Assembly (NCBI GenBank): GCA_964530995.1
Contig: CAZHCG010000003.1
Span: forward strand, 915-64,914
Direction of reading: 5' to 3'
Origin: an uncultured Myxococcales bacterium
GTDB lineage: Bacteria; Myxococcota_A; Polyangia; JAAYKL01
Length of the DNA stretch: 64,000 nucleotides
Shown here: positions 1 through 64,000 of the stretch, piece after piece
Numbering within the stretch: position 1 is the first letter of the stretch
Layout of the letters: each line of letters opens with the position of its first letter
Notes under the pieces: model-generated
What the model was told of the DNA's origin: nothing
Seen by the model: only the letters and a program-made list of their open reading frames with translations
The model's database searches: none
Program-made: the position numbers and the translations under genes

Positions 1-1840
1 CAACTCCTGCGTGGCGGTGACGGAGGGGGAGGACCCGGTCGTGATTCCCAACGCCGAGGGCAGCCGCACCACGCCCTCGGTGGTCGGTTTCACCGAGAGC
101 GGCGAGCACCTGGTCGGTCAGGTGGCCAAGCGCCAGGCCGTGACCAACCCGGAAAACACCGTTTTCGCGATCAAGCGCCTGATGGGCCGACGCTTCGACT
201 CGCGCGAGGCCGAGCAGCAGCGGAAGCTGGCGCCCTACGGGATCGTCGAGGCGGACAACGGCGACGCCTGGATCGAGGTGCGCGGGAAGAAGATGAGCCC
301 TCCGGAGGTCTCCTCGATCCTGCTCAGGCAGCTTCGCGAGACGGCCGAGGCCTACCTGGGGCAGGGGGTGAAGCGCGCCGTGGTGACGGTTCCCGCCTAC
401 TTCAACGACTCCCAGCGCCAGGCGACCAAGGACGCCGGGCTGATGGCCGGCCTAGAGGTGGAGCGGATCATCAACGAGCCCACCGCGGCGGCGCTGGCCC
501 ACGGCAAGGAGAGCGGGAACGACGAGCGCATCGCGATGTACGACCTGGGGGGCGGGACGTTCGATATCTCGATTCTGGAGATCGAGCAGAGCGTCTTCTC
601 GGTCAAGTCCACCGCCGGCGACACCTTCCTGGGAGGGGAGGACTTCGATCGGCGCATCGTCGACCATCTGGCGGACGTCTTCCTCGAGGAGCAGGGGATC
701 GATCTGCGCGAGGACCGCATGTCGCTGCAGCGACTCAAGGAGGCGGCGGAGCGGGCCAAGCACGAGCTTTCCTCCGCGCTCGAGACCGAGATCAACCTGC
801 CGTTCATCGCGGCGGACGACTCGGGCCCCAAGCACCTGGTCCACACCATGGAGCGGATTCGGCTCGAGGAGCTGGTCGAGGACCTGGTGCGGCGCAGCTT
901 CGAGCCGTGCGAGCAGGCGCTGAAAGACGCCGGGCTGGGAGTCGACGAGATCGACGAGGTGCTGCTGGTGGGCGGAATGACGCGGATGCCGCTCGTGCAG
1001 CAGCTGGTCGAGGAGTTCTTCGGCAAGAAGGCGCTGCGCGGGATCAATCCCGACGAGGTCGTGGCCGTGGGAGCCGGGATCCAGGGCGCGGTGCTGGGAG
1101 GAGAGGCGGAGGAGGTGCTGCTGCTCGACGTGACGCCGCTCAGCCTGGGAGTCGAGACCGGCGGTGGGGTGTTCACCAAGCTGATCGAGAGAAACACGAC
1201 GATTCCGACCCGCAAGAAGCAGATCTTCACCACCTCGGTCGACGGTCAGAGCTTCGTGCCGGTCCACGTGCTGCAAGGCGAGCGTCCGATGGCGCGCGAC
1301 AACACCTCGCTGGCCCGTTTCGAGCTGACCGGAATCCCTCCGGCTCCACGGGGGGTTCCGCAGATCCAGGTGGCGTTCGACATCGACGCCAACGGGATCG
1401 TCTCGGTCTCGGCGCGGGATCTGGGCACCAAGAAGGAGCAGGCGGTGCGCGTCGCCGCGGGCTCGGGCCTGAGCAAGGCCGAGATCGAGCGCGTGATCGC
1501 CGAGGCCGAGAGCAGGCGCGACGAAGACGAGGCGCTCAAGCGGCTGGCGGAGATTCGCGTCGCGGCCGAGTCGCTGATCTACACCACCGAGCGGGCGGTC
1601 GAGGAGTACGGAGACGCGGTGGGAGACGATGTTCTCGAGGTGATCCGCGCCGACATGCAGTCTCTCCGCGAGGCGGTCGAACAGGAGGACGCAGAGCTGA
1701 TCGGCCAGCTCAAGAGCCAGCTCGAGGCGTCCGCTTTTCGCATCGCAGAAGCGATGTACGCCGACGTCGACGGCCTGGAGGAAGTGCCCGAGGGCGAAGC
1801 GATCACCGGCGAAATCGACGCATCCGAAGACGAGAGCTAG
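1..1840 (+). CDS. dnaK: Molecular chaperone DnaK (Hsp70); 5' end truncated by the window edge (in-frame from nt 2).
   Basis: Translation begins inside the conserved N-terminal segment ([28 protein letters not shown]). It carries the Hsp70 signatures [10 protein letters not shown] and [11 protein letters not shown], the substrate-binding domain and an acidic C-terminus. dnaJ follows. Confidence 0.95.
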
Positions 1841-1860
1841 CGAATCCGGGACCCGTTTTC

Positions 1861-2985
1861 ATGGCAGCCAAACGCGATTATTACGAAGTACTGGGCGTTG
1901 CCCGCGACGTGGACGCGGCGGTCCTGAAGAAGGCTTACCGCAAGCTGGCGATGCGCTACCACCCCGATCAGAACCCCGACGATCCGCAGGCATCCGAGCG
2001 CTTCAGGGAGGCGACCGAGGCGTTCCAGGTGCTCTCCAATCCCCAGCGGCGGGCGAGCTACGACCGCTTCGGCCACGACGCCCCGGAGATGGGAGGCTTT
2101 CCCGGCGGAGGAGCCGGCGTCGATCTGGGCAGCATGACCGATTTCTTCGAGTCGATCTTCGGCTCGATGTTCGGCGGCGGAGCGCCCCGCGGCCGGCGGC
2201 GGCGCGGCAAGCCGGGCCGCGACTTGCAGTACGACCTGACTCTCGATCTCGAGCAGATCGTCTCCGGCGCGGACGTGCGGGTCACGCTCCCCAGGCCGGT
2301 GCGCTGCGAGACGTGCGGCGGCTCGGGACGCGAGCCCGGCAGCTCGCCCCGCCGCTGCGGGCAGTGCGGCGGCAGCGGCCGTATCAGGCTCCAGCAGGGC
2401 ATCTTCGCCGTCGCCGCTCCCTGCGCGGCCTGCGGCGGGACGGGCGAGATCAACGTCTCCCCCTGCCCGGACTGCGATGGCCGCGGGCTGGTCGAGCGCG
2501 AGGAAAAGTACGAGGTCTCGATTCCCCCCGGAGTCGACGACGGCGCGATCAAGGTCGTGGCGGGCGGCGGCGAGCACGGCCGCGAGGGCGGTCCGGACGG
2601 CGACCTGCACGTCATGATCCACGTCGAGGAGCATCCGTTCCTGGTGCGGAAGGGGCGCGACCTGCACTCGCAGCTCAAGATCACCTATCCGCAGGCCGTG
2701 CTGGGCGGCGAGGTCGAGGTGCCGACCGTGGACGGCGAGGTCAAGCTCAGGATCAAGCCCGGGACGGAGAACGGCAGGATCTATCGCCTGCGGGGCAAGG
2801 GTGTGCCGGCGCTGCGGGGCTCTGGCCGCGGCGACCAGCTGGTGCACGTGGAGATCGACGTGCCGTGCTCGCCGACGAGCCGCCAGCGCGAGCTGATCGA
2901 GCAGCTCGGCGAGGAGCTGGGCACCGAGGTCCACTCCGAGCCGCCCGGGTTCCTCGAAAGGCTGAAAAGCTTCTTCGAGGGCTGA
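1861..2985 (+). CDS. dnaJ: Chaperone DnaJ with J-domain, G/F region, four CxxCxGxG zinc-finger repeats and a C-terminal domain.
   Basis: The J-domain reads DYYEVLGV...YRKLAMRYHPDQN with the HPD motif. The zinc-finger repeats are CETCGGSG, CGQCGGSG, CAACGGTG and CPDCDGRG. The gene sits 20 nt downstream of dnaK. Confidence 0.93.
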   Translation: MAAKRDYYEVLGVARDVDAAVLKKAYRKLAMRYHPDQNPDDPQASERFREATEAFQVLSNPQRRASYDRFGHDAPEMGGFPGGGAGVDLGSMTDFFESIFGSMFGGGAPRGRRRRGKPGRDLQYDLTLDLEQIVSGADVRVTLPRPVRCETCGGSGREPGSSPRRCGQCGGSGRIRLQQGIFAVAAPCAACGGTGEINVSPCPDCDGRGLVEREEKYEVSIPPGVDDGAIKVVAGGGEHGREGGPDGDLHVMIHVEEHPFLVRKGRDLHSQLKITYPQAVLGGEVEVPTVDGEVKLRIKPGTENGRIYRLRGKGVPALRGSGRGDQLVHVEIDVPCSPTSRQRELIEQLGEELGTEVHSEPPGFLERLKSFFEG

Positions 2986-2988
2986 GCG

Positions 2989-4524
2989 CTACAGGTCAGA
3001 GGGCGGGACGTAGCGCGTGTACTCGATTCCCAGATCGCAGAACTCCGGGTCGCACCTGTCGCCCACGCGATCGACGACGAACTCGTTTTCGAGCTCCCTG
3101 GCCGGGCAGGGCTCGCGCCGGCCGTCGTGCAGAGCCTCGTACTGCTCGCGCTCGAGATCGATCGCGCCCTCGCACGAGTCGGCGAAACAGATCCGGGCCG
3201 CGGCATCGCGCCACTCCTGGGAGACGCGGACGATGCCCGCCTCGGCCGCGTCTCCGCTGCCGTAGCCCACGGTCAGAAAAGCCTTGCCGCTCAGATCCAG
3301 CTCGCGATCCAGCCCTTCTTCGAACCCGGCCGCGATCCAGGCCGGGAGCGAAGCGGTGTAGAGATTGCCCAGATCGCGCATCGCGTCCGCGCCGAGACGG
3401 ATCTTGCGCGCCTCGACCTGGCGGAACTTCTCCGTCTTGCGGAAGTGTTTGACCACATTCATCGCCTCAGGGTAGACTTCGCGGTTGATCTCCTCGCCCA
3501 GCTCGCCGTCGTGAAACAGGTCGGGATCGCCCTCGGCCTCGCGCAGCACCGCCTCCATCTCCGCGCCGCACTCGGCGCAGAGCTCGGCCAGCTCGGGATG
3601 ATGGCCCGGGTCGCGCGTCAGGCCCCAGACGTACAGCGCGGCCAGCACGTTGGCGGTCAGGCGGTGGTAGGGCCGGTGAAAGAAGGCCGCGTCCATGCGG
3701 TGGAACAGCTCGCGGGCGGTCAGCCCGATCTTGCGCAGCAGCCGGGCCACGGCGTGCAGCGCCTCGTCGGTGTAGCAGATCGTCGAGTACTTGCCGTTGA
3801 AGATCGGGTAGTCGGGAAGCCGAATCGCACCTCGGGGCGGTGCTGCGGCCAGATGACGGCCGTGCGGCTTGCGGAAGTCGACTCCGCGGTAGGCGGCCGC
3901 CGACGCCGCTTCGCGCAGGTCGACCTCGTATAGCCCGGGATGCTCCTCGACCAGCTGCGCGACCGCGCCGGCGCCCTGTGTCGGCTCCCCCGAGCTGCCC
4001 CGCTCGTACTCGGCGACGTCGGCGCTGACCGCGATCGCCCGCCGGCCGGCGCCGTCCGTGGCCAGGTAGCGCAGCGCGCCCTTGAGCGCGTAGACGCCGC
4101 CCAGGCAGGCGTGCTTCAGCTCGGGCACCTCGCAGTGGCGCGAGATGCGCGGCCGCCCCAGCCGCTCCAGGGCGCGATCGACCATCCCCTTGACGATGAT
4201 CGCTCCGGCCGAGTTGTCGCTGCTGGACTCGGTGCCCAGCGCCAGGTAGCCGACCGTGCGCGGGTCGACGTCGTAGCGCGCGATCAGGTCGAGCACGGCG
4301 CCCGCCGCCAGCGTGTACAGATTCTGGCGCGGACCGAGCACGCGAAAGCTGCGACCGACCGTGGATCGGATCTTGTCGGCCGAGGCTCCGGTCCAGTCGC
4401 ACCAGTCGTCGAGCAGCACCCGGTAGGGCGGCAGGCGCAGGGCGAAGCCGCTCACGCCGACCGGAACCGGCGAGCGCCTGGGGCGCGGAGGTGGCAGGGA
4501 ATCGATCACGCTGGGCTCCTTCAT
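2989..4524 (-). CDS. Hydroxymethylglutaryl-CoA synthase family protein (HMGS/MvaS-like, thiolase fold).
   Basis: GTESSSDNS matches the HMGS GTESxxDxSK motif. HACLGGVYAL matches the NACYGGT catalytic-Cys region. FNGKYS matches the conserved GKYS segment. At 511 aa it is longer than typical bacterial MvaS. Confidence 0.55.
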   Translation of the reverse strand: MKEPSVIDSLPPPRPRRSPVPVGVSGFALRLPPYRVLLDDWCDWTGASADKIRSTVGRSFRVLGPRQNLYTLAAGAVLDLIARYDVDPRTVGYLALGTESSSDNSAGAIIVKGMVDRALERLGRPRISRHCEVPELKHACLGGVYALKGALRYLATDGAGRRAIAVSADVAEYERGSSGEPTQGAGAVAQLVEEHPGLYEVDLREAASAAAYRGVDFRKPHGRHLAAAPPRGAIRLPDYPIFNGKYSTICYTDEALHAVARLLRKIGLTARELFHRMDAAFFHRPYHRLTANVLAALYVWGLTRDPGHHPELAELCAECGAEMEAVLREAEGDPDLFHDGELGEEINREVYPEAMNVVKHFRKTEKFRQVEARKIRLGADAMRDLGNLYTASLPAWIAAGFEEGLDRELDLSGKAFLTVGYGSGDAAEAGIVRVSQEWRDAAARICFADSCEGAIDLEREQYEALHDGRREPCPARELENEFVVDRVGDRCDPEFCDLGIEYTRYVPPSDL

Positions 4525-4687
4525 CGATGATCGTGCATCGGGCTCGTCCAGCGGACGTAGCCGCGGCTGCTCTGGGCGAGCCTGTATCCCGTCGGGGGAA
4601 AAAGATAAACCCCAAAGGCGTATCCCCGCGGGAACGGAATCGTGCTAGATTCGAGCTTCCGTACGACACTCGGCAAAGGGGAGAGCA

Positions 4688-5149
4688 ATGACGTTTCTGT
4701 TCACGTTTTTCATCGCGGCCAGCCAGGTGACGACGTTTTTCCTGTCGCTGCTGGCCCAGAATCGCGCGACCGAGGAGGCGGCCCTGGCGCTGCCGATTCC
4801 GATCCTGATCGGAACGGGGTTCTTCATCTGGATGGTGGGTTACGCCTGGAGCTCGATCCAGGACGAGCAGAGCCCGATCAGCACCGGCAAGGCGGTCGGC
4901 TTTCTGTTCATCCCGTTTTTCAATCTGTATTGGTTGTTCGTGGTGCTGCCCGGGTTCGCCACCGAGTACCGCAAGTACGCCCAGCGCCACGACCTCGACG
5001 TCAAGCCGCCCAGCAAGGGCGTGCTGATCACCTGGGCGATCCTGACGCTGGTCCAGATTCCGGTGGCCCTCTGGGTGCTGACGATCATCGGCGCGATCCA
5101 GATCGGGATGGCCGTATCCAGGCTCAAGGCCGCGCGCGGCGAGAGCTGA
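4688..5149 (+). CDS. Small integral membrane protein of unknown function (DUF4234-like).
   Basis: 153 aa with 3-4 predicted TM helices and an FIPFFNLYW motif. Local codon bias is good. The function is not assignable from sequence. Confidence 0.45.
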   Translation: MTFLFTFFIAASQVTTFFLSLLAQNRATEEAALALPIPILIGTGFFIWMVGYAWSSIQDEQSPISTGKAVGFLFIPFFNLYWLFVVLPGFATEYRKYAQRHDLDVKPPSKGVLITWAILTLVQIPVALWVLTIIGAIQIGMAVSRLKAARGES

Positions 5150-5193
5150 GCGCTCGACGCCTTCGCGACAGGCCGTCCGGATAGAGGGAAGCC

Positions 5194-5649
5194 GTGTCCG
5201 ACGAGCTCGTCGACATAGCCTGGTTCGACACCCCGATCGAGGCCCGGCTGGCCAAGATGCGGCTCGACGGGGAGGGGATACTCGCCTTCGTGATCGGAGA
5301 GCACCTGGGGGGAATGAACGTCTTCGGCTTTGCCGGCGGAGAGGGGGTGCGGATCCAGGTCAGGCCCGAGGACGCCGAGCGCGCCGCCGGGATCCTGGAG
5401 CGCGCCGCCGACGAGCGGGGCGAAGAGGCGGGCGAAGAGACCGTACCTCCGTTCGATCACGCGGACGAGGACGTGATCGACACCGGCGCGGCGGCCGCCG
5501 GCGAGCGCTGTCCGGCGTGCGGCAGCCCGCTGGTCGAGCGGCGCCGCGACCCCGAAGCCCGTGGCTGGCTTTCCCGCCTGCTGGGAAGGAGCGGCCGGGT
5601 CTGCCGGCGCTGCGGGCACAGCTGGAGAGATACGGACGACAGCGAATGA
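5194..5649 (+). CDS. Hypothetical protein: DUF2007-like N-terminal domain plus a C-terminal CxxC...CxxC zinc ribbon.
   Basis: 151 aa. The C-terminus carries CPACGSPL...CRRCGHSW. The N-terminus resembles small 'putative signal transducing' domains. Confidence 0.4.
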   Translation: MSDELVDIAWFDTPIEARLAKMRLDGEGILAFVIGEHLGGMNVFGFAGGEGVRIQVRPEDAERAAGILERAADERGEEAGEETVPPFDHADEDVIDTGAAAAGERCPACGSPLVERRRDPEARGWLSRLLGRSGRVCRRCGHSWRDTDDSE

Positions 5650-5652
5650 AAA

Positions 5653-5728
5653 CGGCGACCCCGACGGGAATCGAACCCGTGCCGCCGGCGTGAAAGGCCG
5701 GTGTCCTCACCTCTAGACGACGGGGCCT
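5653..5728 (-). tRNA. tRNA-Glu (anticodon UUC); no encoded CCA.
   Basis: The reverse complement reads GGCCCCGTCGTCTAGAGGTGAGGACACCGGCCTTTCACGCCGGCGGCACGGGTTCGATTCCCGTCGGGGTCGCC. It forms a cloverleaf with GTTCGATTC in the T-loop and CTTTCAC in the anticodon loop. Ends are hand-counted, +/-2 nt. Confidence 0.85.
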
Positions 5729-5767
5729 AGTCGCGTTTCGATCTCTTTTCAATCGCGATCGTCGCTG

Positions 5768-5841
5768 TGAGCCGTGAAGGAATCGAACCTTCGACCTACG
5801 GATTAAAAGTCCGGTGCTCTACCTAGCTGAGCTAACGGCCC
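5768..5841 (-). tRNA. tRNA-Lys (anticodon UUU).
   Basis: The reverse complement reads GGGCCGTTAGCTCAGCTAGGTAGAGCACCGGACTTTTAATCCGTAGGTCGAAGGTTCGATTCCTTCACGGCTCA. It has the D-loop AGCTCAGCTAGGTAGAGC, the anticodon loop CTTTTAA and the T-loop GGTTCGATTCC. Ends +/-2 nt. Confidence 0.85.
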
Positions 5842-6002
5842 TCCGCGCGCCGGGCGCCGCTATGTACCAAACAGAGAAGAGTAAGGCAAGCGCACCGTTG
5901 GCCGAGCACGAAATCGCTTGACAAACGACCTCTTGCCGTGGCTTTGGTATTACGTTTTTACAGAAGGTAACACAGCGATCACAGAGAAAGCGAGGTTCGA
6001 AA

Positions 6003-6512
6003 ATGAATGACATCACAGTGAAATGGATGTTGACAGTGACTTGCATGGTATTCATGGCTCATGTGACAGGTTGCGATCCCGAGGACGAAGGCTCGGCGAC
6101 CGTCCAGATCAAAAACGATTTCGACAACCCGGAGATGGACTTCCAGCCGCCGTGGACCATCTGCGAGTCCTCCTACCTCGATGTCGAGTTCGGCACCATA
6201 GACATCGGGGAGAGCAGCGCGGAGCAGGAGGTCGTCCCGGGGCTGGACTACGTCCTGATGGTCGCGGCCTGGGACGATCCCAGCTGCGCGCCCGAAAACT
6301 GCCTGCCGATCGCCAGCAAGAACGAGGAGGAGGTCGTGGACGGTCAGACGCGGACGATCGAGATCAACCTGCCCAACCACCAGGGGCCGTGTCCACCCGA
6401 GGGCGTGCAGCCCATCCCCCAGGAGCTGTACGACAGGATCCTGTCCCTGTGGCCCGATTACGGCTTCGAGCCCTACGAGCAGAAAACCGAGAACGCGCAG
6501 TGCCTCGATTGA
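6003..6512 (+). CDS. Cys-rich secreted lipoprotein, hypothetical.
   Basis: Signal peptide with lipobox (MVFMAHVTGC). Nine Cys in the mature part. GC is visibly lower (about 58%) than the background. The stop overlaps the next start (ATGA). Confidence 0.55.
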   Translation: MNDITVKWMLTVTCMVFMAHVTGCDPEDEGSATVQIKNDFDNPEMDFQPPWTICESSYLDVEFGTIDIGESSAEQEVVPGLDYVLMVAAWDDPSCAPENCLPIASKNEEEVVDGQTRTIEINLPNHQGPCPPEGVQPIPQELYDRILSLWPDYGFEPYEQKTENAQCLD

Positions 6513-7015
6513 TGTTCTCCGCGGACCCGCTCGCGAGGCTCTCGGCAAGACTGGGGTGCCGCTGGTCGCTGGCGGTGGCGCTCCTGGTCGGCGGATGCGA
6601 GCTCGCATATCCAGAGGTCGTGGTCGTCAACCGGACGAACGAGCACGTCCTGATCAAGGATGTGAGCTTCAACGGGTGCGTCTGGGACGAGGTCATCGCT
6701 TTCGAAGAGGCGACCTCTCCGGGCAGGTGTCTGCCGGGGAATGACAGAATTCACTTAAAAAAGCTCGATGCCGAGTCCTACTGCCAGGAGCAGGCAGAGG
6801 ACGGCACGCTCGACGACGTCTGTACATGCGATACCGACCAGGATCTCGACAGCGACGAAGGTATCGATACGGATCTGACGAACGAGGAGCCTAACTGGTT
6901 CAACTACCAGACGATCTCGGTCAAGCGAGTCGGCTACGGCGACTTTCACCTCTTCGAGATCACCGCGGACGACATCGAGCAGGATTTCACCGTGCCCGGA
7001 CCCTACGGGCATTGA
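6512..7015 (+). CDS. Cys-rich secreted lipoprotein, hypothetical; possibly a paralogue of the preceding gene.
   Basis: Signal peptide with lipobox (ALLVGGCEL). Contains an acidic D/E/T-rich segment. Translationally coupled to the upstream ORF. Confidence 0.55.
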   Translation: MFSADPLARLSARLGCRWSLAVALLVGGCELAYPEVVVVNRTNEHVLIKDVSFNGCVWDEVIAFEEATSPGRCLPGNDRIHLKKLDAESYCQEQAEDGTLDDVCTCDTDQDLDSDEGIDTDLTNEEPNWFNYQTISVKRVGYGDFHLFEITADDIEQDFTVPGPYGH

Positions 7016-7032
7016 GTCAGAGGTGATCCGTC

Positions 7033-8988
7033 TTGAGATCCGCGATCTCCATCGCCCTGACCATCGCCGCCGGGTTGGCAGATGCATCGCCCGCGCGCGC
7101 CGAGGACCCCGCCGACGCCGGCGTGCCGTCGGCGACCGGCGATCAGCCGCTCGACAGTGATGCAGGGGCGCAAGGCGACGCAGATGCAGACCAGCCGAGC
7201 TTCCCGGCAGACTTCCCGGTCGTCGATCGCGCCTACGAGACGACAGTCAGCGCCAGGCGGCCGATCGCGCGAGACCGCACCCAGGACGATTTCGAGGTCG
7301 CCGGCGAACACTTGAGGGACAGCGTTCGAGCCAGCACGCTCGAGGCCCTCTCCCAGGAGAACGCGGGCATATACGTGCCGGGACGCGGCTCGTTTCACGG
7401 TGTGGCCAACGGCGCGACCGGCGGCATCTACATCCGGGGCCTGGGCGGAAGCCCCAACACGCAGGTGCTGGTCGTCGAGGACGGCGTCCCGGATTACATG
7501 GGGATCTTCGGCCATCCGATCCCGGATGCGTACGTTCCTTTTCTGATCGACGAGGCGCTGGTGATCAAGGGCGGCGACTCGGTGCTGTACGGCAGCAACG
7601 CGATGGGCGGCGTGGTGGCGCTGCGCAACCGCTGGCGCGATGCGGAGGGATTCGAGATCCTCAACGACGCGGCCTACGGCAGCTACTCGACCGTGCGGGA
7701 GACGGCCTCGCTGCTCGGCAGGACGGGGGACCTGGACCTGGCGGGGGCGTTTCACGCGGTCAGCACGGAGGGGCACAGAGACGGGGCCGGGGGGAACGAG
7801 ATCGTCGGTCACCTGGCCGCCCGCTACCGCTTCGAACCCGGGCTCAGGCTCACCGCGCGAAACAAGGTCGTCCACCTGGAGGGAACCGACCCGGGCCCGG
7901 TGACTCACCCCCATACCGGGCACTGGTACGACGTGTGGAGAAACAACACGTCGCTTCGGCTCGAGTGGAAACGCGATCCGATGCGCCTGACCGTCACCCC
8001 GTTCTTCAACCTCGGAGTCCACCGCCTCTACGACGGCTTCTTCTCCCGGGACCATCTCGCGGGCGGCAACGCCGAGATCGATCTCAGGCTCCATTCGACG
8101 ACCCGGCTCCTGCTCGGGCTCGGCGGTCAGCACGTGGACGGACGGGTGGAAAACCGCGCCGAAGAAGAGCGCACGCCGGTGCAGGGGCTTACCGACCTGT
8201 CGGCCTACGGGCAGATCACATTCCGGCCCGTTTCGCAGCTGTCGATCGTCGCCGGCGCCCGCTTCCTCAACAGCCTCACCTACGGACCCGTGCTACTGTA
8301 CAAGGGCGGCGCCCGCTGGGACGTCTACCGGGGTCTCTACGCCCGCACGCGGATCGCCCGCAACTTCCGCCAGCCGACGATCCGCGAGCTCTACCTGCCG
8401 TTTCCGACGGCAAATCCGGATCTGCGTCCCGAATACTCGCTGAACTGGGACTTCGGCCTGGGTTACGAGGCCGAGCACTTCGAGGTCTCGTGCAGCGGCT
8501 ATCGCACCCAGTCGGACGACATGATCCGGTACTTCGGCGCCTGGCCCACGGCGGAGGTGGTCAACATCGACAACATCGTCATATGGGGCGTCGAGGGGCG
8601 AGCGGGCGTACGTCGTCTCGGACCGATCTCGATGTTCGTCAGCGGCGACTGGCGGGACGTGGGTCGATACACGCGCCAGAACCCGCAGGCCAAGCTCGAC
8701 TTCACCCTCGAGGCGAGTCACGAGTTCACCCCGCACTTCGTCGGCGGCAGCCTGACCGGAGAGTGGGTTCACGGGCTCTACATGTCCAACTACGGCCGCG
8801 ACCCGCTCGACGACCCCTTTGCCATGAATCTGGCCTTCCGCTACCGCTACACCTCTTCGGAGCGGGGATTCACCCTCGAGCCCTACCTCTTCTTGCGCAA
8901 CTTTCTCGACAGACGCTACGCCTTCGTCGAGGGTTATCCCATGCCCGGCTTCCACGTTCTCGCCGGGTTGAAGGTGGGGCTGATATGA
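7033..8988 (+). CDS. TonB-dependent outer-membrane receptor, short BtuB-like class (651 aa).
   Basis: Signal peptide; a TonB-box-like ETTVSARRP; a plug domain reading NAGIYVPGRG...GGIYIRGLGGSPNTQVLVVEDGVPDYMGIF...VIKGGDSVLYGSNAMGGVVAL; and a long beta-barrel. The overall pattern resembles BtuB. It ends in Ile rather than the usual aromatic residue. Confidence 0.8.
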   Translation: MRSAISIALTIAAGLADASPARAEDPADAGVPSATGDQPLDSDAGAQGDADADQPSFPADFPVVDRAYETTVSARRPIARDRTQDDFEVAGEHLRDSVRASTLEALSQENAGIYVPGRGSFHGVANGATGGIYIRGLGGSPNTQVLVVEDGVPDYMGIFGHPIPDAYVPFLIDEALVIKGGDSVLYGSNAMGGVVALRNRWRDAEGFEILNDAAYGSYSTVRETASLLGRTGDLDLAGAFHAVSTEGHRDGAGGNEIVGHLAARYRFEPGLRLTARNKVVHLEGTDPGPVTHPHTGHWYDVWRNNTSLRLEWKRDPMRLTVTPFFNLGVHRLYDGFFSRDHLAGGNAEIDLRLHSTTRLLLGLGGQHVDGRVENRAEEERTPVQGLTDLSAYGQITFRPVSQLSIVAGARFLNSLTYGPVLLYKGGARWDVYRGLYARTRIARNFRQPTIRELYLPFPTANPDLRPEYSLNWDFGLGYEAEHFEVSCSGYRTQSDDMIRYFGAWPTAEVVNIDNIVIWGVEGRAGVRRLGPISMFVSGDWRDVGRYTRQNPQAKLDFTLEASHEFTPHFVGGSLTGEWVHGLYMSNYGRDPLDDPFAMNLAFRYRYTSSERGFTLEPYLFLRNFLDRRYAFVEGYPMPGFHVLAGLKVGLI

Positions 8989-9536
8989 GAGTGCGCCTTT
9001 CGGCTCGCGAGCTGGCCTTCTGCGGGGTGTTCGGAGCGGCTGCGCTGCTGCTCCCGGTGATCTTCCACGTGCTGCACCTGGGGCACATCTTCATGCCGAT
9101 GTACCTGCCGCTGGTGGCGTTGGCGTACTTCGTGCGCCCGCTGGCTGCGGCGTCGACCGCGATCGTCGCACCGCCGTTGTCCGGAGCGGTAACCGGGATG
9201 CCACCTTTCTTTCCGCCTGTGGCTGTCTTCATGTCGCTGGAGCTGGCCGCGATGGCTGCGCTGATCTCCTGGACGTGCACGCGCTGGCCTCGGGTCAACG
9301 AGTGGCTAGTGCTCATCCCGGCGCTGATCCTGGGAAGAGCGCTCTACGTCGGGCTCGTCTATCTCTTTTCTCTCTTCATCGATCTGCCCGCCGGCTTCAT
9401 GGCGGGTTTGTCGTTCCTGAGCGGCTGGCCGGGGATCGTCCTGATGGTCGCGGTGGTGCCGGTCATCGCCAGGACCAGCAGGCCCGCCAGGCGGCGCGTG
9501 GCGCGCTCGGGGAAAGGAGTCGCGAATGAGCACTGA
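8985..9536 (+). CDS. Small polytopic membrane protein (183 aa), candidate ECF-transporter substrate-capture (S) component.
   Basis: 5-6 predicted TM helices. The start overlaps the TBDR stop (ATATGA). It is followed by EcfT and EcfA homologues in overlapping reading frames. No family-specific motif was recognised by eye. Confidence 0.45.
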   Translation: MRVRLSARELAFCGVFGAAALLLPVIFHVLHLGHIFMPMYLPLVALAYFVRPLAAASTAIVAPPLSGAVTGMPPFFPPVAVFMSLELAAMAALISWTCTRWPRVNEWLVLIPALILGRALYVGLVYLFSLFIDLPAGFMAGLSFLSGWPGIVLMVAVVPVIARTSRPARRRVARSGKGVANEH

Positions 9537-10143
9537 AGCGAAAGTGGAGTTCTTCGATGGGATTGCTGAAAAGTGGGACGATTGGGAGGACCTGGAGGTC
9601 GTGGCCGGAAGGCTGTCGCGCGGCCTCGACGAGCTGGGAGTCACCTCCAAAGAGATCGTCGCCGACGTGGGCTGCGGTACGGGGAACCTGACCCGCGCCC
9701 TGCTGGACAGGCTCTCACGCGACGGGCGCGTGGTGGCGATCGATATCTCCTTTGCGATGGTCGCAAAGGCACGCCAGAAGGTTGCGGATCCCCGGGTCGA
9801 GTGGCACGTGGGCGACGCGACGCGCATCCCCATCGACGAGAGCTCCGTGGATCGGGTCATCTGCTTCTCGGTCTGGCCGCACTTCGATGATCCCGACGCG
9901 GTGATCGACGAGATCGACAGAATCCTTCGTCCCCGCGGCGTGCTGCACGTCTGGCACCTTTCCTCTCGCGCGACCGTCAACGAGATTCACGCCTCGGCCG
10001 GCGAGGCGGTGGCAAACGACGTGCTCGTCCCCGCCGTACGGACTGCGCGGACGCTGGAGGAGCACGGTTTCCGTCCTTACGAGGTCGTCGACGACGGAGA
10101 GCGGTACCTCGTGTCGGCGAAAAGAGCATCGCGAAATCGATGA
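9526..10143 (+). CDS. Class I SAM-dependent methyltransferase (UbiE/COQ5-like fold).
   Basis: Motif I VADVGCGTGNLT; FFDGIAEKWD at the N-terminus; an acidic motif II (VVAIDIS) and motif III (LRPRGVL). Overlaps the upstream gene by 11 nt and the downstream gene by 4 nt. Confidence 0.75.
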   Translation: MSTEAKVEFFDGIAEKWDDWEDLEVVAGRLSRGLDELGVTSKEIVADVGCGTGNLTRALLDRLSRDGRVVAIDISFAMVAKARQKVADPRVEWHVGDATRIPIDESSVDRVICFSVWPHFDDPDAVIDEIDRILRPRGVLHVWHLSSRATVNEIHASAGEAVANDVLVPAVRTARTLEEHGFRPYEVVDDGERYLVSAKRASRNR

Positions 10144-10895
10144 GGACGTCCTGGCACGACATCTGGGGCAGCGCGCGCGGTCCGGTCAAGAGACTCGTCC
10201 CGCAGGCGCGGCTCATCTGCGGCGTGTCGGTCTTCGCGAACTGCATGGTCGCTCCTGCGACACGCTGGGAAGGCGCGGTCGCGATCACGCTCGTGGTCGT
10301 CGCCTGGACCGCTTTGGTTGGGCCGCCCGTTCCGGTTCTCCGATCGACCCTGCTCCTCGGGCTCGCCCTGTTTCTTCCCTACTTCCTCCTCGTCCCGCTG
10401 ATCCGCGACCCGTCGGCCGGCAGGGGCTGGATGGAAGCTCTCACCGTGTCCTGGAACGTGTTCTTTCGCGGTGTGACCGCCATGCTAACGTCGGTCTGCA
10501 CGGCGAGCGCGCTGTCGGCAAGCGCGTTGCGACAAGGGATGAGCCGTCTCCCGGTCCCCGGTGTCCTTGCGGCGGTGCTGATCCAGATCGTGCACCAGGC
10601 TACGAGCCTGGTCTACGAAACTCGCCAGATCGCCTCGGCCATCGCCGTGCGCAGCGGAACGACCGGCTACCGAACCGGTCTACGGGTGCTGGCTTCGCTG
10701 CCCCGGGTCTGGTTGCCGCGAGTGGTGGAGCGGACCGAGCGGGTCGGCGCCGCCATGGAGCTGCGCGGCTACTGCGAACGGGATCCGGGTGATCTGGGAT
10801 CTCTCCCCATCGCCTGGAGGGATCGCTCGGCGATCGGCCTGGCCCTGGCGACCGTGGCCGGGGCCGCGGCGCTCCGCGTCTGGAGAGGGTTCTGA
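10140..10895 (+). CDS. Energy-coupling factor transporter transmembrane (T) component, CbiQ/EcfT family.
   Basis: 251 aa with about 5 TM helices. Arg-containing coupling-helix-like segments (ETRQIASAIAVRSG, MELRGY). Positioned immediately before an EcfA-type ATPase with a 1-nt overlap. Confidence 0.6.
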   Translation: MRTSWHDIWGSARGPVKRLVPQARLICGVSVFANCMVAPATRWEGAVAITLVVVAWTALVGPPVPVLRSTLLLGLALFLPYFLLVPLIRDPSAGRGWMEALTVSWNVFFRGVTAMLTSVCTASALSASALRQGMSRLPVPGVLAAVLIQIVHQATSLVYETRQIASAIAVRSGTTGYRTGLRVLASLPRVWLPRVVERTERVGAAMELRGYCERDPGDLGSLPIAWRDRSAIGLALATVAGAAALRVWRGF

Positions 10896-11587
10896 TGCCG
10901 GAGGCGTTGCGTTGCGCGAAGATCACGGTACGGTACGAGCCGGATGCGGCTCCGACGCTCTCCGACGTCTCCTTCTCCGTGGAGGAGGGCGAGCGCGTGG
11001 CGCTGGTCGGGCTCAACGGAACGGGCAAGACCACGCTCCTCATGTCGCTCGTCGGTCTCGTACCCCATGCAGGAGAAATCGAAATCTGCGGGAAAACGCT
11101 CGACCGCCGGAACGTCGGCGAGATCCGTCGCAAGATCGGGTTCCTGTTCAACGTGCCCGAGGACCAGCTCCTCTTTCCCACGGCGATCGAGGACGTCGCC
11201 TTCGGCCTTCTCCAGGCGGGGAGGAGCCGGGGAGAGTCGTTCGAGCTGGCGGAAGATGCCCTGGAGAGATTCGGTATCGGCACACTCGGGAATACGCCAC
11301 TGCATCACCTGTCCCACGGTCAGAAGCAACGGGTCGCGCTGGCCGGCGCGCTGGTTACCGAGCCCCCGTTGCTCCTGTTGGACGAGCCGACCGCCGGCCT
11401 CGATCCTCCCGGCAAGCTCGAGCTGGCGGAGTTGCTCTGCGCGCAGACCTCTGCCCAGCTGATCGCCACCCACGACCTGGACTTCGCCGATCGGGTCTGC
11501 TCGCGCATCGCTCTGATCGAGGGAGGGACTGTCGCCGAGTCGTCCGTGGGCACAACGGAAATTCGATCCCGTTGGAAGTTGGTGTGA
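10895..11587 (+). CDS. ABC/ECF transporter ATP-binding protein (EcfA/CbiO-like).
   Basis: Walker A GLNGTGKTT; Q-loop; ABC signature LSHGQKQRVALAGAL; Walker B LLLLDEP; H-loop ATHD. Confidence 0.85.
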   Translation: MPEALRCAKITVRYEPDAAPTLSDVSFSVEEGERVALVGLNGTGKTTLLMSLVGLVPHAGEIEICGKTLDRRNVGEIRRKIGFLFNVPEDQLLFPTAIEDVAFGLLQAGRSRGESFELAEDALERFGIGTLGNTPLHHLSHGQKQRVALAGALVTEPPLLLLDEPTAGLDPPGKLELAELLCAQTSAQLIATHDLDFADRVCSRIALIEGGTVAESSVGTTEIRSRWKLV

Positions 11588-11654
11588 GCACCTTTCGAAG
11601 CGCTTGCCCCATATCCGCGATCCTGGAGATTCGGAAAGTTGACGAGAAACCGGG

Positions 11655-12776
11655 CTAGGAGATTTGCAGATCTTCTCCCGGGGCCAGCCAGCTCGCGATG
11701 AAAGCGTCGAGGTCGCCGGCGGCGATCGCTTCTCTGGCGCCGCGCATCATCTCTCCGTAGTGGTGCAGGTTGTGCACGCTCATCAAGCGCGCGGCGAGCA
11801 TCTCTCCGGCCAGGTAGAGGTGGCGCAGGTAGCGGCGATCGAAGCGCCTGCAGCAGGGACACTCGCAGGCGGGGTCGAGGGGCAGCGGATCCTCGGCCCA
11901 GCGGGCCTGCTTGATGTTGATCCTCCCGCCGCGGACGAACACCTGGCCGTTGCGCGCGTTGCGGGTCGGCATCACGCAGTCGAACATGTCGATCCCCGAG
12001 CGCACCGCCGCCAGGATGTCCTCGGGCCCGCCGACGCCCATCAGGTAGCGCGGGCGCTCGGCGGGCATACGGTGCGCGACCGCCTCGAGCACGCGGTACA
12101 TCTCCTCGGTCGGCTCGCCGACCGACAGCCCTCCCAGCGCCAGACCCTCGAACGGCAGGGCGGACAGCTCTTCGATCTGAGCCAGCCGCAGGTCCTCGTG
12201 CGTACCCCCCTGCGCGATCCCGAACAGCGCCTGCCCGGCGGGACGCTCGACCTCCAGCGCGCGCCGCGCCCAGGCCGCGGTGCGATCCGCGGCGCGCGCC
12301 AGCCGCTCGCGGTCCGCCTCTCCCGGCGGGCACTCGTCGAGCGCCATCGCGATGTCGGATCCCAGGGCGCCCTGGATCTCGATCGCCCGCCTTGGAGTCA
12401 GCTCGATCCGCGTCCCGTCTATGTGCGAGGAAAAGACCACGCCGTTGTCGTCGATCCGGACCCGCTCGCCGAGGCTGAAGACCTGGAAGCCGCCCGAGTC
12501 GGTCAGCGTCGGCCCTTCCCATCCCATGAAGCGCGCCAGCCCGCCGGCGCGGCGGATCAGCTCCGGGCCGGGGCGCAGCAACAGGTGGTAGGTGTTGCCC
12601 AGCACGATCGAGGCGCCGCTGGCCCGCACCTCGTCGGGGTCGAGCGCCTTGACCGCGGCTCGGGTTCCGACCGGCATGAACACCGGGGTCGGCGATCGGC
12701 CTTGCGGCGTGCGCAGCGTGCCGCGCCGGGCCCGGCCGTCTACCGCCTCGACCGAGAACGAGAAGCCGTCGCTCAT
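11655..12776 (-). CDS. tgt: tRNA-guanine transglycosylase (queuine tRNA-ribosyltransferase).
   Basis: TPVFMPVGT; LGNTYHL; TDSGGFQVFSL; zinc site CECPCC...H; MPTRNARNG. The start was chosen at MSDGFSF (374 aa). The 434-aa ORF extension upstream is Arg/Ala-rich and atypical. Confidence 0.9.
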   Translation of the reverse strand: MSDGFSFSVEAVDGRARRGTLRTPQGRSPTPVFMPVGTRAAVKALDPDEVRASGASIVLGNTYHLLLRPGPELIRRAGGLARFMGWEGPTLTDSGGFQVFSLGERVRIDDNGVVFSSHIDGTRIELTPRRAIEIQGALGSDIAMALDECPPGEADRERLARAADRTAAWARRALEVERPAGQALFGIAQGGTHEDLRLAQIEELSALPFEGLALGGLSVGEPTEEMYRVLEAVAHRMPAERPRYLMGVGGPEDILAAVRSGIDMFDCVMPTRNARNGQVFVRGGRINIKQARWAEDPLPLDPACECPCCRRFDRRYLRHLYLAGEMLAARLMSVHNLHHYGEMMRGAREAIAAGDLDAFIASWLAPGEDLQIS

Positions 12777-13828
12777 CTCCCGCTTCCTTTCCGCGGCAGC
12801 ACCAGCATCGCGTCTCCGTAGCTGTAGAAGCGAAACCGCTCTCGCACCGCGCGGTGGTAGGCCTCCAGCAGGCGCTCGCGTCCGGCCAGCGCGGCCACCA
12901 GGCACAGCAGGGTCGAGCGCGGCAGGTGGAAGTTGGTCAGCAGACCGTCGACCACGCAAAAATCGAACGGCGGCGCGATGAACAGCTCGGTGAAGCCGCG
13001 ACCCGCCTCGAGCCGGCCGTTCTCCAGCGCCAGTCCTTCCAGCGCGCGGACCACGGTCGTGCCGACCGCGATCACCGCACGGCCCTCGTCCCGCGCGCGC
13101 CGGATCGCGGCCGCCTCCCTCGCGCCGACGCTGTAGGCCTCGGCGTCCATGCGGTGGTCCTCGATCTCGTCGGTCGCGATCGGCCGGAAGGTCCCGGGTC
13201 CCACGTGCAGGGTGACGAACACGACCTCGTGCCCGCCGCGGGAGATCTCCTCCAGCAGCTCGGAGCTGAGGTGCAGGCCGGCCGTGGGCGCGGCCACCGA
13301 GCCGTCCTCGCGGGCGAAGACCGTCTGGTAGCGCTGCCGGTCGTCCCGCTCCGGCGCGCGCCGGATGTAGGGGGGGAGCGGAACCTCGCCGCGCCGCTCG
13401 ACGCGCCGGCGGAAGACCGCGGCTCCTTCTCCGATCTCCAGCGTCAGGTAGCCGTCCTCCGAGCGCCCGACGACCTCGCTCTCTGCACCGGCGAGGTCGA
13501 TCCTGTCTCCGGAACGCAGGGAACGATTCGCACGCGCCATAGCTCGCCAGCGACAGCTGTTCGCGCCCGCCTCCAGCTCCCGCACCAGCAGCACCTCTAC
13601 CGCGCCGCCGCTGGGACGCCGCGCGCGCAGGCGGGCGGGGATCACGCGGCTGTCGTTGGCCACCAGCAACGCCCCGTCGGGCAGCAGCGCCGGCAGATCG
13701 GAGATTCGCGCCAGCAGCTCGCCCCCTTGCGGCGGAAGCACCATCAACCGTCCGCCGTCGCGCCGCGCCGAAGGACGCTGGGCGATCAGCTCGCCGGGGA
13801 GATCGTAGTCGAAAAGAGGGGTTCTCAC
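12773..13828 (-). CDS. queA: S-adenosylmethionine:tRNA ribosyltransferase-isomerase.
   Basis: FDYDLPGELIAQRP at the N-terminus; GEVPLPPYIRR; the TFxxxHLPRSTL-type segment FHLPRSTLLCLV. A GTG start is proposed at 13828. The stop overlaps the tgt start by 4 nt. Confidence 0.88.
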   Translation of the reverse strand: MRTPLFDYDLPGELIAQRPSARRDGGRLMVLPPQGGELLARISDLPALLPDGALLVANDSRVIPARLRARRPSGGAVEVLLVRELEAGANSCRWRAMARANRSLRSGDRIDLAGAESEVVGRSEDGYLTLEIGEGAAVFRRRVERRGEVPLPPYIRRAPERDDRQRYQTVFAREDGSVAAPTAGLHLSSELLEEISRGGHEVVFVTLHVGPGTFRPIATDEIEDHRMDAEAYSVGAREAAAIRRARDEGRAVIAVGTTVVRALEGLALENGRLEAGRGFTELFIAPPFDFCVVDGLLTNFHLPRSTLLCLVAALAGRERLLEAYHRAVRERFRFYSYGDAMLVLPRKGSGR

Positions 13829-15900
13829 TTGACGGTGATCTGGTAGGGAGCCATCAGCGTCGACTCGGCCGGTCGATCCATCAGCTGGACACGCCTGATC
13901 GCCTTCAGGACGAAGCAGACGGGACCGGGGCCCTCCGGAATCGCGGCGGTCAGCCCCTGGCCGGTTCCCTGCTCCTCGACGACTCGCTCCTCGTTCCAGG
14001 GGCCCAGCAGAAAGCCGAGCCGGATCTGCACATCCGGGATCGGAGTGACCGTCACCGAGCTCGCCCGGGCGCTGGCCGGCAGGCAGTACCAGTCGGTGTC
14101 GGAGAAGACCTCGATTATGCCGTTCTTGGTCGCGCCGACCCGGATCGGACTGGCCTGGGCACGAGTGTCGTTGGGCTCTGTTTCGAAGAACTCGGGTGCA
14201 TAGGTCTGGTACGAAACCGCGTAAGCCGCCCCGGCGAAGCTGCTGGGCGGCACGCCGGGACGGCGCATCTCCTGCACCAGCAGGTAGACCTCCGGAATCT
14301 CGACTCGCAGCGGCGGGATCGACTCGCCGCCCCCCTGGCCGTTTCCGTCGACCCGCGCCAGCGGATCCTCCTGCGACGGATCGACCAGCTGCAGGCCGAG
14401 GTCGAGACCGGGCACGCCGCTCACGTCGACCTGCAGCCCCCACGCTCCCTGCGCGGGATCCGGCGAGCTCAGCCTGTACCAGTCGACGTCTTGACGGCCG
14501 TCGGGCTTGGAGATCGTACCGGTCAGCCGGATTCCCGCCGCGAGCGGATCCGCCGTCGCCGGGGAGTCGTTGGGCTCGGTCTCGGCGTTCGCCAGGCTGT
14601 CGTCGGCGCCGTGGACGAACAGCGCCCAGTAGGCGCAGGCGGCGATCGCGGCCGCGGCCAGCAGCGAGAGGGACACGGCGGTGACGACGCGCTTGCGTCT
14701 CAGGCGTTTTTCGAAGTGGATCACGTCCTCGCGGGTTCCCAGCGTCACCTCGCGGGCGCCGACGGTGACCGTCGAGGGTCGAGTGCTCCGCCGCGACTGC
14801 GCTTCGGCTTCGACCGCGACCGATGGCGCCGGGAACTGCGTGACCGGAGTCGCCTCGTCGGCGGCCTCCACCCTTTCCGCCGCCTCGCCAGCGCTCGGGA
14901 TTCCGTCTCCCACCGAGAGCCGCTGGTGCCGGGATTCCGGGTCGAGGCGCACGGACAGCTCCGCCATCTCCCGGCGCATCTCCTCGGCGGAGGCGTAGCG
15001 CTCCTCGGGCGTCTTGGCCATCGCACGCAGCACGATCCGGTCGGCCTCGGACGGGATCTTTCGCTGGGGAAAGCACTGGGAGGGAGGGTCGATCTTCTCG
15101 GTGAGGTGCTTGGTCAGCACGCCCATCGGCGTGTCGGCGGAGAACGGCGTCTCGCCGGTCAGCAGCTTGTACATCACAGCTCCCAGCGAGTAGACGTCCG
15201 AGCGCGCGTCGACCCCATCGCCGCGGATGTGCTCGGGCGCCATGTAGTACGGCGTGCCGACCAGGTTCCCCTCCTTGGTGATCTTGGTCGCCTCCCGCAC
15301 GTCGCGCAGCTTGGCCAGCCCGAAGTCGAGCACCTTGACGAAGTCCGGGTAGTCGTACTGCTGGGAGACCAGGATGTTCTCGGGCTTGATGTCGCGGTGG
15401 ACTATCCCCTTGTCGTGGGCCTCGATCAGAGCCGAGCAGGTCTGGACCAGCACGTGGGCGACCCGCGCCGCAGGCATCGGGCCCTCTAAGCGCAGCACCT
15501 CGGCCAGGTCCCGGCCCTCGATGTACTCCATCACCAGGTACATCATTCCCTGGTGGGAGCCGAAGTCGAAGACCGAGACGGTGTTGAGGTGGGTCAGGCG
15601 GCTGACGGCCTCGGCCTCGAGGCGAAACCTCTTGGCGACCTCCTGGTCCTGGCCGAGCTCCCCGTGGAGGAGCTTCATCGCCATGACCTTGCCCATCTTG
15701 ACGTGCTCGACGCGGTAGACCGCCCCCATCCCTCCCCTGCCGATCAGGTCGACCAAGCGGTAGCGATCATCGATAACGACGCCGATCAACGGGTCCGCCG
15801 CGCGCGCGGGGGCGCCCTCGGTCGCCAGCCGCGTCCCGCAGGTTCCGCAGAACGCTACCGGCTCGTCGTAGGTCGCGTGGCAGTTGGGACATTCCACCAA
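13825..15900 (-). CDS. Membrane Ser/Thr protein kinase: N-terminal zinc ribbon, Hanks-type kinase domain, one TM helix, and two extracellular PPC-like (ETEPND...DWY) repeats.
   Basis: CPNCHATY..CGTCG ribbon. Kinase motifs GRGGMGAVY, AMK, HRDIKPEN, DFG and APE. TM segment VVTAVSLSLLAAAAIAACAYWALFV. Two repeats beginning TEPND and ending DWY. Its 5' end overlaps the queA GTG start by 4 nt. Confidence 0.85.
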   Translation of the reverse strand: MVECPNCHATYDEPVAFCGTCGTRLATEGAPARAADPLIGVVIDDRYRLVDLIGRGGMGAVYRVEHVKMGKVMAMKLLHGELGQDQEVAKRFRLEAEAVSRLTHLNTVSVFDFGSHQGMMYLVMEYIEGRDLAEVLRLEGPMPAARVAHVLVQTCSALIEAHDKGIVHRDIKPENILVSQQYDYPDFVKVLDFGLAKLRDVREATKITKEGNLVGTPYYMAPEHIRGDGVDARSDVYSLGAVMYKLLTGETPFSADTPMGVLTKHLTEKIDPPSQCFPQRKIPSEADRIVLRAMAKTPEERYASAEEMRREMAELSVRLDPESRHQRLSVGDGIPSAGEAAERVEAADEATPVTQFPAPSVAVEAEAQSRRSTRPSTVTVGAREVTLGTREDVIHFEKRLRRKRVVTAVSLSLLAAAAIAACAYWALFVHGADDSLANAETEPNDSPATADPLAAGIRLTGTISKPDGRQDVDWYRLSSPDPAQGAWGLQVDVSGVPGLDLGLQLVDPSQEDPLARVDGNGQGGGESIPPLRVEIPEVYLLVQEMRRPGVPPSSFAGAAYAVSYQTYAPEFFETEPNDTRAQASPIRVGATKNGIIEVFSDTDWYCLPASARASSVTVTPIPDVQIRLGFLLGPWNEERVVEEQGTGQGLTAAIPEGPGPVCFVLKAIRRVQLMDRPAESTLMAPYQITVK

Positions 15901-15937
15901 GAGATCACCTATCGACCGTCGTCGTTCGCGATCGAGC

Positions 15938-17911
15938 TCAACGCCTGCGCCGTTTTTTCTTCTCGTCGTCCTCGCTGAGCAGCACGTAGGCGGCGTCGAC
16001 GGCCGGCATGGTCTCCTTTTCGCCCCCGCGGAGCTCCACGCCCCGCTTGCCCTTGACCGTACCGTAGACGTCGACCTGCGATTGCAGTCCGGCCCGGGTC
16101 TCGCCGCGGAACGTGACGTACACGGCGCAGCGCGCCCCGGCGGGACAGCCCTCGCCGATGTAGAGCAGCATCGCGGTCACGCCTTTTTCCGTGCTCATGT
16201 TGACCACTCTGCCGCTTAGCACGACCTTCTTGCCGGTGTGCAGGTCGGGATCGCGGGCGATGGTCGGATAATCCAGCTTGCGATTCGCGTCCTCGGCCCA
16301 TTCCTCGACGGCACCGTCGAGGCTCTCAACCCGCGTGACCTCGATTCGACGCTCGCGGGGCGCCTTCTCCGGGGCGCGCGCCTCGACCTCGATCACGTGC
16401 TCGCCGAACTCGTCGAGCGGCACGCTGGTGCTGAAGCGGGTCGCGGTCACGGCCGCGGGCTCGCCGTTGACCGTGACCCGGGCGCCCTCCTCGGTCGCGC
16501 CGGCACAGGTCACCTCTTCCATCTCGACCACGGCGCCGTCGGTCGGCCGGTCGATCTGGAGCCTGGCCAGCGGAATCGCCACCACGTGCTGTCCCTGCTC
16601 GGTGGTCCCGTCCGGACCGGTAAGCTGGAACGGGATCCTCTCGATCAAATTGTCTCCCTCGGAGTTCTCTGCTCCCTCGAGCCTGGACAGCGGAACGCGC
16701 AGCTCGAAGGCGCCGTTTACCAGCTTGGCCTTCTGCCCACCCACGGCCAGCTCGTTGCCCGGGGCGACCTGGAAGGCGACCTCGAAGTACGGCTCGGCCG
16801 TGGTCAGCCCGGACAGGTCGGTCGCGACGGTATGACGCAGCACGACCGGGAAGCTCAGCTTCTCCGGCGCGCCGCCGGGCTCGACGTAGCTCACCTGGAC
16901 GTTGTTCTCTCCCAGCGACAGCTCGCTCATCGGCAGGTCGAACCTGGCCTGTCCGGAGACGACCGGGACCTGCTCGCCCCGGACCTGGACCGCGGCGCCG
17001 TCGGGGGCGTCGGGGATCGGCAGCACCACGGTCAGGCTCTCCCCGTCGGCGCTGGGAAAGACCTGGGGCCTGCCGCCGCCCGAGTCGGCGAACACCAGCA
17101 GGTAGATCAGCGCCGCCAGCCCGGCGACGACGACGATCCCTCCCACGATCAACGCCACCAGCACGCCGGAGCCCTTGCCAGCGGGCGCGGGCTCGTCTTC
17201 GTCCCAGTCGTCCATTCCCGCCGGCTGGGGAGCGCTGCGCTGCGCGGGCTCGAGCGGCTCGGTCGCGGATCTCCTCCTGGCCTCCTGCCGGGAGAGATCC
17301 TCATCGGAAGGAGCTTGGATGTCGTCCAGGGTCGGCGTCTCGTTGGGATCGGGCGAAGCCGGTGCTGGCCCTCCGGAGGGTTTCGGCGACCCCGGTGCGG
17401 GTTCTGCGGAAGATTGTGACGCCACCTGCTTTGCGGCTTGCCGCCCGGAGTCTCCCCCGCCCGCCTGCTTCGGATCCTCCCCGGTCACTGCGGGCATGCC
17501 CAACACGGTCCGCTTGTCGCGAGCAGAGCCGCCGCCGGCCGGCGCTTGCTGCGAGGGCTGCTGTCCGCTCGGCTTCGCGACCGGAGCCGGCTCGGCGACC
17601 GGAGCCGGCTCGGACGGCTGCTGCTGCGCGCCCGCGGCCGGCACGCCGAGCATCGTCTTGGCCGGGGCCTTCTTCGGCTGCTGAGCCGGCTGGGCGGGCT
17701 GGGCGGGCTGAGCGGGCCTGGCGGTGGGAGGCGCTTGCTGCTGCGCGCCCGCGGCCGGCACGCCGAGCATCGTCTTGGCCGGGGCCTTCTTCTTCTCGGG
17801 CTCGCGGCGCGCCGGCTGACCCTGATCACCGGAGAGAGGGCTGCCGCACGCCGAGCAGAACTGCTCACCGTCCTTGTTCTGCGTCCCGCACATCTTGCAA
17901 GTCAACGGCAC
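15938..17911 (-). CDS. Zinc-ribbon membrane/surface protein, hypothetical (657 aa).
   Basis: N-terminal double CxxC ribbon (CKMCGT..CSACGS). A duplicated KKKAPAKTMLGVPAAGAQQQ motif. A Pro/Ala/Gln-rich linker. One TM helix. A roughly 380-aa beta-rich ectodomain. Ends 37 nt upstream of the kinase gene. Confidence 0.6.
   Translation of the reverse strand: MPLTCKMCGTQNKDGEQFCSACGSPLSGDQGQPARREPEKKKAPAKTMLGVPAAGAQQQAPPTARPAQPAQPAQPAQQPKKAPAKTMLGVPAAGAQQQPSEPAPVAEPAPVAKPSGQQPSQQAPAGGGSARDKRTVLGMPAVTGEDPKQAGGGDSGRQAAKQVASQSSAEPAPGSPKPSGGPAPASPDPNETPTLDDIQAPSDEDLSRQEARRRSATEPLEPAQRSAPQPAGMDDWDEDEPAPAGKGSGVLVALIVGGIVVVAGLAALIYLLVFADSGGGRPQVFPSADGESLTVVLPIPDAPDGAAVQVRGEQVPVVSGQARFDLPMSELSLGENNVQVSYVEPGGAPEKLSFPVVLRHTVATDLSGLTTAEPYFEVAFQVAPGNELAVGGQKAKLVNGAFELRVPLSRLEGAENSEGDNLIERIPFQLTGPDGTTEQGQHVVAIPLARLQIDRPTDGAVVEMEEVTCAGATEEGARVTVNGEPAAVTATRFSTSVPLDEFGEHVIEVEARAPEKAPRERRIEVTRVESLDGAVEEWAEDANRKLDYPTIARDPDLHTGKKVVLSGRVVNMSTEKGVTAMLLYIGEGCPAGARCAVYVTFRGETRAGLQSQVDVYGTVKGKRGVELRGGEKETMPAVDAAYVLLSEDDEKKKRRRR
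17621..17792. repeat. Two identical 55-bp direct repeats (17621-17675 and 17738-17792), separated by a GGGCTGGGC x3 micro-tandem, inside the zinc-ribbon protein gene.
   Basis: The sequence ctgctgcgcgcccgcggccggcacgccgagcatcgtcttggccggggccttcttc occurs twice. It encodes the duplicated ...KKAPAKTMLGVPAAGAQQQ peptide. The intervening ctgggcgggctgggcgggctg encodes PAQPAQPAQ. Confidence 0.8.
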
Positions 17912-18242
17912 TTCGGGTGACCTCCCTGGGTGAACGCGCCGCCCGGAAGACCCGCGACAAAAAGGCGCGCCCCGGAGCGGTCCGCATGTTCCAAGTCACC
18001 GAATACCTTATCCCAATCGACGACGAAACCCAAACAGTAGACATGGAGTCGCTCACCGCGACGGAGTCGGCGCCCTCGAGAACGCCTTGCGCCTTTGCGG
18101 CCCGGGTGGAACGCCGTGCCGGCGGGGTCGTCTTCCAGCATCCGAACTCTGCTTTTCGGAATGCTCACAACACCGCGAGACACGGTCGTCCCGGTTGCGC
18201 TATGCTGGGCCGGATCGCGCCGGGCGGCGGCGGAGGAGAGAG

Positions 18243-18833
18243 ATGAGGATCATCGCCGGAACGGCCAGGGGACGCAGGCTGCTCGTTCCCCGCGGCCGCG
18301 AGGTGCGCCCCAGCTCGGATCGCGTCCGCGAGGCGCTGTTCTCCAGCCTCGGAGATGCGGTGCGCGGCGCCCGCGCGCTGGATCTGTTCGCCGGCACCGG
18401 CGCGCTCGCCCTCGAGGCATTGAGCCGGGGCGCGTCCGGGGCGGTGCTGGTCGAGAGCTCGCGGCGGGTGCTGGAAGTCCTGCGGCGCAACGTGGAGCTG
18501 GCCGGCTTCTCCGACTCGGCCAGGATCGTCCCCGGCGCGGCCGAGGCGGCGCTCCGGAGGCTGTCTTCCGCCGGCGAGCGCTTCGAGCTGGTCTTCCTCG
18601 ATCCGCCCTACGACGATCGCGCCGCGCTGGTCGTGGCACTCGCCGCGCTGACCGACGGCGCCCTGCTGGCCAACGGAGCGCTGGTCGCGGTCGAGAGCCG
18701 CAGCGGCGGCCGGCTCGAGTCGCCGCGGGGCTTGCGAACCACCTGGAACAGAAGCTATGGTGACACCGAGCTGACCGTATTGCGCGCCGAGAAAGAGCCC
18801 AGCTTTTCGGCCCAGGAGGAACCGAGACCGTGA
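18243..18833 (+). CDS. rsmD: 16S rRNA (guanine966-N2)-methyltransferase RsmD.
   Basis: MRIIAGTARGRRL; LDLFAGTGALALEALSRGA; the (D/N)PPY motif FLDPPYD. 196 aa. The stop overlaps the coaD start. Confidence 0.8.
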   Translation: MRIIAGTARGRRLLVPRGREVRPSSDRVREALFSSLGDAVRGARALDLFAGTGALALEALSRGASGAVLVESSRRVLEVLRRNVELAGFSDSARIVPGAAEAALRRLSSAGERFELVFLDPPYDDRAALVVALAALTDGALLANGALVAVESRSGGRLESPRGLRTTWNRSYGDTELTVLRAEKEPSFSAQEEPRP

Positions 18834-19318
18834 AGGAACGACTCGCCGTCTACCCCGGATCCTTCGACCCGCTGACCAACGGACACCTCGACATCATCGA
18901 CCGCGGGCTGACCGTTTTCGATCGCCTCGTGGTCGCGATCGCACGCAACAGCCGCAAGCGGACGATGTTCTCCGTGGAGGAGCGCCTCGGCATGATCCGC
19001 CACGCGCTGGAGGACGAGCCGCGGATCGAGGTGGACTCCTTCGAGGGACTGACCGTGGACTACGCCGTGAGGCGCGGCGCCAGCGCGATTCTGCGCGGGC
19101 TGCGCGCCGTCGCCGACTTCGAGTACGAGCTGCAGATGGCCAACATGAACCGCAAGCTCAGCCCCCATCTCGAGACGTTGTTCATGATGAGCTCGGAGAA
19201 AAACTTCTTCGTCAGCTCGCAGAACGTCAAGGAGGTCGCCAGGCTCGGCGGCAGCATCGAGGACCTGGTTCACCCGGTCATCGTCGAGGAGCTCCGCCGG
19301 AAGCTGGCAGGTGAATAG
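18830..19318 (+). CDS. coaD: Phosphopantetheine adenylyltransferase.
   Basis: YPGSFDPLTNGHLDII (the HxGH nucleotidyltransferase motif). 162 aa. The conserved rsmD-coaD pairing is present. Confidence 0.9.
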   Translation: MKERLAVYPGSFDPLTNGHLDIIDRGLTVFDRLVVAIARNSRKRTMFSVEERLGMIRHALEDEPRIEVDSFEGLTVDYAVRRGASAILRGLRAVADFEYELQMANMNRKLSPHLETLFMMSSEKNFFVSSQNVKEVARLGGSIEDLVHPVIVEELRRKLAGE

Positions 19319-21014
19319 CCGCGCTCGCGTCGCCGGGCCGCAGCCGAGCGATCCAGCGCAGAGTCAGCGCCGTGGCCAGCGCGATCGTGGTCGCGGCGGC
19401 CAGCACGTGTCCCGCCGAGACGAGGCGCGGCGGTAGCTCGGCCCACTCCCAGGCCAGCGCCAGCGTCAGCGAGGCCGCGAGCGCCGCCGCCGGGATCGCG
19501 ATTCTGCCGGCGGCGCGGCCCGCACCGCGCCGGCCGCGCCGCTCGGACAGATCCGCGCCGGCCGCCCAGCGAGCCGCGAGCAGCACCAGCCAGCACTTGG
19601 CGGTGAACAGTGCGACCCCGGCCAGCATCCAGCCCGGGCTCTCGGCCAGTCTCGAGAGCGGCACGCCGGGCACGCCCCAGCCGCCCAGCGAGCAGCAGGC
19701 GATCGTCGCCGCTCCGGACAGCGCAGCGATCCAGCTCGCGATTCGCGAGCCCCGCCGCGCGACGCTTCCTTCCCCGCCGGCGCGCGGCCAGATCAGCGCC
19801 ACGGCGGCCGCGGTCGCGATCGCCGCCGCCGGGTTGGTCCAACCGTACCAGCTCCACGGCGAGCCGTTCTGTCCCGCGACCAGCCCGCTCAAGTCGAAGC
19901 TCGAGCCGAACACAGCGGCGAGGCCCAGCGCCGAGAGCGGAGCCAGCGGGCGCAGCACTGCATCCAGGATCCTGGAAGGACCGGAGCCTCCGCCGAGCAG
20001 GCCGCGCGCCGCCCCGCCGCCGGCGCAGACTCCCACCAACAAGAGAGTGCCCTCCAGGCCGAGCCGGCCGTGAATCGCCACGGCGGGCAGCGCCAGGATC
20101 GGAACCGAAATCGCGCCGATTCCCAGCGAGAGCAGCAGCGGGTCGCTCTCGTCCCGCGGCTCGTGGCGCGCTGGCCGCCGCCTGGCCGGGGCCGCGAAGG
20201 CGAGAAACACCCCCAGCGCGACCGCGCTCAGCAGAACGGCCGCCACCTCGTCCGGCGCCAGCGTCGATCCCGGCAGCGGGCCCAGCGATATCTCCCGCGT
20301 CTCGCCCGTCTGCGAGACGATCGTCAGGCGGTGGGGCTCGGCGCTATCCAGCCCGGCCAGGTCTCCCAACGAGGCCAGGGCGGTGCCGTCCGCGGCCAGC
20401 AGCCGGTCGCCGGGCTCGAAGCCGGAGCGATCCGCCGGCGAGCCCGGAGCGACCGCGCCCACCACCAGGCCGCGATCTCCCTCTCCGGCCGACATCTCCA
20501 GGCCGATCTCGTCGAGCAACATCTCGGCCCGCCTGCGCTGGAGCGCCCCGCTGGCGACGCCCACGCCGGAGGGGCGCAGCTCGATCGTAAGCTTTTCGCT
20601 GCGCGCCTCGACCCGCACGGCCGATCCCTCGAGCGCTACCGGGAACTCCGCCTCGACCACGCCGGAGAAGCGCGCCGGGCGCACGGCGAGACGCTCCATC
20701 ACCGCGGAGCTGATCGGCAGCTCCAGGCGGTTCGTGCCGACCGCGGTGGCCTGCAGCTCCACCGTCCGCCGCACCGGGGCGGCCGGACCGGGCGGGTCGA
20801 ACTCGCCGCTCAGCGACAACTCGGCCGGACCCTCGACGAAGCCGGATCCCTCGATCGAGAGCACGTCTCCCGGCTCGAGCACCCGGGGCTGTACCGACTC
20901 GATCGAAGCCAGCGCGATCGGCGGGCTCGAGTCGCAGCCGGAGACCGAGAACAGCACCGGAACGCTATAGATCCAGAACGCGATCGCCCGGGCGACTGTA
21001 GGTGAACATCTCAC
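19278..21014 (-). CDS. Polytopic membrane lipoprotein with an internal PDZ domain, hypothetical.
   Basis: Lipobox FSVSGC. PDZ-like segment GLVVGAVAPGSPADRSGFEPGDRLLAADGTALASLGDLAGL. Multiple C-terminal TM helices. Converges on coaD with a 40-nt overlap. Confidence 0.55.
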   Translation of the reverse strand: MRCSPTVARAIAFWIYSVPVLFSVSGCDSSPPIALASIESVQPRVLEPGDVLSIEGSGFVEGPAELSLSGEFDPPGPAAPVRRTVELQATAVGTNRLELPISSAVMERLAVRPARFSGVVEAEFPVALEGSAVRVEARSEKLTIELRPSGVGVASGALQRRRAEMLLDEIGLEMSAGEGDRGLVVGAVAPGSPADRSGFEPGDRLLAADGTALASLGDLAGLDSAEPHRLTIVSQTGETREISLGPLPGSTLAPDEVAAVLLSAVALGVFLAFAAPARRRPARHEPRDESDPLLLSLGIGAISVPILALPAVAIHGRLGLEGTLLLVGVCAGGGAARGLLGGGSGPSRILDAVLRPLAPLSALGLAAVFGSSFDLSGLVAGQNGSPWSWYGWTNPAAAIATAAAVALIWPRAGGEGSVARRGSRIASWIAALSGAATIACCSLGGWGVPGVPLSRLAESPGWMLAGVALFTAKCWLVLLAARWAAGADLSERRGRRGAGRAAGRIAIPAAALAASLTLALAWEWAELPPRLVSAGHVLAAATTIALATALTLRWIARLRPGDASAAIHLPASGGAPRR

Positions 21015-21075
21015 ATGCAGACCATACTTCGAGCGCGGGCGGAGGATCCAGTTTTCGACCCCCTCGAGGGGGGAT

Positions 21076-22533
21076 CTACTCGACGAAGATCAGGGTCGCC
21101 AGCACCAGCAGCGGCAGCAGGATCAGGCACGAGTAGATCATGTAGCCGAAGAAGGAGGGCATCTTGATCCCCGACTCCTCGGCGACCGCCTTGACCATGA
21201 AGTTGGGGCCGTTGCCGATGTAGGTCATCGCCCCCATGAAGACGGCTCCCAGCGAGATCGCGACCAGGATCTGCTCGTCGATCAGGTGATCGCCGACCCA
21301 CATCATCCCCTCGGGCGCGGCCTGGCCCGCCAGCGCTGCGGCCTGCTCGAGGTTCATGCCCGTCGCCGTGGTGAAGAAGGTGACGTACGTCGGCGCGTTG
21401 TCCAGGAAGGCAGACAGCGATCCGGTGATCCAGAAGAAGTGCCAGTTCTCGGTCAGGCCCAGCTCGGAGCCGTGGTACTCGAGCAGGATCAGCGCCGGGA
21501 TCATGGTGACGAAGATGCCGATGAACAGCGCCGCCACCTCGATGATCGGGTGCATGGTGAAGCTGTTGTCGCGGCGCAGCCCGCGCGGCGTGGTCAAAGC
21601 CGAGATCCCGACCAGCGCCAGCATCGTCCCCTCGCGGATGAACTTGAAGTAGGGCTGATCCTCCATGAACGGCAGGTAGTTGGGGTTGAGGAACGCCACC
21701 GAGGCCACGATTCCGGCCAGCCACAGGAAGTTGATCGTGCCGCTGATGCTGAGCGGCTCCACCTCCTCGGCGTCGGCGGCCAGCGTGGCCCGGTCCTCCT
21801 TGCGGTAGGCCAGCGTGTCCCAGATGAAATAGATCACTACCAGCGTGGAGTTCATCGCCAGCCACGGCAGGACCAGCCCGAACGTCCAGACGAAAGGCAC
21901 GCCGCGCAGGTAGCCGAGGAACAGGGGCGGATCTCCCAGCGGCGTCAGGCATCCGCCGATGTTGGCCACGATAAAGATGAAGAAGATCACGGTGTGGACC
22001 GTGTGCTTGCGCTGCGAGTTGGTCTTGAGCAGCGGGCGGATCAGCAGCATCGCCGCGCCGGTCGTTCCGATGAAGCTGGCCAGCACCGAGCCGACCGCCA
22101 GGAAGGCGGCGTTGACCCGCGGCGTCGCCTTCAGATCGCCGCGCAGCATGATCCCTCCGGAGATCACGAACAGCGATCCCAGAAGGATGATGAACGGCAC
22201 GTAATCGAAAACGAGCGCGTGCTCGATCTTGTGCAGGAAGAAATGCGCGGCCGCCTCGCCCTCGGTGAAGGCGCGGTAGAGCAGGTAGCCCAGCATCGGG
22301 ACTCCCAGCACGGCGCTGACGATCAGCTTGTTCGAGTTCTTCTCCCACCAGTGCTTGCTGACCAGCGGGAAGATCGCGATGCTGAGCAGCATCACCACGA
22401 ACGGAGCGACCATGTAGATAGGCATCTCCGGCGCGGAGTGCGCGATCTCGCCCGAGGAGGCCAGCGCGGGCGACGCGGACAGGAGCACGGATGCCAACGC
22501 GGGAATGATGATCGGGGCTTGCAACGTTTTCAC
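21076..22533 (-). CDS. Ion transporter of the ArsB/NhaD permease superfamily (putative Na+/H+ antiporter NhaD-like).
   Basis: 485 aa with about 12 TM helices. Conserved FLDNAP motif. Overall similarity pattern to NhaD/CitMHS-type permeases. Confidence 0.6.
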   Translation of the reverse strand: MKTLQAPIIIPALASVLLSASPALASSGEIAHSAPEMPIYMVAPFVVMLLSIAIFPLVSKHWWEKNSNKLIVSAVLGVPMLGYLLYRAFTEGEAAAHFFLHKIEHALVFDYVPFIILLGSLFVISGGIMLRGDLKATPRVNAAFLAVGSVLASFIGTTGAAMLLIRPLLKTNSQRKHTVHTVIFFIFIVANIGGCLTPLGDPPLFLGYLRGVPFVWTFGLVLPWLAMNSTLVVIYFIWDTLAYRKEDRATLAADAEEVEPLSISGTINFLWLAGIVASVAFLNPNYLPFMEDQPYFKFIREGTMLALVGISALTTPRGLRRDNSFTMHPIIEVAALFIGIFVTMIPALILLEYHGSELGLTENWHFFWITGSLSAFLDNAPTYVTFFTTATGMNLEQAAALAGQAAPEGMMWVGDHLIDEQILVAISLGAVFMGAMTYIGNGPNFMVKAVAEESGIKMPSFFGYMIYSCLILLPLLVLATLIFVE

Positions 22534-22629
22534 CTCGAGCGAGCGCGCATGGGGCGCGATCTGCGTGCTTGAACGGGCGCGGCCCTGTTGCTAGGGTCCG
22601 CTGACTATCACAGCGGCCGAAAGACGAAC

Positions 22630-24993
22630 ATGATTCAACGCATCTGGCAAGCAATTCCGATCCTGACCCTGACCCTGGGGCTGGGGCTGGCCGCCTGCTC
22701 GAGCGAGCCCTCGACTCCGCGGGTTCCGCCCCCGGACGCCGGCGCCGCCCGGCCCCAGGCCAGGTTGGACCACGACGCGGAGCCGCCGCCGCCTCCCCCG
22801 GGCGGCAGGCCGGTGCTGGCCTACCGCGACGGCGAGGTCGAGGAGACCACCGAGGATCCGGCCCGCGCCGCCGGCCTGACCGTCGTGGACATGAGCAACT
22901 ACTGGGTGCCGTACATCTTCTCCGAGCGCGACGGCCCGGACGAGGTGCGGCGCCCCAACGAGTACCGCTCGGTCTACCGCAAGCTGGCCAACGACTGGCC
23001 CTACGAGTCGCCGACGATGCGCGAGGCGCGGCTGATCGTCGAGCGGCGGATCGAGGCGGCGCGCAAGGCCGAGATCATCGAGCTTCGCGAGCAGGGTCTC
23101 TCCGAGGAGGAGATCCGAGAGCGACTGGACCTGGACCAGGAGGAGGAAGGGGAGGACGGGATCGACGCCGGAGCCGGCGAGGAGGACGCCGGCGTCGGGT
23201 TCGAGGGCGGCAGCGGGGAGGCCAGCCACTTCCTGGAGGTCTACGGGATCCTGCCCAGCCTCTCGGTGCTGCGCAAGCGGGCGCTCGAGGAGATCGAGCG
23301 GCCCTGCTTCGGCGAGATCGACTACGAAAAAATCCGGCGCTTCGACGGCTTCGTCGCCTACAAGAGCAACGAGCGCGCCGAGGAGGACGCCCGCCGCGGG
23401 CGTAACTTCGCGCGCCGGATGCGCGAGGAGATGGAGCGGCTCGGCGTGGAGGATCCGCTCGAGCTGAGCGATCATCCCAACAACCGGCTCTCGTCGGGGC
23501 TGATCAAGATCGGCATTCGCTACGAGGCGCTGGTCGAGGCCCAGCGGCAGCTCGAGTGCGAGGGTCTGTTCCCCGAGGGCACGGTCCAGTACGTCACCCG
23601 CGGAGGGCTGGACTGGAAGACCCACCAGGCGCTGACCTCGTTCGAGCGCAAGAACCGCATCTTCGCCTGGGGCTTTTTCGGGGACGAGACCCTGCAAGCG
23701 CTGGGCAAGACGCCCACAGAGAGGCTCTACGACGCCTTCGTGCGCGTCGTCGCCGAGCGGGTCGCGAACGCCGCCGGGATCGTCGAGGACGGCAGCGCGC
23801 TGGGAGAGGACGGCGAGAAGGCGACCTACCTGGACGAGGACGGCGAACGGCACCCGGTGCCCAACCTGATGGCCGAGTGCTCGGCCCACGCGCTGCGCCA
23901 CATGAATCTCAACTCGCCGGACGAGGTGGTGGAGTTCCTGACCGCGCACGACGACGACTTCTTCGACCGGCTGCACGTCGCCGTGCCGCTCCCCGAGCTG
24001 CCGCCCTACCACGACGAGGCGATGGATCTGAAGGCGGAGATCGACCGCGGCGACGTCTGGTACGAGTACCCCTACACCGAGGACGGAGAGCGCAAGATCC
24101 AGCCCCGCAAGCGGATGCCGATGCTGACGCTGTTCGTCCGCTGGAACGAGCAGGAGATTCCGCTGGTCAGGATGAACACCACGATCGGCTCGTGGCGCAC
24201 CGAGCTGGCCCCCGACGGGTACGAGTATTACAAGTACAAGAGCTCGGACGTGGGTCCGCGCGTCTGGAAGGACATCTACGCCGGGCCGGTCTGGCTGCCG
24301 CCGGACAGCACGCCGGTCGGCGACCTGTTCAAGAAGGTCTACTGCCGCGGGCGGCTGATCGAGGTGCCCAACTACGACGAGTTCGGCCCGGGCTACGCTT
24401 CTGCCTACGGGCTGGTGGCGGCCTTCCACGTGCGTCCGGTGGAGCGGCGCAGCGGCGAGATCGAATACCTGGACAACGGGATCCGCAGCCACGGCTCGGT
24501 GGACTACAACTCGATCCTGAGGCGCTTTTCCCACGGCTGCCACCGGCTCTACAACCACCTGGCGATCAGGCTCTTCGACTTCGTGCTGAGGCACCGGCCG
24601 TTCGAGAGGGTGGGCCGGGTCTCGGCCGGCTACAGCCGCAAGGTGGAGCGCGACGACCAGGTGTTCTTCATCGAGCTCGACTCGCGGGGCTACAGGTACG
24701 AGCTGACAGAGCCGCTCCCGGTCGACGTGCTGAGGGGCAGGGTGCTCGGCTCGCAGTACGCGCCGATCGAGCACTACATGCCCAAGCCCGGCGAGGAGTA
24801 CGGCCCGGACGCGGAGTTTCTGCCCGAGCAGTACCGCCACCTGATCGAGGGAGCCGACGCCGGCTTGGACGCCGGCCTCGACGCCGGACCGCCGCGGGAG
24901 AAGGACGCCGCCCCGGCCCCGGCAAAGGACGCCGGAGCCGAGCCGAGAGCCGAGAAACAGCCTCCCCCGGGAGACGCGGGAGCCGAGCCGTAG
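22630..24993 (+). CDS. Large secreted lipoprotein, hypothetical (about 788 aa), with a low-complexity C-terminus.
   Basis: The start was chosen at MIQRIWQAIPILTLTLGLGLAACSSE (lipobox LAAC); the listed ORF begins 42 nt upstream. Varied amino-acid composition. The C-terminus is DAGLDAGLDAGPP...-rich. Confidence 0.55.
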   Translation: MIQRIWQAIPILTLTLGLGLAACSSEPSTPRVPPPDAGAARPQARLDHDAEPPPPPPGGRPVLAYRDGEVEETTEDPARAAGLTVVDMSNYWVPYIFSERDGPDEVRRPNEYRSVYRKLANDWPYESPTMREARLIVERRIEAARKAEIIELREQGLSEEEIRERLDLDQEEEGEDGIDAGAGEEDAGVGFEGGSGEASHFLEVYGILPSLSVLRKRALEEIERPCFGEIDYEKIRRFDGFVAYKSNERAEEDARRGRNFARRMREEMERLGVEDPLELSDHPNNRLSSGLIKIGIRYEALVEAQRQLECEGLFPEGTVQYVTRGGLDWKTHQALTSFERKNRIFAWGFFGDETLQALGKTPTERLYDAFVRVVAERVANAAGIVEDGSALGEDGEKATYLDEDGERHPVPNLMAECSAHALRHMNLNSPDEVVEFLTAHDDDFFDRLHVAVPLPELPPYHDEAMDLKAEIDRGDVWYEYPYTEDGERKIQPRKRMPMLTLFVRWNEQEIPLVRMNTTIGSWRTELAPDGYEYYKYKSSDVGPRVWKDIYAGPVWLPPDSTPVGDLFKKVYCRGRLIEVPNYDEFGPGYASAYGLVAAFHVRPVERRSGEIEYLDNGIRSHGSVDYNSILRRFSHGCHRLYNHLAIRLFDFVLRHRPFERVGRVSAGYSRKVERDDQVFFIELDSRGYRYELTEPLPVDVLRGRVLGSQYAPIEHYMPKPGEEYGPDAEFLPEQYRHLIEGADAGLDAGLDAGPPREKDAAPAPAKDAGAEPRAEKQPPPGDAGAEP

Positions 24994-25296
24994 TTGACGG
25001 GCGTATCTCCGAATTCTAGATTCGAGGAGATGGACGATGCTTGGCCCGAGTGGGTGGTCGACGACGACGAGTCGGTGCGTGCCGAGGCCGCTCCCTATCG
25101 CGAGATGAGCCCCGAGCGACGCCTGGTCCTGCTGGCCGCGGCGTGCCGGGCCGCGGCCAGGATGCTGCGCTCCCGCCCGGACGCGGAGGATGTGCTGTCC
25201 CACAGGGATCCTCTCCCGCGCAGCTCCCAAAAAGCCCTCGAGCGACTCAGGCTGGAGGCGCGGCGGCGGCGGTCGGGAGGGGACGACAATGGTTGA
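24994..25296 (+). CDS. Small hypothetical protein (100 aa), possible partner of the downstream nucleotidyltransferase-fold gene.
   Basis: Plausible composition. Overlaps the next gene by 8 nt. No recognisable domain. Confidence 0.3.
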   Translation: MTGVSPNSRFEEMDDAWPEWVVDDDESVRAEAAPYREMSPERRLVLLAAACRAAARMLRSRPDAEDVLSHRDPLPRSSQKALERLRLEARRRRSGGDDNG

Positions 25297-25858
25297 GCCG
25301 AGCGATCCACTCGAGGCCGGCCTGTCAATCGCCGGCGCTTTCGAGGAGCACGGCGTTCCGTACGCGATCGGGGGAGCGCTGGCCTACGGGTTGTGGGGCG
25401 TTCCCAGAGCCACAGTCGATGTCGACATGAATGTTTTCGTGGAGGCGGAGCGCATCTCCGTCGTCGTGGAGGCTCTGCGGTCCCTCGGCATCGAGACGGA
25501 TCTTGAAACCTCTTTGCTGGCGAGCCGGCGGGAGGGAATGTTCGTCGTGAGGTACGGCATGTTCAGAGTCGACCTGTTCACCCCCAGCATCGACTTCGCC
25601 TGGGAGGCCAAGCGCACCAGGGTGCGCCATGCGATAGAAGGACGCGAGGCGGACTTCCTTTCCGCCGAGGCCCTCTGCGTGTTCAAGCTGATGTTCTTCA
25701 GGCCCAAGGACATCGTGGATCTGCAAAGCCTCGTGGCGGTCAGAGGGAACGAGCTGGACACCGGTTACGTGCGCCGTCACGTCGCAGCGATGATGGGCGA
25801 GGAAGACGAGCGAATCGCCCGCTGGGACGAGCTCGTGAAAAAGCACGCGGACAGCTGA
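25289..25858 (+). CDS. Nucleotidyltransferase-fold protein (MNT/AbiEii-like), hypothetical.
   Basis: The N-terminal AIGGALAYGLWGVPRATVDVDMNVF fits the G[SG]xAxG...[DE]xD pattern of minimal nucleotidyltransferases. 189 aa. Confidence 0.4.
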   Translation: MVEPSDPLEAGLSIAGAFEEHGVPYAIGGALAYGLWGVPRATVDVDMNVFVEAERISVVVEALRSLGIETDLETSLLASRREGMFVVRYGMFRVDLFTPSIDFAWEAKRTRVRHAIEGREADFLSAEALCVFKLMFFRPKDIVDLQSLVAVRGNELDTGYVRRHVAAMMGEEDERIARWDELVKKHADS

Positions 25859-26018
25859 GCCGTCACGGAGCAGTGTAGCCCAGCTCGAGCCGCCACCCGC
25901 CGGAGGTGTTGTCCGGCTCGTAGGCGCGCTCGTGGATGGGGTCGGGCGTGGTCTCGATGGTGACGTCCGCGGGCCCGCCTTCGGCGGTGTTGATTCCCAC
26001 GCAGTCCCCGGTTGACGC

Positions 26019-27431
26019 TCACTCTCCCCCGGCTCCGGTGGGGGCGCGCTCCGGGCCGAGCTCGTAGCTGAACACGTCCAGGTAGACGGTCTCTCCGTCC
26101 GGGGCGTCGACCTCGAGCCGGAAGGGACGCTGGAAGCGCTGCCTGGGGAAGGCCAGCTTGCCGGAGATCGATCCGCCGCTTTGCACCTCTTCTGCGAGAT
26201 CGATCTGCCCCATCGCCTTCTTGGAGGGACGCTCCCAGTGCTTGGGCGAGGTCTCGAGCCGCGCCGAGAGCTTCTCGAGCGAGCCGCTCTCCTCCTCGCC
26301 CCGGTAACCGATCTCCAGGTCGACCAGCGCCAGGAACTCGTCCTCGCCGTCCGGCGCGTAACCGCCGAACTCGCGGGCGTCCGAGATGCCGGTCACCTTG
26401 ACGCTCCACTCGCTGGTCGTCGACTCGACCGGGAACGTGGCCGCCGGACCCCGCCCGTAGTCGTCGGGCTGGATCACCGAGTCGCGGTCGAACCACTCGG
26501 TGTCTCCGGTCAGCCGCGTTACGAGAGCCCGATCGAGCTTGGCGTAGATCGCGTCGGCCGGCTCCAGCTCCGGCTCCTTGCGGCCCACCTCGACCTCGAC
26601 CTGCTTGCGCACCGCCATCCCGACCACCTCCTCCCAGTGGACCAGGACGAACGAGAGCGCGTGGCGCCGGCGTCCCTCGGTGATCCCGCGCGTGACCAGC
26701 TCCAAGTAGACCTCGGCCTCGTCGGGCAGCACCTCGCAGAAGGCCGGGCTCAGCTCCTGGGACTCCCAGTGGAACTCGCGCGTCTGCCCCGAGACCCACG
26801 GATCCTCGCCGCGCACCTCGCGCTCGATCTCGGACACGATCCTGGTCCGGCCGTAGCGGCTGTGCTCGCGCTGCTTGGGACCGACCTCGGCGTAGCGATC
26901 ATCGCCGAAGCGCAGGTAGAGCGAACCGTCCCAGGCCGCGCGGTAGAGCATGTCGCCGCCGGTGTAGGTCAGCTCGCCCTCCACGATCGCCCTGATCCCG
27001 TCGGCGTCCTTGCGCTTCTCCGGCTTGTCGCCCTCGCCGCACTCGCCGTCCAGGTAGAGGCGTGCGATCTTCACCTCGAACGGCGCCTTGGCGACCGCGG
27101 TCTTCTTGGCCTGATAGTAGGCGCCGCGGTTATGCTCCTTTGCGGCGCATTCGTCCCGGCAGTGCTTTTCGCAGTACCGTTGGATCTCCCAATCGCGCTC
27201 CGGATCGATTCCGCTCGGCGTCCCGGCGGGGGCCGGGGCCGGGGCCGGGGCGGGGGCCGGCTGCTTCGCCTGCCCGGCGGCGGGCTGCGCGGCCGGAGCC
27301 GGTGTCTCGGCGGCCTTGCCGGCGGCCTTTTCGCCCTGCTCGGGAGCCGCGGTCTGCTCGTCGTCGTCCCCGCAGGCGGTCGCTCCGAGAAAGGCCGCCA
27401 GCGCCAACAGCACCATATGCCGAATCCTCAT
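26019..27431 (-). CDS. Secreted lipoprotein with a Pro/Ala-rich linker, hypothetical.
   Basis: The start was chosen at MRIRHMVLLALAAFLGATACGDD (lipobox ATAC). It contains a PAPAPAPAPA linker. The C-terminal domain has a varied composition. The upstream part of the 677-aa ORF is Arg/Gly-rich and looks like an artefact. Confidence 0.5.
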   Translation of the reverse strand: MRIRHMVLLALAAFLGATACGDDDEQTAAPEQGEKAAGKAAETPAPAAQPAAGQAKQPAPAPAPAPAPAGTPSGIDPERDWEIQRYCEKHCRDECAAKEHNRGAYYQAKKTAVAKAPFEVKIARLYLDGECGEGDKPEKRKDADGIRAIVEGELTYTGGDMLYRAAWDGSLYLRFGDDRYAEVGPKQREHSRYGRTRIVSEIEREVRGEDPWVSGQTREFHWESQELSPAFCEVLPDEAEVYLELVTRGITEGRRRHALSFVLVHWEEVVGMAVRKQVEVEVGRKEPELEPADAIYAKLDRALVTRLTGDTEWFDRDSVIQPDDYGRGPAATFPVESTTSEWSVKVTGISDAREFGGYAPDGEDEFLALVDLEIGYRGEEESGSLEKLSARLETSPKHWERPSKKAMGQIDLAEEVQSGGSISGKLAFPRQRFQRPFRLEVDAPDGETVYLDVFSYELGPERAPTGAGGE

Positions 27432-27517
27432 CGAAGAATCCTCCTGAGTGGCAAGCGTCGCCAGCAGGCTACCCCAACCGCGAAGCGCTCGTCCAGCCCG
27501 GCGAGATTTTTTCGCGC

Positions 27518-28477
27518 TCAGCACAGCGTCGAACGGCCGCGACCGACCGCGATCAGCTGGGCTCCGGCCGGCACGATCCGCTCCACGGCCAGCTCGCCGC
27601 GCAGCGACTCGGCCAGCAGCGTGCGGCAGGGGCAGACGACCGGCAGCCCGGCGCCCTCGCCGCGGTTGAGCGGCTCGGCGATCGCCCGGTACCTGCGGCG
27701 CTTGGCGTTGTCCAGCAACACCCAGAGGCGATCCCCGGCGTCGTTCTTCGCGCCGCCCAGCTCGGCTCGCCCCAGCTCGGTCATCTCCCCTTCCAGCTCC
27801 ACCTCGAGCCGGTAGCGCACCGCGTCGACCCCCGGCTCGCCCGCGATCGCCTCGCCCGCCCCGGGCAACGAGGCCACCAGCGACTCGGGATCCAGAAACG
27901 AGATCAGCGCCGCGTGGGAACGGGCCAGGATCGGATCGGCGCGCCGATCCGCCTCCCAGTCCGCGGTCAGGCTGCCCGCGGCTCCCGGAGCGTAGGTTAC
28001 CACCATGTCGGCGTCGCCGAGCAGGTAGTCGGCGTCGGCCTCCGAGAGGCACAGCCCCTCGAACGGACGGTTGTGGGCCACCACGTCGACCATCACTCCC
28101 GCGGCGGCTCCCGCGCTGGTCAGGGTGGTGCGCACCAGCGCGCCCGCGCCGCGGGACGGGGTGGCGAACGCGACGTGGATCAGCGAGACGCCCGGCCAGC
28201 GCTCGGCCAGGACCTCGATCAGAGCCGCGGCGGCGCGCGCGCCGTCTCCGCCCCCCAGCCGATCGAGGAAGAGCGCGATCGGTTGTTCCGAGGACGGGGC
28301 GCGGTCGAGCACGCGTCCCACCGCCTCGTTCAGCAGGCGGCCGGGGACCAGCCGATCGAACGGATCCCCCGAGGCGATCAGCCGCCGCGCCGGGCGTTGC
28401 CGCTCGCTCCAGACCGGCGCGACCGACCGCATCGCCTCGGAGAAGCGCGCCGCCGTATCGATCACCCGATCCGTCAT
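27518..28477 (-). CDS. Hypothetical protein (319 aa).
   Basis: Reasonable codon and amino-acid composition. Co-directional with, and 4 nt from, the GNAT gene. No recognisable motif. Confidence 0.4.
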   Translation of the reverse strand: MTDRVIDTAARFSEAMRSVAPVWSERQRPARRLIASGDPFDRLVPGRLLNEAVGRVLDRAPSSEQPIALFLDRLGGGDGARAAAALIEVLAERWPGVSLIHVAFATPSRGAGALVRTTLTSAGAAAGVMVDVVAHNRPFEGLCLSEADADYLLGDADMVVTYAPGAAGSLTADWEADRRADPILARSHAALISFLDPESLVASLPGAGEAIAGEPGVDAVRYRLEVELEGEMTELGRAELGGAKNDAGDRLWVLLDNAKRRRYRAIAEPLNRGEGAGLPVVCPCRTLLAESLRGELAVERIVPAGAQLIAVGRGRSTLC

Positions 28478-28481
28478 CGGA

Positions 28482-29417
28482 TCAGTTGAGCTTGCGGGTC
28501 CAGAGCAGCGCGTCCAGCGGTCCGTCGTCGGTCAGGAAGTGGTGCCTGAGCAGGCCGCTGTTGCGGAAGCCGGCGCTGGCGTACACCGCGTTCATCTCCA
28601 GATCGTCGCCGCGCACCAGCGAGAACGTCGCGACCGCGCCCAGCTCGCCCAGCCACTCGACAAAGGCGCTCAGCCCGAAGCGGGCCAGCGAGCGCTCCGA
28701 TCGGTTGGTCGGCGAGAAGAAGACGTCGACCTTGGCGTTGCCGAAGCAGTCCTGGTACTCCGCGCCGAAGATATTGCTCTGCCTGGTGCGGCGATTGTGC
28801 GAGGCGAAGTAGTAGCGCTCCACCTCGCGGCTGAACTGCGGAAAGACCGGCAGCTCGATCCTGGACGCGGCCCGGCCCTTCTTGCCCTTCTTGCCGCGCC
28901 CGGTCTTCTTGCCCTTGCCGGCGCGCTGCTGGGCGGCCTTCTGCTCGCGCTTTATGATCTCGACCACGCCGCCGTCGTCGACCGGCTCGGTCTTGATTCC
29001 GCTGCCCTTCTGTCCCGAGATCTGGGCGGCGAGATCCTTGACCTCGGCGATGAACTCCTTCTTCTCCGAGGCGTCCTCCGCCGCCGAGGTCTTGGGCGCG
29101 TCCTCCTCGTAGAGCCGGCTCATCACGTAGGCGTCGGAGCGCTTGTAGTAGCCCGGGATCGTTCCCTCCCTGGAGTAGCCGACCCGCTGCCAGCCGTTCA
29201 TGTCGTCGCGCTCGATCAGCGTGAACAGCTTGCGCATCCCCTCCTTGAGCAGCACGCCCTCCAAATAGGAGTGCTTGGTCTGGAAGTTGCCTCCGCGGAA
29301 GTCCACCACGCGGATCGTGCTGTTGGCGTGATCGAGAAGCAGGCTGCAGAAGATATCCTCGTTGCGGACCATCCGCTCCGTGAGTCGATTGGGGCTGTCG
29401 TATCGTTTTTCGGCCAT
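28482..29417 (-). CDS. GNAT-family N-acetyltransferase with two GNAT-like halves joined by a Lys/Gly-rich linker.
   Basis: The C-terminal half has a motif A-like RFGLSAFVEWLGELGA. The N-terminal half has a GNAT motif-B-like GYYKRSDAYVMSRLY. The linker reads KGKKTGRGKKGKKGR. The start was chosen at MAEKRYD. Confidence 0.55.
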   Translation of the reverse strand: MAEKRYDSPNRLTERMVRNEDIFCSLLLDHANSTIRVVDFRGGNFQTKHSYLEGVLLKEGMRKLFTLIERDDMNGWQRVGYSREGTIPGYYKRSDAYVMSRLYEEDAPKTSAAEDASEKKEFIAEVKDLAAQISGQKGSGIKTEPVDDGGVVEIIKREQKAAQQRAGKGKKTGRGKKGKKGRAASRIELPVFPQFSREVERYYFASHNRRTRQSNIFGAEYQDCFGNAKVDVFFSPTNRSERSLARFGLSAFVEWLGELGAVATFSLVRGDDLEMNAVYASAGFRNSGLLRHHFLTDDGPLDALLWTRKLN

Positions 29418-29479
29418 CGCTCGTCGTCCTCCTCCGCGCTGGCGAGGGACGGAATGGTACCACCGTTCCTCCGCCCGGT

Positions 29480-30433
29480 TCAACGCGCCGATTCAGATTC
29501 GCTTTCGAAAAAGCGGCGCGCGCGCCGGATCCATTCCTCCCCGTCGGGAGCGATCCACTCCACGCCGCTTTCGCCGCGCAGCCAGGTGCGCTGGCGCCGG
29601 GCCAGCCGGCGCGTGTCCACGCGGGTCTTCTCCGCCGCTTCGGCGAGGCTCAGCTCTCCGGCCAGGTGCTGGCAGATGCGGCGGTAGCCCAGCCCCTGGA
29701 GCGGCTTGAGCGAGGGATCGTACCCGCGGGCCAGCAGGTCGCGCACCTCGTCGAGAAAGCCGCGCTCCATCATCAGCGCCACTCGCCGCGCGATGCGTCG
29801 ATCCAGATCCTCTCGCTCGCGGTCCACCGCACAGATCCGGGCCGGGTAGCGCCGCTCGCCGAAGCGGTGTCGCCGCTGCCACTCGGAGAGCAGAACGCCG
29901 CTTTGCTCGGCGACCTCCAGCGCGCGCAGGATGCGTACGCCGTCGTTGGGGTGCAGGCGCTCGGCCGTGGGCGGGTCGATCGCGGCCAGTTCGCGGTGCA
30001 GCGCCGGCCAGCCCTCGCGCTCGGCCCGCTGCGAAATCCGCTCGCGCAGCCGGGGATCCGGGGGCGGGCCGCCCTGCAGGCCGCGCAGCAGCACGCGGAT
30101 GTAGAGCCCGGTTCCGCCGGCCACGATCGCGCGCCGGCCGCGAGAGGCGATCCCCTCGATTGCGCGGTCGGCGTCCCGCGCATAGGCGACCGCGTCGTAA
30201 GGCCGGTCCGGATCGACGATTCCGATCATGTGGTGGGGCACGCCGCCCAGCTCCTCGCGGCTGGGCGCGGCGGTGCCGATCCGCATCTGGCGGTAGACCT
30301 GCATCGAGTCGGCGCCGACGATCTCGCCGTCCAGCCGCGCGGCGATTTTCACGGCGATCTCGGTCTTGCCGCTCGCGGTGGGGCCGGCGACCACGAACAG
30401 CGGCACGGGAGCCGGTGGGGGCGCGCCGGGCAC
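29480..30433 (-). CDS. miaA: tRNA dimethylallyltransferase.
   Basis: P-loop GPTASGKT; ADSMQVYR; the conserved IPP-transferase core. Its position downstream of mutL is conserved. Confidence 0.9.
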   Translation of the reverse strand: MPGAPPPAPVPLFVVAGPTASGKTEIAVKIAARLDGEIVGADSMQVYRQMRIGTAAPSREELGGVPHHMIGIVDPDRPYDAVAYARDADRAIEGIASRGRRAIVAGGTGLYIRVLLRGLQGGPPPDPRLRERISQRAEREGWPALHRELAAIDPPTAERLHPNDGVRILRALEVAEQSGVLLSEWQRRHRFGERRYPARICAVDREREDLDRRIARRVALMMERGFLDEVRDLLARGYDPSLKPLQGLGYRRICQHLAGELSLAEAAEKTRVDTRRLARRQRTWLRGESGVEWIAPDGEEWIRRARRFFESESESAR

Positions 30434-30436
30434 TTC

Positions 30437-32260
30437 CTAGTCCCGGCCCACGCGCCGCCGGATCTCGCGCCACGGGATCCGGGCCAGCACCGGCCTGCCG
30501 TGCGGGCAGTGACCTGCCATCTCGATCCGATCCATCTCCTCGAGCAGCGCGATCGCCTCGTCGCGTCCCACCTCGCGCCCGCCGCGGATCGATCCGTGGC
30601 AGGCGATCGTGGCCAGCGCGCGATCGTCGCTCTCGCCGCGCGATCCGTCGCGCGACTCCTCGAGCGCCAGCACCATCTCGGCCAGCAGCCTGTCCGGCGA
30701 GGCGCCGGCCAGCTCGGCCGGCACGGAGCGCACCGAGATCCGCTCCGGCCCGCTGCGCTGAATCTCCAGGCCCAGCCGCTCCAGCGCCTCGGCCAGCCCT
30801 TCGATCCGCTCCGCCTCGGCCGGACCGAGGTCGACGGCGTGAGGGACCAGCAGCCGCTGCGAGGAGACGCGGCCCTCGGCCAGCTGCTCGCGCAGCCGCT
30901 CGAAGGTGACCCGCTCGTGGGCCGCGTGCTGGTCCAGGATCACCAGGTCGTCCTCGTCCTCGAGCAGCAGGAACGTCCCCTGCGCCTGGCCGACGAAGCG
31001 CAGCGAGGAGAAGTGCCTCTCCCGGTCGCTGGTCACGAGCCGCTGCGGCTCGGGGCGAATCGGGCCGCCCGGTCCGGGAGCGGGCCGCCCGGCGCGCCGT
31101 CCGGGTTCGTCGGGGCCGCCGCGGCGCGGCCTGACGCCGCCCGGGCGCGGAGCCGGGAACGAGGGCGGCGGGACCAGGCGATCCGAGCCGGAGCGGTAGG
31201 CGGCGTCCTCCTCGGCGATCGACTCGGCCCCGGCCTCCGGCCGCGCGGTCCGGGCCGGCTCGCCCAGCGACCAGACCGAGCGGGAGACCATCTCCGCCAC
31301 CGTGCGGCTCACCGCGCGATAGACGGCGCGCGGATCGGCGAAGCGCACCTCGGTCTTCTGGGGATGTGCGTTGACGTCGATCCCCTCGCTCGGCATCTCG
31401 ACGGCGAGAGTGCCGACCGGATATCTCCCTTTCTCCAGCGTGCCGCCGAACGCCTGGTGCACGGCCTTGAGCAGCGCCCGGTCACGCACGAAGCGCCGGT
31501 TTACGAAGGTGTACAGCGACCCGGCGCCGGCGCGGGCGCGCTCCGGCGGGCCCAGCACGGCCAGGACCTCCACGCCGTCCAGCTTCGCCTCGAAGCGGGC
31601 CAGCCGCTCGTCGGAGAAGAGCTCGGAGATCCGCTCCTCGATCCGCTCGGCGCGCGGCAGCTCCTTGGAGGTGCGCCCGCCGACCACCACGCCGAACGCC
31701 ACCTCGGGGCGCACCAACGCGAGGCGCATCACCGCCTCGACGCAGTGGCCGGTCTCGGTGCTTTCGCGCTTGAGGAACTTGAGCCGCGCCGGCGTGTTGA
31801 AGAACAGGTCGCGCACCTCGATGTCGGTGCCGACCGGGCAGCCCGCCTCGCGCCGGGAGAGCAGCTCGCCGGCCTCGAGCTCGAGGCGGGTTCCGGCCAG
31901 CGTCTCCTCGCTGCGCGTGTGCACGGTGATCCGCGAGACCGAGGCGATCGAGGGCAGCGCCTCACCGCGGAAACCGTAGGTCCCGGCCCGCGCGATGTCG
32001 TCGAGGCGCGAGATCTTGCTGGTCGCGTGGCGGAAGAAGGCGGCCTCGACGTCTTCGGATGCGATGCCCGATCCGTTGTCCAGCACCCGCATCCGGGCCG
32101 CGCCCCCGCCGTCGATCTCGACGCGGACGCGCGTGGCCCCGGCGTCGAGGCTGTTCTCGACCAGCTCCTTGATCGCGGAGCCGGGACGCTCCACGACCTC
32201 TCCGGCCGCGATCTGGTCGGCGACGATGCGATCGAGAACGAGGATCCGCCTCCGGCTCAT
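30437..32260 (-). CDS. mutL: DNA mismatch repair protein MutL.
   Basis: GHKL ATPase motifs: IAAGEVVERPGSAIKELVENSLDAG, VLDNGSGI and YGFRGEAL. The C-terminal dimerisation domain is present. The start was chosen at MSRRRILVLD. Confidence 0.9.
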   Translation of the reverse strand: MSRRRILVLDRIVADQIAAGEVVERPGSAIKELVENSLDAGATRVRVEIDGGGAARMRVLDNGSGIASEDVEAAFFRHATSKISRLDDIARAGTYGFRGEALPSIASVSRITVHTRSEETLAGTRLELEAGELLSRREAGCPVGTDIEVRDLFFNTPARLKFLKRESTETGHCVEAVMRLALVRPEVAFGVVVGGRTSKELPRAERIEERISELFSDERLARFEAKLDGVEVLAVLGPPERARAGAGSLYTFVNRRFVRDRALLKAVHQAFGGTLEKGRYPVGTLAVEMPSEGIDVNAHPQKTEVRFADPRAVYRAVSRTVAEMVSRSVWSLGEPARTARPEAGAESIAEEDAAYRSGSDRLVPPPSFPAPRPGGVRPRRGGPDEPGRRAGRPAPGPGGPIRPEPQRLVTSDRERHFSSLRFVGQAQGTFLLLEDEDDLVILDQHAAHERVTFERLREQLAEGRVSSQRLLVPHAVDLGPAEAERIEGLAEALERLGLEIQRSGPERISVRSVPAELAGASPDRLLAEMVLALEESRDGSRGESDDRALATIACHGSIRGGREVGRDEAIALLEEMDRIEMAGHCPHGRPVLARIPWREIRRRVGRD

Positions 32261-32326
32261 GCACCGTTTGTGCAACGCGCCCGGCGGCGAGTCAAACGCA
32301 ACCGATCGCGCGAGGCGGACGCACGG

Positions 32327-32875
32327 CTAGCGGCACTGGTTCCAGTAGGCGTCGGTGCTCTCGGCCTCGGCGCGGCACTTGGCGACCTTCTGGGGCACGC
32401 CCTCCTGCTTGGCCTCGGCCACGCATTCCTCGATCGCCTCGGCCGCCTCGGCCTCGGCGTCGGCGAAGGCCTGCTTGGCCTTTTCGATCGCCTCCTTCTT
32501 CTTCGGCTCCAGCGCGGCGAGCTGCTCGTCGATCTTCTTGATCAGCTCGGCCTCGTGCTCGGCGTGGGCCTTTTCGATCTCTTTCACCTTCTCTTCTTCG
32601 GGCTCCTCGCCGAGCTCGGCGATCTTGCTCTTCAGCTCCTCGGCGAGGGCTTTCTCCTGCTCGGCCTTTTTCTGCTCGAGCTCGGCCTTGCGCTCGGCGA
32701 AATCCTCCTCGACCTCCTCGACGCGCTCGGCGACCGGCGTCAGATCGACCTCGCCGCGGAGCTGGACCAGGTTCTTGCACATCGCCTCCAGCTCCTGGTC
32801 GCTGGCCTTGGGCAGGCACGCAACGAGCAGCGATCCGAAGAAAATAAACGTCGTGGCGGCTACCAGCCTTTTCAT
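32327..32875 (-). CDS. Glu/Lys-rich coiled-coil lipoprotein, hypothetical.
   Basis: The start was chosen at MKRLVAATTFIFFGSLLVACLPK (lipobox LVAC). The rest is a highly charged EEKVKEIEKAHAEHEAE...-type helical repeat. Confidence 0.5.
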   Translation of the reverse strand: MKRLVAATTFIFFGSLLVACLPKASDQELEAMCKNLVQLRGEVDLTPVAERVEEVEEDFAERKAELEQKKAEQEKALAEELKSKIAELGEEPEEEKVKEIEKAHAEHEAELIKKIDEQLAALEPKKKEAIEKAKQAFADAEAEAAEAIEECVAEAKQEGVPQKVAKCRAEAESTDAYWNQCR

Positions 32876-33026
32876 GGCATCCCCTCCTCGCGCCAGCTGG
32901 CGCACAGTTGTTCGCTGGGGCATTCGCCCCGAGAACCGTGACAGCTTCCAGTTCACGTTTGCCAACGATTATGCGCGAAACTTTCCAGGGACACAACAAG
33001 CCGTTCCGGAATTTCGCCCGGCCCTC

Positions 33027-34322
33027 TCAGCGCCCGGAGCCGATTCTCCTCGAAGCTCGCAGCGCCGCCGAGCGGGCGTGGGCCTCCAGGCCCTCGGCGC
33101 GCGCCAGGATCGCAGCGTCCTCGGCCAGCGCCTCCGCCGCTTTCGAATCGTCGACGCGCAGCCAGCTGCGGACCCTGAGAAAGGTCAGCACCGACAGCCC
33201 GGCGCCGAAGCGCGCCGTGCCCCCGGTCGGCAGCGTATGGTTGGGTCCGGCGCCGTAGTCGCCGAGCACCTCGGCCGCGCCGGCGCCGACGAACACCGCT
33301 CCGCAGTGCCGCAGGCGGCGCGAGAGCGCGCCGGCGTCCGCGGCGTGCAGCGCCAGGTGCTCGGGGGCCAGCAGATTGCAGACCTCCGCCGCCTCGCGAA
33401 CGTCGGCCGCGACCACCGTCGCCCCGTTGCGCGACAGCGACTCGCGCGCCACCGCCGCGGTGGGCAGCTCGGCCAGCCGGGCGGACAGCTCCCGCTCCAC
33501 CGCGTCGGCGAGCGCGGGCGAGTCGGTGACCAGGATCGCGACCGCGTCGGCGTCGTGCTCGGCCTGGGCAAGCAGGTCCGCGGCGACCAGCCCGGGATCG
33601 GCGTCTCGATCCGCCAGCACGGTCAGCTCGGAGGGACCGGCCAGCATGTCGATTCCGACCCGCCCGGAGACGAGCTGCTTGGCAGCCGTGACCCAGCGGT
33701 TCCCGGGTCCGACAACCAGGTCGCAGGCCGGAGCCGGCCCGGCCCCGAACGCCAGCGCGGCGATCGCCTGGGCTCCGCCCGCGACCAGCAGGCCGTCCGC
33801 TCCAGCGGCGGCCGCTGCGGCCAGGGTGACCGGAGCCGGCCGCGGCGAGGCGATCCAGGCGCTCTCCACTCCGGCGACGCGCGCGGGAACGACGGTCATC
33901 AGTACAGAGGAGGGCAGCGGAAAGCGTCCGCCCGGAGCGTAGCAGCCGGCGCGCTCCACCGGCAGCACGGTGTGACCCGCGGCCCCGCCCGGGACGGCGA
34001 CCTCGATCTCGGAGAGGCTGCCCAGCTGCGCCTCGGCGAAGCACCGGATCCGCTCGGCGGATCGCTCCAGCGCGCCGCGCAGCTCGGGTTCCAGCCCGGC
34101 CAGCGCCCGCCGCATCCGGGCCGGCTCGATCTCCAGCGCCTCGCCGGGACGCAGGTCGCCCAGCCGCTCGGAGTGCGCGCGCAGCGCCCGCTCCCCGTCG
34201 CGCCGCACGTCCTCCACGATCCGCGCCGCGGCGGCCAGCGTCTCGGGATCGACCGCTGCGCGGCCCCGGACGCGCTGCGCGGCCCGGCGCGGATCGATCC
34301 TCTCCAGCAGCGCGCCGCTCAT
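33027..34322 (-). CDS. hisD: Histidinol dehydrogenase.
   Basis: GCYAPGGRFPLPSSVLM; IDMLAGPSE; AQAEHD; DYGAGPNHTLPT. 431 aa starting at MSGALLERI. The start overlaps the upstream stop by 4 nt. Confidence 0.92.
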   Translation of the reverse strand: MSGALLERIDPRRAAQRVRGRAAVDPETLAAAARIVEDVRRDGERALRAHSERLGDLRPGEALEIEPARMRRALAGLEPELRGALERSAERIRCFAEAQLGSLSEIEVAVPGGAAGHTVLPVERAGCYAPGGRFPLPSSVLMTVVPARVAGVESAWIASPRPAPVTLAAAAAAGADGLLVAGGAQAIAALAFGAGPAPACDLVVGPGNRWVTAAKQLVSGRVGIDMLAGPSELTVLADRDADPGLVAADLLAQAEHDADAVAILVTDSPALADAVERELSARLAELPTAAVARESLSRNGATVVAADVREAAEVCNLLAPEHLALHAADAGALSRRLRHCGAVFVGAGAAEVLGDYGAGPNHTLPTGGTARFGAGLSVLTFLRVRSWLRVDDSKAAEALAEDAAILARAEGLEAHARSAALRASRRIGSGR

Positions 34323-35590
34323 CTCCGCCCCCTGCTGGGCTTGGCATCTCCCGGCCTGCGCGTGATCCGCAGCGCCCTGCGATCGAGCTCGGCCTCGACG
34401 TCGTCCCAGCCCACCCCGGCGCGGGCCATCGCCACCGCGACGAAGTAGACGACATCCGCGGCCTCGTGGACCGCCTCGTCGCGAGCCCGCGCCTCGGCCA
34501 GCTCCTCGGCCTCCTCGAGCAGCTTGGCGCGCAGCAGCTCCGGCTCGTCGAGCAGGCGGCGGGTGTAGGATCCGGCCGGCGCCTCCCGCGCGCGGCTCTC
34601 CAACGTGCGCAGCAGTCCGGGCAGCCCGCGATCGTCTCCGAAGCAGCCGCGCCTCTTCAGGTGGCAGAAGCCGGGCTCCGCCTGGCGCACCCGAAAGCGC
34701 AGCGCGTCGCGGTCGCAGTCCAGATCCACGCCCAGCAGCTGCTGGGTGGCGCCGGAGGAGGCGCCCTTGACCCACAGGCCGCGGCTGCGCGAACGGTAAA
34801 CGCCGCGCCCGGTGCGCAGCGCCTCGCGCACGCTCTCCGCGTCGGAGTAGACCAGCCCCAGCGCACGCCCGCTCTCGTCCGCGACCACGGTCGGCCACAG
34901 CCCGTCGGGCCGGTCCGAGCGCAGCGGCGCGACCAGCGCGTCGGCCAGCTCGAGGCGGCCGCTGTAGAGCGCCATCCCCACCTGCGCGTCGGCTCCGAGC
35001 GCGTCGATCGCGGCGACCTCCTCGGCGGTGGTCACGCCGCCGGCCACGGTCACGCGCGCCTCGCCCGCGGCCTCGACCACCGCCCGCACGCGCTCCATCT
35101 CGATCCCCTGCATCCGCCCTTCGCGCTCCACGAAGGTGACGAGCAGGCCGCCGGTGAAATCGCGCAGCTCGCGGATCCGCTCCAGCAGCTCGCGCCCGGT
35201 GCCGGTCCGCCAGCCCTCGACCACCACCTCTCCGCGCTCGGCGTCGACCGCGGCCACGACCCGCTCGCGGGGCAGCCGCGAGAGCAGCTCCGGCTCGGCG
35301 GCCGTGCCGATGATCACGCTCCGCGCCCCGGCGTCGAGCCAGCGCGCCGCGGTCTCGTAGTCGCGGACACCGCCGCCGACCCGGCAGGGGAAGCGCCGCA
35401 CCAGCTCTCGAATCGCGCCGCCGTTGTCTCCGCGCCCGGCCGCCGCGTCCAGGTCGATCACGGCGATCTCTCCGACCAGCGCGAAGCGCTCGGCGATCGG
35501 CAGCGGGTCGCCGGCGTCGATCTCCCGACGCCGGCCGCCCACCAGCTGCACCGCGCGGCCGTCCATCAAGTCTATCGAGGGAACGATCAT
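34319..35590 (-). CDS. hisA: Trifunctional fusion: ProFAR isomerase (HisA) + phosphoribosyl-AMP cyclohydrolase (HisI) + phosphoribosyl-ATP pyrophosphatase (HisE).
   Basis: HisA-like N-terminus [19 protein letters not shown]...VGGGVR. HisI core SRSRGLWVKGASSGATQQLLGVDLDCDRDALRFRV...CHLKRRGCFG. HisE-like C-terminus SYTRRLLDEPELLRAKLLEEAEELAEA. The start was set by codon arithmetic from the ORF end. Confidence 0.8.
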   Translation of the reverse strand: MIVPSIDLMDGRAVQLVGGRRREIDAGDPLPIAERFALVGEIAVIDLDAAAGRGDNGGAIRELVRRFPCRVGGGVRDYETAARWLDAGARSVIIGTAAEPELLSRLPRERVVAAVDAERGEVVVEGWRTGTGRELLERIRELRDFTGGLLVTFVEREGRMQGIEMERVRAVVEAAGEARVTVAGGVTTAEEVAAIDALGADAQVGMALYSGRLELADALVAPLRSDRPDGLWPTVVADESGRALGLVYSDAESVREALRTGRGVYRSRSRGLWVKGASSGATQQLLGVDLDCDRDALRFRVRQAEPGFCHLKRRGCFGDDRGLPGLLRTLESRAREAPAGSYTRRLLDEPELLRAKLLEEAEELAEARARDEAVHEAADVVYFVAVAMARAGVGWDDVEAELDRRALRITRRPGDAKPSRGRR

Positions 35591-36342
35591 CTCCTCACCT
35601 CCACGCCCAGCTCGGCCAGCTCCTGCTTGAGCCGCTCGACCGTGATCCGGCGGTAGTGGAAGATCGACGCGGCCAGCACCGCCGCGGCGCCGGCCTCGAC
35701 CGCGGCGGCCATGTGAGCCGCGCTCGACGCGCCGCCCGAGGCCACGATCGGAACGTCTACCCGGGCGGACGCCCCTTCGATCAGATCCGTGTCGTAGCCC
35801 CGGCGCGTGCCGTCGCGGTCCCAGGAGGTGAGCAGGATCTCGCCCGCGCCCCTGGCGGCTGCCTCGCCGCACCACTCCACGGCGTCGCGCCCGGTCCGGT
35901 TGCGCCCCGAGAGGGTCACGACCTCCCAGCCCCCGTCGGGCCGCGCCGCGGCGTCCACGGCCAGCACCGTGCACTGGCGCCCGTAGCGCCCGGCCAGCTC
36001 GTCGAGCAGACCCGGCCGCTCCACCGCCGCCGTGTTGACTCCCACCTTGTCCGCCCCGGCCTCGAGCAGCGCCGCCGCGTCCTCGACGCTGCGCACGCCC
36101 CCGCCCACGGTCAGCGGCAGCGCGATCCGCTCCCGGACCTCGGCGACCGTATCGGTCCGCGTGGCGCGTCCCTCCGGAGTGGCCGAAACGTCCAGCAAGG
36201 TGATCTCATCGGCTCCCTGCCGCCCGTACTCGCCGGCCAGCTCGGCCGGAGAGCCGGCGTCGCGCAGCGCCTGGAAGCGCACACCCTTGACGACCCGTCC
36301 GTCGCGCACGTCGAGGCAGGGGATGACTCGCACCGTCAGCAT
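35587..36342 (-). CDS. hisF: Imidazole glycerol phosphate synthase cyclase subunit HisF.
   Basis: [18 protein letters not shown]; [12 protein letters not shown]; [12 protein letters not shown]; SWDRDGT. 251 aa. Confidence 0.92.
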
Positions 36343-36962
36343 CGCGCACCTCCTGTGGCGGCGCCCGTCTCGATCCAGCGCCGCAGGATTCCGAGCCCCA
36401 GCTCGCCGCTCAGCTCCGGATGGAACTGGCAAGCCAGCACGGCGCCCCGCTCCAGGGCTGCGACGAACCGCCCGCCGTGGTCCGCGCTCGCCGCCAGCCA
36501 CCCCTCCGGCTCGCGCGCGAAGCGGTAGGAGTTGGCGAAGTAGACGTATCCCGCTGCGAGCAGCTCGCAGCCGGGATCGACCTCGATCCGGTTCCAGCCC
36601 AGCTGCGGCGAGGCGACCCCCGGAGGGAACGGCTCGGCGCTCGCCTCCAGCGCGCCCAGCCCCTCGGCCCCGGGGCTCTCCTCGCTGCCCGCGCCGAGCA
36701 GCTGCATGCCCAGGCAGATCGCCAGCGTGGGCCGGCCCTCGTCGATCCTCGATCGCAGCGCGCGGTCGCGGCCGTTGCTCCGCAGGCTCTCCATCGCCGC
36801 GGCCAGCGTACCGACACCCGGCACGACCAGCAGCCCGGCGCGCCGGACGTCGACCAGCTCGGCGCTGATCCTCGGCCCGGCTCCGAGACGAGCCAGCGCC
36901 GCGGTCACCGAGGCCAGGTTGGCCGTGCCGGTCCGCATCACCACCACCTCGGGCCCGGACAT
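36336..36962 (-). CDS. hisH: Imidazole glycerol phosphate synthase glutamine amidotransferase subunit HisH.
   Basis: Catalytic GICLGMQLL (nucleophile Cys) and QFHPE (His/Glu) of class-I GATases. 208 aa. Overlaps hisF and hisB by 7 nt and 1 nt. Confidence 0.9.
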   Translation of the reverse strand: MSGPEVVVMRTGTANLASVTAALARLGAGPRISAELVDVRRAGLLVVPGVGTLAAAMESLRSNGRDRALRSRIDEGRPTLAICLGMQLLGAGSEESPGAEGLGALEASAEPFPPGVASPQLGWNRIEVDPGCELLAAGYVYFANSYRFAREPEGWLAASADHGGRFVAALERGAVLACQFHPELSGELGLGILRRWIETGAATGGARC

Positions 36963-37549
36963 CAGAGGCTCTCCTTGGTGCTGGGGACGCGAGCGCCTCC
37001 GTCACGGGCGACGGCCTGCTCGAGCGCCAGGGCCAGCGCCTTGAACGCCGCCTCGGCCCGGTGGTGATCGTTGCGGCCGCGCAGCACGTCGAGGTGGATC
37101 GAGGCGCGCGCCGAGATCGCCAGCGAGCGCACCGCGTGGTCGATGTTCTCCGTCGAGAGGCCGCCCAGCCGCTCGCGCTCCAGCTCCAGCGAGACCTCGG
37201 CCCAGGGACGACCCGAGAGGTCCACGACCGCCCGCGCCAGCGCCTCGTCCAGCGGCGCCAGCGCCCAACCGAACCTGGCGATCCCGCGGCGCGCGCCTAG
37301 CGCCTCGTCGATCGCGGCGCCCAGCGCCAGCGCGCAGTCCTCGGCGGTGTGGTGGTCGTCCACCTCCAGGTCGCCGTCGCAGCTCAGCTCCAGGTCGAAG
37401 CCGGCGTGGCGCGCCAGCGCTGTCAGCAGGTGGTCCAGAAAACCTATCCCGGTCCTCGACTCGCAGCTTCCCTCGCCGTCCAGGCACAGCTTGAGCCGGA
37501 TCTCGGTCTCGGCGGTGCGGCGCTCGATCTCGGCCTTTCTCGGTTTCAC
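36962..37549 (-). CDS. hisB: Imidazoleglycerol-phosphate dehydratase, monofunctional (no HAD phosphatase domain).
   Basis: RRTAETEIRL; GIGFLDHLLTALARH; DHHTAEDCALALG; the IGPD metal-binding HxxxE/HH motifs. A GTG start is inferred. 195 aa. Confidence 0.9.
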   Translation of the reverse strand: MKPRKAEIERRTAETEIRLKLCLDGEGSCESRTGIGFLDHLLTALARHAGFDLELSCDGDLEVDDHHTAEDCALALGAAIDEALGARRGIARFGWALAPLDEALARAVVDLSGRPWAEVSLELERERLGGLSTENIDHAVRSLAISARASIHLDVLRGRNDHHRAEAAFKALALALEQAVARDGGARVPSTKESL

Positions 37550-39285
37550 GATATCACCTCCTCGATCTGTCCGGCGTTGGCCAGCACCCGGGCCGCTCCC
37601 GCCGCGAAAAGGGCGCGCCGGGCCACGGCCGGATCGTCGGCCGGCGCGATCGCCCCCAGCGGAACGACGCCGGCGCTCCGCGCGGCGCGCACGTCGTCCG
37701 GCGTGTCTCCGACCAGCCAGGCCCGCTCGACGCCGAGCCTTTCCAGCGCCAGCCGCACCGGCGCCGGGTCGGGCTTGAGCGGCGCGTCGTTCATCGTCAC
37801 CACCGCGCCGAACAGGTCTTCGATTCCCTGCTCGCGCAGAAACTGCTCCGCGTCCCTGCGCGGTCTGCCGGTCACCACGCCCAGCCGCACGCGCGCGGCG
37901 AGCCGCTCCAGCGTCGGCCTCTCGACCAGCGCGGTCTCGCGGTCCCTCAGACCGGGCCGCCCGGGCGCGCCCTGGTAGAGCTCCTCGAAGCGGGCGGTCA
38001 CCTCCTCCAGCGTGGCCTCGCGGCCGGCCTCCTCGAGCAGCCGCCAGGTCAGCTCCCAGTCGTTGTTGGCGTTTCCGGCGGCCTTGGCCGCGGTGATTTG
38101 CTCCGGCGTGATCCGCGCGCCGAACGACTCGGCCGTCGCGATCGTCGCGGCGCGGTAGGAGCCGCCCACGTCGGCCAGGGTGTCATCCACGTCGAACAGG
38201 ATCGCCTCGGGATCGAGCGCGGTGCGCAGGCCGTGCTCGAGGCGCTCCCAGCCGCCGGGATCGCCGGGCACGGTGATCCGCAGCCGATCGCGCAGATCGT
38301 CCCGCCCGGGAAAGGCGCGCACCGCGATTCCCAGCCCGGCCAGCGCGTCGCGGACCCAGCTCGCGTCCTCGAAGCCGGCCAGCGCAAAGTTGGCCTGGGA
38401 GGGCAGCGGGTCGGCGCCCAGCTCGCGCAGCAGCTCGCACAGCGGCTCGCGCTGCTCGCGCACGCGGGCGACGAAGGCGCGCACCTCGCGCTCCTCTTCC
38501 AGGCGCTCTTCTGCGGCGGCCAGCGAGGGACCGGAGACGGCATAGGGATGGCCGGCCGCGCGCAGCCAGTCGATAAGCTCCCGCGGTCCCGCGGCCCAGC
38601 CCACCCGGGCTCCGGCCAGGCCCCAGGCCTTCGACATCGAGCGCGCGACCACCGCGTTGGGCAGCTCCAGCACCGCGGCGGTCGGGTCGCTGTCGGCGAA
38701 CTCCACGTAGGCCAGGTCGACCAGCAGCAGCGCCCGCGGAGCGGCCGTGGCCAGGCGGCGCAGGTCCTCCTCCCCGACGACCAGCCCGGTGGGGCTGTTG
38801 GGCGTCACGACCGCGATCGTCGCGGTGCGCCCGGAGACCGCCCCCAGCATCTCCTCGATCGGAAAGGGACCGCCGAGCCAGCGCACGGGTCGCACCTCGC
38901 AACCGGTCAGCCCGGCGTAGCGCTCGATCATCTCGAAGGTCGGGACCGGCAGCAGCAGCTCGCGCCCCGGACCGAGCACCGAGCGGATCGCGCGTTCCAG
39001 CGCGTCGTCCGCCCCGGCCGTGACCAGCACGCGCCCCGGATCCAGCCCGATTCGCCCGGCGATCCTCGCCTCCAGGCCCTGCGTGCTCGGGTAGCGCCTC
39101 AGCAGCTCCGGTCCGGCCGCGGCGATCGCCTCCAGCGCCGCGCTCGAGGGAGCGGCTCCCTCGTTGCCGTCGAGCCGCAGATCGACGGGCGCGGGATGGC
39201 GCGGCGGATCGTAGCGCTCGACTCCGGCCAGCAGCGGTGATCGGCTCGGTCCCGATCCGGTGGTTTCCTCGCTCATGGCTCGCAC
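37546..39285 (-). CDS. hisC: Histidinol-phosphate aminotransferase (HisC) fused to a C-terminal HAD-superfamily phosphatase domain (putative histidinol-phosphatase).
   Basis: The N-terminal roughly 355 aa is PLP class I/II aminotransferase: VDLRLDGNEGAAP, ...SMSKAWGLAGARVGWAAG (PLP lysine context) and NFAL. The C-terminal roughly 220 aa carries HAD motifs: I LFDVDDTLAD; II VVTGR(P); III K...; IV GDTPDDVRAARSAG. Confidence 0.8.
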   Translation of the reverse strand: MRAMSEETTGSGPSRSPLLAGVERYDPPRHPAPVDLRLDGNEGAAPSSAALEAIAAAGPELLRRYPSTQGLEARIAGRIGLDPGRVLVTAGADDALERAIRSVLGPGRELLLPVPTFEMIERYAGLTGCEVRPVRWLGGPFPIEEMLGAVSGRTATIAVVTPNSPTGLVVGEEDLRRLATAAPRALLLVDLAYVEFADSDPTAAVLELPNAVVARSMSKAWGLAGARVGWAAGPRELIDWLRAAGHPYAVSGPSLAAAEERLEEEREVRAFVARVREQREPLCELLRELGADPLPSQANFALAGFEDASWVRDALAGLGIAVRAFPGRDDLRDRLRITVPGDPGGWERLEHGLRTALDPEAILFDVDDTLADVGGSYRAATIATAESFGARITPEQITAAKAAGNANNDWELTWRLLEEAGREATLEEVTARFEELYQGAPGRPGLRDRETALVERPTLERLAARVRLGVVTGRPRRDAEQFLREQGIEDLFGAVVTMNDAPLKPDPAPVRLALERLGVERAWLVGDTPDDVRAARSAGVVPLGAIAPADDPAVARRALFAAGAARVLANAGQIEEVIS

Positions 39286-39289
39286 CTCC

Positions 39290-40168
39290 TCACGGCACTA
39301 TCTGGGCCAGGTTCGTGACGACCACGTCTGTTCCGCCGCGCCGCTTGATCTCGGGAATCACCTGCGGCAGCCGGTCGCGGGGCACGGCCGCCTTGACCGC
39401 GTATCCCAGCCCGCCGTGCAGCGAGGCCAGCGTGGGCTCGCGCATGCAGGGCAGGGCCTCGACCACGTCCTCGAGCAACTCGGCCGGGACGTTGACCTCC
39501 ACCATCACGCGGCGCCTGGCCTCGAGCACGGCCTCGAGCAGGACCACCAGCCTTTCGAGCTGCTCGCGCCTGGCCGGGTCATCCAGCGCGACGCGGCTGG
39601 CGTAGAGCCTGGTGGAGGAGCGCATCAGCTCGTCGATCACGGCCAGCTTGTTGGCCCTCAGGGTCTCGCCGCTGGCAGCGTTGTCCACGATCAGGTCGGC
39701 GTCCTCGGGGGGGAAGACCTCGGTCGCGCCGTAGGAGCGCACGAAGACCGCCTCGATCCCGCGCTCCTCGATCCAGCGCCGGGTCAGCCGCTCGTACTCC
39801 GAGGCGACCACCAGCCGCCGTCGCGGCAGCCGTCCCGCGTCGTCCAGCAGGCCGGCCGGCGCCGCGGCCACCACGCGCACCGGGTCGAGCCCGGTGTCGA
39901 GCAGTTCCACCGCGCCGGAGCCAAGCTCGGCCGCCCAGTCCGCGCCGGCGAAACCGGCGTCCCGGGAGCCGGCCTCCAGCATCTCCACGATGCTCTGGGG
40001 CTTGAGGATCTTGGCTTCGATCCCGGCAACCGACACCGCCGGCCGGTAACCGCGCGAGGCCGCCGAGACGCGGATTCCCGCGTCCTCGAGCAGGCGCAGC
40101 ACGCCCTCCTGCATCCGGCCCTTGGGCAGGGCCAGTCGAATCCTGGCGTCGCTCTCTGGCTCGCTCAT
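39290..40168 (-). CDS. hisG: ATP phosphoribosyltransferase, long form with C-terminal regulatory domain.
   Basis: RIRLALPKGRMQEG; DIVDNAASGETLRAN-like PRPP-binding segment. 292 aa. The start was set at MSEPESD by codon arithmetic. Confidence 0.88.
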   Translation of the reverse strand: MSEPESDARIRLALPKGRMQEGVLRLLEDAGIRVSAASRGYRPAVSVAGIEAKILKPQSIVEMLEAGSRDAGFAGADWAAELGSGAVELLDTGLDPVRVVAAAPAGLLDDAGRLPRRRLVVASEYERLTRRWIEERGIEAVFVRSYGATEVFPPEDADLIVDNAASGETLRANKLAVIDELMRSSTRLYASRVALDDPARREQLERLVVLLEAVLEARRRVMVEVNVPAELLEDVVEALPCMREPTLASLHGGLGYAVKAAVPRDRLPQVIPEIKRRGGTDVVVTNLAQIVP

Positions 40169-40219
40169 CTTCCGCCGCTCCTTTCCGGCTTTCGTCGGCG
40201 CGGCGTTTCGTTTTTTACT

Positions 40220-40252
40220 GGAACGAAAAACGCCGGCCGAGGCGGCCGGCGT
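40220..40252 (-). terminator. Intrinsic terminator-like hairpin plus U-tract on the minus strand, about 60-75 nt upstream of the hisG start; candidate attenuator terminator.
   Basis: The minus-strand RNA reads GCCGGCCG-ccu-CGGCCGGC GUUUUUCGUU. An alternative upstream pairing segment GGGGCCGGCGCUGG can pair with the 5' arm (CGCCGGCC), giving an antiterminator. Confidence 0.45.
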
Positions 40253-40293
40253 TCTTGGTGTCGTCTGCGACGAGCTACACCAGCGCCGGCCCC

Positions 40294-40332
40294 TCAGGGC
40301 GCATGCCGGTGGTGCTGGCACATCTCGAACAT
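40294..40332 (-). promoter_or_regulatory. Candidate his leader peptide ORF (MFEMCQHHRHAP-stop), with three His codons in a four-codon stretch.
   Basis: The minus-strand reading is atg ttc gag atg tgc cag cac cac cgg cat gcg ccc tga. It lies 40-60 nt upstream of the terminator hairpin. An exact TTGACA (-35-like) sits about 35 nt upstream, but the -10 is poor. Coordinates are hand-counted. Confidence 0.35.
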
Positions 40333-40887
40333 GGTACGGAGAAGATGCCACCGAAAAGGCGGGCTGTCAACGAGCACTCCGCGCTGTGGGGAAATCGTTT
40401 CGGGCCGGGGGTCGGGCGGGGGGCGGTCGATCGCGATACCCCGGTCTCAGGCTGGTGAGCAGGCCGTGAAGCAAAACCAGGTTTCGGCGGACGCGCTGAA
40501 CCGAGCTGGGTGCGTGGACTATAACGATGCAGGATTCGGAGGGCCTCGGCAACGTACGGCGACCGAGCTCGGGCGACAGCTCCTTCAGTTTCTACAGGTC
40601 TGGAAGCCGGAATCCGAGTAGCGGGAGAGCTTCTCCATAACCTGGGTTGGGACACCGAATTCAAGTTGCCAGGGGGTGGCAAGTTCAGAATCTTCGCAAA
40701 GACCGGCGGAAGGAGAAATCAGCACAGGCTGCTGCTCAGACTTGCGTCCAGCGACGTTCTGAAACACATTTTCCTTAACGCTGGATTCCCGGTGGGAGAA
40801 CTGGTATCCTGCTTCTCGCCAAGACGCCGGAGGGGCGAAAGAAGATGATCTTCGCGTCAACTACGGTGTAGGTAACCCTAGTACGTC

Positions 40888-41109
40888 ATGCCGATACCCA
40901 AGGTCACAATCGACGGCGTGAGCGTCGTGATGCGAGGGTCGCTCAACCCGGCGATCTTCCAGCCCGTGTGGTTCAGCGCCAACGGTCTCGCCAAGAAGAG
41001 GGATGCCGACGATGCGCTTGTTGGCGTCGTTCATCCAGAGTTCACCGCGTTCCAAATGGGGTCGATTGACCTGACGATTGCTCATGGAAGGCGCTATCAC
41101 AGCGTCTAG
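40888..41109 (+). pseudogene. 73-aa ORF that appears to continue in another frame (about 41065-41409) with no start codon; likely one roughly 165-aa gene disrupted by a frameshift.
   Basis: Frame A ends ...TIAHGRRYHSV-stop. The +2 frame is open from just upstream (PDDCSWKALSQRLAPSSAWEKVLSEPRVRTVIVQGDREGG...DILEREFDKSV...) and ends 20 nt inside the next gene. It lies in the lower-GC islet. Confidence 0.3.
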
Positions 41110-41389
41110 CGCCTTCCTCGGCCTGGGAGAAAGTCCTCTCTGAACCGAGAGTTAGGACCGTCATCGTTCAGGGAGACCGTGAGGGCGGACGTGAAGGCTA
41201 CATTCAGCTGCACGCCGAGCCTTCCATACGAGAGTCCGACGGCGTTTACTTCAAGGTGAACGACCACTACGAGGTCGCGGCGTTGGACTCGGGAGTCGGT
41301 GCAGAGGCAGCGCTGGATATTCTAGAGAGAGAATTCGACAAGTCGGTGAGAATGTCCAAAGATATGGTGACAAAAACAATGGAGGCAGT

Positions 41390-41968
41390 ATGCTCGCCAG
41401 ACAGTTGAACGGTACGGCGGCAGCTTCTTATGCGCCCTACGACATGACCCTAGACGATCTGGAAACACCAGAGTCACCACAGTCACCACAGGATGAGCCC
41501 GATCCGGCAGAGTTGTCAGAGCCACTTCCTGCTGAGCAACCCCCCAGGCCGGAGACACTGCCTTCTCCCGAGGAGGAACCACAACCCAAGGTGTTTCCTT
41601 CCTCCACGGTAGCGCGTTGGCAAGCCACGCTCGTTCCGCAACCTAAGTTCACCGTTCTTCAGGCATGGGAGGGGACCGTTCGGGAAGTCCGTGAGGATTC
41701 CCTTGTCGTGGTATTGAAAGATCAGGGTGATGAACCCCAACCCGACGAAGAAGCAGAGGTCTATTTCGATGAGATCGACCCCGAGGACCACGACCTAGTG
41801 GCTCCGGGGGCGATCTTCTACTGGAGCATCGGCTATCGCGACGGTCGCAGCGGCCGTGAGCGCGTATCGCTGATACATTTTCGTCGTTTACCCGTCTATA
41901 CGGATGCAGATCGTGAGCGGGCTCGTGCAGCAGCCAAAGAAACCGCCGACAAGCTCGGCTGGGGGTAG
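41390..41968 (+). CDS. Hypothetical protein with an acidic Pro/Glu-rich N-terminus and a conserved-looking C-terminal domain (192 aa).
   Basis: The N-terminus reads ETPESPQSPQDEPDPAELSEPLPAEQPPRPETLPSPEEEPQP. The C-terminal 120 aa (FTVLQAWEGTVREV...IFYWSIGYRDGRSG...) has a globular composition. No known motif. Confidence 0.4.
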   Translation: MLARQLNGTAAASYAPYDMTLDDLETPESPQSPQDEPDPAELSEPLPAEQPPRPETLPSPEEEPQPKVFPSSTVARWQATLVPQPKFTVLQAWEGTVREVREDSLVVVLKDQGDEPQPDEEAEVYFDEIDPEDHDLVAPGAIFYWSIGYRDGRSGRERVSLIHFRRLPVYTDADRERARAAAKETADKLGWG

Positions 41969-43100
41969 TCTTCTCCTCTCGAGTCCAGTCGCTGACGACA
42001 TCGAGATTTCGTTGTTCGGGTCGGGATACGGTGAAGCCATTGCTGTCCACCTCGGTGCTGGCGAGTGGCTGTTGGTCGATTCCTGCCTCGATGATGAATT
42101 CCATGCACCGGCACAGATAGCCTATTTGCAGAAAATCGATGTTGACGTCGCTGCGGACGTGAAGCTGATCCTCGCTTCACACTGGCATGATGATCACGTA
42201 CGCGGACTGGGTCGAGCTATTGAGACATGTAGCAGCGCAAGGTTCTGCTGCTCGCAGGCGATGAAGCGCCAGGAATTCCTTGAGCTGGTAAAGCTGCACG
42301 AGCCCGGTTCGATGTCCAGCAACTCCGGCGTGCGCGAGTTTCATCGAATTCTCGATGTCCTCGAAGGGCGAGGGGCTGGCCGTTCAACGACGCAGTGGGC
42401 TCACGCGGATCGTTGTCTCTATCGGCGTCCTGCGAACGGTCAACTGCCTGCCTGCGAGGTGTACAGCCTGTCGCCATCGGACACAGCAGTAACGCAGGCC
42501 TTTCAGCGTTGGGGAACCATGCTCACGCAGAGCGTGGGCCCTGGCAGTCGAGTTCCCGCCGAGAATCCCAACTACGCGGCGGTCGTGCTCTGGGTACGCG
42601 TCGGTACACGCATCGTGTTACTCGCCTCGGACCTGGAAAACACAGCACAGAACGGGACTGGCTGGTCAGCCGTTCTGTCATCTACAGGACGGCCAGATGG
42701 CAGGGCTGCTGTCGTGAAGGTGTCGCACCATGGGTCGCAGTCTGGCGATCATCCAGACGTCTGGTCGACCCTGCTCGATCCCGATCCGGTAGCAGTCTTG
42801 ACCCCTTTCTCACGAGGTAGGCATCAGCTTCCCACACCAGCCGATATCTGCCGAATACGAGGTCAGAGTTCGCGAGCGTTCATCACCGCACCACCTCGCT
42901 TGAGACGAAGCCGTAGACGCAGTGGTTTGGTAGGTAGAACCCTGCGTGAGACCACGCGGTATGTTCGAGAGGCACACCCTCCAGTTGGTCACGTCAGGCT
43001 GCGAGCACCCTCAACTGGAACCAGTCCGTCGGAGTGGCGTGCACAGTGTTTCGGCCAAGCTCGACCGACAACCAAGCTACGAGCCGACGACTGGCGATAA
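41904..43100 (+). CDS. Metallo-beta-lactamase-fold hydrolase (HxHxDH = HWHDDH) with an Arg-rich C-terminal tail.
   Basis: FGSGYGEAIAVHLGAGEWLLVDSC (strand plus Gly-rich loop). LILASHWHDDHVRGL (motif II). VSHHGSQSG (distal His). The basic C-terminal 90 aa. The ATG at 41904 overlaps the previous gene by 65 nt; a TTG start near 42011 is an alternative. Confidence 0.6.
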   Translation: MQIVSGLVQQPKKPPTSSAGGSLLLSSPVADDIEISLFGSGYGEAIAVHLGAGEWLLVDSCLDDEFHAPAQIAYLQKIDVDVAADVKLILASHWHDDHVRGLGRAIETCSSARFCCSQAMKRQEFLELVKLHEPGSMSSNSGVREFHRILDVLEGRGAGRSTTQWAHADRCLYRRPANGQLPACEVYSLSPSDTAVTQAFQRWGTMLTQSVGPGSRVPAENPNYAAVVLWVRVGTRIVLLASDLENTAQNGTGWSAVLSSTGRPDGRAAVVKVSHHGSQSGDHPDVWSTLLDPDPVAVLTPFSRGRHQLPTPADICRIRGQSSRAFITAPPRLRRSRRRSGLVGRTLRETTRYVREAHPPVGHVRLRAPSTGTSPSEWRAQCFGQARPTTKLRADDWR

Positions 43101-43808
43101 CCGAGAGGGTCGAATCAACGTTTCGACCACGTCCACCAGGTCGCTTCGGACGCTCTCCACTATCACGTCCGCGCCGGCGTCTCTCAGCACCTCGGCGCTG
43201 TTGCCGCGGTAGGGCACTCCCACACACGGCGCTCCGATCTCGTGCGCGGCCCACACGTCGTGCGGGGTGTCTCCCACGATCACGACCGGCCTCTCTCCGC
43301 TCGGGTCGCAGCGGCGGGCTCCGGCGGCCAGCACCTCGGCGCGGCTGTGGCCGTCGTCGCCGTAGCCGCCCAGCGACATGTCGAACAGGTCGTCTACCCC
43401 GGCGCTGCGGAACTTGATCAGGCCGCCACTTCTCAGGTTGCCGGTCCCGAGCCCGACCACGGCGCCGGCCGACTCGAGGCTCTCGACCGCGGCGCGCGGA
43501 TCGCCCAGGACCACGTACGGCCTGTCCTTCACGTTCTCGGCCAAAAGCTCCAGGTATCTGTCGAGCAGCAGGTCGATCCGCTCGCGCGCCGGCTCCCGCT
43601 CGCCGGCCAGCTCGAGCATCGCGCGGGCGATCTGCACGTCGGTCCGGCCGGCGAACTGCAGCACGTCCTCGTACGGACGTTTTCCGGTCAGCATCTCTGC
43701 GGCGCGGTTCATCGCGGCGAAGCCGGCCGACTGTCCGCTGTCCGGCACGCCGAGCAGCGTACCGTCGATGTCGAACAGCACGATGGAAGAATGGCGCTTT
43801 TCACTCAT
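43077..43808 (-). CDS. HAD-superfamily hydrolase (phosphoglycolate-phosphatase-like).
   Basis: Motif I VLFDIDGTL. Motif II GLGTGN-like. Motif IV IVGDTPHDVWAAHEIGA. 243 aa. Confidence 0.75.
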   Translation of the reverse strand: MSEKRHSSIVLFDIDGTLLGVPDSGQSAGFAAMNRAAEMLTGKRPYEDVLQFAGRTDVQIARAMLELAGEREPARERIDLLLDRYLELLAENVKDRPYVVLGDPRAAVESLESAGAVVGLGTGNLRSGGLIKFRSAGVDDLFDMSLGGYGDDGHSRAEVLAAGARRCDPSGERPVVIVGDTPHDVWAAHEIGAPCVGVPYRGNSAEVLRDAGADVIVESVRSDLVDVVETLIRPSRLSPVVGS

Positions 43809-43826
43809 ACGATCCCCACTGTGACA

Positions 43827-44852
43827 TCATCGAGCGCGGTCGGCCAGGTGGGCCCGCCACAGCCGGCGGAACGCGGCTGCCAGGGCGTCGCCCAGCGCGG
43901 CCGTGGCCTGTTCGCTCCAGCTCTCGGGGTCGCCGCGCAGGAAGGTGGTCAGATCTCCGCGGTTGTCCATGATCGCGGCCGGCAGACGGAAAAGGCGGCC
44001 GCGCGCCTCGACCTGCACGGTGTCGGGCCTGGGAGAGCGCTCGATCAGCCACTGCATGTCGTCGGTGCCGTACTCGGAGCGCAGCACCTTCTCCGGCACT
44101 CCGTGGAACAGGATCGATCCGTCCGCGCCCGGTCGCGAACGCTGGCGATTCTTGCCCCGCGACTGCTCGGGCGTGACCTGGATGTAGAGAATCGCGGCTC
44201 GCTCCAACAGCTCGCTCGAAAAACGCGGCAGCGAGGCGGCGTAGCCGTGGTGGGGCGGCAGCGGCGGGATTGTTCCCTCCGGGCCCCCGCGCGCGAACTC
44301 GATCACGGCCGTCTTTCCTTCCAGCCCTTCGCCGGCCAGCCGGTCGAGCTGCTCGGCCAGCTCGGCGGCGGCCTCGCCGAGCGCCTCCTCGACCGCCGCT
44401 GCGGAGCTCGAGCCCCGCCCGGGCAGCGCCGGCCCGGCGCCCACCGTCCCGCGGGCGGCGTCGATCCGATCGGCCAGCCAGCGTCCCGGGTCCTCGGTTT
44501 CGATCCTCCGCCGGGAGCGGACCCGAGCATGGTCCTCGTCGACCAGCGCGATCAGGGTCTCCCAGTCGATGGGATCGATGAAGCCCCGGTCCGCCGCGGC
44601 GAAGAAGGCCCGCGGCTCGCCCCGCTCCTCCAGCGCCTCGTCGGCCAGCCGCATCGCGTGCACGTAGGGGTAGTCGTCGAGCTGGACCGTGGGACCGATG
44701 TGTAACCGCTGGCGGCACAGGGCGGGATCCAGCCGCTCCAGGTAGCGTCGCACCTCGGATTTCCCGCTGGCCGGGAGAGCCAGCAGCAATACCGCTTCTA
44801 TGATGTCGTCTCTCATTCGATGCACCTCTTCCGGCTCTGCCGGGTCTTTCAT
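43827..44852 (-). CDS. Hypothetical P-loop-containing protein (Walker-A-like ALPASGKSE).
   Basis: The start overlaps the MFS gene stop (ATGA). An alternative start lies 36 nt downstream (MRDDII). No further family assignment is possible. Confidence 0.45.
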   Translation of the reverse strand: MKDPAEPEEVHRMRDDIIEAVLLLALPASGKSEVRRYLERLDPALCRQRLHIGPTVQLDDYPYVHAMRLADEALEERGEPRAFFAAADRGFIDPIDWETLIALVDEDHARVRSRRRIETEDPGRWLADRIDAARGTVGAGPALPGRGSSSAAAVEEALGEAAAELAEQLDRLAGEGLEGKTAVIEFARGGPEGTIPPLPPHHGYAASLPRFSSELLERAAILYIQVTPEQSRGKNRQRSRPGADGSILFHGVPEKVLRSEYGTDDMQWLIERSPRPDTVQVEARGRLFRLPAAIMDNRGDLTTFLRGDPESWSEQATAALGDALAAAFRRLWRAHLADRAR

Positions 44853-46672
44853 TTTCCGCCGCCGCCCGGCCTGGCGTTCCAGATCCTGGCCAGCAGGAAC
44901 ACGCCTACCGCTGCGAACGGTATCAGGAACAGCGGCCAGTACGACCAGTCCCGCGAGGTGATGTACCCCAGGCTGAAAGACTGGATCGCGGTTCCCAGGT
45001 AGACGAAGCCGTCGATCACGCCCACCGCGGTCGCCGCGCCCTTCCTGCCGCCGAAGTCCATCGTGGCCGTGCCCGAGAGCAGGCCGTGGGTGCCGATCAC
45101 GCACAGGCTCATCAAGAAGACGATCGCGCCGAGGAACAGCGGGCTGAGGGGCAGCACCGGCCGGGCCTCGAGGCGGCGCTTGTCCCCGGCGCGCTGCACC
45201 GGCATCGGGTCTTTCAGGCGTAGTTCCAGGCGCTCGCCCCCCCGGACCAGGATCGCGGGAATCGTGCCGTCCGACGGCTCGATCCCGCCGCCGTCGACCG
45301 TCTCCGGGTCGCTCGAGCAGATGCAGGCCTCGGCGTCCCAGCGCGACTTCTCGCAGCGCGGCTTCCAGCAGGCCACGGCCCGGCGCACGCCGTCCCAGCC
45401 GCCCACCTCCTCGCCCGCGACCGAGACGATTCGATCACCCTCTTTAAGCCTGCTGTCGTCGCTCGCCCAGGCCACCTCGGAGCCCGGTTTCCCCAGCGTG
45501 AAGAACATTCCGACCGCGGCCAGCAGCAAGATGGCGTAGAGACCCGCGGCGGTCGGGGCCCGGCGGCTCTGGAAGACCAGGTCCGAGATCCAGCCGGCCA
45601 CATTGCCGCCGATCACGCCGGCCACGAACAGCAGCCCGCCCCAGCCGGCCTGCACGAACGGAGCGAGGAAGGCCAACGCGGCCAGCACGATCAGCGTTCC
45701 GCGCCGGCCGCCGCGGCTCCGTCCGGCCAGCAGGGCCGAGATCGCGGCCGCGGCGAAGCAGGCGCCCACCAGCCAGAGGTGCTCCCAGGAGCCGTTGCGC
45801 AGCACGTGGTCCGCGGGCAGCGCCCAGACCTCCTTGGCGTAGATCGGGAACCAGTGCATGACCCCGTTGCGCAGCACGCCGGTGCACAGCTCCACGAAGG
45901 CGACGGTCAGGATCACCGGGTGGGTCAAGATCCGCTTGAAGATCTCCAGCGTCGGCAGGGGGGCGTCGCTCTCGTCGCCGGACGAGGCGTCCCCGGTGTC
46001 GAAGTCGCGGTGGCCGGCTCCGCTGGGCCGGTCGCGCAGCAGGAAAAGCTCGACGAAGAAGAACAGCGCCAGCAGGGCGCCGGGGAAGGCGAAGACGACC
46101 CACTGCAGGGAGCGGTCCGGCCAGCCGTCTCGCACGAAGTCCAGCACCCAGCCGTTGACGGTGAACGCCAGGAAAATCCCCGACGAGATCATCGCGCCGA
46201 AGATCCCGGAGAACCCGCCGCGCTCGCGGACGTGGAACCAGTGCGCGTTGACCTTGACGATGCTGACCGCGCCGTACGACTGGAAGTACATGTTGACGCA
46301 GTAAAGGACGCTGAAGACGAGGCGCAGCGGCTGCTGCGTCGGATCGGCCGATCCCAGCACGTGCAGCAGGTAGCCGCCCAGCGCGAAGTTGGCCAGCGCG
46401 GCTCCTCCCGAGGCGAGCAGGATCCCGCGCCGGCCGCCGAGGCGGTCGATCAGCGGGCCGTTGATCAGGAAGGCGAAGGCGTAGGTGATCGTGCCCGCGC
46501 CGAAGATGATTCCGAAGTCCTCCTTGGTCATCAGCTCGCCGAGCGAGGTCTTGGCCACCGTCAGGTTGTAGCGCCCCATGTAGAGCAGGGCGTAGGTCAA
46601 CCCCATCGGGAACCAGTTCCAGGCGCGGCGGATGCGGAAGCCGCGCGAGTGTCTGAGCGGCGCATCGTGCAT
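44849..46672 (-). CDS. MFS transporter (organophosphate:Pi antiporter, GlpT/UhpC-like) carrying an inserted PDZ-like domain.
   Basis: About 12 TM helices. MFS loop motif DRLGGRRG. Between C-terminal helices lies a soluble insert of about 130 aa with PDZ-like GDRIVSVAGEEVGGWDGVRRAV. Confidence 0.7.
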   Translation of the reverse strand: MHDAPLRHSRGFRIRRAWNWFPMGLTYALLYMGRYNLTVAKTSLGELMTKEDFGIIFGAGTITYAFAFLINGPLIDRLGGRRGILLASGGAALANFALGGYLLHVLGSADPTQQPLRLVFSVLYCVNMYFQSYGAVSIVKVNAHWFHVRERGGFSGIFGAMISSGIFLAFTVNGWVLDFVRDGWPDRSLQWVVFAFPGALLALFFFVELFLLRDRPSGAGHRDFDTGDASSGDESDAPLPTLEIFKRILTHPVILTVAFVELCTGVLRNGVMHWFPIYAKEVWALPADHVLRNGSWEHLWLVGACFAAAAISALLAGRSRGGRRGTLIVLAALAFLAPFVQAGWGGLLFVAGVIGGNVAGWISDLVFQSRRAPTAAGLYAILLLAAVGMFFTLGKPGSEVAWASDDSRLKEGDRIVSVAGEEVGGWDGVRRAVACWKPRCEKSRWDAEACICSSDPETVDGGGIEPSDGTIPAILVRGGERLELRLKDPMPVQRAGDKRRLEARPVLPLSPLFLGAIVFLMSLCVIGTHGLLSGTATMDFGGRKGAATAVGVIDGFVYLGTAIQSFSLGYITSRDWSYWPLFLIPFAAVGVFLLARIWNARPGGGGK

Positions 46673-46913
46673 TGCGGATTCAATACATACCGAGACCCCG
46701 CCGTGCTGTCGAAGGAAAACCGAGACAATGCCACAAAGGCGGTCTCAGCCGCCAGACGCCGGGCGGTTGGAAAAACGATGCGCAATATGGCATCGATCAT
46801 AGCGCGCCGGTCGGATCGAGCCCCAAGCTGATCGCCGACACCAGAGCGCCAACCCGAAACGCGCCCGCCGGACGATGCGCGTCCGGTGCGGCTCGTACGA
46901 GAGAGAGGGGAGC

Positions 46914-47897
46914 ATGACCGACAAGACGATCCGGATTCTGGAAGAGGGGACCGGCAAGCTGATCCAGCCGGTCGACATCGAGGCTTTCCGGGCCCACAAC
47001 AGGGCCAAGGAGAAGGCCCTCGTCGACAAGCGCGTCTCCGAGAAGGAGGCGATCGATCGCTTCGTCGAGGAGAACGACTACGTCGGCGCGGAGCTGTACG
47101 GCACGGTCCGTTGCCCGATGTCGCTCAGCCGCGAGCTGATCCGGCACGGGTTCAAGAACCTTCGCTCCGCGGCGCAGGGGGTCTACGAGGCGGACCTGTT
47201 CGCCGCGGCAGACCTGTTCCGCGAGATGGACTGGACCTATATCGGCCTCGAAGTCTACGGCGTCTCGCACAACCTGCGCCGCGCGGTCGAGTCCGGTTAC
47301 GTCCGCGAGACGGTGGAGTGGTCCAACGCCTCGCTGGCCTGGCGGTTCAAGGCGGCGGCGATGGGGGTGCCGTTCATCGCGACGCGCTCGATGCTGGGCA
47401 CCGACACGATGAAGCGCTCGGCCGGCAAGGTGATCGAATGCCCGTTCACCGGCGAGCCGGTGGCCCTGATCCCGGCGCTGATCCTCGACGTGGGCATCAT
47501 CCACGTCAACCGCGCCGACAATTACGGCAACTGCCAGATCGACGGGATCGCCGGGTTCGCGGCCGAGATGGCGCGCGCCTCGAGAAAGCTGATCATCTCT
47601 ACGGAGGAGATCGTGGACACCGAGGAGATTCGACGCAACCCGGACCGCACGATCATCCCCTGGTACCTGGTGGACGCCGTGGTCCACGCGCCGTTCGGCT
47701 CGCATCCGGGCGAGATGAACGGCGTCTACGAGCGGGACGAGGACCACATCAGGCAGTACTTCAAGGATTCCAAGGATCCGGCCAAGGTCGAGGCCTACAT
47801 GGACAAGTGGGTCTACGGAGTGAAGAGTCACGAGGAGTACCTGGACCTGGTGGGTCGGGACGAGCTGGAAAAGCTGCGCATCGAGAAGGAGGGTTGA
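46914..47897 (+). CDS. CoA-transferase family I subunit A (glutaconate-CoA-transferase GctA-like; possibly AibA-type).
   Basis: 327 aa. Resembles GctA/3-oxoacid CoA-transferase A (GVPFIATRS; IDGIAGF). Immediately followed by a subunit-B gene. Confidence 0.8.
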   Translation: MTDKTIRILEEGTGKLIQPVDIEAFRAHNRAKEKALVDKRVSEKEAIDRFVEENDYVGAELYGTVRCPMSLSRELIRHGFKNLRSAAQGVYEADLFAAADLFREMDWTYIGLEVYGVSHNLRRAVESGYVRETVEWSNASLAWRFKAAAMGVPFIATRSMLGTDTMKRSAGKVIECPFTGEPVALIPALILDVGIIHVNRADNYGNCQIDGIAGFAAEMARASRKLIISTEEIVDTEEIRRNPDRTIIPWYLVDAVVHAPFGSHPGEMNGVYERDEDHIRQYFKDSKDPAKVEAYMDKWVYGVKSHEEYLDLVGRDELEKLRIEKEG

Positions 47898-47898
47898 G

Positions 47899-48666
47899 AT
47901 GGCAGAGCAGCGCTACAACGGTTCGGAGCTGATGATCTGCCTGGCCAGCCGCGCCATGGTGGATAAGACGACCGCCTTCATCGGTACGGGCATTCCGATG
48001 CTCGCCGCCTCGCTGGCCCAGAAGATGCATGCCCCGGCGCTGACCGCGATCTTCGAGTTCGGCGGTACGGGCGCGATCCTCGAGAAGCTGCCGCTGGCCG
48101 TCGGCGACATGCGGACCTACAACAAGGCGCTGCACGCCTCGGGGATCTGCGACATCATGGAGACCGCGCAGCGCGGCTTCGTGGAGTTCGGATTCCTGGG
48201 CGGCGCGCAGATCGATCCATACGGCAACCTGAACAGCACCGTGATCGGCGATCACGCCAAGCCCAAGGTACGGCTGCCCGGCTCGGGCGGAGCCAACGAC
48301 GTGGGCTCGGCCTGCTGGCGCACGATCACGATCATCCGCCACGCGGCGCGATCCTTCGTGGAGAAGGTCGACTTCGTGACCACTCCCGGCTACCTGAGCG
48401 GACCCGGCGCGCGCGAGGCCGCCGGGCTGCCGGCCGGCTCCGGTCCCTACCGCGTGGTGACCGACCTTTGCACCATGGACTTCGACGAGGAGACCAAGCG
48501 CATGCGGGTCAAGGCGCTCAACCCGGGCGTGACCCTGGAGCGGGTCCGCGAGAGCACCGGCTTCGAGCTGGTCGTGCCCGACGAGGTGGGCGTCAACGAC
48601 GAGCCGAGCGACGAGGAGCTGCGCATCCTTCGCGAAGAGGTCGACGAGGACAAGCTCTACATCTGA
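47899..48666 (+). CDS. CoA-transferase family I subunit B (GctB-like; possibly AibB-type).
   Basis: 255 aa. Conserved segments GFLGGAQIDPYGNLNS and LPGSGGANDV (catalytic Glu region). Separated from subunit A by 1 nt. Confidence 0.8.
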   Translation: MAEQRYNGSELMICLASRAMVDKTTAFIGTGIPMLAASLAQKMHAPALTAIFEFGGTGAILEKLPLAVGDMRTYNKALHASGICDIMETAQRGFVEFGFLGGAQIDPYGNLNSTVIGDHAKPKVRLPGSGGANDVGSACWRTITIIRHAARSFVEKVDFVTTPGYLSGPGAREAAGLPAGSGPYRVVTDLCTMDFDEETKRMRVKALNPGVTLERVRESTGFELVVPDEVGVNDEPSDEELRILREEVDEDKLYI

Positions 48667-48798
48667 AGTGGCAAACGGAAAGGGCCGCGTCGCGCTCCGC
48701 TACCGGCTCCAGAGAGCATCCGTGTCGATGTCGGTATAGGTGAAGGTCCGGCCGCATTGAGGAGTTTCGCTGTTTCCAGCGGCGGCGCTACGTGGATA

Positions 48799-49566
48799 AT
48801 GGACCGCGTGGAGGATCGCGTGGCAGTCGACGCGAAACGAGAAAGAGACGAGGTCGAACAGCTGACCGCACGGCTGGGGTTCCGCTTTTCGGACGAGAGC
48901 CTGCTGGCGCAGGCGTTGGTGCACCGCTCATACTGCAACGAGCACGCCGGATCGGCGCCCCACAACGAGCGCCTCGAGTTCCTCGGAGACGCTGTGCTCG
49001 ACCTGGTGATCGCAGAGACTCTGTGGAAGGAGTTGCCCGACGCGCCCGAGGGACAGCTGACCCGCTGTCGCGCGGCACTGGTCAACGAAGCCAGCCTCGC
49101 CGATCTCGCGGCCCGTCTCGAAATCGGAGAATCGCTTCGACTCGGTCGCGGCGAGGAAATGAACAACGGTCGCCGGCGCGCGTCGATCCTCGCTGACGCC
49201 GTGGAGGCGATCGTGGGGGCGATCTTTCTCGACGGCGGCTGGCAATCGACTCGAGAGGTGATCTTGAGCTGGTTCGGAGCCAAGATCTCCGAAGTCGTCT
49301 GCGGCGACTTCGACGGTGACGCCAAGACCGATCTGCAAAAACGGCTGCAGATCCTGGATCGCGGCGAGACGCCGCAATACCGTGTGGTTACTCACAGCGG
49401 GCCCGATCACGAACCGCTGTTCGAGGTGGAGATAGGCGTGGGAGACGAAATTTTCGGCTCCGGCAAGGGACGGAGCAAGAAGCTCGCCGAGCAGGCAGCT
49501 GCCCGCGACGCTTTGAGAAGCCTGGGAGAAACCGACCGGCGGAGCCGGAAAGGAGCTGAGGAATGA
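48799..49566 (+). CDS. rnc: Ribonuclease III.
   Basis: RNase III signature ERLEFLGDAVL. Catalytic DAVEAIVGAIFLDGG. C-terminal dsRBD (PQYRV...GPDHEPLFEVEI...GKGRSKKLAEQAAA). Confidence 0.9.
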   Translation: MDRVEDRVAVDAKRERDEVEQLTARLGFRFSDESLLAQALVHRSYCNEHAGSAPHNERLEFLGDAVLDLVIAETLWKELPDAPEGQLTRCRAALVNEASLADLAARLEIGESLRLGRGEEMNNGRRRASILADAVEAIVGAIFLDGGWQSTREVILSWFGAKISEVVCGDFDGDAKTDLQKRLQILDRGETPQYRVVTHSGPDHEPLFEVEIGVGDEIFGSGKGRSKKLAEQAAARDALRSLGETDRRSRKGAEE

Positions 49567-49985
49567 AAAGAGCCGTCTGCGCGCTGGTCGCCGCCGCGGC
49601 TCTCGTCGCGGTTGTGCGCGCTGGTGCCGAAACAAAACGAGAGTACGAAAATCGCTTTCAGATGATGGTGGAATTCGCGGTCCGCACCAACGAGTACGTG
49701 CGCCGCCACCTGGGAGACCGGTCTCTTTGCGAGTACGCCCAGGAGATGGCCGCTGTCAATGCGGGGGAAGCCGAGAAAATGACTCCGCCGTCGTGCTACC
49801 AAATGCTGCACCCGCACTTTCTGCTGGTTCTCGAGAACATCGAACGATCCTTCCACTTCGCAGCGCAGGGACGGCTCGACCGCTATCGACATCACCAGAA
49901 GATCGTGCGCAAGGAGCTGAACCTGCTGGAGACATTCGCCGATCGCCAAGGCCTGAGACTGTACATGTGGGACCTCGGCTTCTGA
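49563..49985 (+). CDS. Small secreted protein, hypothetical (140 aa).
   Basis: Signal peptide MKRAVCALVAAAALVAVVRAGA. Varied composition with four Cys. ATGA overlap with rnc. Confidence 0.45.
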   Translation: MKRAVCALVAAAALVAVVRAGAETKREYENRFQMMVEFAVRTNEYVRRHLGDRSLCEYAQEMAAVNAGEAEKMTPPSCYQMLHPHFLLVLENIERSFHFAAQGRLDRYRHHQKIVRKELNLLETFADRQGLRLYMWDLGF

Positions 49986-50244
49986 GCCCCGATCCTCGCG
50001 ACGATTCGACATCGGCGCTCGCCCCTGCCCTCCCCCGCCGCGCCGGATCGGGCTCGATCTCCAGCGGCTCGTCCCACACATCGATCACGCGGTGGATCCG
50101 GCAAGCCCCGGCCTCGTCGCAGACCAGCACGAGGTGATCAACGTCTTCGTCCCACTCCTCCAGCGGGCCTACCAGTCCACGGACGTGGCCGGTCCCGGTG
50201 ATCAGCGTGGCGACAAACGTGTCAGGGTCCCTGAAAAAAATCTG

Positions 50245-50640
50245 TCAAGCCCGCTCGAAGCCGGCCTGTCTGAAGTGCTCGTCCAGGGTCAAGGCCTCCT
50301 CGATTCTGCGGCTCCTCATCAGCTCGAAGCTGGCGCAGTCCACCAGGCTCAGGCGCCGTCTGTCCTCCCTCAGCAGCCTTTTCACCGCCTTCAGGTGCAG
50401 CTCGGCCGAGACGTGCTCCACCTCGAGCAGGGGGAGGATCCGAAGGTGCAGGTCGCGCACGGCAGGCATTCCGATCCGGTGCTGCAGCAGCGCGGTCGTC
50501 TCCACCACCACGTAGGAGCTGGTCAGCAGCTTCCCGCCGCGTACCGCGACTCGCTCGAACGCCTCGGCCACCTCTCCGTGGCCCTGCTCGGTCCCGACCA
50601 GGAGCGCGTATAGCGCCGAGGTGTCGACGAAGACGGTCAC
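50245..50640 (-). CDS. vapC: PIN-domain ribonuclease toxin (VapC-like).
   Basis: N-terminal FVDTSALYAL (first acidic residue). Conserved E and D further on (VVVETTALL, LSLVDCASF). 131 aa. Overlaps the upstream antitoxin by 4 nt. Confidence 0.8.
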   Translation of the reverse strand: MTVFVDTSALYALLVGTEQGHGEVAEAFERVAVRGGKLLTSSYVVVETTALLQHRIGMPAVRDLHLRILPLLEVEHVSAELHLKAVKRLLREDRRRLSLVDCASFELMRSRRIEEALTLDEHFRQAGFERA

Positions 50641-50900
50641 GGCTCCTCCCTCGCGGCGTACGCCTCGGCCAGGTGCCGGTCGTGTCGGACGGCCGCGTCG
50701 GTGGTGCCGGACGGGTCGGCGTGCCGGCCGACCACGGCCATCGCCTCGCGCAGCAGGCGGGCGCGCGAGCCCTCGTGCTCGGAGAGCTTCTCGTCCACCA
50801 GCGCGCGGATCACCGCCGCCAGAGACATCCTTTGCTCGTGCGCCAGCGCGCGGAGACGCTCGTGTTGCGTTTCGGAAAGCTGTATTTGAGTCCGTATCAT
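50637..50900 (-). CDS. vapB: Ribbon-helix-helix antitoxin (VapB/CopG-like).
   Basis: 87 aa. The N-terminus IQLSETQHERLRALAHEQRMSLAAVIRALV fits the RHH beta-strand plus two helices. The acidic C-terminus is typical of antitoxins. Confidence 0.7.
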   Translation of the reverse strand: MIRTQIQLSETQHERLRALAHEQRMSLAAVIRALVDEKLSEHEGSRARLLREAMAVVGRHADPSGTTDAAVRHDRHLAEAYAAREEP

Positions 50901-50922
50901 GATGTAATGATGGTTACATCAT
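50899..50922. promoter_or_regulatory. Perfect 9-bp inverted repeat ATGATGTAA-n6-TTACATCAT overlapping the vapB start codon; putative RHH operator.
   Basis: Seen directly: ...cgtatcATGATGTAAtgatggTTACATCATgaag... The palindrome spans the antitoxin translation start and 5' UTR. This is typical of autoregulated TA operators. Confidence 0.4.
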
Positions 50923-51090
50923 GAAGCCTTGTCAAGCCGAGACAGCGGATCTTCGGGTCAGAGCCGACGACTGCTCGTAATCATTTGCTTTTTTGTTCCA
51001 GGGTCGTCCTATCGTAAGTTAGCCAGGATAATCGGCAGGTGGCGCCGACGTCGAGGCAGCCTTGGGCTCGAAGCGGGGCGCTAGGGGGCT

Positions 51091-51855
51091 CTACGGCTCC
51101 CCCTCCGACAGATCCAGCGGACCTCCCAGGCCTATGTCTCCCAAGTCGACCGGCTCTCCCCGGCGCGCCGGGGGGAGCGGGCGGGGCAGCTTCGCGGCGG
51201 CCTCGGCTCGCTGGCGCAGAAGACTGGTCTTTCGCTCGTCGCGGAAAAGGGCCCACAGATCTCCTCCCGCCTTCCAGATGCGCGCCGGCCGCTCGACCTC
51301 CTCCACCGCCGAGCGCTCCAGCAGCTCGCCCGCGGCTCCGGAGCCGAAGCGCCCGGTGAGCCGCCGCTCCAGGCCCTCGAACGCCTCGGGCACGAACGTG
51401 AATCCGAGCGAGATCAGCCTCCCGTCCAGCAGCGCACCCCGCACCGCGATCAGCTCCCACGACTTGAGCGAGCCGGCCTGGAGCAGCGCGCAGCCGGACA
51501 GCTCGCGCCCGCCGGCGGGGCGCTCCTCGATCAGGCTCCGCTCCGGATCCACCACGTCGAGCGCCGCCAGCGGAGCGCAGCTCACGCGCGAACGGGCCCC
51601 GGCGTCGTCCAACCCGGCCAGCCCGGCCAGCGCCTCGCGAAAGCTCGCCTCGTCCGCTCCCAGCTGAATCGACTCCCAGGCCAGGGGCGTCTCGCCCAGC
51701 GCCTCGGACTCGGGCACCTCGATCGCGGGGCGCCGCGCGTCGGGATCTCCGCTGCGGCCGCCCGGCTTCGAGGAGCACGAGCCGCACCTGGTGCAGGAGC
51801 CGGCCGTCAATCCGGCGGCGAGCAGGGTTGCGATGTAACAGATGAAAAGGCGCAC
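51091..51855 (-). CDS. Putative secreted lipoprotein, hypothetical (GTG start).
   Basis: VRLFICYIATLLAAGLTAGSC is signal-peptide-like. The downstream 230 aa have a varied composition (W, F, K present). The competing ORF in another frame is Arg/Gly-rich. Low certainty. Confidence 0.35.
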   Translation of the reverse strand: MRLFICYIATLLAAGLTAGSCTRCGSCSSKPGGRSGDPDARRPAIEVPESEALGETPLAWESIQLGADEASFREALAGLAGLDDAGARSRVSCAPLAALDVVDPERSLIEERPAGGRELSGCALLQAGSLKSWELIAVRGALLDGRLISLGFTFVPEAFEGLERRLTGRFGSGAAGELLERSAVEEVERPARIWKAGGDLWALFRDERKTSLLRQRAEAAAKLPRPLPPARRGEPVDLGDIGLGGPLDLSEGEP

Positions 51856-52264
51856 GCCGGGTCCGCCACGCCCCGAGGTCCGGGCGCCTTCAGCCGGGAT
51901 CGACGGAGAAGTCGATGATCGCGACGCCCCGATCGCTGCGCTCGTCGTCCTGTTCGGCATCGGGACTCTCCGGCTCCTCGGGCGGCAGCTCGACGAAGGC
52001 CTCGCTGGACGGCCGGTTATTGCGATCTCTCTTCCGCCGGAGCTTCTCATCGACGATGTATGCGGGCAAGAACAAGCTTTCGGCTCCCTGATTTCGACGT
52101 CCCCGCCTCTTGGACAGGGGCTTGACCATCCATTCTGATCTTAGCACCGCGATCCGGGCCGGTCAACGATATCGCCGCTCGAAGCAACTCGGCCCGCCGC
52201 CGTTTTTGTTGTCCGTCGGCGCGGGCTTCGTGGTATAGGCGAGCCCGGGCCGAGAGGAATCACC

Positions 52265-53599
52265 GTGAGCGAAAGCAGCACCACGAGGCCGGCCGCCAAG
52301 GGCCGGGTCGTCTTCATCGACCAGGCGCGCGCCCTGGCGATCCTGATGATGCTGTTCGGCCACTCCCTCGATCGCTTCCTGGGAGAGCCGTGGCGCTCCG
52401 GCCAGCTCTACGGCGACTACCAGTTCGTGCGGGGCATCACCTCGGCGCTGTTCCTGATGGTCTCGGGATTCTCCTTCGTGGTCGCCTCGTTCGGCCACTG
52501 GGACGACTACATTCGCTGGAGCCCGCGGCTCTGGGGCCGGGTGCGCCGCATCGCCTTGATCTTCCTTCTGGGCTACGTGCTGCACCTCTGGGCGCCGACC
52601 CTGACCCAGAGCGTGCACTGGTTCTCGCCGGGCAACTGGGAGCGCTTCTTGCGCTTCGACGTCTTGCAGAACATCGCTTTCGGCCTGACCCTGCTGCACG
52701 TGCTGGCCCTGGTCGTGCGCAGGCGCGAGCGTTTCTGGAAAGCGGCGCTGGCCGCGCTGGCCGTGGTGCTGCTGCTGGCGCCGCTGACCTATCATCCCCA
52801 GCTGGACGCCCGGCTGCCGGCCGGCCTGACCGCAGCGCTCAACCTCTACCACCTCTCGCGCTTCCCGGTCGTGCCGTTCACCGGTTACCTGCTGCTGGGC
52901 GCGATTTTCGGCCACTGGTTCTGGCTCCTGCGCAGAAGCGGAGCCGAGGGCCGCGTGATCGCGGCGCTGGCCGGTTGCGGCGCGATCTTCCTGCTGTTCG
53001 AGCACGTGATCCGCAACCTGCTGGACGGCGGCCTGTTCCCCTACTCGACCCCGGCGGCGCACATGCCGGGCAACACCTTCGCCCGCGCCGGCTGCGCGAT
53101 GCTCGCGATAAGCGGGCTGTACCTGCTGGGCCGCTACAAGCTGGTGCTGCGCAAGCTGTCGTTCATCCTGAGCAAGGATTCGCTGACGATCTACTTCGTC
53201 CACCTGGGCCTGGTCTACGGGGGGCTCTCGATGCCGAGCATGTTCCGCTCGCACGCGCACCTGATGACGCCCTCGCAGGCGGCGGCCTGGATCGCGTCCC
53301 TGGTCGCGACGATGACGCTGATGGCCTGGGGGATCGGCTGGCTACGCGACAACCGTCCGCGCTGGCTGAGCGGAACGCGGCACGTGCTGCTGGTGGGAGG
53401 GCTCACGGCCTTCGCGCTCTGGCCGCGACTGACCGCGGCGCGGGTCGCGCTGGCCCTGGCGGTGGGGATCGCGCTGGTGCTGATCCGCGAGCGCCGCCGG
53501 GTGATGGCCGCGGGCCGGCCCGATCCGCTGCGCTCTGCGATCTCGGCGCTGACCGGAATCCGCCGCCGCTTGCAGCGCCCCCTCTCCCCGTCGGTCTGA
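52265..53599 (+). CDS. Polytopic membrane protein of the DUF1624 / heparan-alpha-glucosaminide N-acetyltransferase-like (acyltransferase_3-like) family.
   Basis: N-terminal RVVFIDQARALAILMMLFGHS is typical of this family. 10-11 TM helices. GTG start. Confidence 0.55.
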   Translation: MSESSTTRPAAKGRVVFIDQARALAILMMLFGHSLDRFLGEPWRSGQLYGDYQFVRGITSALFLMVSGFSFVVASFGHWDDYIRWSPRLWGRVRRIALIFLLGYVLHLWAPTLTQSVHWFSPGNWERFLRFDVLQNIAFGLTLLHVLALVVRRRERFWKAALAALAVVLLLAPLTYHPQLDARLPAGLTAALNLYHLSRFPVVPFTGYLLLGAIFGHWFWLLRRSGAEGRVIAALAGCGAIFLLFEHVIRNLLDGGLFPYSTPAAHMPGNTFARAGCAMLAISGLYLLGRYKLVLRKLSFILSKDSLTIYFVHLGLVYGGLSMPSMFRSHAHLMTPSQAAAWIASLVATMTLMAWGIGWLRDNRPRWLSGTRHVLLVGGLTAFALWPRLTAARVALALAVGIALVLIRERRRVMAAGRPDPLRSAISALTGIRRRLQRPLSPSV

Positions 53600-53627
53600 C
53601 GACCACGCTTTCGGACGCGACGGCTGC

Positions 53628-54812
53628 TCAACCGCGCCGCCAGCGGCGCAGGCGGCGAATCGCCTCGTCCAGGATCGCGTCGCTCTTGCAGAAGCAAAGC
53701 CGGATCAGGCTGCGCCCACCGCGGCGGTTCTCGTGGAAGAACGAGGTCGGTATCGCGGCGACCCCCACCTCGGTCGCGAGGTGGCGGCACGCCTCCAGGT
53801 CGTCTCCGATCCCCAGCCCGCCGACGTCCACCGAGCAGTAGTAGGTCCCCTCCGGCCGCAGCACCTCCAGCCCCAGCTCCTCCAGCGCGCCGCAGAGACG
53901 CTCGCGCCTGGCCGCGTAGTCGGCCAGCAGCTCGTCGTAGTAGCCGTCCGCCGACTCCAGCGCCCCGGCGATCGCCTCTTGCAGCGCTCCGGGTGTGCAG
54001 AAGGTCAGGAACTGATGGCTCATCCGCACCGCGCGGGTCAGCCGCGGGCAGGCCGCGACCCAGCCCACCTTCCAGCCGGTCATCGAGAAGGTCTTGGCCG
54101 TGGAGGAGACCACCAGCGCCCGCTCGCGCAGGGCCGGAATCGAGAGCAGGGTGACGTGCTCGCGCCCGTCGTAGACCAGGTGCTCGTAGACCTCGTCGCC
54201 GATCACGACCGCGTCGCGAGCCGCGGCGAGCTCGGCCACCAGCTCCAGCTCGGCGCGGGAGCAGACCTTGCCGCAGGGATTCTGCGGGTTGTTGATCACG
54301 ATCGCGCGGGTGCGGGGACCGAGCGCCGCGGCCAGCGTCTCACGCTCGATGCGGTAGCCCCGCTCGCCGTCGAGCGGGACGAAGACCGGCCTGCCCCCGG
54401 CGCGAGCGACGATCGGCGCGTAGAGATCGTAGGCCGGCTCCAGCAGCAGCACCTCGTCGCCGGGATCGAGCAGACCCAGCAGCGTGGCGGCCAGCCCTTC
54501 GGTGGCGCCGGCCGTGACCGTGATCTCTCGGTCGGGATCGAGCTCCACCCCGTAGCGGCTCGCCATCTTGCCGGCCACGGCCCGCCTCAGCGCAGGCACT
54601 CCGTGGGACGGCACGTACTGATTGGGCCCGCGCAGCAGCGCCTCGGCCGCGGCGCGCCGGATCTCCTCGGGGCCGTCCCGGTCGGGAAATCCCTGGGACA
54701 GGTTGACCGCGCCGCACTCGGCGGCCAGCGCCGACATCTCGGTGAAGATCGACGTGCCGAAAGGCAGCAGCGCCCGGCAGACCGCGGCGTCCGTCTCTTC
54801 TCGCGGAGTCAT
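53628..54812 (-). CDS. PLP-dependent aminotransferase, class I/II (MalY/kynurenine-aminotransferase-like).
   Basis: NLSQGFP; NQYVPSHG; INNPQNPCG; SSTAKTFSMTGWKVGW (PLP-Lys context). 394 aa from MTPREETD. Confidence 0.85.
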   Translation of the reverse strand: MTPREETDAAVCRALLPFGTSIFTEMSALAAECGAVNLSQGFPDRDGPEEIRRAAAEALLRGPNQYVPSHGVPALRRAVAGKMASRYGVELDPDREITVTAGATEGLAATLLGLLDPGDEVLLLEPAYDLYAPIVARAGGRPVFVPLDGERGYRIERETLAAALGPRTRAIVINNPQNPCGKVCSRAELELVAELAAARDAVVIGDEVYEHLVYDGREHVTLLSIPALRERALVVSSTAKTFSMTGWKVGWVAACPRLTRAVRMSHQFLTFCTPGALQEAIAGALESADGYYDELLADYAARRERLCGALEELGLEVLRPEGTYYCSVDVGGLGIGDDLEACRHLATEVGVAAIPTSFFHENRRGGRSLIRLCFCKSDAILDEAIRRLRRWRRG

Positions 54813-54925
54813 GAAGCACCTCCCGCCACCCGCATAGCACGGGAGGCGCCCGCCTCCCAAGCCTCGCGACGAGCCTCCCCGGCTTCGCCGCGGCGGCGCA
54901 TCTGCTACACTCGGCCGACGAACCC

Positions 54926-56038
54926 TTGCGCTTCGGCGGGAGAAAGCAGGTGTCGGGCTTGCGCTGGACTGTGCTGGCTCTGGCCCTGGGGATCGCGGCC
55001 CGGGTCGTCGCGGCCCGGGCCGGGGAGACGGGCGACGAGGAGGTGATCGCGCTTCTGGCGCAGCGCGACGCCGCCGATCCCTCCCGCGAGCTGGCGCGGG
55101 CCGTGGAGGTGCAGCTCAGCGACCTGCCGGTCCGGCTCGAGGTGGTCTGGATCGACGCGCTGCCCGCCTCGCTGGCCGAGCAGCAGCTCGTCGCCGAGAG
55201 CTGCGCCGCTGAGCGCGGCGCGCTGGCCGTGATCTGGCTCGACCTGCTGCGCCCCGAGCGGCTCTTCTTCTTCCTCGCGGCCGAAGGAGGGGAGCGCATC
55301 CTGGCCAGGCGCCTGGCGGGCGACCGGGGCGCCGCCGAGACCGCGGCAGTGATCGCGCGCGCCTCGGTCGCGGCGCTGCTGGAAGGCGGCCGCGTCGAGG
55401 TGGCGCCTCCGGCCGCGCGGGACGAGCAAGAGGAGAAGCGGCCGCCTCCGCCCGAGCCGCCGGACGAGGCCGAGCCCCCGGAGCCCGAGGAGGAGAGCGG
55501 CTTCGACCCTCCGCGCCTGGGGCTCGAGGTCGCCTACTCGCTGGAGCTGCCCGCCTCGCGGCCGCCGGCCACGCACGGCGCCGAGCTGGGCCTGGCGGGC
55601 GGCCCGCGCGGACCGCTGTCCGTCTTCCTCCGCTACCGGCTGGCCGCGCCGCTGGAGGCGAGGTCGAACGGAATCGAGCTGGTCCAGCGCCGCTACCCGG
55701 TCAGCGCCGGCGCCAGGCTGGAGCTGGCGGCCGGCCCGTTGCGAGTCGGAGCCGAGCTGGGCCTGACGCTGGCCTGGGTCGACGAGCGGATTCGCGCTCT
55801 GTCCGAGCGGATGGACCCGGGTCGTCCGCAGAGCTGGCTCGCGTTTTCGCTGTCGCCGGCCGCGCGCCTCGCCCTGCCCGTCTTTTCGGCGTTCGAGCTG
55901 TACGCCTCGGCCGGCGTCGCGATCCCGCTCGACCCGGTGCGCTACACGGTCGACGACGGCGGGGGGAGAAGCGCGCTGTACGAACCCTGGCCGGTGCGAC
56001 CCTTCGCCATGATCGGCGTCGCGGCGCGCCTCTTGTAG
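54926..56038 (+). CDS. Secreted hypothetical protein with an acidic Pro/Glu linker, upstream of the ECF sigma pair.
   Basis: Signal-like LRWTVLALALGIAARVVAARA. EEKRPPPPEPPDEAEPPEPEEE linker. C-terminal region rich in alternating hydrophobic residues (possible beta-barrel). Confidence 0.4.
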   Translation: MRFGGRKQVSGLRWTVLALALGIAARVVAARAGETGDEEVIALLAQRDAADPSRELARAVEVQLSDLPVRLEVVWIDALPASLAEQQLVAESCAAERGALAVIWLDLLRPERLFFFLAAEGGERILARRLAGDRGAAETAAVIARASVAALLEGGRVEVAPPAARDEQEEKRPPPPEPPDEAEPPEPEEESGFDPPRLGLEVAYSLELPASRPPATHGAELGLAGGPRGPLSVFLRYRLAAPLEARSNGIELVQRRYPVSAGARLELAAGPLRVGAELGLTLAWVDERIRALSERMDPGRPQSWLAFSLSPAARLALPVFSAFELYASAGVAIPLDPVRYTVDDGGGRSALYEPWPVRPFAMIGVAARLL

Positions 56039-56083
56039 AAAAATCCGGCCGAAACCGGCGGCCGCGGGCTCTGGAGGGATGTG

Positions 56084-56698
56084 ATGGCGCTGAGGACCAG
56101 CTCGACCGGACCCGCGCGGCCGCCCGACACGGCGGCCGACCTGGAGCTGGCCGGCTCCGCGGCGAGCGGAGATCGCGCGGCGCGGCACCGCCTGGTCGCC
56201 AGGCTGATCGATCCGCTGCGGCGGACGCTCTCCTACCTGGCGGCGAGCGAAGCCGACGCCGAGGACCTGACCCAGAGCGCGCTGATCCGCGCGCTGGAGT
56301 CGGCCGGCACCTACCGCGGCGACTGCTCCCTGGAGGGCTGGGCGCGCCGGATCGCGATCCGCGTCGCCACCCGCCGCCAGCACAAGAGCAGGCGCCGGCG
56401 CGAGCTGCGCGAGGCGAGCTGGTCGCCTCCCAGAGAGGCGATCGCCCAGGACGAGGCCGCGGATCGAAACGCGATCCGCCGCCGCGTGCGCGATCACTTG
56501 CAGACCCTGCCGCACAAGCAGCGCACCGCGCTGGTGCTGCACCTGGTCGAGGGCTACACCGCCGCCGAGGTGGCGGCGATCTCCGAGGTTCCGCTGGGCA
56601 CGGCGCGCGATCGGCTGCTGCGCGGCCGCGCCGGGTTGAAGAAGAAAATCGTTTCCGACCCCGAGCTACGAAGCCGGATCGAAGCGAGGACGCGATGA
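56084..56698 (+). CDS. ECF (group IV) sigma-70 factor.
   Basis: Sigma-2 region DAEDLTQSALIRALE. Sigma-4 HTH ALVLHLVEGYTAAEVAAISEVPLGTARDRLLRGRAGL. 205 aa. Confidence 0.85.
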   Translation: MALRTSSTGPARPPDTAADLELAGSAASGDRAARHRLVARLIDPLRRTLSYLAASEADAEDLTQSALIRALESAGTYRGDCSLEGWARRIAIRVATRRQHKSRRRRELREASWSPPREAIAQDEAADRNAIRRRVRDHLQTLPHKQRTALVLHLVEGYTAAEVAAISEVPLGTARDRLLRGRAGLKKKIVSDPELRSRIEARTR

Positions 56699-58134
56699 GC
56701 ACACCGAGCCAAGAGTGCGCCCGCGCCGCCGGGATCGAGCGCCGGCTGAGAGGCGGCGAGCCGGTCGTCGAGAGCGATCTGCGGATTCTGGAGCGCCACC
56801 TGGCGAGCTGCGAGAGCTGCCGTCTCGAGCGCGCGGCGCTGGAGGCGATCGAGAAAGACGGCTCGGCCGGCCTCCTGCCCGACTTGGACGAGCTGGCGCG
56901 CCGCAGGCTGGCCGAGGGGGTGCTGGACGCGGTCGAGGAGAAGGAGCGCCTCGCCCGCGGGCGGAGCTCGCGGGCCGGGGGCTGGCGGCTGGCCCTGGCC
57001 GCCGCCGCCGGAGCCGCGGTCGCGGCGCTGGTGCTGGTCGGCACGGCCCGGCAGGCGCCCGAGCCCGCGACGCCGGCCGCGAACGAAGACGAGGCCTCTT
57101 TCCCGGCCGCACCGCCAGCGGTTGGATCCGTGGCCGCGGCGCGCGGCGAGGTGCGCCGCGGCTTCTCCCCGGCCGAGGTCGGCGGGGAGCTGGTGGCCGG
57201 GGACGTTGTCTCCACCGGAGCCGGAGACGCCGCGCTCGGTTTCGAGCCGGGCGTGGCCGCTGCGCTGGCTGCCGATACGCGCCTCAGGATCGAGCCTTCG
57301 ACCGGCGCGCGTCTCTCGCTGGCGCTGGAGGCCGGAGAGGTGCTGGTCGCCGTCGACCCGCGGGCCGAGGCGCCTTCGGTCGAGGTGCTGACCGAGCACG
57401 GCCGGGTACGCGTCGCCGGGACCGTCTTCGCCGTGCTCGCCGACGAGACCGGAGCCGAGGTGCGCGTCCTGCGCGGCGCGGTCGAGGCCACGGACACCGC
57501 CGGGAGCTTCACGCGGCGGGTCGAGCGCGGCCGGGCCACGGCGCTGGGCGGCGACGCCCTCTCCAGGCCGCTGGAGCGCGGCGAGCTGAGCGCGGCCCGC
57601 GCGCGGCTGGCCGCGCTGGCCGCGCTGGTGCCGGGCGTCGACGCTGCGATCCGGCCGATCGAGAAGAAGGACGTGGACGAGGGCGGGGCCGTCAAAGACC
57701 GGGCCGAAGCGCGAGAAGAGAGACCCGCGGCCGCGGCCGCGACCGCTTCGCCTTCCCTCCCGGCAGGCGAGCTGCAACGCCTGGCGCGCGACGAGCGGCT
57801 GGCCGGGAACTGGCCGGCCGCGGCCGCCGCCTACCGGGAGCTGATCCGGACCCATCCCTCGAGCGACGAGGCCGGAACCGCGCTGGTCTCGCTGGGGCAG
57901 ATCGAGCTGGAGAAGCTCGGCCGTCCCGGCGCGGCGCGGCGCAGCTTCGAGCGCTACCTGGAATCCGGCGGATCCGGTCCGCTGGCGCCGGAGGCGCTGT
58001 GGGGAAAGGCCCGCGCGCTCGAAGCGCTGGAGATGAGCGGGCGGGAGCGGGAGGCCCTGACCGAGTTCGTCGAGCGGTTTCCCGGCGCGATCCAGGCGCG
58101 CAGGGCGCGGCGGAGGCTTGAGGAGCTGAGGTGA
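56695..58134 (+). CDS. Anti-sigma factor: zinc-binding ASD (HLASCESC), one TM, a FecR-like domain and C-terminal TPR-like repeats.
   Basis: ATGA overlap with the sigma gene. HxxxCxxC motif. TM WRLALAAAAGAAVAALVLVG. FecR-like GDVVSTGAGDAALGF...VLVAV. The C-terminus is helical repeat-like. Confidence 0.65.
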   Translation: MSTPSQECARAAGIERRLRGGEPVVESDLRILERHLASCESCRLERAALEAIEKDGSAGLLPDLDELARRRLAEGVLDAVEEKERLARGRSSRAGGWRLALAAAAGAAVAALVLVGTARQAPEPATPAANEDEASFPAAPPAVGSVAAARGEVRRGFSPAEVGGELVAGDVVSTGAGDAALGFEPGVAAALAADTRLRIEPSTGARLSLALEAGEVLVAVDPRAEAPSVEVLTEHGRVRVAGTVFAVLADETGAEVRVLRGAVEATDTAGSFTRRVERGRATALGGDALSRPLERGELSAARARLAALAALVPGVDAAIRPIEKKDVDEGGAVKDRAEAREERPAAAAATASPSLPAGELQRLARDERLAGNWPAAAAAYRELIRTHPSSDEAGTALVSLGQIELEKLGRPGAARRSFERYLESGGSGPLAPEALWGKARALEALEMSGREREALTEFVERFPGAIQARRARRRLEELR

Positions 58135-58242
58135 AGTTTTTTCCGGCCGTTTCGGCGATCCACAGACTCGAACAAGATCGAGAGCGATGACGAGCCCCGG
58201 CCGCGGGACGCGACCGGGCGGCGAGAAACGGGAGGAGACGAG

Positions 58243-59277
58243 ATGCACGGGACGACGACGATACTCTGGACGCTGGTGGTGCTGGCCTGCGGGGCTCTGG
58301 TCGGATGCGAGGCAGCCGAGCGGGACGCCGGAGGCCCCTCGGGAGACGCGGACACCGACGGCGACACCGACGGCGACACCGACGCGGACTCCGACTCGGA
58401 TTCCGACTCGGACAGCGACGCGGACGGCGACGCGGATAGCTGCGACGTGGATCTGCTGTTCGTGTTCGACACCTCGGGCTCGATGATGGACGCGGTGGGA
58501 CCGCTGATCGACACGGCGTTCCCGGCGTTTGCCGAGTCGCTCGAGACCTACCCGGAGCTGGGCAGCGTGCAGGTGGCGATCACGACCAACCTCTGGGGAG
58601 AGAAGACCTTCGAAAACGGCGGAACCGGGATCTCCTGCGAGGGAGGCGTGGAGGAGACGGTGCAGACCTCGCGGTTCCTGACCGACGGCTGGGATCCGCT
58701 CGAGCCCCACGACCCGTACTGCTGCGAGGAAGTCCCGGGGATCGACTGCCAGTTCGCCTCGGGCGAGAGGTGGATCGAGGGACCATCGGGGACGATGGTC
58801 GACGAGTTCGGCTGTGTGGGCAACGTGCCCTGCCAGCAGGACGTGATGGCGGGCGAGCCCACGCTGGAGGCGGGTCTCGAGGCGCTGCAGCACCCGGACA
58901 ACGAGGGCTTCGTGCGCGACGGGGCGCTGCTGGTCGCGGTCTTCATCACCGACGAGGAGGACCAGTCGGCGATGACCCCCCAGGCGGTCCACGACGGTCT
59001 GCTCGGACTGAAGGGCGGCGACGAGAAGTACGTGGCGGTGGTCACGATCGCCGGGCCCGAGGTGGGAACCGAGGTGGTCAATGACGTGACCGGCGCGATG
59101 GGCTGCTTCGGCGAGTACGGCGGCACCGAGGAGACGCCGGAGATCATCGGTTTCACCGCGCTGTTCGGCGAGCGCGGCCTGCACTACGAGATGTGCGGCG
59201 ACAACGACATGTCGAGCGCGCTCGATGACGTCTTCGACGTGCTCGAGCTGAGCTGCGAGGACATAGTCGTCGAGTAG
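58243..59277 (+). CDS. Lipoprotein with an Asp-rich (TDGDTD/SDSD) repeat and a von Willebrand factor A domain.
   Basis: Lipobox LVGC. DADTDGDTDGDTDADSDSDSDSDSDADGDAD. MIDAS-like DLLFVFDTSGSM. 344 aa. Confidence 0.6.
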   Translation: MHGTTTILWTLVVLACGALVGCEAAERDAGGPSGDADTDGDTDGDTDADSDSDSDSDSDADGDADSCDVDLLFVFDTSGSMMDAVGPLIDTAFPAFAESLETYPELGSVQVAITTNLWGEKTFENGGTGISCEGGVEETVQTSRFLTDGWDPLEPHDPYCCEEVPGIDCQFASGERWIEGPSGTMVDEFGCVGNVPCQQDVMAGEPTLEAGLEALQHPDNEGFVRDGALLVAVFITDEEDQSAMTPQAVHDGLLGLKGGDEKYVAVVTIAGPEVGTEVVNDVTGAMGCFGEYGGTEETPEIIGFTALFGERGLHYEMCGDNDMSSALDDVFDVLELSCEDIVVE

Positions 59278-59406
59278 CGATCGCGTTTTTCTCACCGACG
59301 CCGATACCGACTCGGACACCTCCGGAGAGGACGCGGAAGACGTTTCTCCGCGGGCTGTTTCTCCGCGGGCTTGGCCGGGGGGGCGGCAGGGGATAGACTG
59401 GTCGCG

Positions 59407-60147
59407 ATGGTCGGATTGCGCCGCTTTTCTCGCTTCCTGGTCGTCTGCGCCTGGGCTTGGGGCTGCGGGTCGTCCGGTCCTCCTCCCCCCGCGCATCACC
59501 AGCCGCTGGCCCGCGCGGACTGGGAGCCGCGCATGCCTGTCCGCCGGCTGGACGAGCCTCGCTCCGAGCGCGACGACACAGAGCGCGACGATGCCGAACG
59601 CGACGACAAGGCCGGCTCGGGCTCGCTCGAGATCCGCCCGGCCATGATCGCCGCCGGCCGGGATCTGCTCTCCAGCGGAGGCTCCTCGCCGGGCTTCGGA
59701 GCCTCGGACCTGGATCGAATCCTCTCCGAGCTGACCCCCCGCCTGGGCTGGAGCGCGGCGGACGGCCTGCGGCGGCTGGTCGAGATCGCTCGCAGCCGGG
59801 GAGCGTACGAGACCGACGGCGCCCCGGAGCCGGGCGACGTCGTCCTGTTCCACAATCAGCGCGACGCAAACGGAAACGGAGAGGTCGACGACTGGCTGAG
59901 CGGCTGCGGAATAGTGCTGGAGCGCGACGGCCCGCGCTTCGTCTCCGTGGTGCGCACCGGCCACGCTCCCCGGCGCGCGGTGGTCTGGCCCGACGGTCCG
60001 GGACGGCGCGTGGTCGACGGCGAGGTGGTCGACAGCTACCTGCGCGTCCCGCACCGCTCCGATCCCGCCGACACGCCCTACCTGGCGGGACGGATGTACG
60101 CGGGACACATCGAGGTCGAAGAGCTGGCCGCCGGCGGGGGAAGCTGA
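59407..60147 (+). CDS. Putative lipoprotein, hypothetical.
   Basis: The start was chosen at MVGLRRFSRFLVVCAWAWGCGSS. The DDTERDDAERDD acidic patch is followed by a globular region. Confidence 0.4.
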   Translation: MVGLRRFSRFLVVCAWAWGCGSSGPPPPAHHQPLARADWEPRMPVRRLDEPRSERDDTERDDAERDDKAGSGSLEIRPAMIAAGRDLLSSGGSSPGFGASDLDRILSELTPRLGWSAADGLRRLVEIARSRGAYETDGAPEPGDVVLFHNQRDANGNGEVDDWLSGCGIVLERDGPRFVSVVRTGHAPRRAVVWPDGPGRRVVDGEVVDSYLRVPHRSDPADTPYLAGRMYAGHIEVEELAAGGGS

Positions 60148-60150
60148 GCG

Positions 60151-60900
60151 ATGGGCCGCGTCCGCGTCGATCGACTGCTGGTCGAGCGCGGTCTCGCCCC
60201 CTCGCGCGAGCGGGCGCGCTCGCTGCTGCTGGCCGGCGTCGTGCTGGTCGACGACGCGCCTGTCACCAAGCCCGGTGCCGCGGTCTCGAGCGGGGCGGAG
60301 CTGCGCCTGCGCGGCGATGACAACCCGTTCGTCTCGCGCGGCGGGCTCAAGCTGGACGCCGCGCTGGACGAGCTGGGGATCGAGGTCGCGGGCCTGACGA
60401 TCCTGGACGTCGGCGCCTCGACCGGGGGCTTCACCGACTGCTGCCTGCAACGCGGCGCAGCGCGGGTGTTCGCCGTGGACGTGGGCAGGAACCAGCTGGC
60501 CTGGTCGCTGCGCAACGACGAGCGCGTCAGCTGCCTGGAGCGTCTCAACGCCCGCCGGCTGGAGCCCGGGATGCTGCCGGGCCAGGCGGATCTGGCCGTG
60601 ATCGACGTTTCGTTCATCTCGATCGGGCTGATTCTGGCGGCTGTCGCGAGCTGCCTGAAGCCGGACGGCGCCGTGCTGGCGATGGTCAAGCCCCAGTTCG
60701 AGGCGGGTCGCGAGGCGGTGGGCAAGGGCGGAGTCGTGCGCGATCCCGGCGTACGCGAGGAGGCGGTGCGCAAGGTGATCCGCCGCGCGGAGTCGCTGGG
60801 GATGAAGGTCCGCGGGCGCGCCGACTCGTGCCTGCCGGGCCCCAAGGGCAACGTGGAGGTTTTCGTGCATTTCGAACGCGGAGAAGAAGGATGCGGGTGA
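60151..60900 (+). CDS. tlyA: TlyA-family rRNA (cytidine-2'-O)-methyltransferase, with S4 domain and FtsJ-like MTase.
   Basis: S4-like RVDRLLVERGLAPSRERARSLLLAGVVLVD. SRGGLKL. SAM motif LDVGASTGGFTDCCL. 249 aa. Confidence 0.88.
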   Translation: MGRVRVDRLLVERGLAPSRERARSLLLAGVVLVDDAPVTKPGAAVSSGAELRLRGDDNPFVSRGGLKLDAALDELGIEVAGLTILDVGASTGGFTDCCLQRGAARVFAVDVGRNQLAWSLRNDERVSCLERLNARRLEPGMLPGQADLAVIDVSFISIGLILAAVASCLKPDGAVLAMVKPQFEAGREAVGKGGVVRDPGVREEAVRKVIRRAESLGMKVRGRADSCLPGPKGNVEVFVHFERGEEGCG

Positions 60901-61556
60901 AGATCGACGCCGAGCTGGCGGACGTGCTGCGAGTCGGGGTGCTGCGCCTGGGAGAAGTCCGCGAGCCGGACGACGGTGGGGATCGGCTCTGGGCCGAGGT
61001 GGAGCGCTCGAGCCGCGAGCTGACACAGCGGCACGCGGGCCGCACGATGGGCCGGATAGAGGAGACCGCCGAGATGCGGCGCCTCTACCGCGCGGTGGGC
61101 CTCGATCCTACCAAGACGCGCCCCTCCTCCGAGGCGCTGCTCAGGCGGCTGGTCAAGGGCAAATGCCTCTACCGGGTCGGCCCGCTGGTCGATCTGTTCA
61201 ACCTGGTCAGCGTCGAGTCGCAGCTCTCGCTGGGCCTCTACGACGAGTCGAAAATCGAGGGTCCGCTCGTCTCCGCGCGCCTGGGCTCGCCCGGGGACGG
61301 GTACGAGGGAATCCGCAGAGGCAGGATCAACGTCGCCGGCCGCCTCTGCCTGGCGGACGCCGGGGGTCCGTTCGGCTCGCCGACCGCCGACTCGGCGCGG
61401 ACCGCGATCGAGGGCGTGGCCGAAGGCGCGCTGGCGGTCTTCTTCCAGCCGCTGGACGGCGACCCGACGCGCCTTGAATCGGCGCTGGATCGCGCCGCGG
61501 CCCTGGCCGCAGAGCACCTCTCGGCCCGCGTGGAGGAGCGGACGGTGATTCCGTGA
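60891..61556 (+). CDS. B3/B4 tRNA-binding domain protein (PheT B3/4-like).
   Basis: RRLYRAVGLDPTKTRPSSEALLRRLVKGKCLYRVGPLVDLFNLVSVESQLSLGLYD matches the B3/4 domain family core. Confidence 0.6.
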   Translation: MRVKIDAELADVLRVGVLRLGEVREPDDGGDRLWAEVERSSRELTQRHAGRTMGRIEETAEMRRLYRAVGLDPTKTRPSSEALLRRLVKGKCLYRVGPLVDLFNLVSVESQLSLGLYDESKIEGPLVSARLGSPGDGYEGIRRGRINVAGRLCLADAGGPFGSPTADSARTAIEGVAEGALAVFFQPLDGDPTRLESALDRAAALAAEHLSARVEERTVIP

Positions 61557-61617
61557 TCGAGCGGACGCGCCGGCGGCCCGTTTGAGGCGGCTCGCCGACG
61601 GTGCTAAAAAGATCGCG

Positions 61618-63096
61618 ATGAGCAAGACACTCTGGATTGCAATCGGTACGATCCTGCTCGCGGCGCTGGTGTGCGGCTGCGGTGGCGACGGGGAGAAGAA
61701 GCCCGACTCGACCGGGCAGGGGCGGGCCGCCGCCGCCGAGAAGGCGCGCGGCGCGAAGGATCTGCCCGAGCGCGGTCCCGGCGATGAAGCTCGGGAGGCG
61801 GTCCCGGTCGAGGAGCGCGGGCTGCTGGTCTTCGGGCTCGACGGCGCCGACTGGCGCGCGATCGACCCCCTGCTGGCCGCGGGAAAGATGCCCAATTTCG
61901 CAAAGCTGATCGAGGCGGGCGCCCGGGCGCCGCTCGAGACGTTCGAGCCCTGTCTCTCGCCGCTGATCTGGACGACGCTGGCCACCGGCCTGGCGCCGCG
62001 CAAGCACGGCATCACCGGCTTCACGGCCGAGGACCCCGAAAGCGGGCGTGAGATCCTGGTCTCCAGCAACCTGCGCCGCGTGCCGGCGCTGTGGAACCTG
62101 GCCTCCCGCCACGGGATCGAGGTGGGCGTCGCCGGCTGGTGGGGCACCTACCCGGCCGAGCGCGTGCGAGGCTTCGTCGTCTCGGACCAGGCCTCGGCGC
62201 TGCGGCGGGAGAACTACCGCGCGGCGCTGGACCTCGACGCGGGGTCGGACGAGAGCGCCGACCGGCGCGGAACCTGGCCTCCCGGGCTGGCCGGCCGGCT
62301 TTCCGACTCGCTGACGATGCGCGCGGAGGCGGACGCCGAGCTGCTGGGACGTTTCATGGATCTGCCGAAAAAAACGCTGGCCGAGCTGGCCGACGATCGG
62401 CGGGTGGACAAGGAGAACATCTTCTCCATCTTCCAGTACGCGCTGTTCATCGACCGCGCCTTTCTCTCCGCCTTCCTCGAGGCGAGCGCCGAATTCGATC
62501 CCCAGCTCGGGATGCTCTACCTCAACGGGCTCGACGCGGCCGAGCACCACTTCTGGAAGTTCCGCGAGCCCGAGAAGTTCTCCGGTGTCGATCCCGAAGA
62601 CGTGACGCGCTACGGAAAGGTCATCGACAACTACTACATCTACATGGACGAGGTGCTCGGCCGGCTGCTGGAGCGCTATCCGCTGGCGAAGAACGCGGTG
62701 CTGGTGGTCTCCGACCACGGCCACGAGGCCAACGAGGGCTACGACCCCCAAAGCGAGGATCACTTCGACCGCGTCTGCAGCGGAAGCCACGAGCACGCTC
62801 CCGACGGGATCTTCCTGCTGGCCGGCGCGGACGTCCGCGCCGGGGCGAAGCCGGAGAAAAAGCCCACGATCTTCGACGTGACGCCCACCGCGCTGGCGCT
62901 GCTGGGAGTGCCCGTCGGCCGCGACATGCCCGGCCGCGTGCTTGAAGGCGTGCTGGAGACCGGCTTCCTCGAGAAGCATCCGCCGCGCCGGGTGAAGACC
63001 CACTCGGCCGGCTGGAAGCACGGCGACACCCCGATCGGATCCGAGGTCGGAGGCGAGCTGAAGAAGAAGCTGGAGGGCCTGGGCTACATCGAGTGA
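61618..63096 (+). CDS. Alkaline-phosphatase-superfamily lipoprotein (type I phosphodiesterase / nucleotide pyrophosphatase-like).
   Basis: Lipobox LVCGCGG. LLVFGLDGADWRAI...PNFAKL...FEPCLSPLIWTTLATG (metal-binding D and catalytic S/T region). SDHGHE near the C-terminus. Confidence 0.7.
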   Translation: MSKTLWIAIGTILLAALVCGCGGDGEKKPDSTGQGRAAAAEKARGAKDLPERGPGDEAREAVPVEERGLLVFGLDGADWRAIDPLLAAGKMPNFAKLIEAGARAPLETFEPCLSPLIWTTLATGLAPRKHGITGFTAEDPESGREILVSSNLRRVPALWNLASRHGIEVGVAGWWGTYPAERVRGFVVSDQASALRRENYRAALDLDAGSDESADRRGTWPPGLAGRLSDSLTMRAEADAELLGRFMDLPKKTLAELADDRRVDKENIFSIFQYALFIDRAFLSAFLEASAEFDPQLGMLYLNGLDAAEHHFWKFREPEKFSGVDPEDVTRYGKVIDNYYIYMDEVLGRLLERYPLAKNAVLVVSDHGHEANEGYDPQSEDHFDRVCSGSHEHAPDGIFLLAGADVRAGAKPEKKPTIFDVTPTALALLGVPVGRDMPGRVLEGVLETGFLEKHPPRRVKTHSAGWKHGDTPIGSEVGGELKKKLEGLGYIE

Positions 63097-63134
63097 GCTT
63101 TGCAACCGCTCCTCTCGCCGCTAGGATGTCAGTC

Positions 63135-63953
63135 ATGAAAAGCTCCAAGTGGCTCGTTGTCGCTCTCGTCGTGCTGCTGGCGGTCTCGATCGCCCTGGCC
63201 GGCTGGGTCGCCTCGCTCGGCTCCCGGCTGGAGAAGGCCGGATCGCGGCTGGAGCACCTCGAGGCGCGGATCGCCGACCTCTCCCATCCCGACGGCGCGG
63301 CCCGCTCCGCCGCCGAGCGGGTCTTTGAGCTGTCCGAACGGCTGGACGCGATGCAGCAGAGCCGCGCCGAGCTGATCGATCGGATCGACGCGGTGCTGCT
63401 CAAGATGCGCGCCAACAGCAAGCGGCTGGACGCGATCGAGGCCGGCGACCTGGAGGACCTGGGCATCGAGGATCTGGTCGACCGCAAGCTGATCGAGACC
63501 GTGCAGCGCGCCAGGATGGGTAAGAACAAGGGAAAGCGGCCGCCCGTTGAGCAGCTCGCGCAATACCTCGAGCTGACTCCGGCCCAGCAGCAGCGGATCC
63601 GGGATTTGATCGACGGCGCCAAGGACGACCTGCTGGAGCTGATGCGCGCCGAGCGGCGCGACGGCGGCACGCTGGGGAGCGATCTGGCTGAAGTGATGCG
63701 CACCAAGGCCGGCCCCGAGGCCAAGCGCAAGGCGGTCATGTCCGAGCTGTTCGGCAAGTCTCCGCCGGGCACCAACGAGAGCTACTTCACCAGAATCATG
63801 GACATGCGCGCCGAGTCGCTCGACGAATTCTACGAGGCATTGGACGACTCCCAGTACGAGAAGTTCCGCTCTTTGGGGATCGACCCGTTCGCCGTGCAGA
63901 CCGGGTACTCCCCGTTCCGCGATCTGGCCAAAGGCGCGGCCGAAGAGCGATGA
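63135..63953 (+). CDS. Membrane-anchored periplasmic coiled-coil protein with an LTxxQ (Spy/CpxP-like) motif, hypothetical.
   Basis: N-terminal TM KWLVVALVVLLAVSIALAGWV. LELTPAQQQRIRDLI. Predicted long helices. Confidence 0.45.
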   Translation: MKSSKWLVVALVVLLAVSIALAGWVASLGSRLEKAGSRLEHLEARIADLSHPDGAARSAAERVFELSERLDAMQQSRAELIDRIDAVLLKMRANSKRLDAIEAGDLEDLGIEDLVDRKLIETVQRARMGKNKGKRPPVEQLAQYLELTPAQQQRIRDLIDGAKDDLLELMRAERRDGGTLGSDLAEVMRTKAGPEAKRKAVMSELFGKSPPGTNESYFTRIMDMRAESLDEFYEALDDSQYEKFRSLGIDPFAVQTGYSPFRDLAKGAAEER

Positions 63954-64000
63954 TCCGCCAACCGGCACCACGCTCGGTGGGGCTCGGCGTCGCGCTCGTC

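Follow-up and report, generated by a model that had tools for sequence, protein, structure and literature searches.

In a 64-kb stretch of DNA from an uncultured Myxococcales bacterium (64,000 nucleotides, hereafter called the window), we found an operon of seven genes that probably constitutes a nickel-responsive uptake route across both membranes; we put the probability of this reading at about 60%. The operon comprises an outer-membrane module, consisting of a TonB-dependent receptor (TBDR) and two lipoproteins, and, for the inner membrane, a dedicated ECF importer, in which a SAM-dependent methyltransferase (MT) is embedded. Nickel serves hydrogenases, CO dehydrogenase, urease and other enzymes that are central to anaerobic metabolism but, to our knowledge, the nickel supply route is not known for most uncultured diderm phyla. 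At least 356 species-level genomes carry the cassette, and they belong to more than a dozen phyla. All carrier genomes are MAGs and the evidence presented here is entirely computational.

RESULTS

Structure of the operon

The genes of the operon and their neighbors are summarized in Table 1. When genes were called independently on identical metagenome contigs, the same seven products resulted (169, 167, 651, 183, 205, 251 and 230 aa), and all genes were located at the coordinates given in the first-pass annotation of this DNA. The two lipoprotein genes overlap by 1 nt (TGATG) and a 17-nt gap separates the second of them from the TBDR gene. TBDR and S component as well as MT and EcfT share an ATGA, the overlap between S component and MT amounts to 11 nt and that between EcfT and EcfA to 1 nt. 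The conclusion that the seven genes form one transcription unit with a NikR-type operator in front is directly supported. A sigma-70 scan of the operon region, which is uninformative for this taxon, did not return a consensus promoter. Downstream of EcfA, a 67-nt gap leads to the tgt-queA pair. This pair had been described as lying head-to-head with the operon but the orientation is in fact convergent (tail to tail).

Table 1. Location and characteristics of the operon genes, the predicted operator and the neighboring genes (positions refer to the window)
Feature	Position	Strand	Characteristics
Predicted NikR operator	5947-5973		GTATTAC-N13-GTAACAC; located in an intergenic spacer of 161 nt, 30 nt before the ATG of lipo1
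lipo1 (169 aa)	6003-6512	+	Lipobox VTGC with Cys24
lipo2 (167 aa)	6512-7015	+	Lipobox VGGC with Cys29
TBDR (651 aa)	7033-8988	+	Plug and TonB_dep_Rec_b-barrel
S component (183 aa)	8985-9536	+	Six helices, S-component fold; family unclassified
MT (205 aa)	9526-10143	+	Class I SAM-dependent methyltransferase; Methyltransf_11/25
EcfT/CbiQ (251 aa)	10140-10895	+	CbiQ family PF02361
EcfA/CbiO (230 aa)	10895-11587	+	ABC_tran; CbiO-type ATPase
tgt	11655-12776	-	TGT domain
queA	12773-13828	-	QueA domain

Predicted control by NikR

The delta-proteobacterial NikR consensus has been described as GTGTTAC-[N13/14]-GTAACAC (PMC545781). The predicted operator of the window has one mismatch to this consensus and its form is identical to one of the predicted NikR sites published in the same paper. 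It is the sole match within the 64 kb, and 100 shuffles yielded 0 matches. A NikR-like site at position 42615 carries two mismatches and probably occurs there by chance. Boxes at the equivalent position were found in related loci (L001, L006, L018, L021, L022, L032, L036, L051, L072 and others) and those of L021 and L036 are perfect. When the window and the related loci were taken together (1.34 Mb), we counted 13 non-redundant sites with at most one mismatch, where our own estimate, which assumes uniform composition, predicts about 0.4. Each of the 13 sites lies at the 5' end, either of the operon or of a nikR gene next to it. A recognizable box was seen in only some 20 related loci.

In 29 of 81 loci, the operon has a nikR gene at its side, and these loci originate from Myxococcota, Acidobacteriota, Aminicenantes, Verrucomicrobiota, Kiritimatiellia, Lentisphaerae, Ignavibacteriota and Fibrobacterota. 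Four nikR representatives passed the NikR equivalog model NF003381 with 176-189 bits (cut-off 105), and the four high-affinity nickel ligands are kept in 27-28 of the 28 flanking NikR homologues. Since a predicted operator precedes the operon and nikR is located beside it in these relatives, the cargo assignment points to nickel.

Within the 64-kb window, we detected neither a nikR gene nor a nickel enzyme among the genes checked. It should also be noted that nikR is found nearby in only about one third of the related loci. These observations count against the nickel reading, and so do the mismatch in the predicted operator, the small number of loci with a recognizable box and the lack of a nickel-binding motif of known type.

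The ECF module

The first-pass annotation had placed an ECF-type importer, with genes for S, T and a single A component, in one operon with the TBDR, the two lipoproteins and the embedded methyltransferase, and our results support this assignment. Instead of a non-ECF topology, the S-like protein has the six-helix S-component fold expected of a dedicated (group I) ECF-type ABC importer, and this fold is nearest to vitamin-type S components. Its top-conserved motifs (H28..LGHxFMPMY, TGMPPF(F/Y)PP and LPAGF) are located in the three predicted outward loops. Helix 1 carries the small-residue motif A11-x-C13-G14-x-x-G17-A18 and the N-terminus is not conserved. Neither the S protein of the window nor any of 28 family members matched PF01891 (CbiM/NikM) or QueT PF06177. 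Nickel-binding motifs of known type (the N-terminal MH motif of NikM/CbiM, NikN/K/L, His-rich tails) are absent and the operon does not contain a NikN/K/L-like gene. Comparison with PDB sequences, both with the single sequence and with a profile, gave nothing useful, and no curated family was matched by the S component or by either of the lipoproteins. That the protein represents a new family of ECF S components is directly supported.

EcfT matched PF02361 with 47.2 bits (cut-off 25), and phmmer did not find a PDB match for it. Among 75 homologues, at least 95% retain R171 (AVRSG) and R209 (ELRG), the two arginines for which the coupling helices had to be inspected; their placement in coupling helices derives from motif context and not from a structural alignment. 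EcfA scored 113 bits with ABC_tran. The NCBIfam models that fit it best were cbiO (TIGR01166, 159.9 bits) and those of ECF ATPases, and all of these scores are below the equivalog cut-offs. Its catalytic motifs, namely Walker A, LSGG, Walker B (D163-E164) and the H-loop (H193), have all been conserved. Since the operon has a single ATPase gene, EcfA presumably acts as a homodimer. Substrate import by the module would be ATP-dependent.

The methyltransferase as partner of the transporter

Among class I SAM methyltransferases, the MT forms a subfamily of its own. It scored 89.5 bits with Methyltransf_11, and its best NCBIfam match, the DVU_1556 family (NF045667), reached 74.8 bits at an equivalog cut-off of 155. 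Searches of PDB and NCBIfam returned only generic class I relatives, which do not provide any clue to the substrate. Conservation covers the SAM motif D47-x-GCGTG, D73 and a set of family-specific residues (W17, D18, C113, W117-P-H119, H144, R148, N152, H155 and Y194).

In several lineages, S component and methyltransferase form a single polypeptide, in which the methyltransferase follows the cytoplasmic C-terminus of the S component, and we therefore read it as an ECF subunit. Such S::MT fusions were found in L009, L020, L055, L088 and L089 as well as in the distant 50%-identity cluster representatives P0361, P0374, P0386, P0392 and P0469. The fusions of L009 and L088 have a common linker that has diverged and has nevertheless stayed in frame. 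These predicted proteins directly support the view that the methyltransferase would be a conserved subunit or partner of the ECF transporter. An apparent MT::T fusion in the long-read assembly L035 was rejected as a frameshift artefact, as its sequence departs from the MT family after 'HANAG'; the A gene of this locus is also broken.

The outer-membrane module

The TBDR gene begins with a TTG start after GAGGTGA. The encoded receptor has a plug (47.2 bits) and a 22-strand-type barrel (76 bits) in addition to a signal peptide and a TonB-box-like ETTVSA. The plug carries the conserved motif VEDGVPDYMGIFGHPIPD. Every TBDR subfamily of NCBIfam scored far below its cut-off and the best matches among PDB sequences reached only E = 1.6e-7. 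The plug had been called BtuB-like on first inspection. However, the likeness is only the generic one that is shared among short TBDRs since the BtuB equivalogs TIGR01779 and NF007926 gave 61.7 and 53.4 bits at cut-offs of 599.7 and 836, respectively.

The first lipoprotein has three conserved cysteines beyond Cys24 and the motif NHQGPCPPEG. Its predicted fold is a beta-sandwich followed by C-terminal helices, and the protein belongs to the outer-membrane module. The second one is acidic in its middle part and its C-terminus (EQDF..PGPYGH-COOH) is invariant, and searches for domains and NCBIfam families did not return any match for it. Sequence similarity between the two lipoproteins is undetectable.

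Conservation of the arrangement

Of 73 related loci whose flanks were long enough, 68 have S-MT-T-A in colinear order, and the number rises to 70 of 73 if absence of the MT is allowed. Three loci (L012, L013 and L049) lack the MT. In 48 of 64 loci, a TBDR is located directly upstream of the S component; it belongs to the same family as here in 38 of them and to another TBDR family in 10. Both lipoproteins were found in 33 of 60 loci, together with the same-family TBDR. Thus, the arrangement of the operon is not a chance product, and the possibility that the gene order might not recur in any relative, which had been raised at the outset, does not apply. One locus (L001) carries ExbB-ExbD-TonB downstream of the operon. 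Genes for metallophore biosynthesis or export do not recur in the neighborhood of the operon, so a chelate cargo would have an external origin.

DISCUSSION

Working model and alternative cargoes

NikR would be expected to shut off the operon once nickel is sufficient. The lipoproteins may capture the cargo or pass it on, either at the TBDR or in the periplasm. The S component would bring the cargo to the cytoplasmic face, where the attached methyltransferase might methylate a carrier ligand or a co-imported group. Methylation may then free the nickel, or it may trap or inactivate the carrier, so that import would become effectively irreversible. We offer only tentatively the more specific proposal that the methyltransferase, whether it docks to the S component or is fused with it, methylates an imported nickel carrier on its arrival in the cytoplasm in a process resembling group translocation, which would make this the first ECF transporter with an integral enzymatic subunit.

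Alternatively, TBDR and ECF module may move the bare Ni2+ (or Ni2+/Co2+) ion, and the methyltransferase would then leave the cargo unmodified and serve as a regulator or as a subunit with a docking or chaperone-like role. Bare-ion transport is thought to apply to FrpB4 and NikMNQO. Predicted NikR control fits this scenario, and so do the CbiQ/CbiO type of T and A, which is that of Ni/Co ECF systems, and the lack of recurring metallophore genes. Conserved His, Cys and Met residues in the loops of the S component could be metal ligands and the same holds for C113, H119, H144 and H155 of the methyltransferase. The three loci without MT are also consistent with bare-ion transport. We consider this alternative unlikely.

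NikR regulons may also hold nickel-sparing functions (PMC545781). According to this idea, NikR would derepress the operon when nickel is limited, and the cargo would be a substitute micronutrient or cofactor that is methylated on entry. NikR sites have indeed been predicted in front of the nickel-independent Fe-only hydrogenase of D. desulfuricans (PMC545781). The vitamin-type likeness of the S fold and the conservation of the predicted catalytic motifs of the methyltransferase point in the same direction. However, NikR-controlled importers of TBDR or ABC type carry nickel in almost all described cases (general knowledge; PMC2667541), and a candidate substitute pathway was linked to the operon in none of the 81 loci. 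This makes a nickel-sparing role improbable.

Salvage of a corrinoid or of cobalt, which the first-pass annotation had considered in the form of a corrinoid-like micronutrient, is a still more remote explanation. The TBDR shows weak partial similarity to BtuB and haem-receptor models and matched the Bacteroides BtuB sequence 8p98 with E = 7.9e-6. The methyltransferase weakly matches the corrinoid-protein-associated methyltransferase CpaM, and the B12-carrying S components BtuM and CbrT provide precedents (PMC6072759). On the other hand, the BtuB equivalog scores are at most about a tenth of the cut-offs, and the regulator that we found is NikR and not a B12 element. A search with Rfam in E-value mode detected only two tRNAs between positions 4500 and 14500 and neither a cobalamin nor a preQ1 riboswitch. 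In gathering mode, 14 related loci yielded only two cobalamin riboswitches, both in L030, where the operon adjoins a BtuB-like gene. We rejected them as regulators of the operon because they are located on the opposite strand and serve this divergent gene. Thus, neither in the window nor in the 14 relatives does a cobalamin riboswitch precede the operon.

Salvage of a queuosine precursor for the adjacent tgt-queA pair, suggested at first by the short distance, is effectively refuted since the operon is without a conserved link to these genes (among 81 non-redundant loci the adjacency recurs only in the 92%-identical relative L006). In addition, the pair is convergent, the region lacks a preQ1 riboswitch, the S proteins do not resemble QueT, and QueA and Tgt are housekeeping proteins whose genes are present regardless of salvage.

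Relation to known systems

FrpB4 and FecA3 of Helicobacter are NikR-regulated outer-membrane TBDRs and imply TonB-energized nickel acquisition. The present receptor is likened to them by its predicted NikR control and not by sequence. In Helicobacter, the inner-membrane step is carried out by NixA or NiuBDE and not by an ECF system, and neither a conserved lipoprotein pair nor a methyltransferase is involved there. With the group I ECF transporters NikMNQO and CbiMNQO, the module shares a dedicated operon, a CbiQ-type T component, a single CbiO-type ATPase and the association with nickel. As here, the promoter of nikMNQO in delta-proteobacteria carries a predicted NikR operator that follows the same consensus (PMC545781). 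In contrast, these systems employ a PF01891 S component together with NikN/CbiN or NikK/L, and neither of the two is present here.

BtuM is a solitary B12 transporter with S-component fold that co-localizes with a TBDR in Gram-negative bacteria (PMC6072759) and thus resembles our system in the genetic coupling of an inner-membrane protein of this fold to a TBDR in diderms. It modifies its cargo chemically (decyanation) and thereby sets a precedent for a chemical reaction that is linked to an S component (PMC6072759). In the BtuB-BtuG/BtuH systems of Bacteroidota, small lipoproteins are encoded immediately upstream of a specific TBDR and are co-inherited with it (PMC10404256). Since the lipoprotein genes described here have the same position and are likewise co-inherited, this analogy suggests a possible ligand-capture or lid function. 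In the literature searched, we did not find a description of a system that combines TBDR, ECF module and methyltransferase, and the survey of S-component folds (PMC11109136) does not describe one either.

Biological implications

If the nickel reading holds, NikABCDE, NikMNQO and NiCoT would be joined by a fourth kind of nickel importer, in which TBDR and ECF module are linked in one operon. The methyltransferase would be the first enzyme to serve as a conserved and sometimes fused subunit of an ECF transporter. For annotation, several hundred labels of the type 'UbiE/menaquinone methyltransferase' and 'hypothetical protein' would be corrected. If the nickel carrier is methylated as proposed, this would imply that many uncultured anaerobic diderm lineages use an environmental nickel chelate (nickelophore), which would be caught outside the cell by a dedicated lipoprotein pair and the TBDR. 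It would also become directly testable in which chemical form nickel is acquired in anoxic environments.

Organization of the operon and its flanks

Seven genes on the plus strand at 6003-11587 form the operon (Table), and the same seven products were called independently on identical metagenome contigs. Five junctions involve overlapping start and stop codons (TGATG, ATGA, an 11-nt overlap, ATGA, TGATG). The gene of the TonB-dependent receptor (TBDR) starts with TTG and is preceded by a 17-nt gap carrying a ribosome-binding site (GAGGTGA). The regulatory region comprises the 161 nt from tRNA-Lys to lipo1, and tgt and queA follow 67 nt past the operon. The first-pass annotation had described this gene content correctly except for the term "head-to-head", since tgt and queA are located downstream on the minus strand and are thus convergent with the operon.

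Table. Features of the window with their positions
Feature	Position	Strand	Remarks
tRNA-Glu(TTC)	5654-5727	minus	directly upstream of operon
tRNA-Lys(TTT)	5767-5841	minus	directly upstream of operon
Predicted NikR operator	5947-5973		GTATTAC-N13-GTAACAC, 30 nt before lipo1 ATG
lipo1	6003-6512	+	lipobox, conserved cysteines
lipo2	6512-7015	+	lipobox, conserved cysteines
TBDR	7033-8988	+	Plug plus barrel (Pfam/NCBIfam)
S, 183-aa membrane protein	8985-9536	+	S-component family not yet curated
MT, class I SAM methyltransferase	9526-10143	+	Methyltransf_11/25
T, CbiQ/EcfT protein	10140-10895	+	CbiQ, 47.2 bits (cut-off 25)
A, CbiO/EcfA ATPase	10895-11587	+	cbiO/ECF-type ATPase (Pfam, NCBIfam)
Ser/Thr protein kinase	13825-15900	minus	4-nt overlap with queA start
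Protein next to kinase	15938-17911	minus	tandem repeats
Long ORFs	22588-24993	+
Long ORFs	27518-29483	minus
Long ORFs	29666-32941	+
Histidine biosynthesis cluster	34319-40351	minus	fused genes
Weaker NikR-like site	42615-42641		GTGTTAC-N13-GGAAAAC

Outside the operon, the kinase gene overlaps the start of queA, so that kinase, queA and tgt may constitute one operon. The kinase and the protein next to it both start with a zinc-ribbon-like CxxC...CxxC motif, and the latter contains tandem KKAPAKTMLGVPAAGAQQQ repeats as well as low-complexity sequence rich in Pro and Ala. The fused genes of the histidine cluster are a 551-aa ORF (His_biosynth, PRA-CH and PRA-PH; HisA/F-type fused to HisIE) and a 579-aa ORF (aminotransferase plus HAD phosphatase), located beside IGPD, a glutamine amidotransferase and HisG. 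The long ORFs (801, 319, 333 and 1091 aa) have good coding statistics and gave no Pfam match at E <= 1e-5; for the 1091-aa ORF the third-position GC (0.76) is below that of its neighbours.

Transporter components and conservation

The operon encodes a dedicated ECF importer with an S component from an as yet uncurated family. Such a transporter had been proposed in the first-pass annotation, and none of the three counterarguments named there (S protein matching no ECF S-component family and of non-ECF topology, T component lacking the arginine motifs, gene order not conserved) applied. In addition to the CbiQ match above cut-off, R171 (in AVRSG) and R209 (in ELRG) of T are kept in at least 95% of 75 homologues, and all catalytic motifs of A are kept in the homologue alignment. 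The best-conserved S motifs (H28..LGHxFMPMY, TGMPPFFPP, LPAGF) are His- and Met-rich and are located in three predicted outward-facing loops; in known S components, the outward loops cover the binding pocket. In structure, S resembles vitamin-type S components more than it does the ion-binding CbiM. At L030, one of the related loci, Cys13 of S, invariant elsewhere, is replaced by Gly. Among the lipoproteins, lipo1 has an invariant HQGPCPPEG motif and a generic beta-sandwich fold, and lipo2 an invariant C-terminal end (GPYGH-COOH).

The S family comprises 859 homologues in a 90%-identity clustered protein collection, is present in 356 species-representative genomes and accounts for 31 cluster representatives at 50% identity (E <= 1e-30). 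All of the 80 best genomic loci come from MAGs, labelled, among others, Myxococcota/Polyangia, Bdellovibrionota, Acidobacteriota, Aminicenantes, Planctomycetota, Verrucomicrobiota, Kiritimatiellia, Lentisphaerae, Ignavibacteriota, Fibrobacterota, Eisenbacteria and Raymondbacteria. Gene order was counted over 81 non-redundant loci. The order S-MT-T-A is colinear in 68 of the 73 loci with enough downstream flank, and two more have S-T-A without MT. In 48/64 loci the gene directly upstream of S encodes a TBDR (38 with the TBDR family of the window, 10 with another TBDR family in the same slot), and in 33/60 both lipo1 and lipo2 come before the TBDR.

In a 78%-identical relative labelled Bdellovibrionota (L001), exbB-exbD-tonB (10683-12359) directly follow the operon instead of tgt-queA, as would fit a TonB system dedicated to the receptor. 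Two loci labelled "uncultured Eubacteriales" (L025) and "uncultured Bifidobacteriales" (L073) have a TBDR or diderm-type context (lipo1-lipo2-TBDR in L073). These labels look like mis-binning or mislabelling, since the operon carries an outer-membrane receptor.

Predicted regulation by NikR

When all ORFs of the related loci were clustered, a single recurrent neighbour emerged besides the seven genes. It is a protein of about 138 aa (28-30 loci), whose gene lies either shortly before the operon or shortly after it on the opposite strand. Four representatives scored 176-189 bits against the NikR equivalog NF003381 (cut-off 105). The four high-affinity nickel ligands (H76, H87, H89 and C95, E. 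coli numbering) are kept in 27-28 of 28 NikR homologues.

The delta-proteobacterial NikR operator, derived from nikMNQO promoters, is GTGTTAC-[N13/14]-GTAACAC (Rodionov et al. 2004, PMC545781). The predicted operator ahead of lipo1 is the sole such site in the window, and the pattern gave 0 matches in 100 shuffles. Allowing at most one mismatch, we found 13 non-redundant sites in 1.34 Mb (window plus related loci), where about 0.4 are expected by our own estimate assuming uniform composition. All 13 are at the 5' end of the operon or of an adjacent nikR, with perfect boxes, for instance, in L021, L022, L036, L056, L069 and L072. L088 has a variant box as well. No nikR gene was found in the 64-kb window; the regulator must therefore be encoded in another part of the genome. 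The weaker NikR-like site, with two mismatches in one half-site, probably reflects chance.

Neither the window nor 14 related loci showed a riboswitch ahead of the operon. Two tandem cobalamin riboswitches at L030 (7772-7943 and 8466-8651, minus strand) were ruled out as operon regulators, since they are on the opposite strand and control genes divergent from S-MT-T-A. These encode a BtuB-like TBDR (5635-7740, minus) and a long protein (3500-5611, minus) that looks like a periplasmic B12-binding protein extended by a further C-terminal domain.

The methyltransferase as importer subunit

MT keeps the SAM-binding motif D47-x-GCGTG plus D73 and family-specific positions (W17, D18, C113, W117-P-H119, H144, R148, N152, H155, Y194), a pattern that points to an active enzyme acting on a defined substrate. 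Sequence comparison identifies it only as a generic class I methyltransferase (best match DVU_1556 family, 74.8 bits, cut-off 155), and its PDB relatives were uninformative.

The key evidence for its role comes from single-ORF S::MT fusions. Fusions of 388-398 aa are encoded in L009 (9989-11155), L020 (1257-2432) and L055 (9971-11167), and further ones in the metagenome contig L088 (about 1659-2825; read through from MDGSMKYRLS... to ...ERHAGK*) and in L089 (1-1023), all on Acidobacteriota or Aminicenantes-type contigs. The linker common to L009 and L088 is diverged but in-frame, which excludes a sequencing artefact. The S profile also hit longer 50%-identity cluster representatives, and five of the ten scanned (P0361, P0374, P0386, P0392, P0469), some from distant S-family branches, are S::MT fusions. 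The C-terminus of S components is cytoplasmic, and together with the fusions this places MT at the inner face of S. These data directly support its predicted role as a subunit of the importer.

An apparent MT::T fusion in L035 proved to be a frameshift artefact. Distant S relatives are fused to an ABC ATPase (P0382, P0384), TM1506/DUF1893 (P0465) or FmdE (P0506), and fusion to cytoplasmic partners seems to be a recurring feature of this part of the S-component superfamily. Beside the S::MT-T-A operon of L088, heterodisulfide-reductase-like genes (4609-8825, minus; CCG domain, 4Fe-4S ferredoxin domains, thioredoxin-like protein, pyridine-nucleotide disulfide oxidoreductases) indicate an anaerobic host.

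Proposed cargo and relation to known importers

Our computational data directly support a putative NikR-controlled operon in which an outer-membrane module of TBDR and lipoproteins is joined to an inner-membrane ECF importer with an MT subunit. The assignment of nickel as likely cargo is based on the regulatory context. Nickel is probably carried as a small organic complex, because the receptor is TonB-energised, S is closer to vitamin-type S components, its best-kept motifs are His/Met-rich and face outward, and the loci nearly always retain an MT that is catalytically intact. The lipoproteins may serve to capture cargo at the surface or as periplasmic shuttles. On arrival, MT would add a methyl group to the carrier ligand or to a group imported with it, and this would release nickel or make import irreversible. 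We assign a probability of about 0.6 to uptake of nickel or a nickel chelate with cargo-directed methylation; methylation of the chelate is its weakest part.

Import of bare Ni2+/Co2+, with a role for MT that does not involve the cargo, is rather unlikely. Still less probable is nickel-sparing import of another micronutrient, a reading favoured by the prediction of NikR sites ahead of a Ni-independent hydrogenase as well (PMC545781). Salvage of corrinoid or cobalt, suggested in the first-pass annotation, is very improbable, as it fails on regulation (no cobalamin riboswitch on the operon), family membership (not a BtuB member) and conserved context. The queuosine precursor suggested alongside fails on the same three grounds and is hardly credible: the operon is not a QueT/QrtT member, and tgt/queA are nearby in only 1/81 loci (L006, a 92%-identical relative), so that this link is local and not conserved.

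The operon works like NikMNQO and a NikR-regulated TBDR combined, but it falls outside the Nik/CbiM family. To our knowledge, no other ECF system has a methyltransferase subunit that is conserved and in some cases fused. Neither full-text literature searches nor a survey of the S-component fold (PMC11109136) yielded one. For an S-component-fold protein paired with a TBDR in diderms, the nearest precedent is BtuM with BtuB; BtuM also does chemistry on its cargo (PMC6072759). We rate the putative ECF/TBDR nickel importer, with its new S family and integrated enzyme, as a variant of known importers.

Follow-up and report, generated by a model that had tools for sequence, protein, structure and literature searches.

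A receptor kinase and its zinc-ribbon membrane partner in a predicted operon with queA and tgt in a myxobacterium

In a window of 64,000 nucleotides of DNA from an uncultured Myxococcales bacterium, four genes lie head to tail on the minus strand, encoding a zinc-ribbon membrane protein (here called ZnRTM), a receptor kinase, QueA and Tgt. The reading that we favour, with a probability of about one half, is that a novel receptor-kinase module and the housekeeping genes queA-tgt belong to one operon, and that this linkage is a retained ancestral arrangement. Judged from sequence, ZnRTM and the kinase form a putative two-protein transmembrane signalling module that has not been described previously.

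The gene block is bounded by the divergent rsmD-coaD genes on one side and a convergent ECF/ABC transporter cluster on the other, and it is organised as follows:

17912-18242, no strand: non-coding region from which the ZnRTM gene and rsmD diverge; sequence read directly
15938-17911, minus strand: ZnRTM gene (ORF call); 657 aa, zinc ribbon, single-pass membrane protein
15901-15937, minus strand: spacer between the ZnRTM and kinase genes; 37 nt, with the Shine-Dalgarno sequence AGGTGA at 15905-15910
13825-15900, minus strand: gene of the receptor Ser/Thr kinase (Hanks type); TTG 15900 gives 691 aa, GTG 15897 gives 690 aa
13825-13828, minus strand: kinase/queA GTGA junction; stop TGA (13825-13827) overlaps start GTG (13826-13828)
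12773-13828, minus strand: queA, tRNA preQ1(34) S-adenosylmethionine ribosyltransferase-isomerase; 351 aa, NF001140 match
12773-12776, minus strand: queA/tgt ATGA junction; the tgt start ATG (12774-12776) begins within the queA stop (12773-12775)
11655-12776, minus strand: tgt, tRNA guanosine(34) transglycosylase; TIGR00430 match, 373 aa, final gene of the four

The ORF calls and a reading of the sequence bear out the gene coordinates, the 4-nt overlaps and the 37-nt gap given in the initial annotation, as well as the tight packing of the four genes that it had described, with a single same-strand block and overlapping stop and start codons. The body of tgt (11655-12776) falls beyond the range of that annotation (12773-17911). 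For the kinase, GTG 15897 is the likelier start codon compared with TTG 15900 and yields the 690-aa product of the public-collection entry P0001. There is no intergenic space between kinase and queA: in the window, as in six relatives, queA starts inside the stop codon of the kinase gene. At the queA/tgt junction, a Shine-Dalgarno sequence (AAGGAAG) is found 6 nt upstream, and tgt is separated by 67 nt from the stop of the convergent ABC ATPase gene, which ends at 11587. At the opposite end of the block, the region 17912-18242 is the sole non-coding space able to hold an operon promoter; the alignment of rsmD to its family model (Cons_hypoth95) begins at ORF residue M53, which corresponds to position 18243.

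The shared strand, the 4-nt overlaps, the 37-nt spacer and the conservation of the junctions in relatives all point to co-transcription, and ZnRTM-kinase-queA-tgt is predicted to be a four-gene operon. A consensus scan of positions 11400-18400, a method without power in DNA of 70% G+C, returned no promoter anywhere in this region, which marks the scan as powerless at this locus. In the same ~7-kb scan, one terminator-like site was detected, on the opposite strand (shuffled-sequence control: 0.3 promoters and 2.5 terminators), and a search for a hairpin 3' of tgt found none.

The two proteins of the putative module show the following features:

15826-15891, minus strand: kinase N-terminal C4 zinc ribbon, residues 4-25 (C4, C7, C18, C21)
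14983-15762, minus strand: kinase catalytic domain, residues 47-306 (Pkinase, 176 bits)
14614-14688, minus strand: kinase transmembrane segment, residues ~405-429, following a cytoplasmic RLRRKR stretch
14194-14589, minus strand: predicted PPC/collagen-binding-type domain 1 of the kinase, residues ~438-569 (invariant E440, E442, P443, N444, D471, D473)
13828-14190, minus strand: predicted PPC/collagen-binding-type domain 2 of the kinase, residues ~571-691 (invariant E573, E575, N577, D603)
17834-17899, minus strand: ZnRTM N-terminal C4 zinc ribbon, residues 5-26
17753-17776, minus strand: ZnRTM motif copy 1, KTMLGVPA, residues 46-53 (T47 shared by 90% or more of the family)
17636-17659, minus strand: ZnRTM motif copy 2, KTMLGVPA, residues 85-92 (T86 invariant)
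17489-17512, minus strand: ZnRTM motif copy 3, RTVLGMPA, residues 134-141 (T135 and G138 invariant)
17090-17164, minus strand: ZnRTM transmembrane segment, residues ~250-274, the sole hydrophobic segment (Kyte-Doolittle 19-residue maximum 2.93)
15941-17089, minus strand: ZnRTM periplasmic part, with three beta-sandwiches of Ig-like type, a beta-barrel at the C-terminal end and a tail of basic residues (KKKRRRR)

The catalytic domain of the kinase is matched by Pkinase (PF00069) at 176.2 bits against a gathering threshold of 31.7 (E 1e-51, residues 47-306) and carries the motifs GRGGMG (54-59), MAMK with K76, HRDIKPEN (168-175), DFG (192-194) and APE (221-223), which are invariant across 31 orthologues that align end to end. 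The four cysteines of its zinc ribbon are likewise invariant in these orthologues. The ribbon scores 19.2 bits with Zn_Ribbon_1 (PF13240), below the cut-off of 25, and has the same cysteine spacing as that of ZnRTM (C-x2-C-x10-C-x2-C), with a mutual alignment at E 0.01. The similarity of the two N-terminal CxxC...CxxC ribbons claimed by the initial annotation is thus upheld, as is its assignment of a single transmembrane span to each protein. Like PknB/Stk1 receptor kinases, the protein has its Hanks domain on the N-terminal, cytoplasmic side, crosses the membrane once and carries repeated sensor domains outside the cell, whereas it differs from them by its PPC-type pair in place of PASTA repeats, its N-terminal C4 zinc ribbon and its ZnRTM partner. 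Its best NCBIfam match, PknB_PASTA_kin (NF033483), covers only residues 40-430 and scores 340.5 bits where 450 are required; with a PPC-type ectodomain devoid of PASTA repeats, a classification as a Stk1/PknB PASTA kinase was rejected.

The kinase ectodomain is predicted to consist of two beta-sandwiches of the PPC/collagen-binding type. Two PPC-like repeats had been proposed previously, and the proposal agrees with the fold of a predicted structure, although Pfam PPC (PF04151) remains sub-threshold on the window kinase (14.3 bits vs 25.9, E 0.08). Precomputed PF04151 matches are present in three orthologues (P0101, P0115 and P0118). The model (pLDDT 90.8) has as its top PDB match 5IKU, the tandem collagen-binding domains of ColG (Foldseek E 1.7e-12), and the single-domain matches 1NQD, 2O8O, 4HPK, 3JQW and 5SV5 reach target-normalised TM scores of 0.70-0.77 at an rmsd of 3.4-4.5. 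Because the Pfam score is sub-threshold and a phmmer search of the ectodomain against PDB sequences gave no match, the assignment is based on this fold comparison. With the s3a-s3b pair of Hathewaya histolytica ColG (5IKU, 1NQD), the ectodomain shares the tandem beta-sandwich (single-domain, target-normalised TM ~0.75) and, for each domain, a preceding acidic E-x-E-x-N-D and an internal D-x-D-aromatic stretch; unlike in ColG, the domains belong to a kinase in the membrane and not to a secreted protease, and the identity is 14-18%. In the orthologue alignment, the acidic motifs E-x-E-P-N ... D-x-D are invariant, at positions that we take to be those of the double calcium site of ColG (as in 1NQD). 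By analogy, the PPC domains may detect a ligand in the periplasm, with a possible dependence on calcium.

ZnRTM belongs to an uncharacterised Myxococcota family, with homologues in 56 clusters only, whose names go no further than 'hypothetical' or 'zinc-ribbon domain-containing'. Its Pfam matches are Zn_Ribbon_1, which passes the cut-off (30.3 bits vs 25, E 3.4e-7), and Glucodextran_B (E 2e-14). The cytoplasmic tail is disordered and rich in Pro, Ala and Gln, and the motif [KRH]T[MV]LG[MV]PA occurs there in two to six copies in all 39 family members, as compared with one occurrence in total in the 39 ectodomains. Within an otherwise unalignable linker, T86, T135 and G138 are invariant and T47 is nearly so. 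To our knowledge, the motif fits no kinase or FHA consensus; its threonines may serve as phospho-acceptor or docking sites for the kinase. The periplasmic part is modelled at a pLDDT of 89.5, with an invariant C589/C595 pair in the C-terminal beta-barrel, and a comparison with the PDB yielded generic multi-Ig matches only, with no functional lead.

QueA and Tgt appear, from their sequences, to be ordinary housekeeping enzymes. QueA scores 410.2 bits with NF001140 (cut-off 324), its residues 1-345 aligning to positions 1-344 of the 346 in the model, and 341.4 bits with TIGR00113 (cut-off 267). Tgt is matched by the bacterial model TIGR00430 at 460.7 bits (cut-off 306.75), whereas the archaeal TgtA, ArcS and DpdA models stay far under their own cut-offs. 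Model alignments start at the proposed start codons, and both proteins have ordinary lengths, devoid of an extra domain or regulatory extension. The convergent cluster beside tgt was considered as an importer of queuosine precursors and rejected, its components resembling an ECF system of the cobalt/corrinoid type that is accompanied by a TonB receptor; no match to QueT or another specific queuosine importer was found in it.

The kinase is confined to a Myxococcota family, and its pairing with ZnRTM, conserved in one group of myxobacteria, is the constant element: ZnRTM lies directly upstream of the kinase in all 18 main-family loci with upstream DNA included. Same-strand downstream queA-tgt genes are present in 9 of the 19 family loci listed. 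In the clade of the window (clade A), kinase and queA meet in a GTGA junction in seven of nine loci, the window and six relatives, over a range of 46-100% kinase identity. Two distant branches carry queA-tgt further downstream, with one or three genes intervening and different surrounding genes. In all, the linkage recurs in three deep-branching lineages of this kinase, at kinase identities down to 40-43%. Related genomes thus answer positively the question of synteny raised by the initial annotation, and the absence from all relatives that it had named as a counter-argument does not apply. Its pairing of the kinase with queA-tgt holds insofar as the linkage recurs, but the constant partner is ZnRTM, and queA-tgt is missing in about half of the loci. 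As a control, we considered 150 non-family kinase loci (1.64 Mb) from scans of genome and metagenome contigs, none of which showed queA-tgt among the matches listed (Fisher p 4e-8, with loci treated as independent of phylogeny). The genome-contig scan, conducted with the full kinase alignment, was dominated by generic motifs (HRDLKPEN, GRGGMGVVY), with 2 of 80 listed loci being family-like, and the metagenome-contig scan, conducted with a family-specific 45-aa block, gave at least eight usable family loci. The kinase-queA-tgt linkage is old and non-random, and it is dispensable because it has been lost in 10 of the 19 loci, including two inside clade A.

Under the retained-operon reading, the kinase would sense its periplasmic ligand through the PPC domains, possibly with the help of calcium, and would phosphorylate or dock on the threonine motifs of ZnRTM as its dedicated partner or substrate. 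The genes queA and tgt would ride on the kinase transcript and would be coupled to the kinase in translation, a coupling that would affect their expression level rather than enzyme activity, and QueA and Tgt would perform their normal job. This arrangement resembles queA-tgt-yajC-secD-secF of Escherichia coli, in which queA and then tgt form one unit with unrelated membrane-protein genes. Common to both loci are the position of queA immediately before tgt and the neighbourhood of unrelated membrane-protein genes; in the window, unlike in E. coli, the unrelated genes lie upstream, queA lacks promoter space of its own, and tgt is followed by a convergent gene instead of yajC-secDF.

The persistence of the linkage at kinase identities as low as 40-43%, beyond the reach of most hitch-hiking, could however reflect a functional tie, with the module controlling tRNA queuosine through QueA/Tgt phosphorylation or signal-dependent synthesis. 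Eukaryotic salvage Tgt offers a precedent for Ser/Thr-kinase signalling that acts on the Tgt step, although regulation there is biochemical and free of genetic linkage, whereas the tie in the window is one of genetic linkage. Recurrence in three deep branches despite insertions, its absence from the 150 other kinase loci listed and the conserved translational-coupling junction argue for such control, but the linkage is gone from more than half of the loci while ZnRTM and kinase are never split, and neither enzyme has gained a regulatory domain. Moreover, no additional queuosine gene was found nearby, the window contains no preQ1 or other riboswitch (Rfam gave two tRNAs only), and its tRNAs (Glu-UUC, Lys-UUU, Gly-CCC) include no Q substrate. 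A full-text search retrieved no paper joining queA, tgt, threonine kinase and queuosine, in line with the earlier statement that the arrangement is undescribed, and searches for a bacterial kinase-queuosine link and for zinc-ribbon myxobacterial kinases returned nothing specific; no bacterial example of this reading was retrieved in these searches. We consider functional coupling unlikely, and the same holds for its consequence, a retuning of NAU/NAC codon decoding by an extracellular cue. A complete chain appears very unlikely, in which the ZnRTM-kinase pair acts as a dedicated envelope sensor, a ligand bound by the PPC domains, perhaps with calcium, activates the kinase, and the kinase phosphorylates the ZnRTM threonines and tunes QueA/Tgt activity or synthesis, either itself or by way of ZnRTM.

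It is also conceivable, if quite unlikely, that the genes are adjacent without co-transcription, with a queA-tgt promoter inside the kinase 3' end, the overlap reflecting compaction and the order merely being inherited. Housekeeping tRNA-modification genes often reside in mixed operons with internal promoters, as in mutL-miaA-hfq and queA-tgt-yajC-secDF of E. coli; mutL-miaA is present in the window as well, and the dispensability of the linkage would fit as well. Yet there is no intergenic space, the identical overlap junction recurs in six relatives, the order persists in distant branches among other surrounding genes, and none of the control loci listed shares it. We rejected, as extremely improbable, a PD-T4-6-type role of the kinase in defence against phages, based on the housekeeping context and the vertically inherited synteny. 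PADLOC PD-T4-6 profiles do match the kinase (E 5e-97), albeit in a collection that has no curated cut-off, and the NCBIfam models MAD6 and PglW match weakly; however, most profile matches span little beyond the generic catalytic domain, the NCBIfam scores are far under their cut-offs (167 vs 460; 91 vs 990) and ZnRTM has no PADLOC match. Furthermore, the kinase is a receptor in the membrane whose ectodomain is conserved, and its gene lies among core-chromosome genes (dnaK, rsmD, coaD, mutL-miaA).

Bacterial queuosine genes are generally viewed as constitutive housekeeping genes. A receptor kinase kept beside queA-tgt in deep myxobacterial lineages provides a place to ask about signal-controlled wobble modification, and signal-regulated Q34 modification with codon-biased translation would, if true, be the first bacterial case. 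If queA-tgt are mere passengers, what remains is a domain architecture and a conserved gene pair that are both new, which would be of modest interest. In either case, ZnRTM and the kinase represent a strictly co-inherited, uncharacterised putative signalling module with an unusual sensor, of tandem collagen-binding-type domains, and a clean candidate substrate motif; few of the orphan kinases of myxobacteria, which number in the hundreds, have such features.

The queA and tgt genes form the distal part of a series of four consecutive minus-strand genes, which together span positions 11655-17911, as determined by open reading frame calling in this window of about 70% G+C:

15938-17911, minus strand: gene for ZnRTM (our label for a zinc-ribbon, single-pass membrane protein), 657 aa
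13825-15900, minus strand: protein kinase gene, 691 aa
12773-13828, minus strand: queA
11655-12776, minus strand: tgt

The initial annotation had described 4-nt overlaps between the kinase gene and queA and between queA and tgt as well as a 37-nt spacer upstream of the kinase, and direct reading of the junctions bore out all three. The spacer between the ZnRTM and kinase genes contains the sequence AGGTGA, the TGA stop codon of the kinase gene and the GTG start codon of queA overlap as GTGA, and the queA stop codon and the ATG of tgt overlap as ATGA, with AAGGAAG located 6 nt upstream. For the kinase, the GTG at 15897 is more probably the start codon than position 15900; it lies 7 bases past the Shine-Dalgarno sequence and yields the 690-aa product of the public collection. 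On the upstream side of the block, 331 nt lie between ZnRTM and the divergent genes rsmD and coaD, and the end of tgt is 67 nt away from the stop codon of a convergent ABC ATPase gene. Bounded in this way, the block represents a discrete unit with one obvious place for a promoter. A consensus promoter scan, uninformative either way in this DNA, gave no match in the 331-nt region or in the rest of the 7 kb.

The catalytic domain of the kinase is of the Hanks type (Pkinase, 176 bits) and complete, with the GRGGMG, K76, HRDIKPEN, DFG and APE elements all present. Its single hydrophobic segment (approximately residues 405-429) is immediately preceded by RLRRKR, indicating that the kinase domain is cytoplasmic and the last 260 residues are outside. 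Composed of a zinc ribbon, a kinase domain, a membrane span and two PPC domains, the protein is a new architectural variant among known receptor Hanks kinases. The claimed resemblance between its ribbon and that of ZnRTM is real, since the two share the same C-x2-C-x10-C-x2-C spacing and align with each other, and each protein indeed has one membrane span.

The proposal that the ectodomain consists of PPC-like repeats holds for its fold but not at the level of Pfam, whose PPC profile remained below threshold (E 0.08); a PDB sequence search with the ectodomain likewise gave no match. An AlphaFold model generated from 60 homologues was confident (pLDDT 90.8), and its top PDB match was the tandem collagen-binding domains s3a-s3b of ColG (5IKU, E 1.7e-12), with single-domain matches to ColG s3b, the ColH CBD and the PPC domain of a Bacillus anthracis collagenase (target-normalised TM 0.70-0.77). 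Kinase alignments revealed an invariant acidic set in both domain 1 (E440, E442, P443 and N444, then D471 and D473) and domain 2 (E573, E575 and N577, then D603), which we take to occupy the positions of the double calcium site of ColG. By analogy with this site, the ectodomain may bind calcium. When compared alone with 1.84 billion representatives, it retrieved 1258 proteins at E <= 0.001, many of them secreted multi-repeat proteins, suggesting that here a widely used extracellular building block serves as a kinase sensor.

ZnRTM starts with a C4 zinc ribbon (Pfam, 3.4e-7). Next come a linker of about 220 residues, which is rich in Pro, Ala and Gln and unalignable apart from its motifs, then the membrane span and a periplasmic part. 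The latter was modelled (pLDDT 89.5) as three Ig-like sandwiches and a C-terminal barrel, and its structure matches were limited to generic multi-Ig ectodomains. The family is uncharacterised and small, comprising 56 clusters annotated at most as 'hypothetical' or 'zinc-ribbon domain-containing'. Its linker is punctuated by the motif [KRH]T[MV]LG[MV]PA, which occurs three times in the window's protein (T47, T86 and T135) and two to six times in each of 39 relatives; all ectodomains together contain one chance match. T86, T135 and G138 are invariant in the alignment of the relatives. Conserved and encoded beside a kinase gene, these threonines suggest themselves as putative docking or phospho-acceptor sites. 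Part of the ZnRTM gene (17615-17792, minus strand) repeats imperfectly in tandem every 60 nt (TRF score 156) and encodes KKAPAKTMLGVPAAGAQQQ units. With four copies of the motif in the closest relative (protein entry P0121, 83% identity) and three in the window, copy number differs between close relatives. At the periplasmic C-terminus (15941-15970, minus strand), the sequence is acidic and then basic (EDDEKKKRRRR), and the Lys/Arg run is kept in the closer orthologues.

QueA and Tgt, judged by their sequences, are orthodox and without sign of specialisation: both exceed the NCBIfam equivalog cut-offs in alignments that begin at their first residues, and both have normal lengths and no added domains in profile searches.

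Full-length kinase orthologues occur in the Myxococcota (39-90% identity, 90-100% coverage), with named sources including Polyangia, Sandaracinaceae and Sandaracinus amylolyticus. We compared the neighbourhoods of twelve orthologues and ten further family-like loci among the matches listed in two collection scans. All 18 main-family loci with upstream DNA among these matches have the ZnRTM gene as the immediate upstream neighbour of the kinase gene; the pair is the invariant core, never broken among the loci compared. In relatives, it is usually preceded by a gene for a lipoprotein of about 335 aa, often with a gene for a protein of about 250 aa ahead of it. The lipoprotein, which has no Pfam family, is encoded directly upstream of ZnRTM, at a distance of about 1 kb, in nine loci (L001, L002, L003, L005 and L169-L173), and in the outgroup loci L009, L010 and L089 weaker relatives adjoin the kinase gene on its upstream side. 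Both genes are missing from the whole 64-kb window, where rsmD and coaD take their place, indicating that a rearrangement removed part of the ancestral cluster. Three distant loci encode a secreted protein of about 380 aa directly after, or overlapping, the kinase end (L006, 9003-10145; L007, 9048-10175; L173, 10025-11185). These proteins show a faint PQQ_2/beta-propeller signal and a mutual identity of 26-29%, and may represent a third ancestral module component lost by the window's clade (as defined by a kinase tree). L170, a member of this clade without queA-tgt, has a gene set of the lasso-peptide type after the kinase (9193-11811; PqqD, transglutaminase-like core, asparagine synthase homologue).

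Among the matches listed, 9 of the 19 loci with enough downstream sequence have queA and tgt after the kinase in the same orientation. Within the window's clade (kinase identity 46-100%, neighbour-joining tree), seven of nine loci are linked and two have lost the linkage. The same GTGA overlap between kinase stop and queA start is present in all six linked relatives of this clade, one of which has a reverse-strand gene between queA and tgt and one a sequence that ends inside queA. Outside the clade, a Myxococcales bin shows the order ZnRTM-kinase-(beta-propeller-like gene)-queA-tgt and a separate deep branch the order ZnRTM-kinase-(related 386-aa gene)-PIN-PAS histidine kinase-queA-tgt; queA-tgt is not nearby in Sandaracinus and seven other loci. 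In a control set of 150 loci of other kinases from the same two scans (1.64 Mb in total), neither queA nor tgt was found among the matches listed (Fisher p 4e-8, the family loci not being independent observations). The genes did not come together by chance in this one genome, and the linkage withstands the refuting condition set in the initial annotation, its absence from all related genomes. It dates back at least to the ancestor of the window's clade, probably to that of the whole kinase family, and outlasts insertions between the genes, yet is dispensable.

Five plus-strand genes form an overlapping chain (7027-11587) that converges on tgt:

7027-8988, plus strand: TonB-dependent receptor
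8985-9536, plus strand: 183-aa multi-pass membrane protein (ECF_trnsprt only at E 0.31)
9526-10143, plus strand: SAM methyltransferase (best matches, each below its cut-off, to the DVU_1556 family and corrinoid-associated CpaM)
10140-10895, plus strand: CbiQ-like T component
10895-11587, plus strand: CbiO-like ATPase

The cluster thus combines a TonB receptor with a cobalt/corrinoid-like ECF transporter, and a QueT signature was not found in it. We rejected its reading as a queuosine-precursor importer, as it looks like cobalt/corrinoid-type ECF uptake with an embedded methyltransferase. Rfam detected no riboswitch in the window, and none of the window's three tRNA genes encodes a queuosine substrate:

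5654-5727, minus strand: tRNA-Glu(UUC)
5767-5841, minus strand: tRNA-Lys(UUU)
57756-57840, minus strand: tRNA-Gly(CCC)

A second anticodon-loop tRNA-modification gene of the window, miaA (tRNA isopentenyltransferase; IPPT, 5e-83), also resides in a mixed operon, directly after mutL (29480-32326, minus strand), a classical gene pairing. The window as a whole is core chromosome, with dnaK, rsmD and coaD as well as mutL-miaA. PADLOC matches of the kinase to PD-T4-6 were strong but generic, and a role in defence is very unlikely given this core-chromosome setting and the vertical synteny.

We favour, with a probability of about 0.5, a reading in which a new receptor kinase and its partner ZnRTM would form a module that shares one translationally coupled operon with the housekeeping genes queA and tgt. 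Real regulatory coupling of queuosine synthesis to the kinase is a live though unlikely alternative. Mammals provide a precedent for kinase action on queuosine modification, in that protein kinase C acts on the incorporation of queuine (reviewed in PMC4425180); our literature search found neither a bacterial case of queuosine controlled by a kinase nor a description of a kinase-queA-tgt operon. Against such coupling stand the loss of the linkage in some relatives, whereas ZnRTM and the kinase are never separated, the ordinary make-up of QueA and Tgt, and the lack of any other queuosine pointer near the block. Independent transcription of queA-tgt from an internal promoter is more doubtful still. 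Nothing in the kinase, ZnRTM or the operon is categorically new, and the system would be of high interest only on proof of Q34 control by the kinase.

What the first reader, a model, noticed from the sequence alone, without database searches (positions are those of the whole stretch)
37546..39285. HisC fused to a HAD phosphatase while HisB is monofunctional: a relocated histidinol-phosphatase?
The 579-aa product has a complete class-II aminotransferase (HisC) followed by a complete HAD domain with motifs I-IV (DVDDTLAD ... GDTPDD). The hisB product here (195 aa) is IGP dehydratase only. It lacks the HAD-type histidinol-phosphatase domain that is fused to HisB in enterobacteria. The HAD domain on HisC could therefore supply the missing step 8 (histidinol-phosphate to histidinol), fused to the enzyme that makes its substrate. 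That would give a substrate-channelling arrangement different from the classical HisNB fusion.
Basis: partly seen in the sequence, partly recalled or inferred. Interest (0 to 1): 0.5.

Follow-up and report, generated by a model that had tools for sequence, protein, structure and literature searches.

The report
HisC fused to archaeal-type histidinol-phosphatase
This gene encodes one protein that most likely performs two consecutive steps of histidine synthesis, and the same unannotated fusion probably fills the 'missing histidinol-phosphatase' gap in hundreds of bacterial genomes from many phyla.

Summary
One ORF (37546..39285, minus strand; the likely start is the ATG at 39276, giving 576 aa) joins a complete HisC-type aminotransferase to a complete HAD phosphatase, inside a tightly coupled operon: hisG, hisC~HAD, hisB (dehydratase only), hisH, hisF, hisA~hisIE, hisD.

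It is not a frameshift artefact. HisC and HAD are in one frame in 75 of 81 related loci from at least eight phyla, and more than 2,600 protein clusters match the whole fusion.

The HAD domain is not a relocated HisB-N domain. It belongs to the TIGR01548 family, which includes the Thermococcus (toHisN/Tt82) type and is reported to be related to the Nitrosopumilus enzyme nmHisN; both archaeal enzymes are proven histidinol-phosphatases. A profile-profile match to the Thermococcales family gives E = 1.9e-31 and includes the specificity cap. In T. kodakarensis the homologous gene directly follows hisC.

The window protein carries the published fingerprint in its untested 'Arg variant' (Y-R-K-D).

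With this domain assigned to step 8, the seven-gene operon encodes all ten steps. The function is inferred, not assayed, and substrate channelling is untested.

I found no description of this fusion in the papers I could search. Public records name it by one half only.

The parts
37546..39276 (-). hisC~hisN fusion gene (576 aa from the ATG at 39276; the mechanical ORF starts at the GTG at 39285, giving 579 aa). It is a predicted bifunctional histidinol-phosphate aminotransferase / histidinol-phosphatase.
   Evidence: ORF. Domains. The public gene call P0277 is identical over 576 aa. The fusion is in frame in 75 of 81 related loci.
38215..39276 (-). HisC (class I/II aminotransferase) half, about residues 1-354 of the 576-aa protein. 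The PLP-lysine motif S-M-S-K-A-W-G-L-A-G is present.
   Evidence: PF00155 at 4e-41. TIGR01141 hisC is the best NCBIfam model at 196 bits, below its 276.55 cutoff. Twelve of the 13 best PDB sequence matches are named histidinol-phosphate aminotransferases (E = 2e-29), and the N-P-x-G, D-x-A-Y, S-K and S-x-x-N-F motifs all align.
37549..38214 (-). HAD phosphatase half (about residues 355-576 of the 576-aa protein), TIGR01548 / toHisN-nmHisN type. This is the predicted histidinol-phosphatase (step 8).
   Evidence: TIGR01548 at 136.2 bits, E = 1e-39. Motifs I-IV are conserved. hhalign to the archaeal family gives E = 1.9e-31. The model has pLDDT 95.2.
37939..38175 (-). Helical C1 cap inserted after motif I. 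It carries the HolPase fingerprint positions Y377, R378, K401 and D409 (579-aa numbering).
   Evidence: Cap helices appear in the model. Conservation across 238 family members is Y 214, R 208, K 206 and D 232. The fingerprint is defined in PMC10804674. The columns align with S-Y-D...R...D of the Thermococcales proteins.
39290..40168 (-). hisG, long form (HisG + HisG_C), step 1. Its stop lies 13 nt upstream of the fusion's ATG.
   Evidence: Pfam. Sequence.
36962..37549 (-). hisB, monofunctional IGP dehydratase (step 6). Its GTG start overlaps the fusion's TGA stop (GTGA).
   Evidence: PF00475 only, and NF002111 at 242.8 bits, above its cutoff. The overlap is shown.
36336..36962 (-). hisH (glutamine amidotransferase subunit, step 5).
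   Evidence: Pfam GATase. The position is conserved in related operons.
35587..36342 (-). hisF (cyclase subunit, step 5).
   Evidence: PF00977 at 4e-71. Coordinates come from the 251-aa product used.
34319..35590 (-). hisA~hisIE fusion (steps 4, 3 and 2 in one 423-aa protein).
   Evidence: His_biosynth, PRA-CH and PRA-PH occur in one ORF. The fusion is in frame in 64 of 65 related loci.
33027..34322 (-). hisD (histidinol dehydrogenase, steps 9-10), the last gene of the operon.
   Evidence: PF00815 at 2.5e-130.

Best explanation
The gene encodes a bifunctional enzyme for steps 7 and 8 of histidine biosynthesis.

The N-terminal HisC half uses PLP to transaminate imidazole-acetol phosphate with glutamate, giving L-histidinol phosphate.

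The C-terminal HAD half is a Mg2+-dependent, aspartyl-phosphate-forming phosphatase. Asp365 is the nucleophile and Asp367 the general acid/base. Thr472 and Lys504 bind the phosphate, and Asp527, Asp530 and Asp531 bind the metal. It hydrolyses histidinol phosphate to histidinol. Its helical cap (Tyr377, Arg378, Lys401, Asp409) closes over the active site and recognises the imidazole/amino moiety.

The two halves are joined without a flexible linker, and the gene is translationally coupled to hisG upstream and hisB downstream. With this domain, the seven-gene operon (33027..40168) encodes all ten steps of the pathway.

What is shown here: the anatomy, intact catalytic motifs, family membership by profile comparison, conserved fusion and conserved operon context.

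What is inferred: the substrate (histidinol phosphate), the roles of individual residues (by analogy to nmHisN mutagenesis and general HAD chemistry), and any kinetic benefit of the fusion.
For: 1. Both domains are complete with intact catalytic residues.
2. The HAD domain is specifically TIGR01548: 136.2 bits against 61.7 for the next HAD family.
3. The best solved sequence relative of the family profile is 6iah, Tt82 of Thermococcus thioreducens (E = 1.9e-22).
4. The bacterial family aligns to the Thermococcales/Thermoplasmatota Tt82-type family at hhalign probability 99.9% and E = 1.9e-31 over 187 columns, including the cap. TIGR01548 is the only NCBIfam hit of those archaeal proteins.
5. 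PMC10804674 reports that toHisN (T. onnurineus) and nmHisN (N. maritimus; its gene lies between hisC and hisB) are experimentally proven HolPases. It gives the fingerprint Y24-D25-K56-E64 (Y-D-R-D in toHisN). It also reports that Euryarchaeota cluster II and delta-proteobacterial homologues carry Y-R-K-D and are 'likely HolPases'. The window protein has Y377-R378-K401-D409, conserved in 206-232 of 238 relatives.
6. In T. kodakarensis the homologue lies immediately after hisC, overlapping it by 17 nt, at the end of the his operon.
7. In 55 complete related operons the order is hisG-hisC~HAD-hisB-hisH-hisF-hisA~IE-hisD, with no other candidate for step 8.
8. In three loci the HisC half has been lost but the HAD gene keeps its slot between hisG and hisB. 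This suggests the HAD is the operon-essential part.
9. The full-length model is confident as one body (pLDDT 93.4, pTM 0.90).
10. The window contains no PHP, IMPase or HisB-N type phosphatase.
Against: - There is no enzymatic or genetic test.
- Fingerprint position D25 of nmHisN is Arg here. D25A lowers kcat/KM of nmHisN about 220-fold, and the authors said the Arg 'puts the HolPase function ... into question' for that cluster.
- The domain scores just under the curated TIGR01548 cutoff (136.2 against 140.2). The HisC half scores under the TIGR01141 equivalog cutoff (196 against 276.55).
- The nmHisN and toHisN sequences themselves were not available. The link runs through their Thermococcales orthologues and the paper's description.
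- Fold search alone does not separate this domain from other C1-capped HADs.
- Only 64 kb of the genome could be checked for an alternative HolPase.
Confidence: 0.85

Rival explanations
1. The HAD domain is an active phosphatase with a different physiological substrate. The Asp-to-Arg change in the cap could retarget it to an acidic phosphoester such as phosphoserine, a sugar phosphate or PLP. The true histidinol-phosphatase would then be encoded elsewhere.
For: The Arg replaces a fingerprint Asp that matters in nmHisN. Tt82 (6iah) is deposited simply as 'Phosphatase'; from my own recollection, not checked here, it was reported with broad specificity. HAD enzymes are notoriously promiscuous and often mis-annotated (PMC10804674). 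The whole genome could not be searched.
Against: The Arg variant is the one fused to HisC and embedded in a his operon in 75 of 81 loci across many phyla, with every other step present and no other step-8 candidate. Ten bacterial members with the archaeal Y-D version (at least six of them full fusions) occur in the same family, so both variants occupy the same niche. nmHisN did not hydrolyse PLP, phosphoserine or the sugar phosphates tested.
Confidence: 0.08
2. The aminotransferase half is not HisC but another class I/II enzyme, for example a CobD-like threonine-phosphate decarboxylase or an aromatic aminotransferase. On this view the fusion serves another pathway.
For: It scores below the TIGR01141 cutoff, and CobD (TIGR01140) is the second-best model at 171.9 bits. 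One of the top PDB matches is a 'putative phenylalanine aminotransferase'.
Against: hisC is the best NCBIfam model. Twelve of the 13 best PDB matches are named histidinol-phosphate aminotransferases. The gene sits between hisG and hisB in a complete his operon that has no other hisC.
Confidence: 0.04
3. The fusion is an assembly or sequencing artefact: a frameshift or lost stop codon joining two adjacent genes.
For: hisC and the HAD gene are separate, overlapping genes in Thermococcus, so an accidental join is conceivable in principle.
Against: The same in-frame fusion occurs in 75 of 81 independent loci, in 106 of the 150 best cluster representatives, and in more than 2,600 clusters at E <= 1e-60. 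An identical gene is found in an independent Logan assembly. The junction is modelled at pLDDT of about 95-97.
Confidence: 0.01
4. The HAD domain is a non-catalytic structural or regulatory appendage of HisC.
For: A few divergent fusions have lost the DxD motif, for example P0224 with 'GLLG'.
Against: In the window protein, and in more than 230 of 238 relatives, all catalytic residues are intact.
Confidence: 0.02

Closest known systems
Archaeal HAD-type histidinol-phosphatases: toHisN (TON_0887, Thermococcus onnurineus; Lee et al. 2008 as cited in PMC10804674) and nmHisN (Nmar_1556, Nitrosopumilus maritimus; Kinateder et al. 2024, PMC10804674). Curated family TIGR01548.
   Same: - HAD subfamily IA with a single helical cap after motif I.
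- Shared cap motifs: S-Y-[D/R], [K/R]-x2-G-x3-D-[W/F], F-x3-Y-x-G, G-L-x3-E and T-G-R.
- The gene lies immediately downstream of hisC: Thermococcus, and Nitrosopumilus according to the paper.
- The paper already listed 22 delta-proteobacterial homologues with Y-R-K-D as 'likely HolPases'.
   Different: - Here the domain is covalently fused to the C-terminus of HisC.
- The cap is shorter: about 4-5 helices in the model, against the 7 (toHisN) and 9 (nmHisN) reported.
- Arg replaces the fingerprint Asp.
- The hosts are bacteria of many phyla.
- The paper's main text does not mention any HisC fusion ('aminotransferase' occurs 0 times).
HisB-N of the enterobacterial bifunctional HisNB (HAD subfamily IIIA, 'DDDD' HolPase).
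   Same: It has the same reaction, the same superfamily and the same catalytic motifs I-IV. It is also fused to another his enzyme.
   Different: It is a different HAD lineage: no large helical cap, with short loops and a Zn site (PMC10804674). It is fused to the N-terminus of IGP dehydratase (steps 8+6, not consecutive) and not to the C-terminus of HisC (steps 7+8, consecutive). The TIGR01656 model is not met.
paHisN (PA0335, Pseudomonas aeruginosa), a phosphoserine-phosphatase-like HAD HolPase.
   Same: It is a monofunctional HAD HolPase identified as a 'missing' step 8.
   Different: It has a different cap architecture and a different fingerprint (D16-D18-Y47), and the authors judge it independently evolved. 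It is not fused to HisC.
Tt82 phosphatase of Thermococcus thioreducens (PDB 6iah).
   Same: It is the closest solved relative by sequence: profile E = 1.9e-22 and 27% identity. It carries S-Y-D ... R ... D-D-F. Its T. kodakarensis orthologue is in the his operon.
   Different: It is a stand-alone 240-aa archaeal protein with a larger cap. It is deposited as a generic phosphatase.

Membership tests
TIGR01548 / toHisN-nmHisN-type HAD histidinol-phosphatase | HAD catalytic motifs I (DxD), II (T/S), III (K/R) and IV (GDxxDD) | tested here: met
   D365/D367, T472, K504 and D527/D530/D531 are present, each conserved in at least 232 of 238 relatives.
TIGR01548 / toHisN-nmHisN-type HAD histidinol-phosphatase | A single all-helical cap inserted directly after motif I (C1 cap) | tested here: met
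   The AlphaFold model (pLDDT 95.2) shows helices 27-37, 44-52, 59-69, 76-88 and 96-99 between strand 1 and the core.
TIGR01548 / toHisN-nmHisN-type HAD histidinol-phosphatase | Profile-level homology to the characterised archaeal lineage, including the cap | tested here: met
   hhalign of A3 against A5 gives probability 99.9%, E = 1.9e-31 and 187 columns. 6iah is the top PDB sequence hit at E = 1.9e-22. The toHisN and nmHisN sequences themselves were not available.
TIGR01548 / toHisN-nmHisN-type HAD histidinol-phosphatase | Score at or above the curated NCBIfam cutoff (140.2 bits) | tested here: inconclusive
   The window domain scores 136.2 bits. Close relatives straddle the line: P0003 at 143.3, P0064 at 142.2, P0086 at 133.5 and P0134 at 128.5. 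The Thermococcus proteins, orthologues of the proven toHisN, reach only 57-71 bits. NCBI names several full-length fusions 'TIGR01548 family HAD-type hydrolase'.
TIGR01548 / toHisN-nmHisN-type HAD histidinol-phosphatase | HolPase fingerprint Y24, K56(R), E64(D) of nmHisN/toHisN | tested here: met
   Y377, K401 and D409 are present, and the K-to-acid spacing of 8 residues matches nmHisN.
TIGR01548 / toHisN-nmHisN-type HAD histidinol-phosphatase | Fingerprint D25 (Asp after the Tyr) | tested here: not met
   R378 replaces it, in 208 of 238 relatives. This is the same Arg variant the authors describe for Euryarchaeota cluster II and delta-proteobacteria, whose activity is untested. For that reason I file the domain as a member of the homologous family, but I treat HolPase activity as inferred.
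TIGR01548 / toHisN-nmHisN-type HAD histidinol-phosphatase | Location in a his gene cluster next to hisC | tested here: met
   It is fused to HisC between hisG and hisB. The same holds in 75 of 81 loci. The gene is adjacent to hisC in T. kodakarensis.
TIGR01548 / toHisN-nmHisN-type HAD histidinol-phosphatase | Hydrolysis of L-histidinol phosphate | not testable with these tools
   This requires an enzyme assay or genetic complementation.
HisC, histidinol-phosphate aminotransferase (TIGR01141) | Class I/II aminotransferase fold with the PLP-Lys (S-x-S-K) and the N-P-x-G, D-x-A-Y and S-x-x-N-F motifs aligned to solved HisC enzymes | tested here: met
   PF00155 at 4e-41. The alignment to 8bj1 covers residues 33-336 with these motifs matched, and 12 of the 13 best PDB hits are named HisC. 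The residues are invariant in 50 fusions.
HisC, histidinol-phosphate aminotransferase (TIGR01141) | Score at or above the equivalog cutoff (276.55 bits) | tested here: not met
   It scores 196.4 bits, which is still the best-scoring model. The assignment therefore rests on operon context and PDB matches, not on the curated threshold.
HisB-N (HAD IIIA histidinol-phosphatase domain, TIGR01656) | Match to the HisB-N domain model, with a capless/Zn-loop architecture | tested here: not met
   TIGR01656 is not among the 25 best models for the window protein. Relatives score 31-46 bits against a cutoff of 84.15. The model shows a large helical cap.
PHP-type (HisK/HisJ) and IMPase-type (HisN) histidinol-phosphatases | PHP or inositol-monophosphatase domain | tested here: not met
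   Neither domain occurs in the fusion or in any scanned ORF of the window.

The most novel reading that the evidence does not exclude
The linker-less HisC~HisN fusion may be a true metabolic machine and not merely co-expressed domains. The HAD domain would dock rigidly on the small C-terminal domain of HisC, so that histidinol phosphate passes directly from the PLP site to the phosphatase site. Irreversible hydrolysis would then pull the reversible transamination forward. Retention of only the last 30-77 HisC residues in lineages that lost the rest of HisC could mean that this segment has become part of the phosphatase's functional structure.
Probability: 0.15. Interest if true: 0.65.

Novelty: new variant of a known kind. 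Interest (0 to 1): 0.5.

Why it matters
Histidinol-phosphatase is the one step of histidine biosynthesis that different organisms carry out with non-homologous enzymes. It is the most frequent 'gap' in automated pathway reconstruction: low confidence in 28% of 148 prototrophic microbes in GapMind (PMC7311316).

This fusion points to the probable step-8 enzyme for large, mostly uncultured groups, namely Myxococcota, Phycisphaerae/Planctomycetota, Gemmatimonadota, Acidobacteriota, Acidimicrobiia, Methylomirabilota and others. Public records label the protein by only one of its halves.

The fusion to HisC is independent 'Rosetta-stone' evidence that the Arg variant of the nmHisN fingerprint is a real HolPase. 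The authors of the defining study had left that point open.

It also adds hisC, and through the neighbouring hisA~hisIE gene hisA as well, to the his genes known to undergo fusion. A 2023 review lists only hisD, N, B, H, F, I and E.

Finally, it documents a seven-gene operon covering all ten steps that is shared across phyla. That makes it a useful case for studying operon assembly and horizontal transfer.

Tried and rejected
- **Exact look-up of the 579-aa ORF:** it found nothing because the public gene call starts three codons later. This was resolved through P0277.
- **First homologue search with the HAD domain alone:** it returned no full-length fusion among its best 120 hits, mostly fragments from ~1-kb contigs. 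That briefly suggested the fusion was rare. The exhaustive representative search and the full-length search showed the opposite.
- **The ~369-aa proteins starting at the PLP-Lys motif:** I did not pursue these. Some are on contigs of 7.7-10.9 kb, but I did not check where on the contig they lie or how the start was called. They may be fragments or mis-called starts.
- **The Lee 2008 paper on TON_0887:** not held.
- **Supplements of PMC10804674:** not held. The nmHisN and toHisN sequences could therefore not be aligned directly.
- **The afdb50 fold library:** unavailable.
- **Foldseek against the PDB:** it ranks generic C1-capped HADs (3kbb, 2hsz) ahead of 6iah, so fold similarity does not discriminate function here.
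- **Model coordinates:** not exposed, so the distance between the two active sites could not be measured.
- **Rfam and tRNA scans:** no regulatory RNA upstream of hisG.
- **Literature phrase searches for a HisC-phosphatase fusion:** nothing relevant. This covers only the held library.
- **The second HAD ORF (43077..43808) as an alternative HolPase:** rejected. It lacks the S-Y-[R/D] and N-D-W cap motifs, does not hit TIGR01548, and matches phosphoglycolate-phosphatase-like models only weakly.
Full report
**Observation**

The window contains, on the minus strand, an uninterrupted ORF at 37546..39285 (579 aa from the first GTG). Pfam places a class I/II aminotransferase domain at residues 46-340 (E = 4e-41) and HAD hydrolase models at 360-540 (E = 1.5e-19).

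The sequence just upstream reads TGA-GGAGG-TGCGAGCC-ATG. The TGA is the hisG stop. It is followed by a Shine-Dalgarno sequence and, 8 nt later, by the ATG at 39276. The public gene call for this very sequence (P0277, 576 aa, 100% identical) uses that ATG. I therefore take the gene as 37546..39276. Residue numbers below follow the 579-aa ORF; subtract 3 for the 576-aa protein.

At the 3' end the TGA stop overlaps the GTG start of hisB (GTGA), preceded by GAGGAGG. hisB is a 195-aa IGP dehydratase with no phosphatase domain.

**The surrounding operon**

The gene is the second of seven tightly packed minus-strand genes spanning 33027..40168. Their junctions are 1-7-nt overlaps or a 13-nt gap.

- hisG, long form
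- hisC~HAD
- hisB
- hisH
- hisF
- a single ORF joining HisA, HisI and HisE domains
- hisD

If the HAD domain performs step 8, these seven genes encode all ten steps. A Pfam scan of 38 other ORFs in the window found no PHP-type, IMPase-type or HisB-N-type phosphatase.

The only other HAD is at 43077..43808. It is a weak phosphoglycolate-phosphatase-like protein that does not hit TIGR01548.

**Not an artefact, and not rare**

An exhaustive HMMER search of 1.84 billion cluster representatives returned 150 best hits. In 106 of them both domains are complete in one chain of about 550-620 aa. A second search found 2,654 clusters (at 90% identity) matching at E <= 1e-60, and the best 120 are all two-domain proteins of about 527-600 aa.

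A scan of one genome per species found at least 340 loci encoding a relative. I analysed the best 80 plus loci fetched earlier by tblastn with the window's own His proteins.

- HisC and HAD lie in one frame with no stop in 75 of 81 non-redundant loci.
- The order hisG-hisC~HAD-hisB-hisH-hisF-hisA~IE-hisD is complete in 55 loci.
- HisA~HisIE is fused in 64 of 65 loci.

The record titles name Myxococcota/Polyangia/Bradymonadia, Planctomycetota (mostly Phycisphaerae), Gemmatimonadota (including Longimicrobiales), Acidobacteriota, Acidimicrobiia, Methylomirabilota, Krumholzibacteriia and others. The window's arrangement is thus the typical form of a widespread operon.

**What the HAD domain is**

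Among NCBIfam models its best match is TIGR01548, 'HAD-SF-IA-hyp1' (136.2 bits, E = 1e-39, cutoff 140.2). The next HAD model, phosphoglycolate phosphatase, scores 61.7 bits.

The catalytic motifs are intact: D365-x-D367, T472, K504, and D527/D530/D531. Each is conserved in at least 232 of 238 relatives. A model built from 40 stand-alone relatives is very confident (pLDDT 95.2, pTM 0.90). It shows a Rossmann-like core with one helical cap inserted after motif I.

**Link to characterised enzymes**

Kinateder et al. 2024 (PMC10804674) report the following:

- The Nitrosopumilus maritimus gene Nmar_1556 lies between hisC and hisB and encodes a specific histidinol-phosphatase, nmHisN.
- nmHisN is related to the earlier characterised Thermococcus onnurineus enzyme toHisN.
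- Four cap residues, Y24, D25, K56 and E64 (Y-D-R-D in toHisN), are critical for activity.
- A Euryarchaeota cluster and 22 delta-proteobacterial homologues carry Arg at the D25 position. The authors call them 'likely HolPases', less reliably.

I could not obtain the nmHisN or toHisN sequences, so I tested the link indirectly in four ways.

1. A profile of the bacterial family finds PDB 6iah as its best solved relative (E = 1.9e-22). Entry 6iah is 'Phosphatase Tt82 from Thermococcus thioreducens'.
2. Orthologues of Tt82 occur throughout Thermococcales. In T. kodakarensis KOD1 the gene is the last of the his operon, hisG-D-B-H-A-F-IE-C-HAD, and overlaps hisC by 17 nt. The paper groups the T. 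kodakarensis enzyme with toHisN.
3. A profile-profile comparison of the bacterial family (A3) with the Thermococcales/Thermoplasmatota family (A5) gives probability 99.9% and E = 1.9e-31 over 187 columns. The aligned cap-specific motifs are S-Y-[R/D], [K/R]-x2-G-x3-D-[W/F], F-x3-Y-x-G, G-L-x3-E and T-G-R.
4. TIGR01548 is the only NCBIfam model the Thermococcus proteins hit.

On this alignment the window protein's fingerprint is Y377-R378-K401-D409. The K-to-acid spacing is 8 residues, as in nmHisN. This is the Arg variant. The four residues are conserved in 214, 208, 206 and 232 of 238 relatives. Ten relatives keep the archaeal Asp at position 378, and at least six of those are full fusions.

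**What the aminotransferase half is**

Its best NCBIfam model is hisC (TIGR01141, 196 bits), although this is below the equivalog cutoff of 276.55. CobD is second at 172 bits.

Against the PDB, 12 of the 13 best matches are named histidinol-phosphate aminotransferases and one is a putative phenylalanine aminotransferase (best E = 2e-29). The alignment spans residues 33-336 and matches these motifs:

- L-D-x-N-E
- G-A-D
- N-x-P-x-G
- D-x-A-Y
- the PLP-lysine motif S-K-x-x-G-L-A-G-x-R-V-G
- P-S-x-x-N-F
- the R-I/V-T/S motif

These residues are invariant in 50 aligned fusions. Together with its position between hisG and hisB, in an operon with no other hisC, I accept it as HisC.

**How the two halves are joined**

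A full-length model built from 50 fusions has mean pLDDT 93.4 and pTM 0.90. The last aminotransferase helix (340-354) runs into the first HAD strand (358-361) within three residues. The junction has pLDDT of about 95-97 and there is no disordered linker. A pTM this high for a two-domain chain suggests a defined mutual orientation. From general knowledge, HisC enzymes are dimers. The geometry between the active sites, and any channelling, therefore remain open.

**Variants that bear on the evolutionary history**

Three loci lack the HisC half but keep the HAD gene between hisG and hisB. They retain progressively shorter remnants of the HisC C-terminal small domain:

- L001 keeps window residues 273 onward.
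- L077 keeps residues 284 onward.
- L016 (the same genome as L002-L004) keeps residues 319 onward.

One further locus, L072, has a HAD gene with no his genes nearby. The remnants show recognisable similarity to HisC but have lost its conserved motifs. This is most simply explained by secondary deletion of the HisC half from an ancestral fusion. It also shows that the HAD is the part retained in the operon.

In archaea, hisC and the HAD gene are adjacent but separate (Nitrosopumilus according to the paper). Fusion of neighbouring genes is therefore the obvious origin.

**Mechanism proposed**

HisC converts imidazole-acetol phosphate and glutamate to histidinol phosphate. The HAD domain hydrolyses histidinol phosphate through an aspartyl-phosphate intermediate on D365, with Mg2+ held by D365 and D527/D530/D531. 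The cap residues Y377, R378, K401 and D409 bind the substrate's imidazole and amino groups. HisD then oxidises histidinol.

The chemistry is inferred from the HAD superfamily and from nmHisN mutagenesis. The substrate is inferred from homology, from the fusion and from the operon completeness argument.

I put this at 0.85. The main rival is that the Arg variant has another substrate and the real HolPase lies elsewhere (0.08). Against that rival stands the near-universal fusion of this variant to HisC inside complete his operons.

**Comparison with what is known, and novelty**

The phosphatase family is known: toHisN from 2008 and nmHisN from 2024. Bacterial homologues were already flagged as likely HolPases.

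The covalent fusion to HisC appears undescribed in the literature I could search. The defining paper's main text never mentions an aminotransferase. A 2023 review of his-gene evolution lists hisD, N, B, H, F, I and E as the genes that have undergone fusion, with neither hisC nor hisA among them. Phrase searches found nothing.

Public records name these proteins 'histidinol-phosphate aminotransferase', 'TIGR01548 family HAD-type hydrolase' or 'aminotransferase class I/II-fold ...', and never as bifunctional.

The fusion differs from the classical HisNB enzyme in three ways:

- the HAD lineage (capped subfamily IA against capless IIIA);
- the partner (HisC against HisB);
- the logic (consecutive steps 7+8 against non-consecutive steps 8+6).

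I rate it a new variant of a known kind, with moderate interest of 0.5. Its value is in closing a common annotation gap across several phyla, in supporting the untested Arg-variant fingerprint, and in providing a tractable candidate for studying coupling between consecutive enzymes.

**Limits**

- No biochemical evidence was available.
- Only 64 kb of this genome could be examined.
- The characterised enzymes were reached through orthologues and a published description, not by direct alignment.
- The literature check covers only the held library.

Noticed in passing
window 34319..35590 (-): hisA, hisI and hisE are fused into one 423-aa ORF (His_biosynth + PRA-CH + PRA-PH). The same fusion is in frame in 64 of 65 related loci. 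A 2023 review of his-gene fusions does not list hisA among the fused genes, so this trifunctional fusion may also be undescribed.
   Followed up: partly
L002 and L004 9340..10722 (Longimicrobiales MAG, same genome as L016): hisH and hisF are called as one 460-aa gene (GATase + His_biosynth), like the eukaryotic HIS7 fusion. In the related assembly L003 they are two genes.
   Followed up: no
proteins P0182, P0195, P0197, P0205, P0210, P0220 and roughly 20-35 others of 440-540 aa: This is a second class of HisC fusions. A complete HisC is followed by a HAD core that lacks the ~80-residue cap carrying the HolPase fingerprint. The HAD part of P0182 matches PpaX-like models and not TIGR01548. It could be a different phosphatase, or one that borrows specificity from HisC.
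   Followed up: partly
L001 8001..8918; L077 about 8719..9690; L016 about 8830..9687: These are HAD genes in the hisG-hisB slot that keep only a degenerate remnant of the HisC C-terminal domain (window residues 273-, 284- and 319-349). They look like stages of HisC loss from an ancestral fusion.
   Followed up: yes
proteins P0224, P0221, P0180: These are full-length fusions whose HAD half has lost catalytic residues. For example, motif I is 'GLLG' in place of DxDG in P0224. They are possible pseudo-phosphatase domains.
   Followed up: no
window about 40300..44000: GC drops to 0.60-0.64 immediately upstream of hisG, against 0.70-0.76 in the operon. The ORFs at 41390..41968 and 41904..43100 have no Pfam match. 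A PGP-like HAD lies at 43077..43808. Relatives L002-L004 have an integrase and AAA_25 genes upstream of hisG. This may be a variable or island region next to the operon.
   Followed up: no
window 53628..54860 (-): This is a separate 410-aa class I/II aminotransferase (PF00155, E = 9e-64). It was not characterised further, so its relation to histidine or aromatic amino-acid metabolism is unknown.
   Followed up: no
window 57756..57840 (-): ARAGORN calls a tRNA-Gly(ccc) inside the 1490-aa ORF 56554..61026. Rfam finds no tRNA there at its gathering threshold, so this is probably a false positive.
   Followed up: partly
proteins P0022, P0134, P0145, P0172, P0188, P0193, P0246: These bacterial family members keep the archaeal-type S-Y-D in place of S-Y-R; at least six are full fusions. 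They are useful natural controls for testing whether Asp or Arg at this position matters.
   Followed up: no
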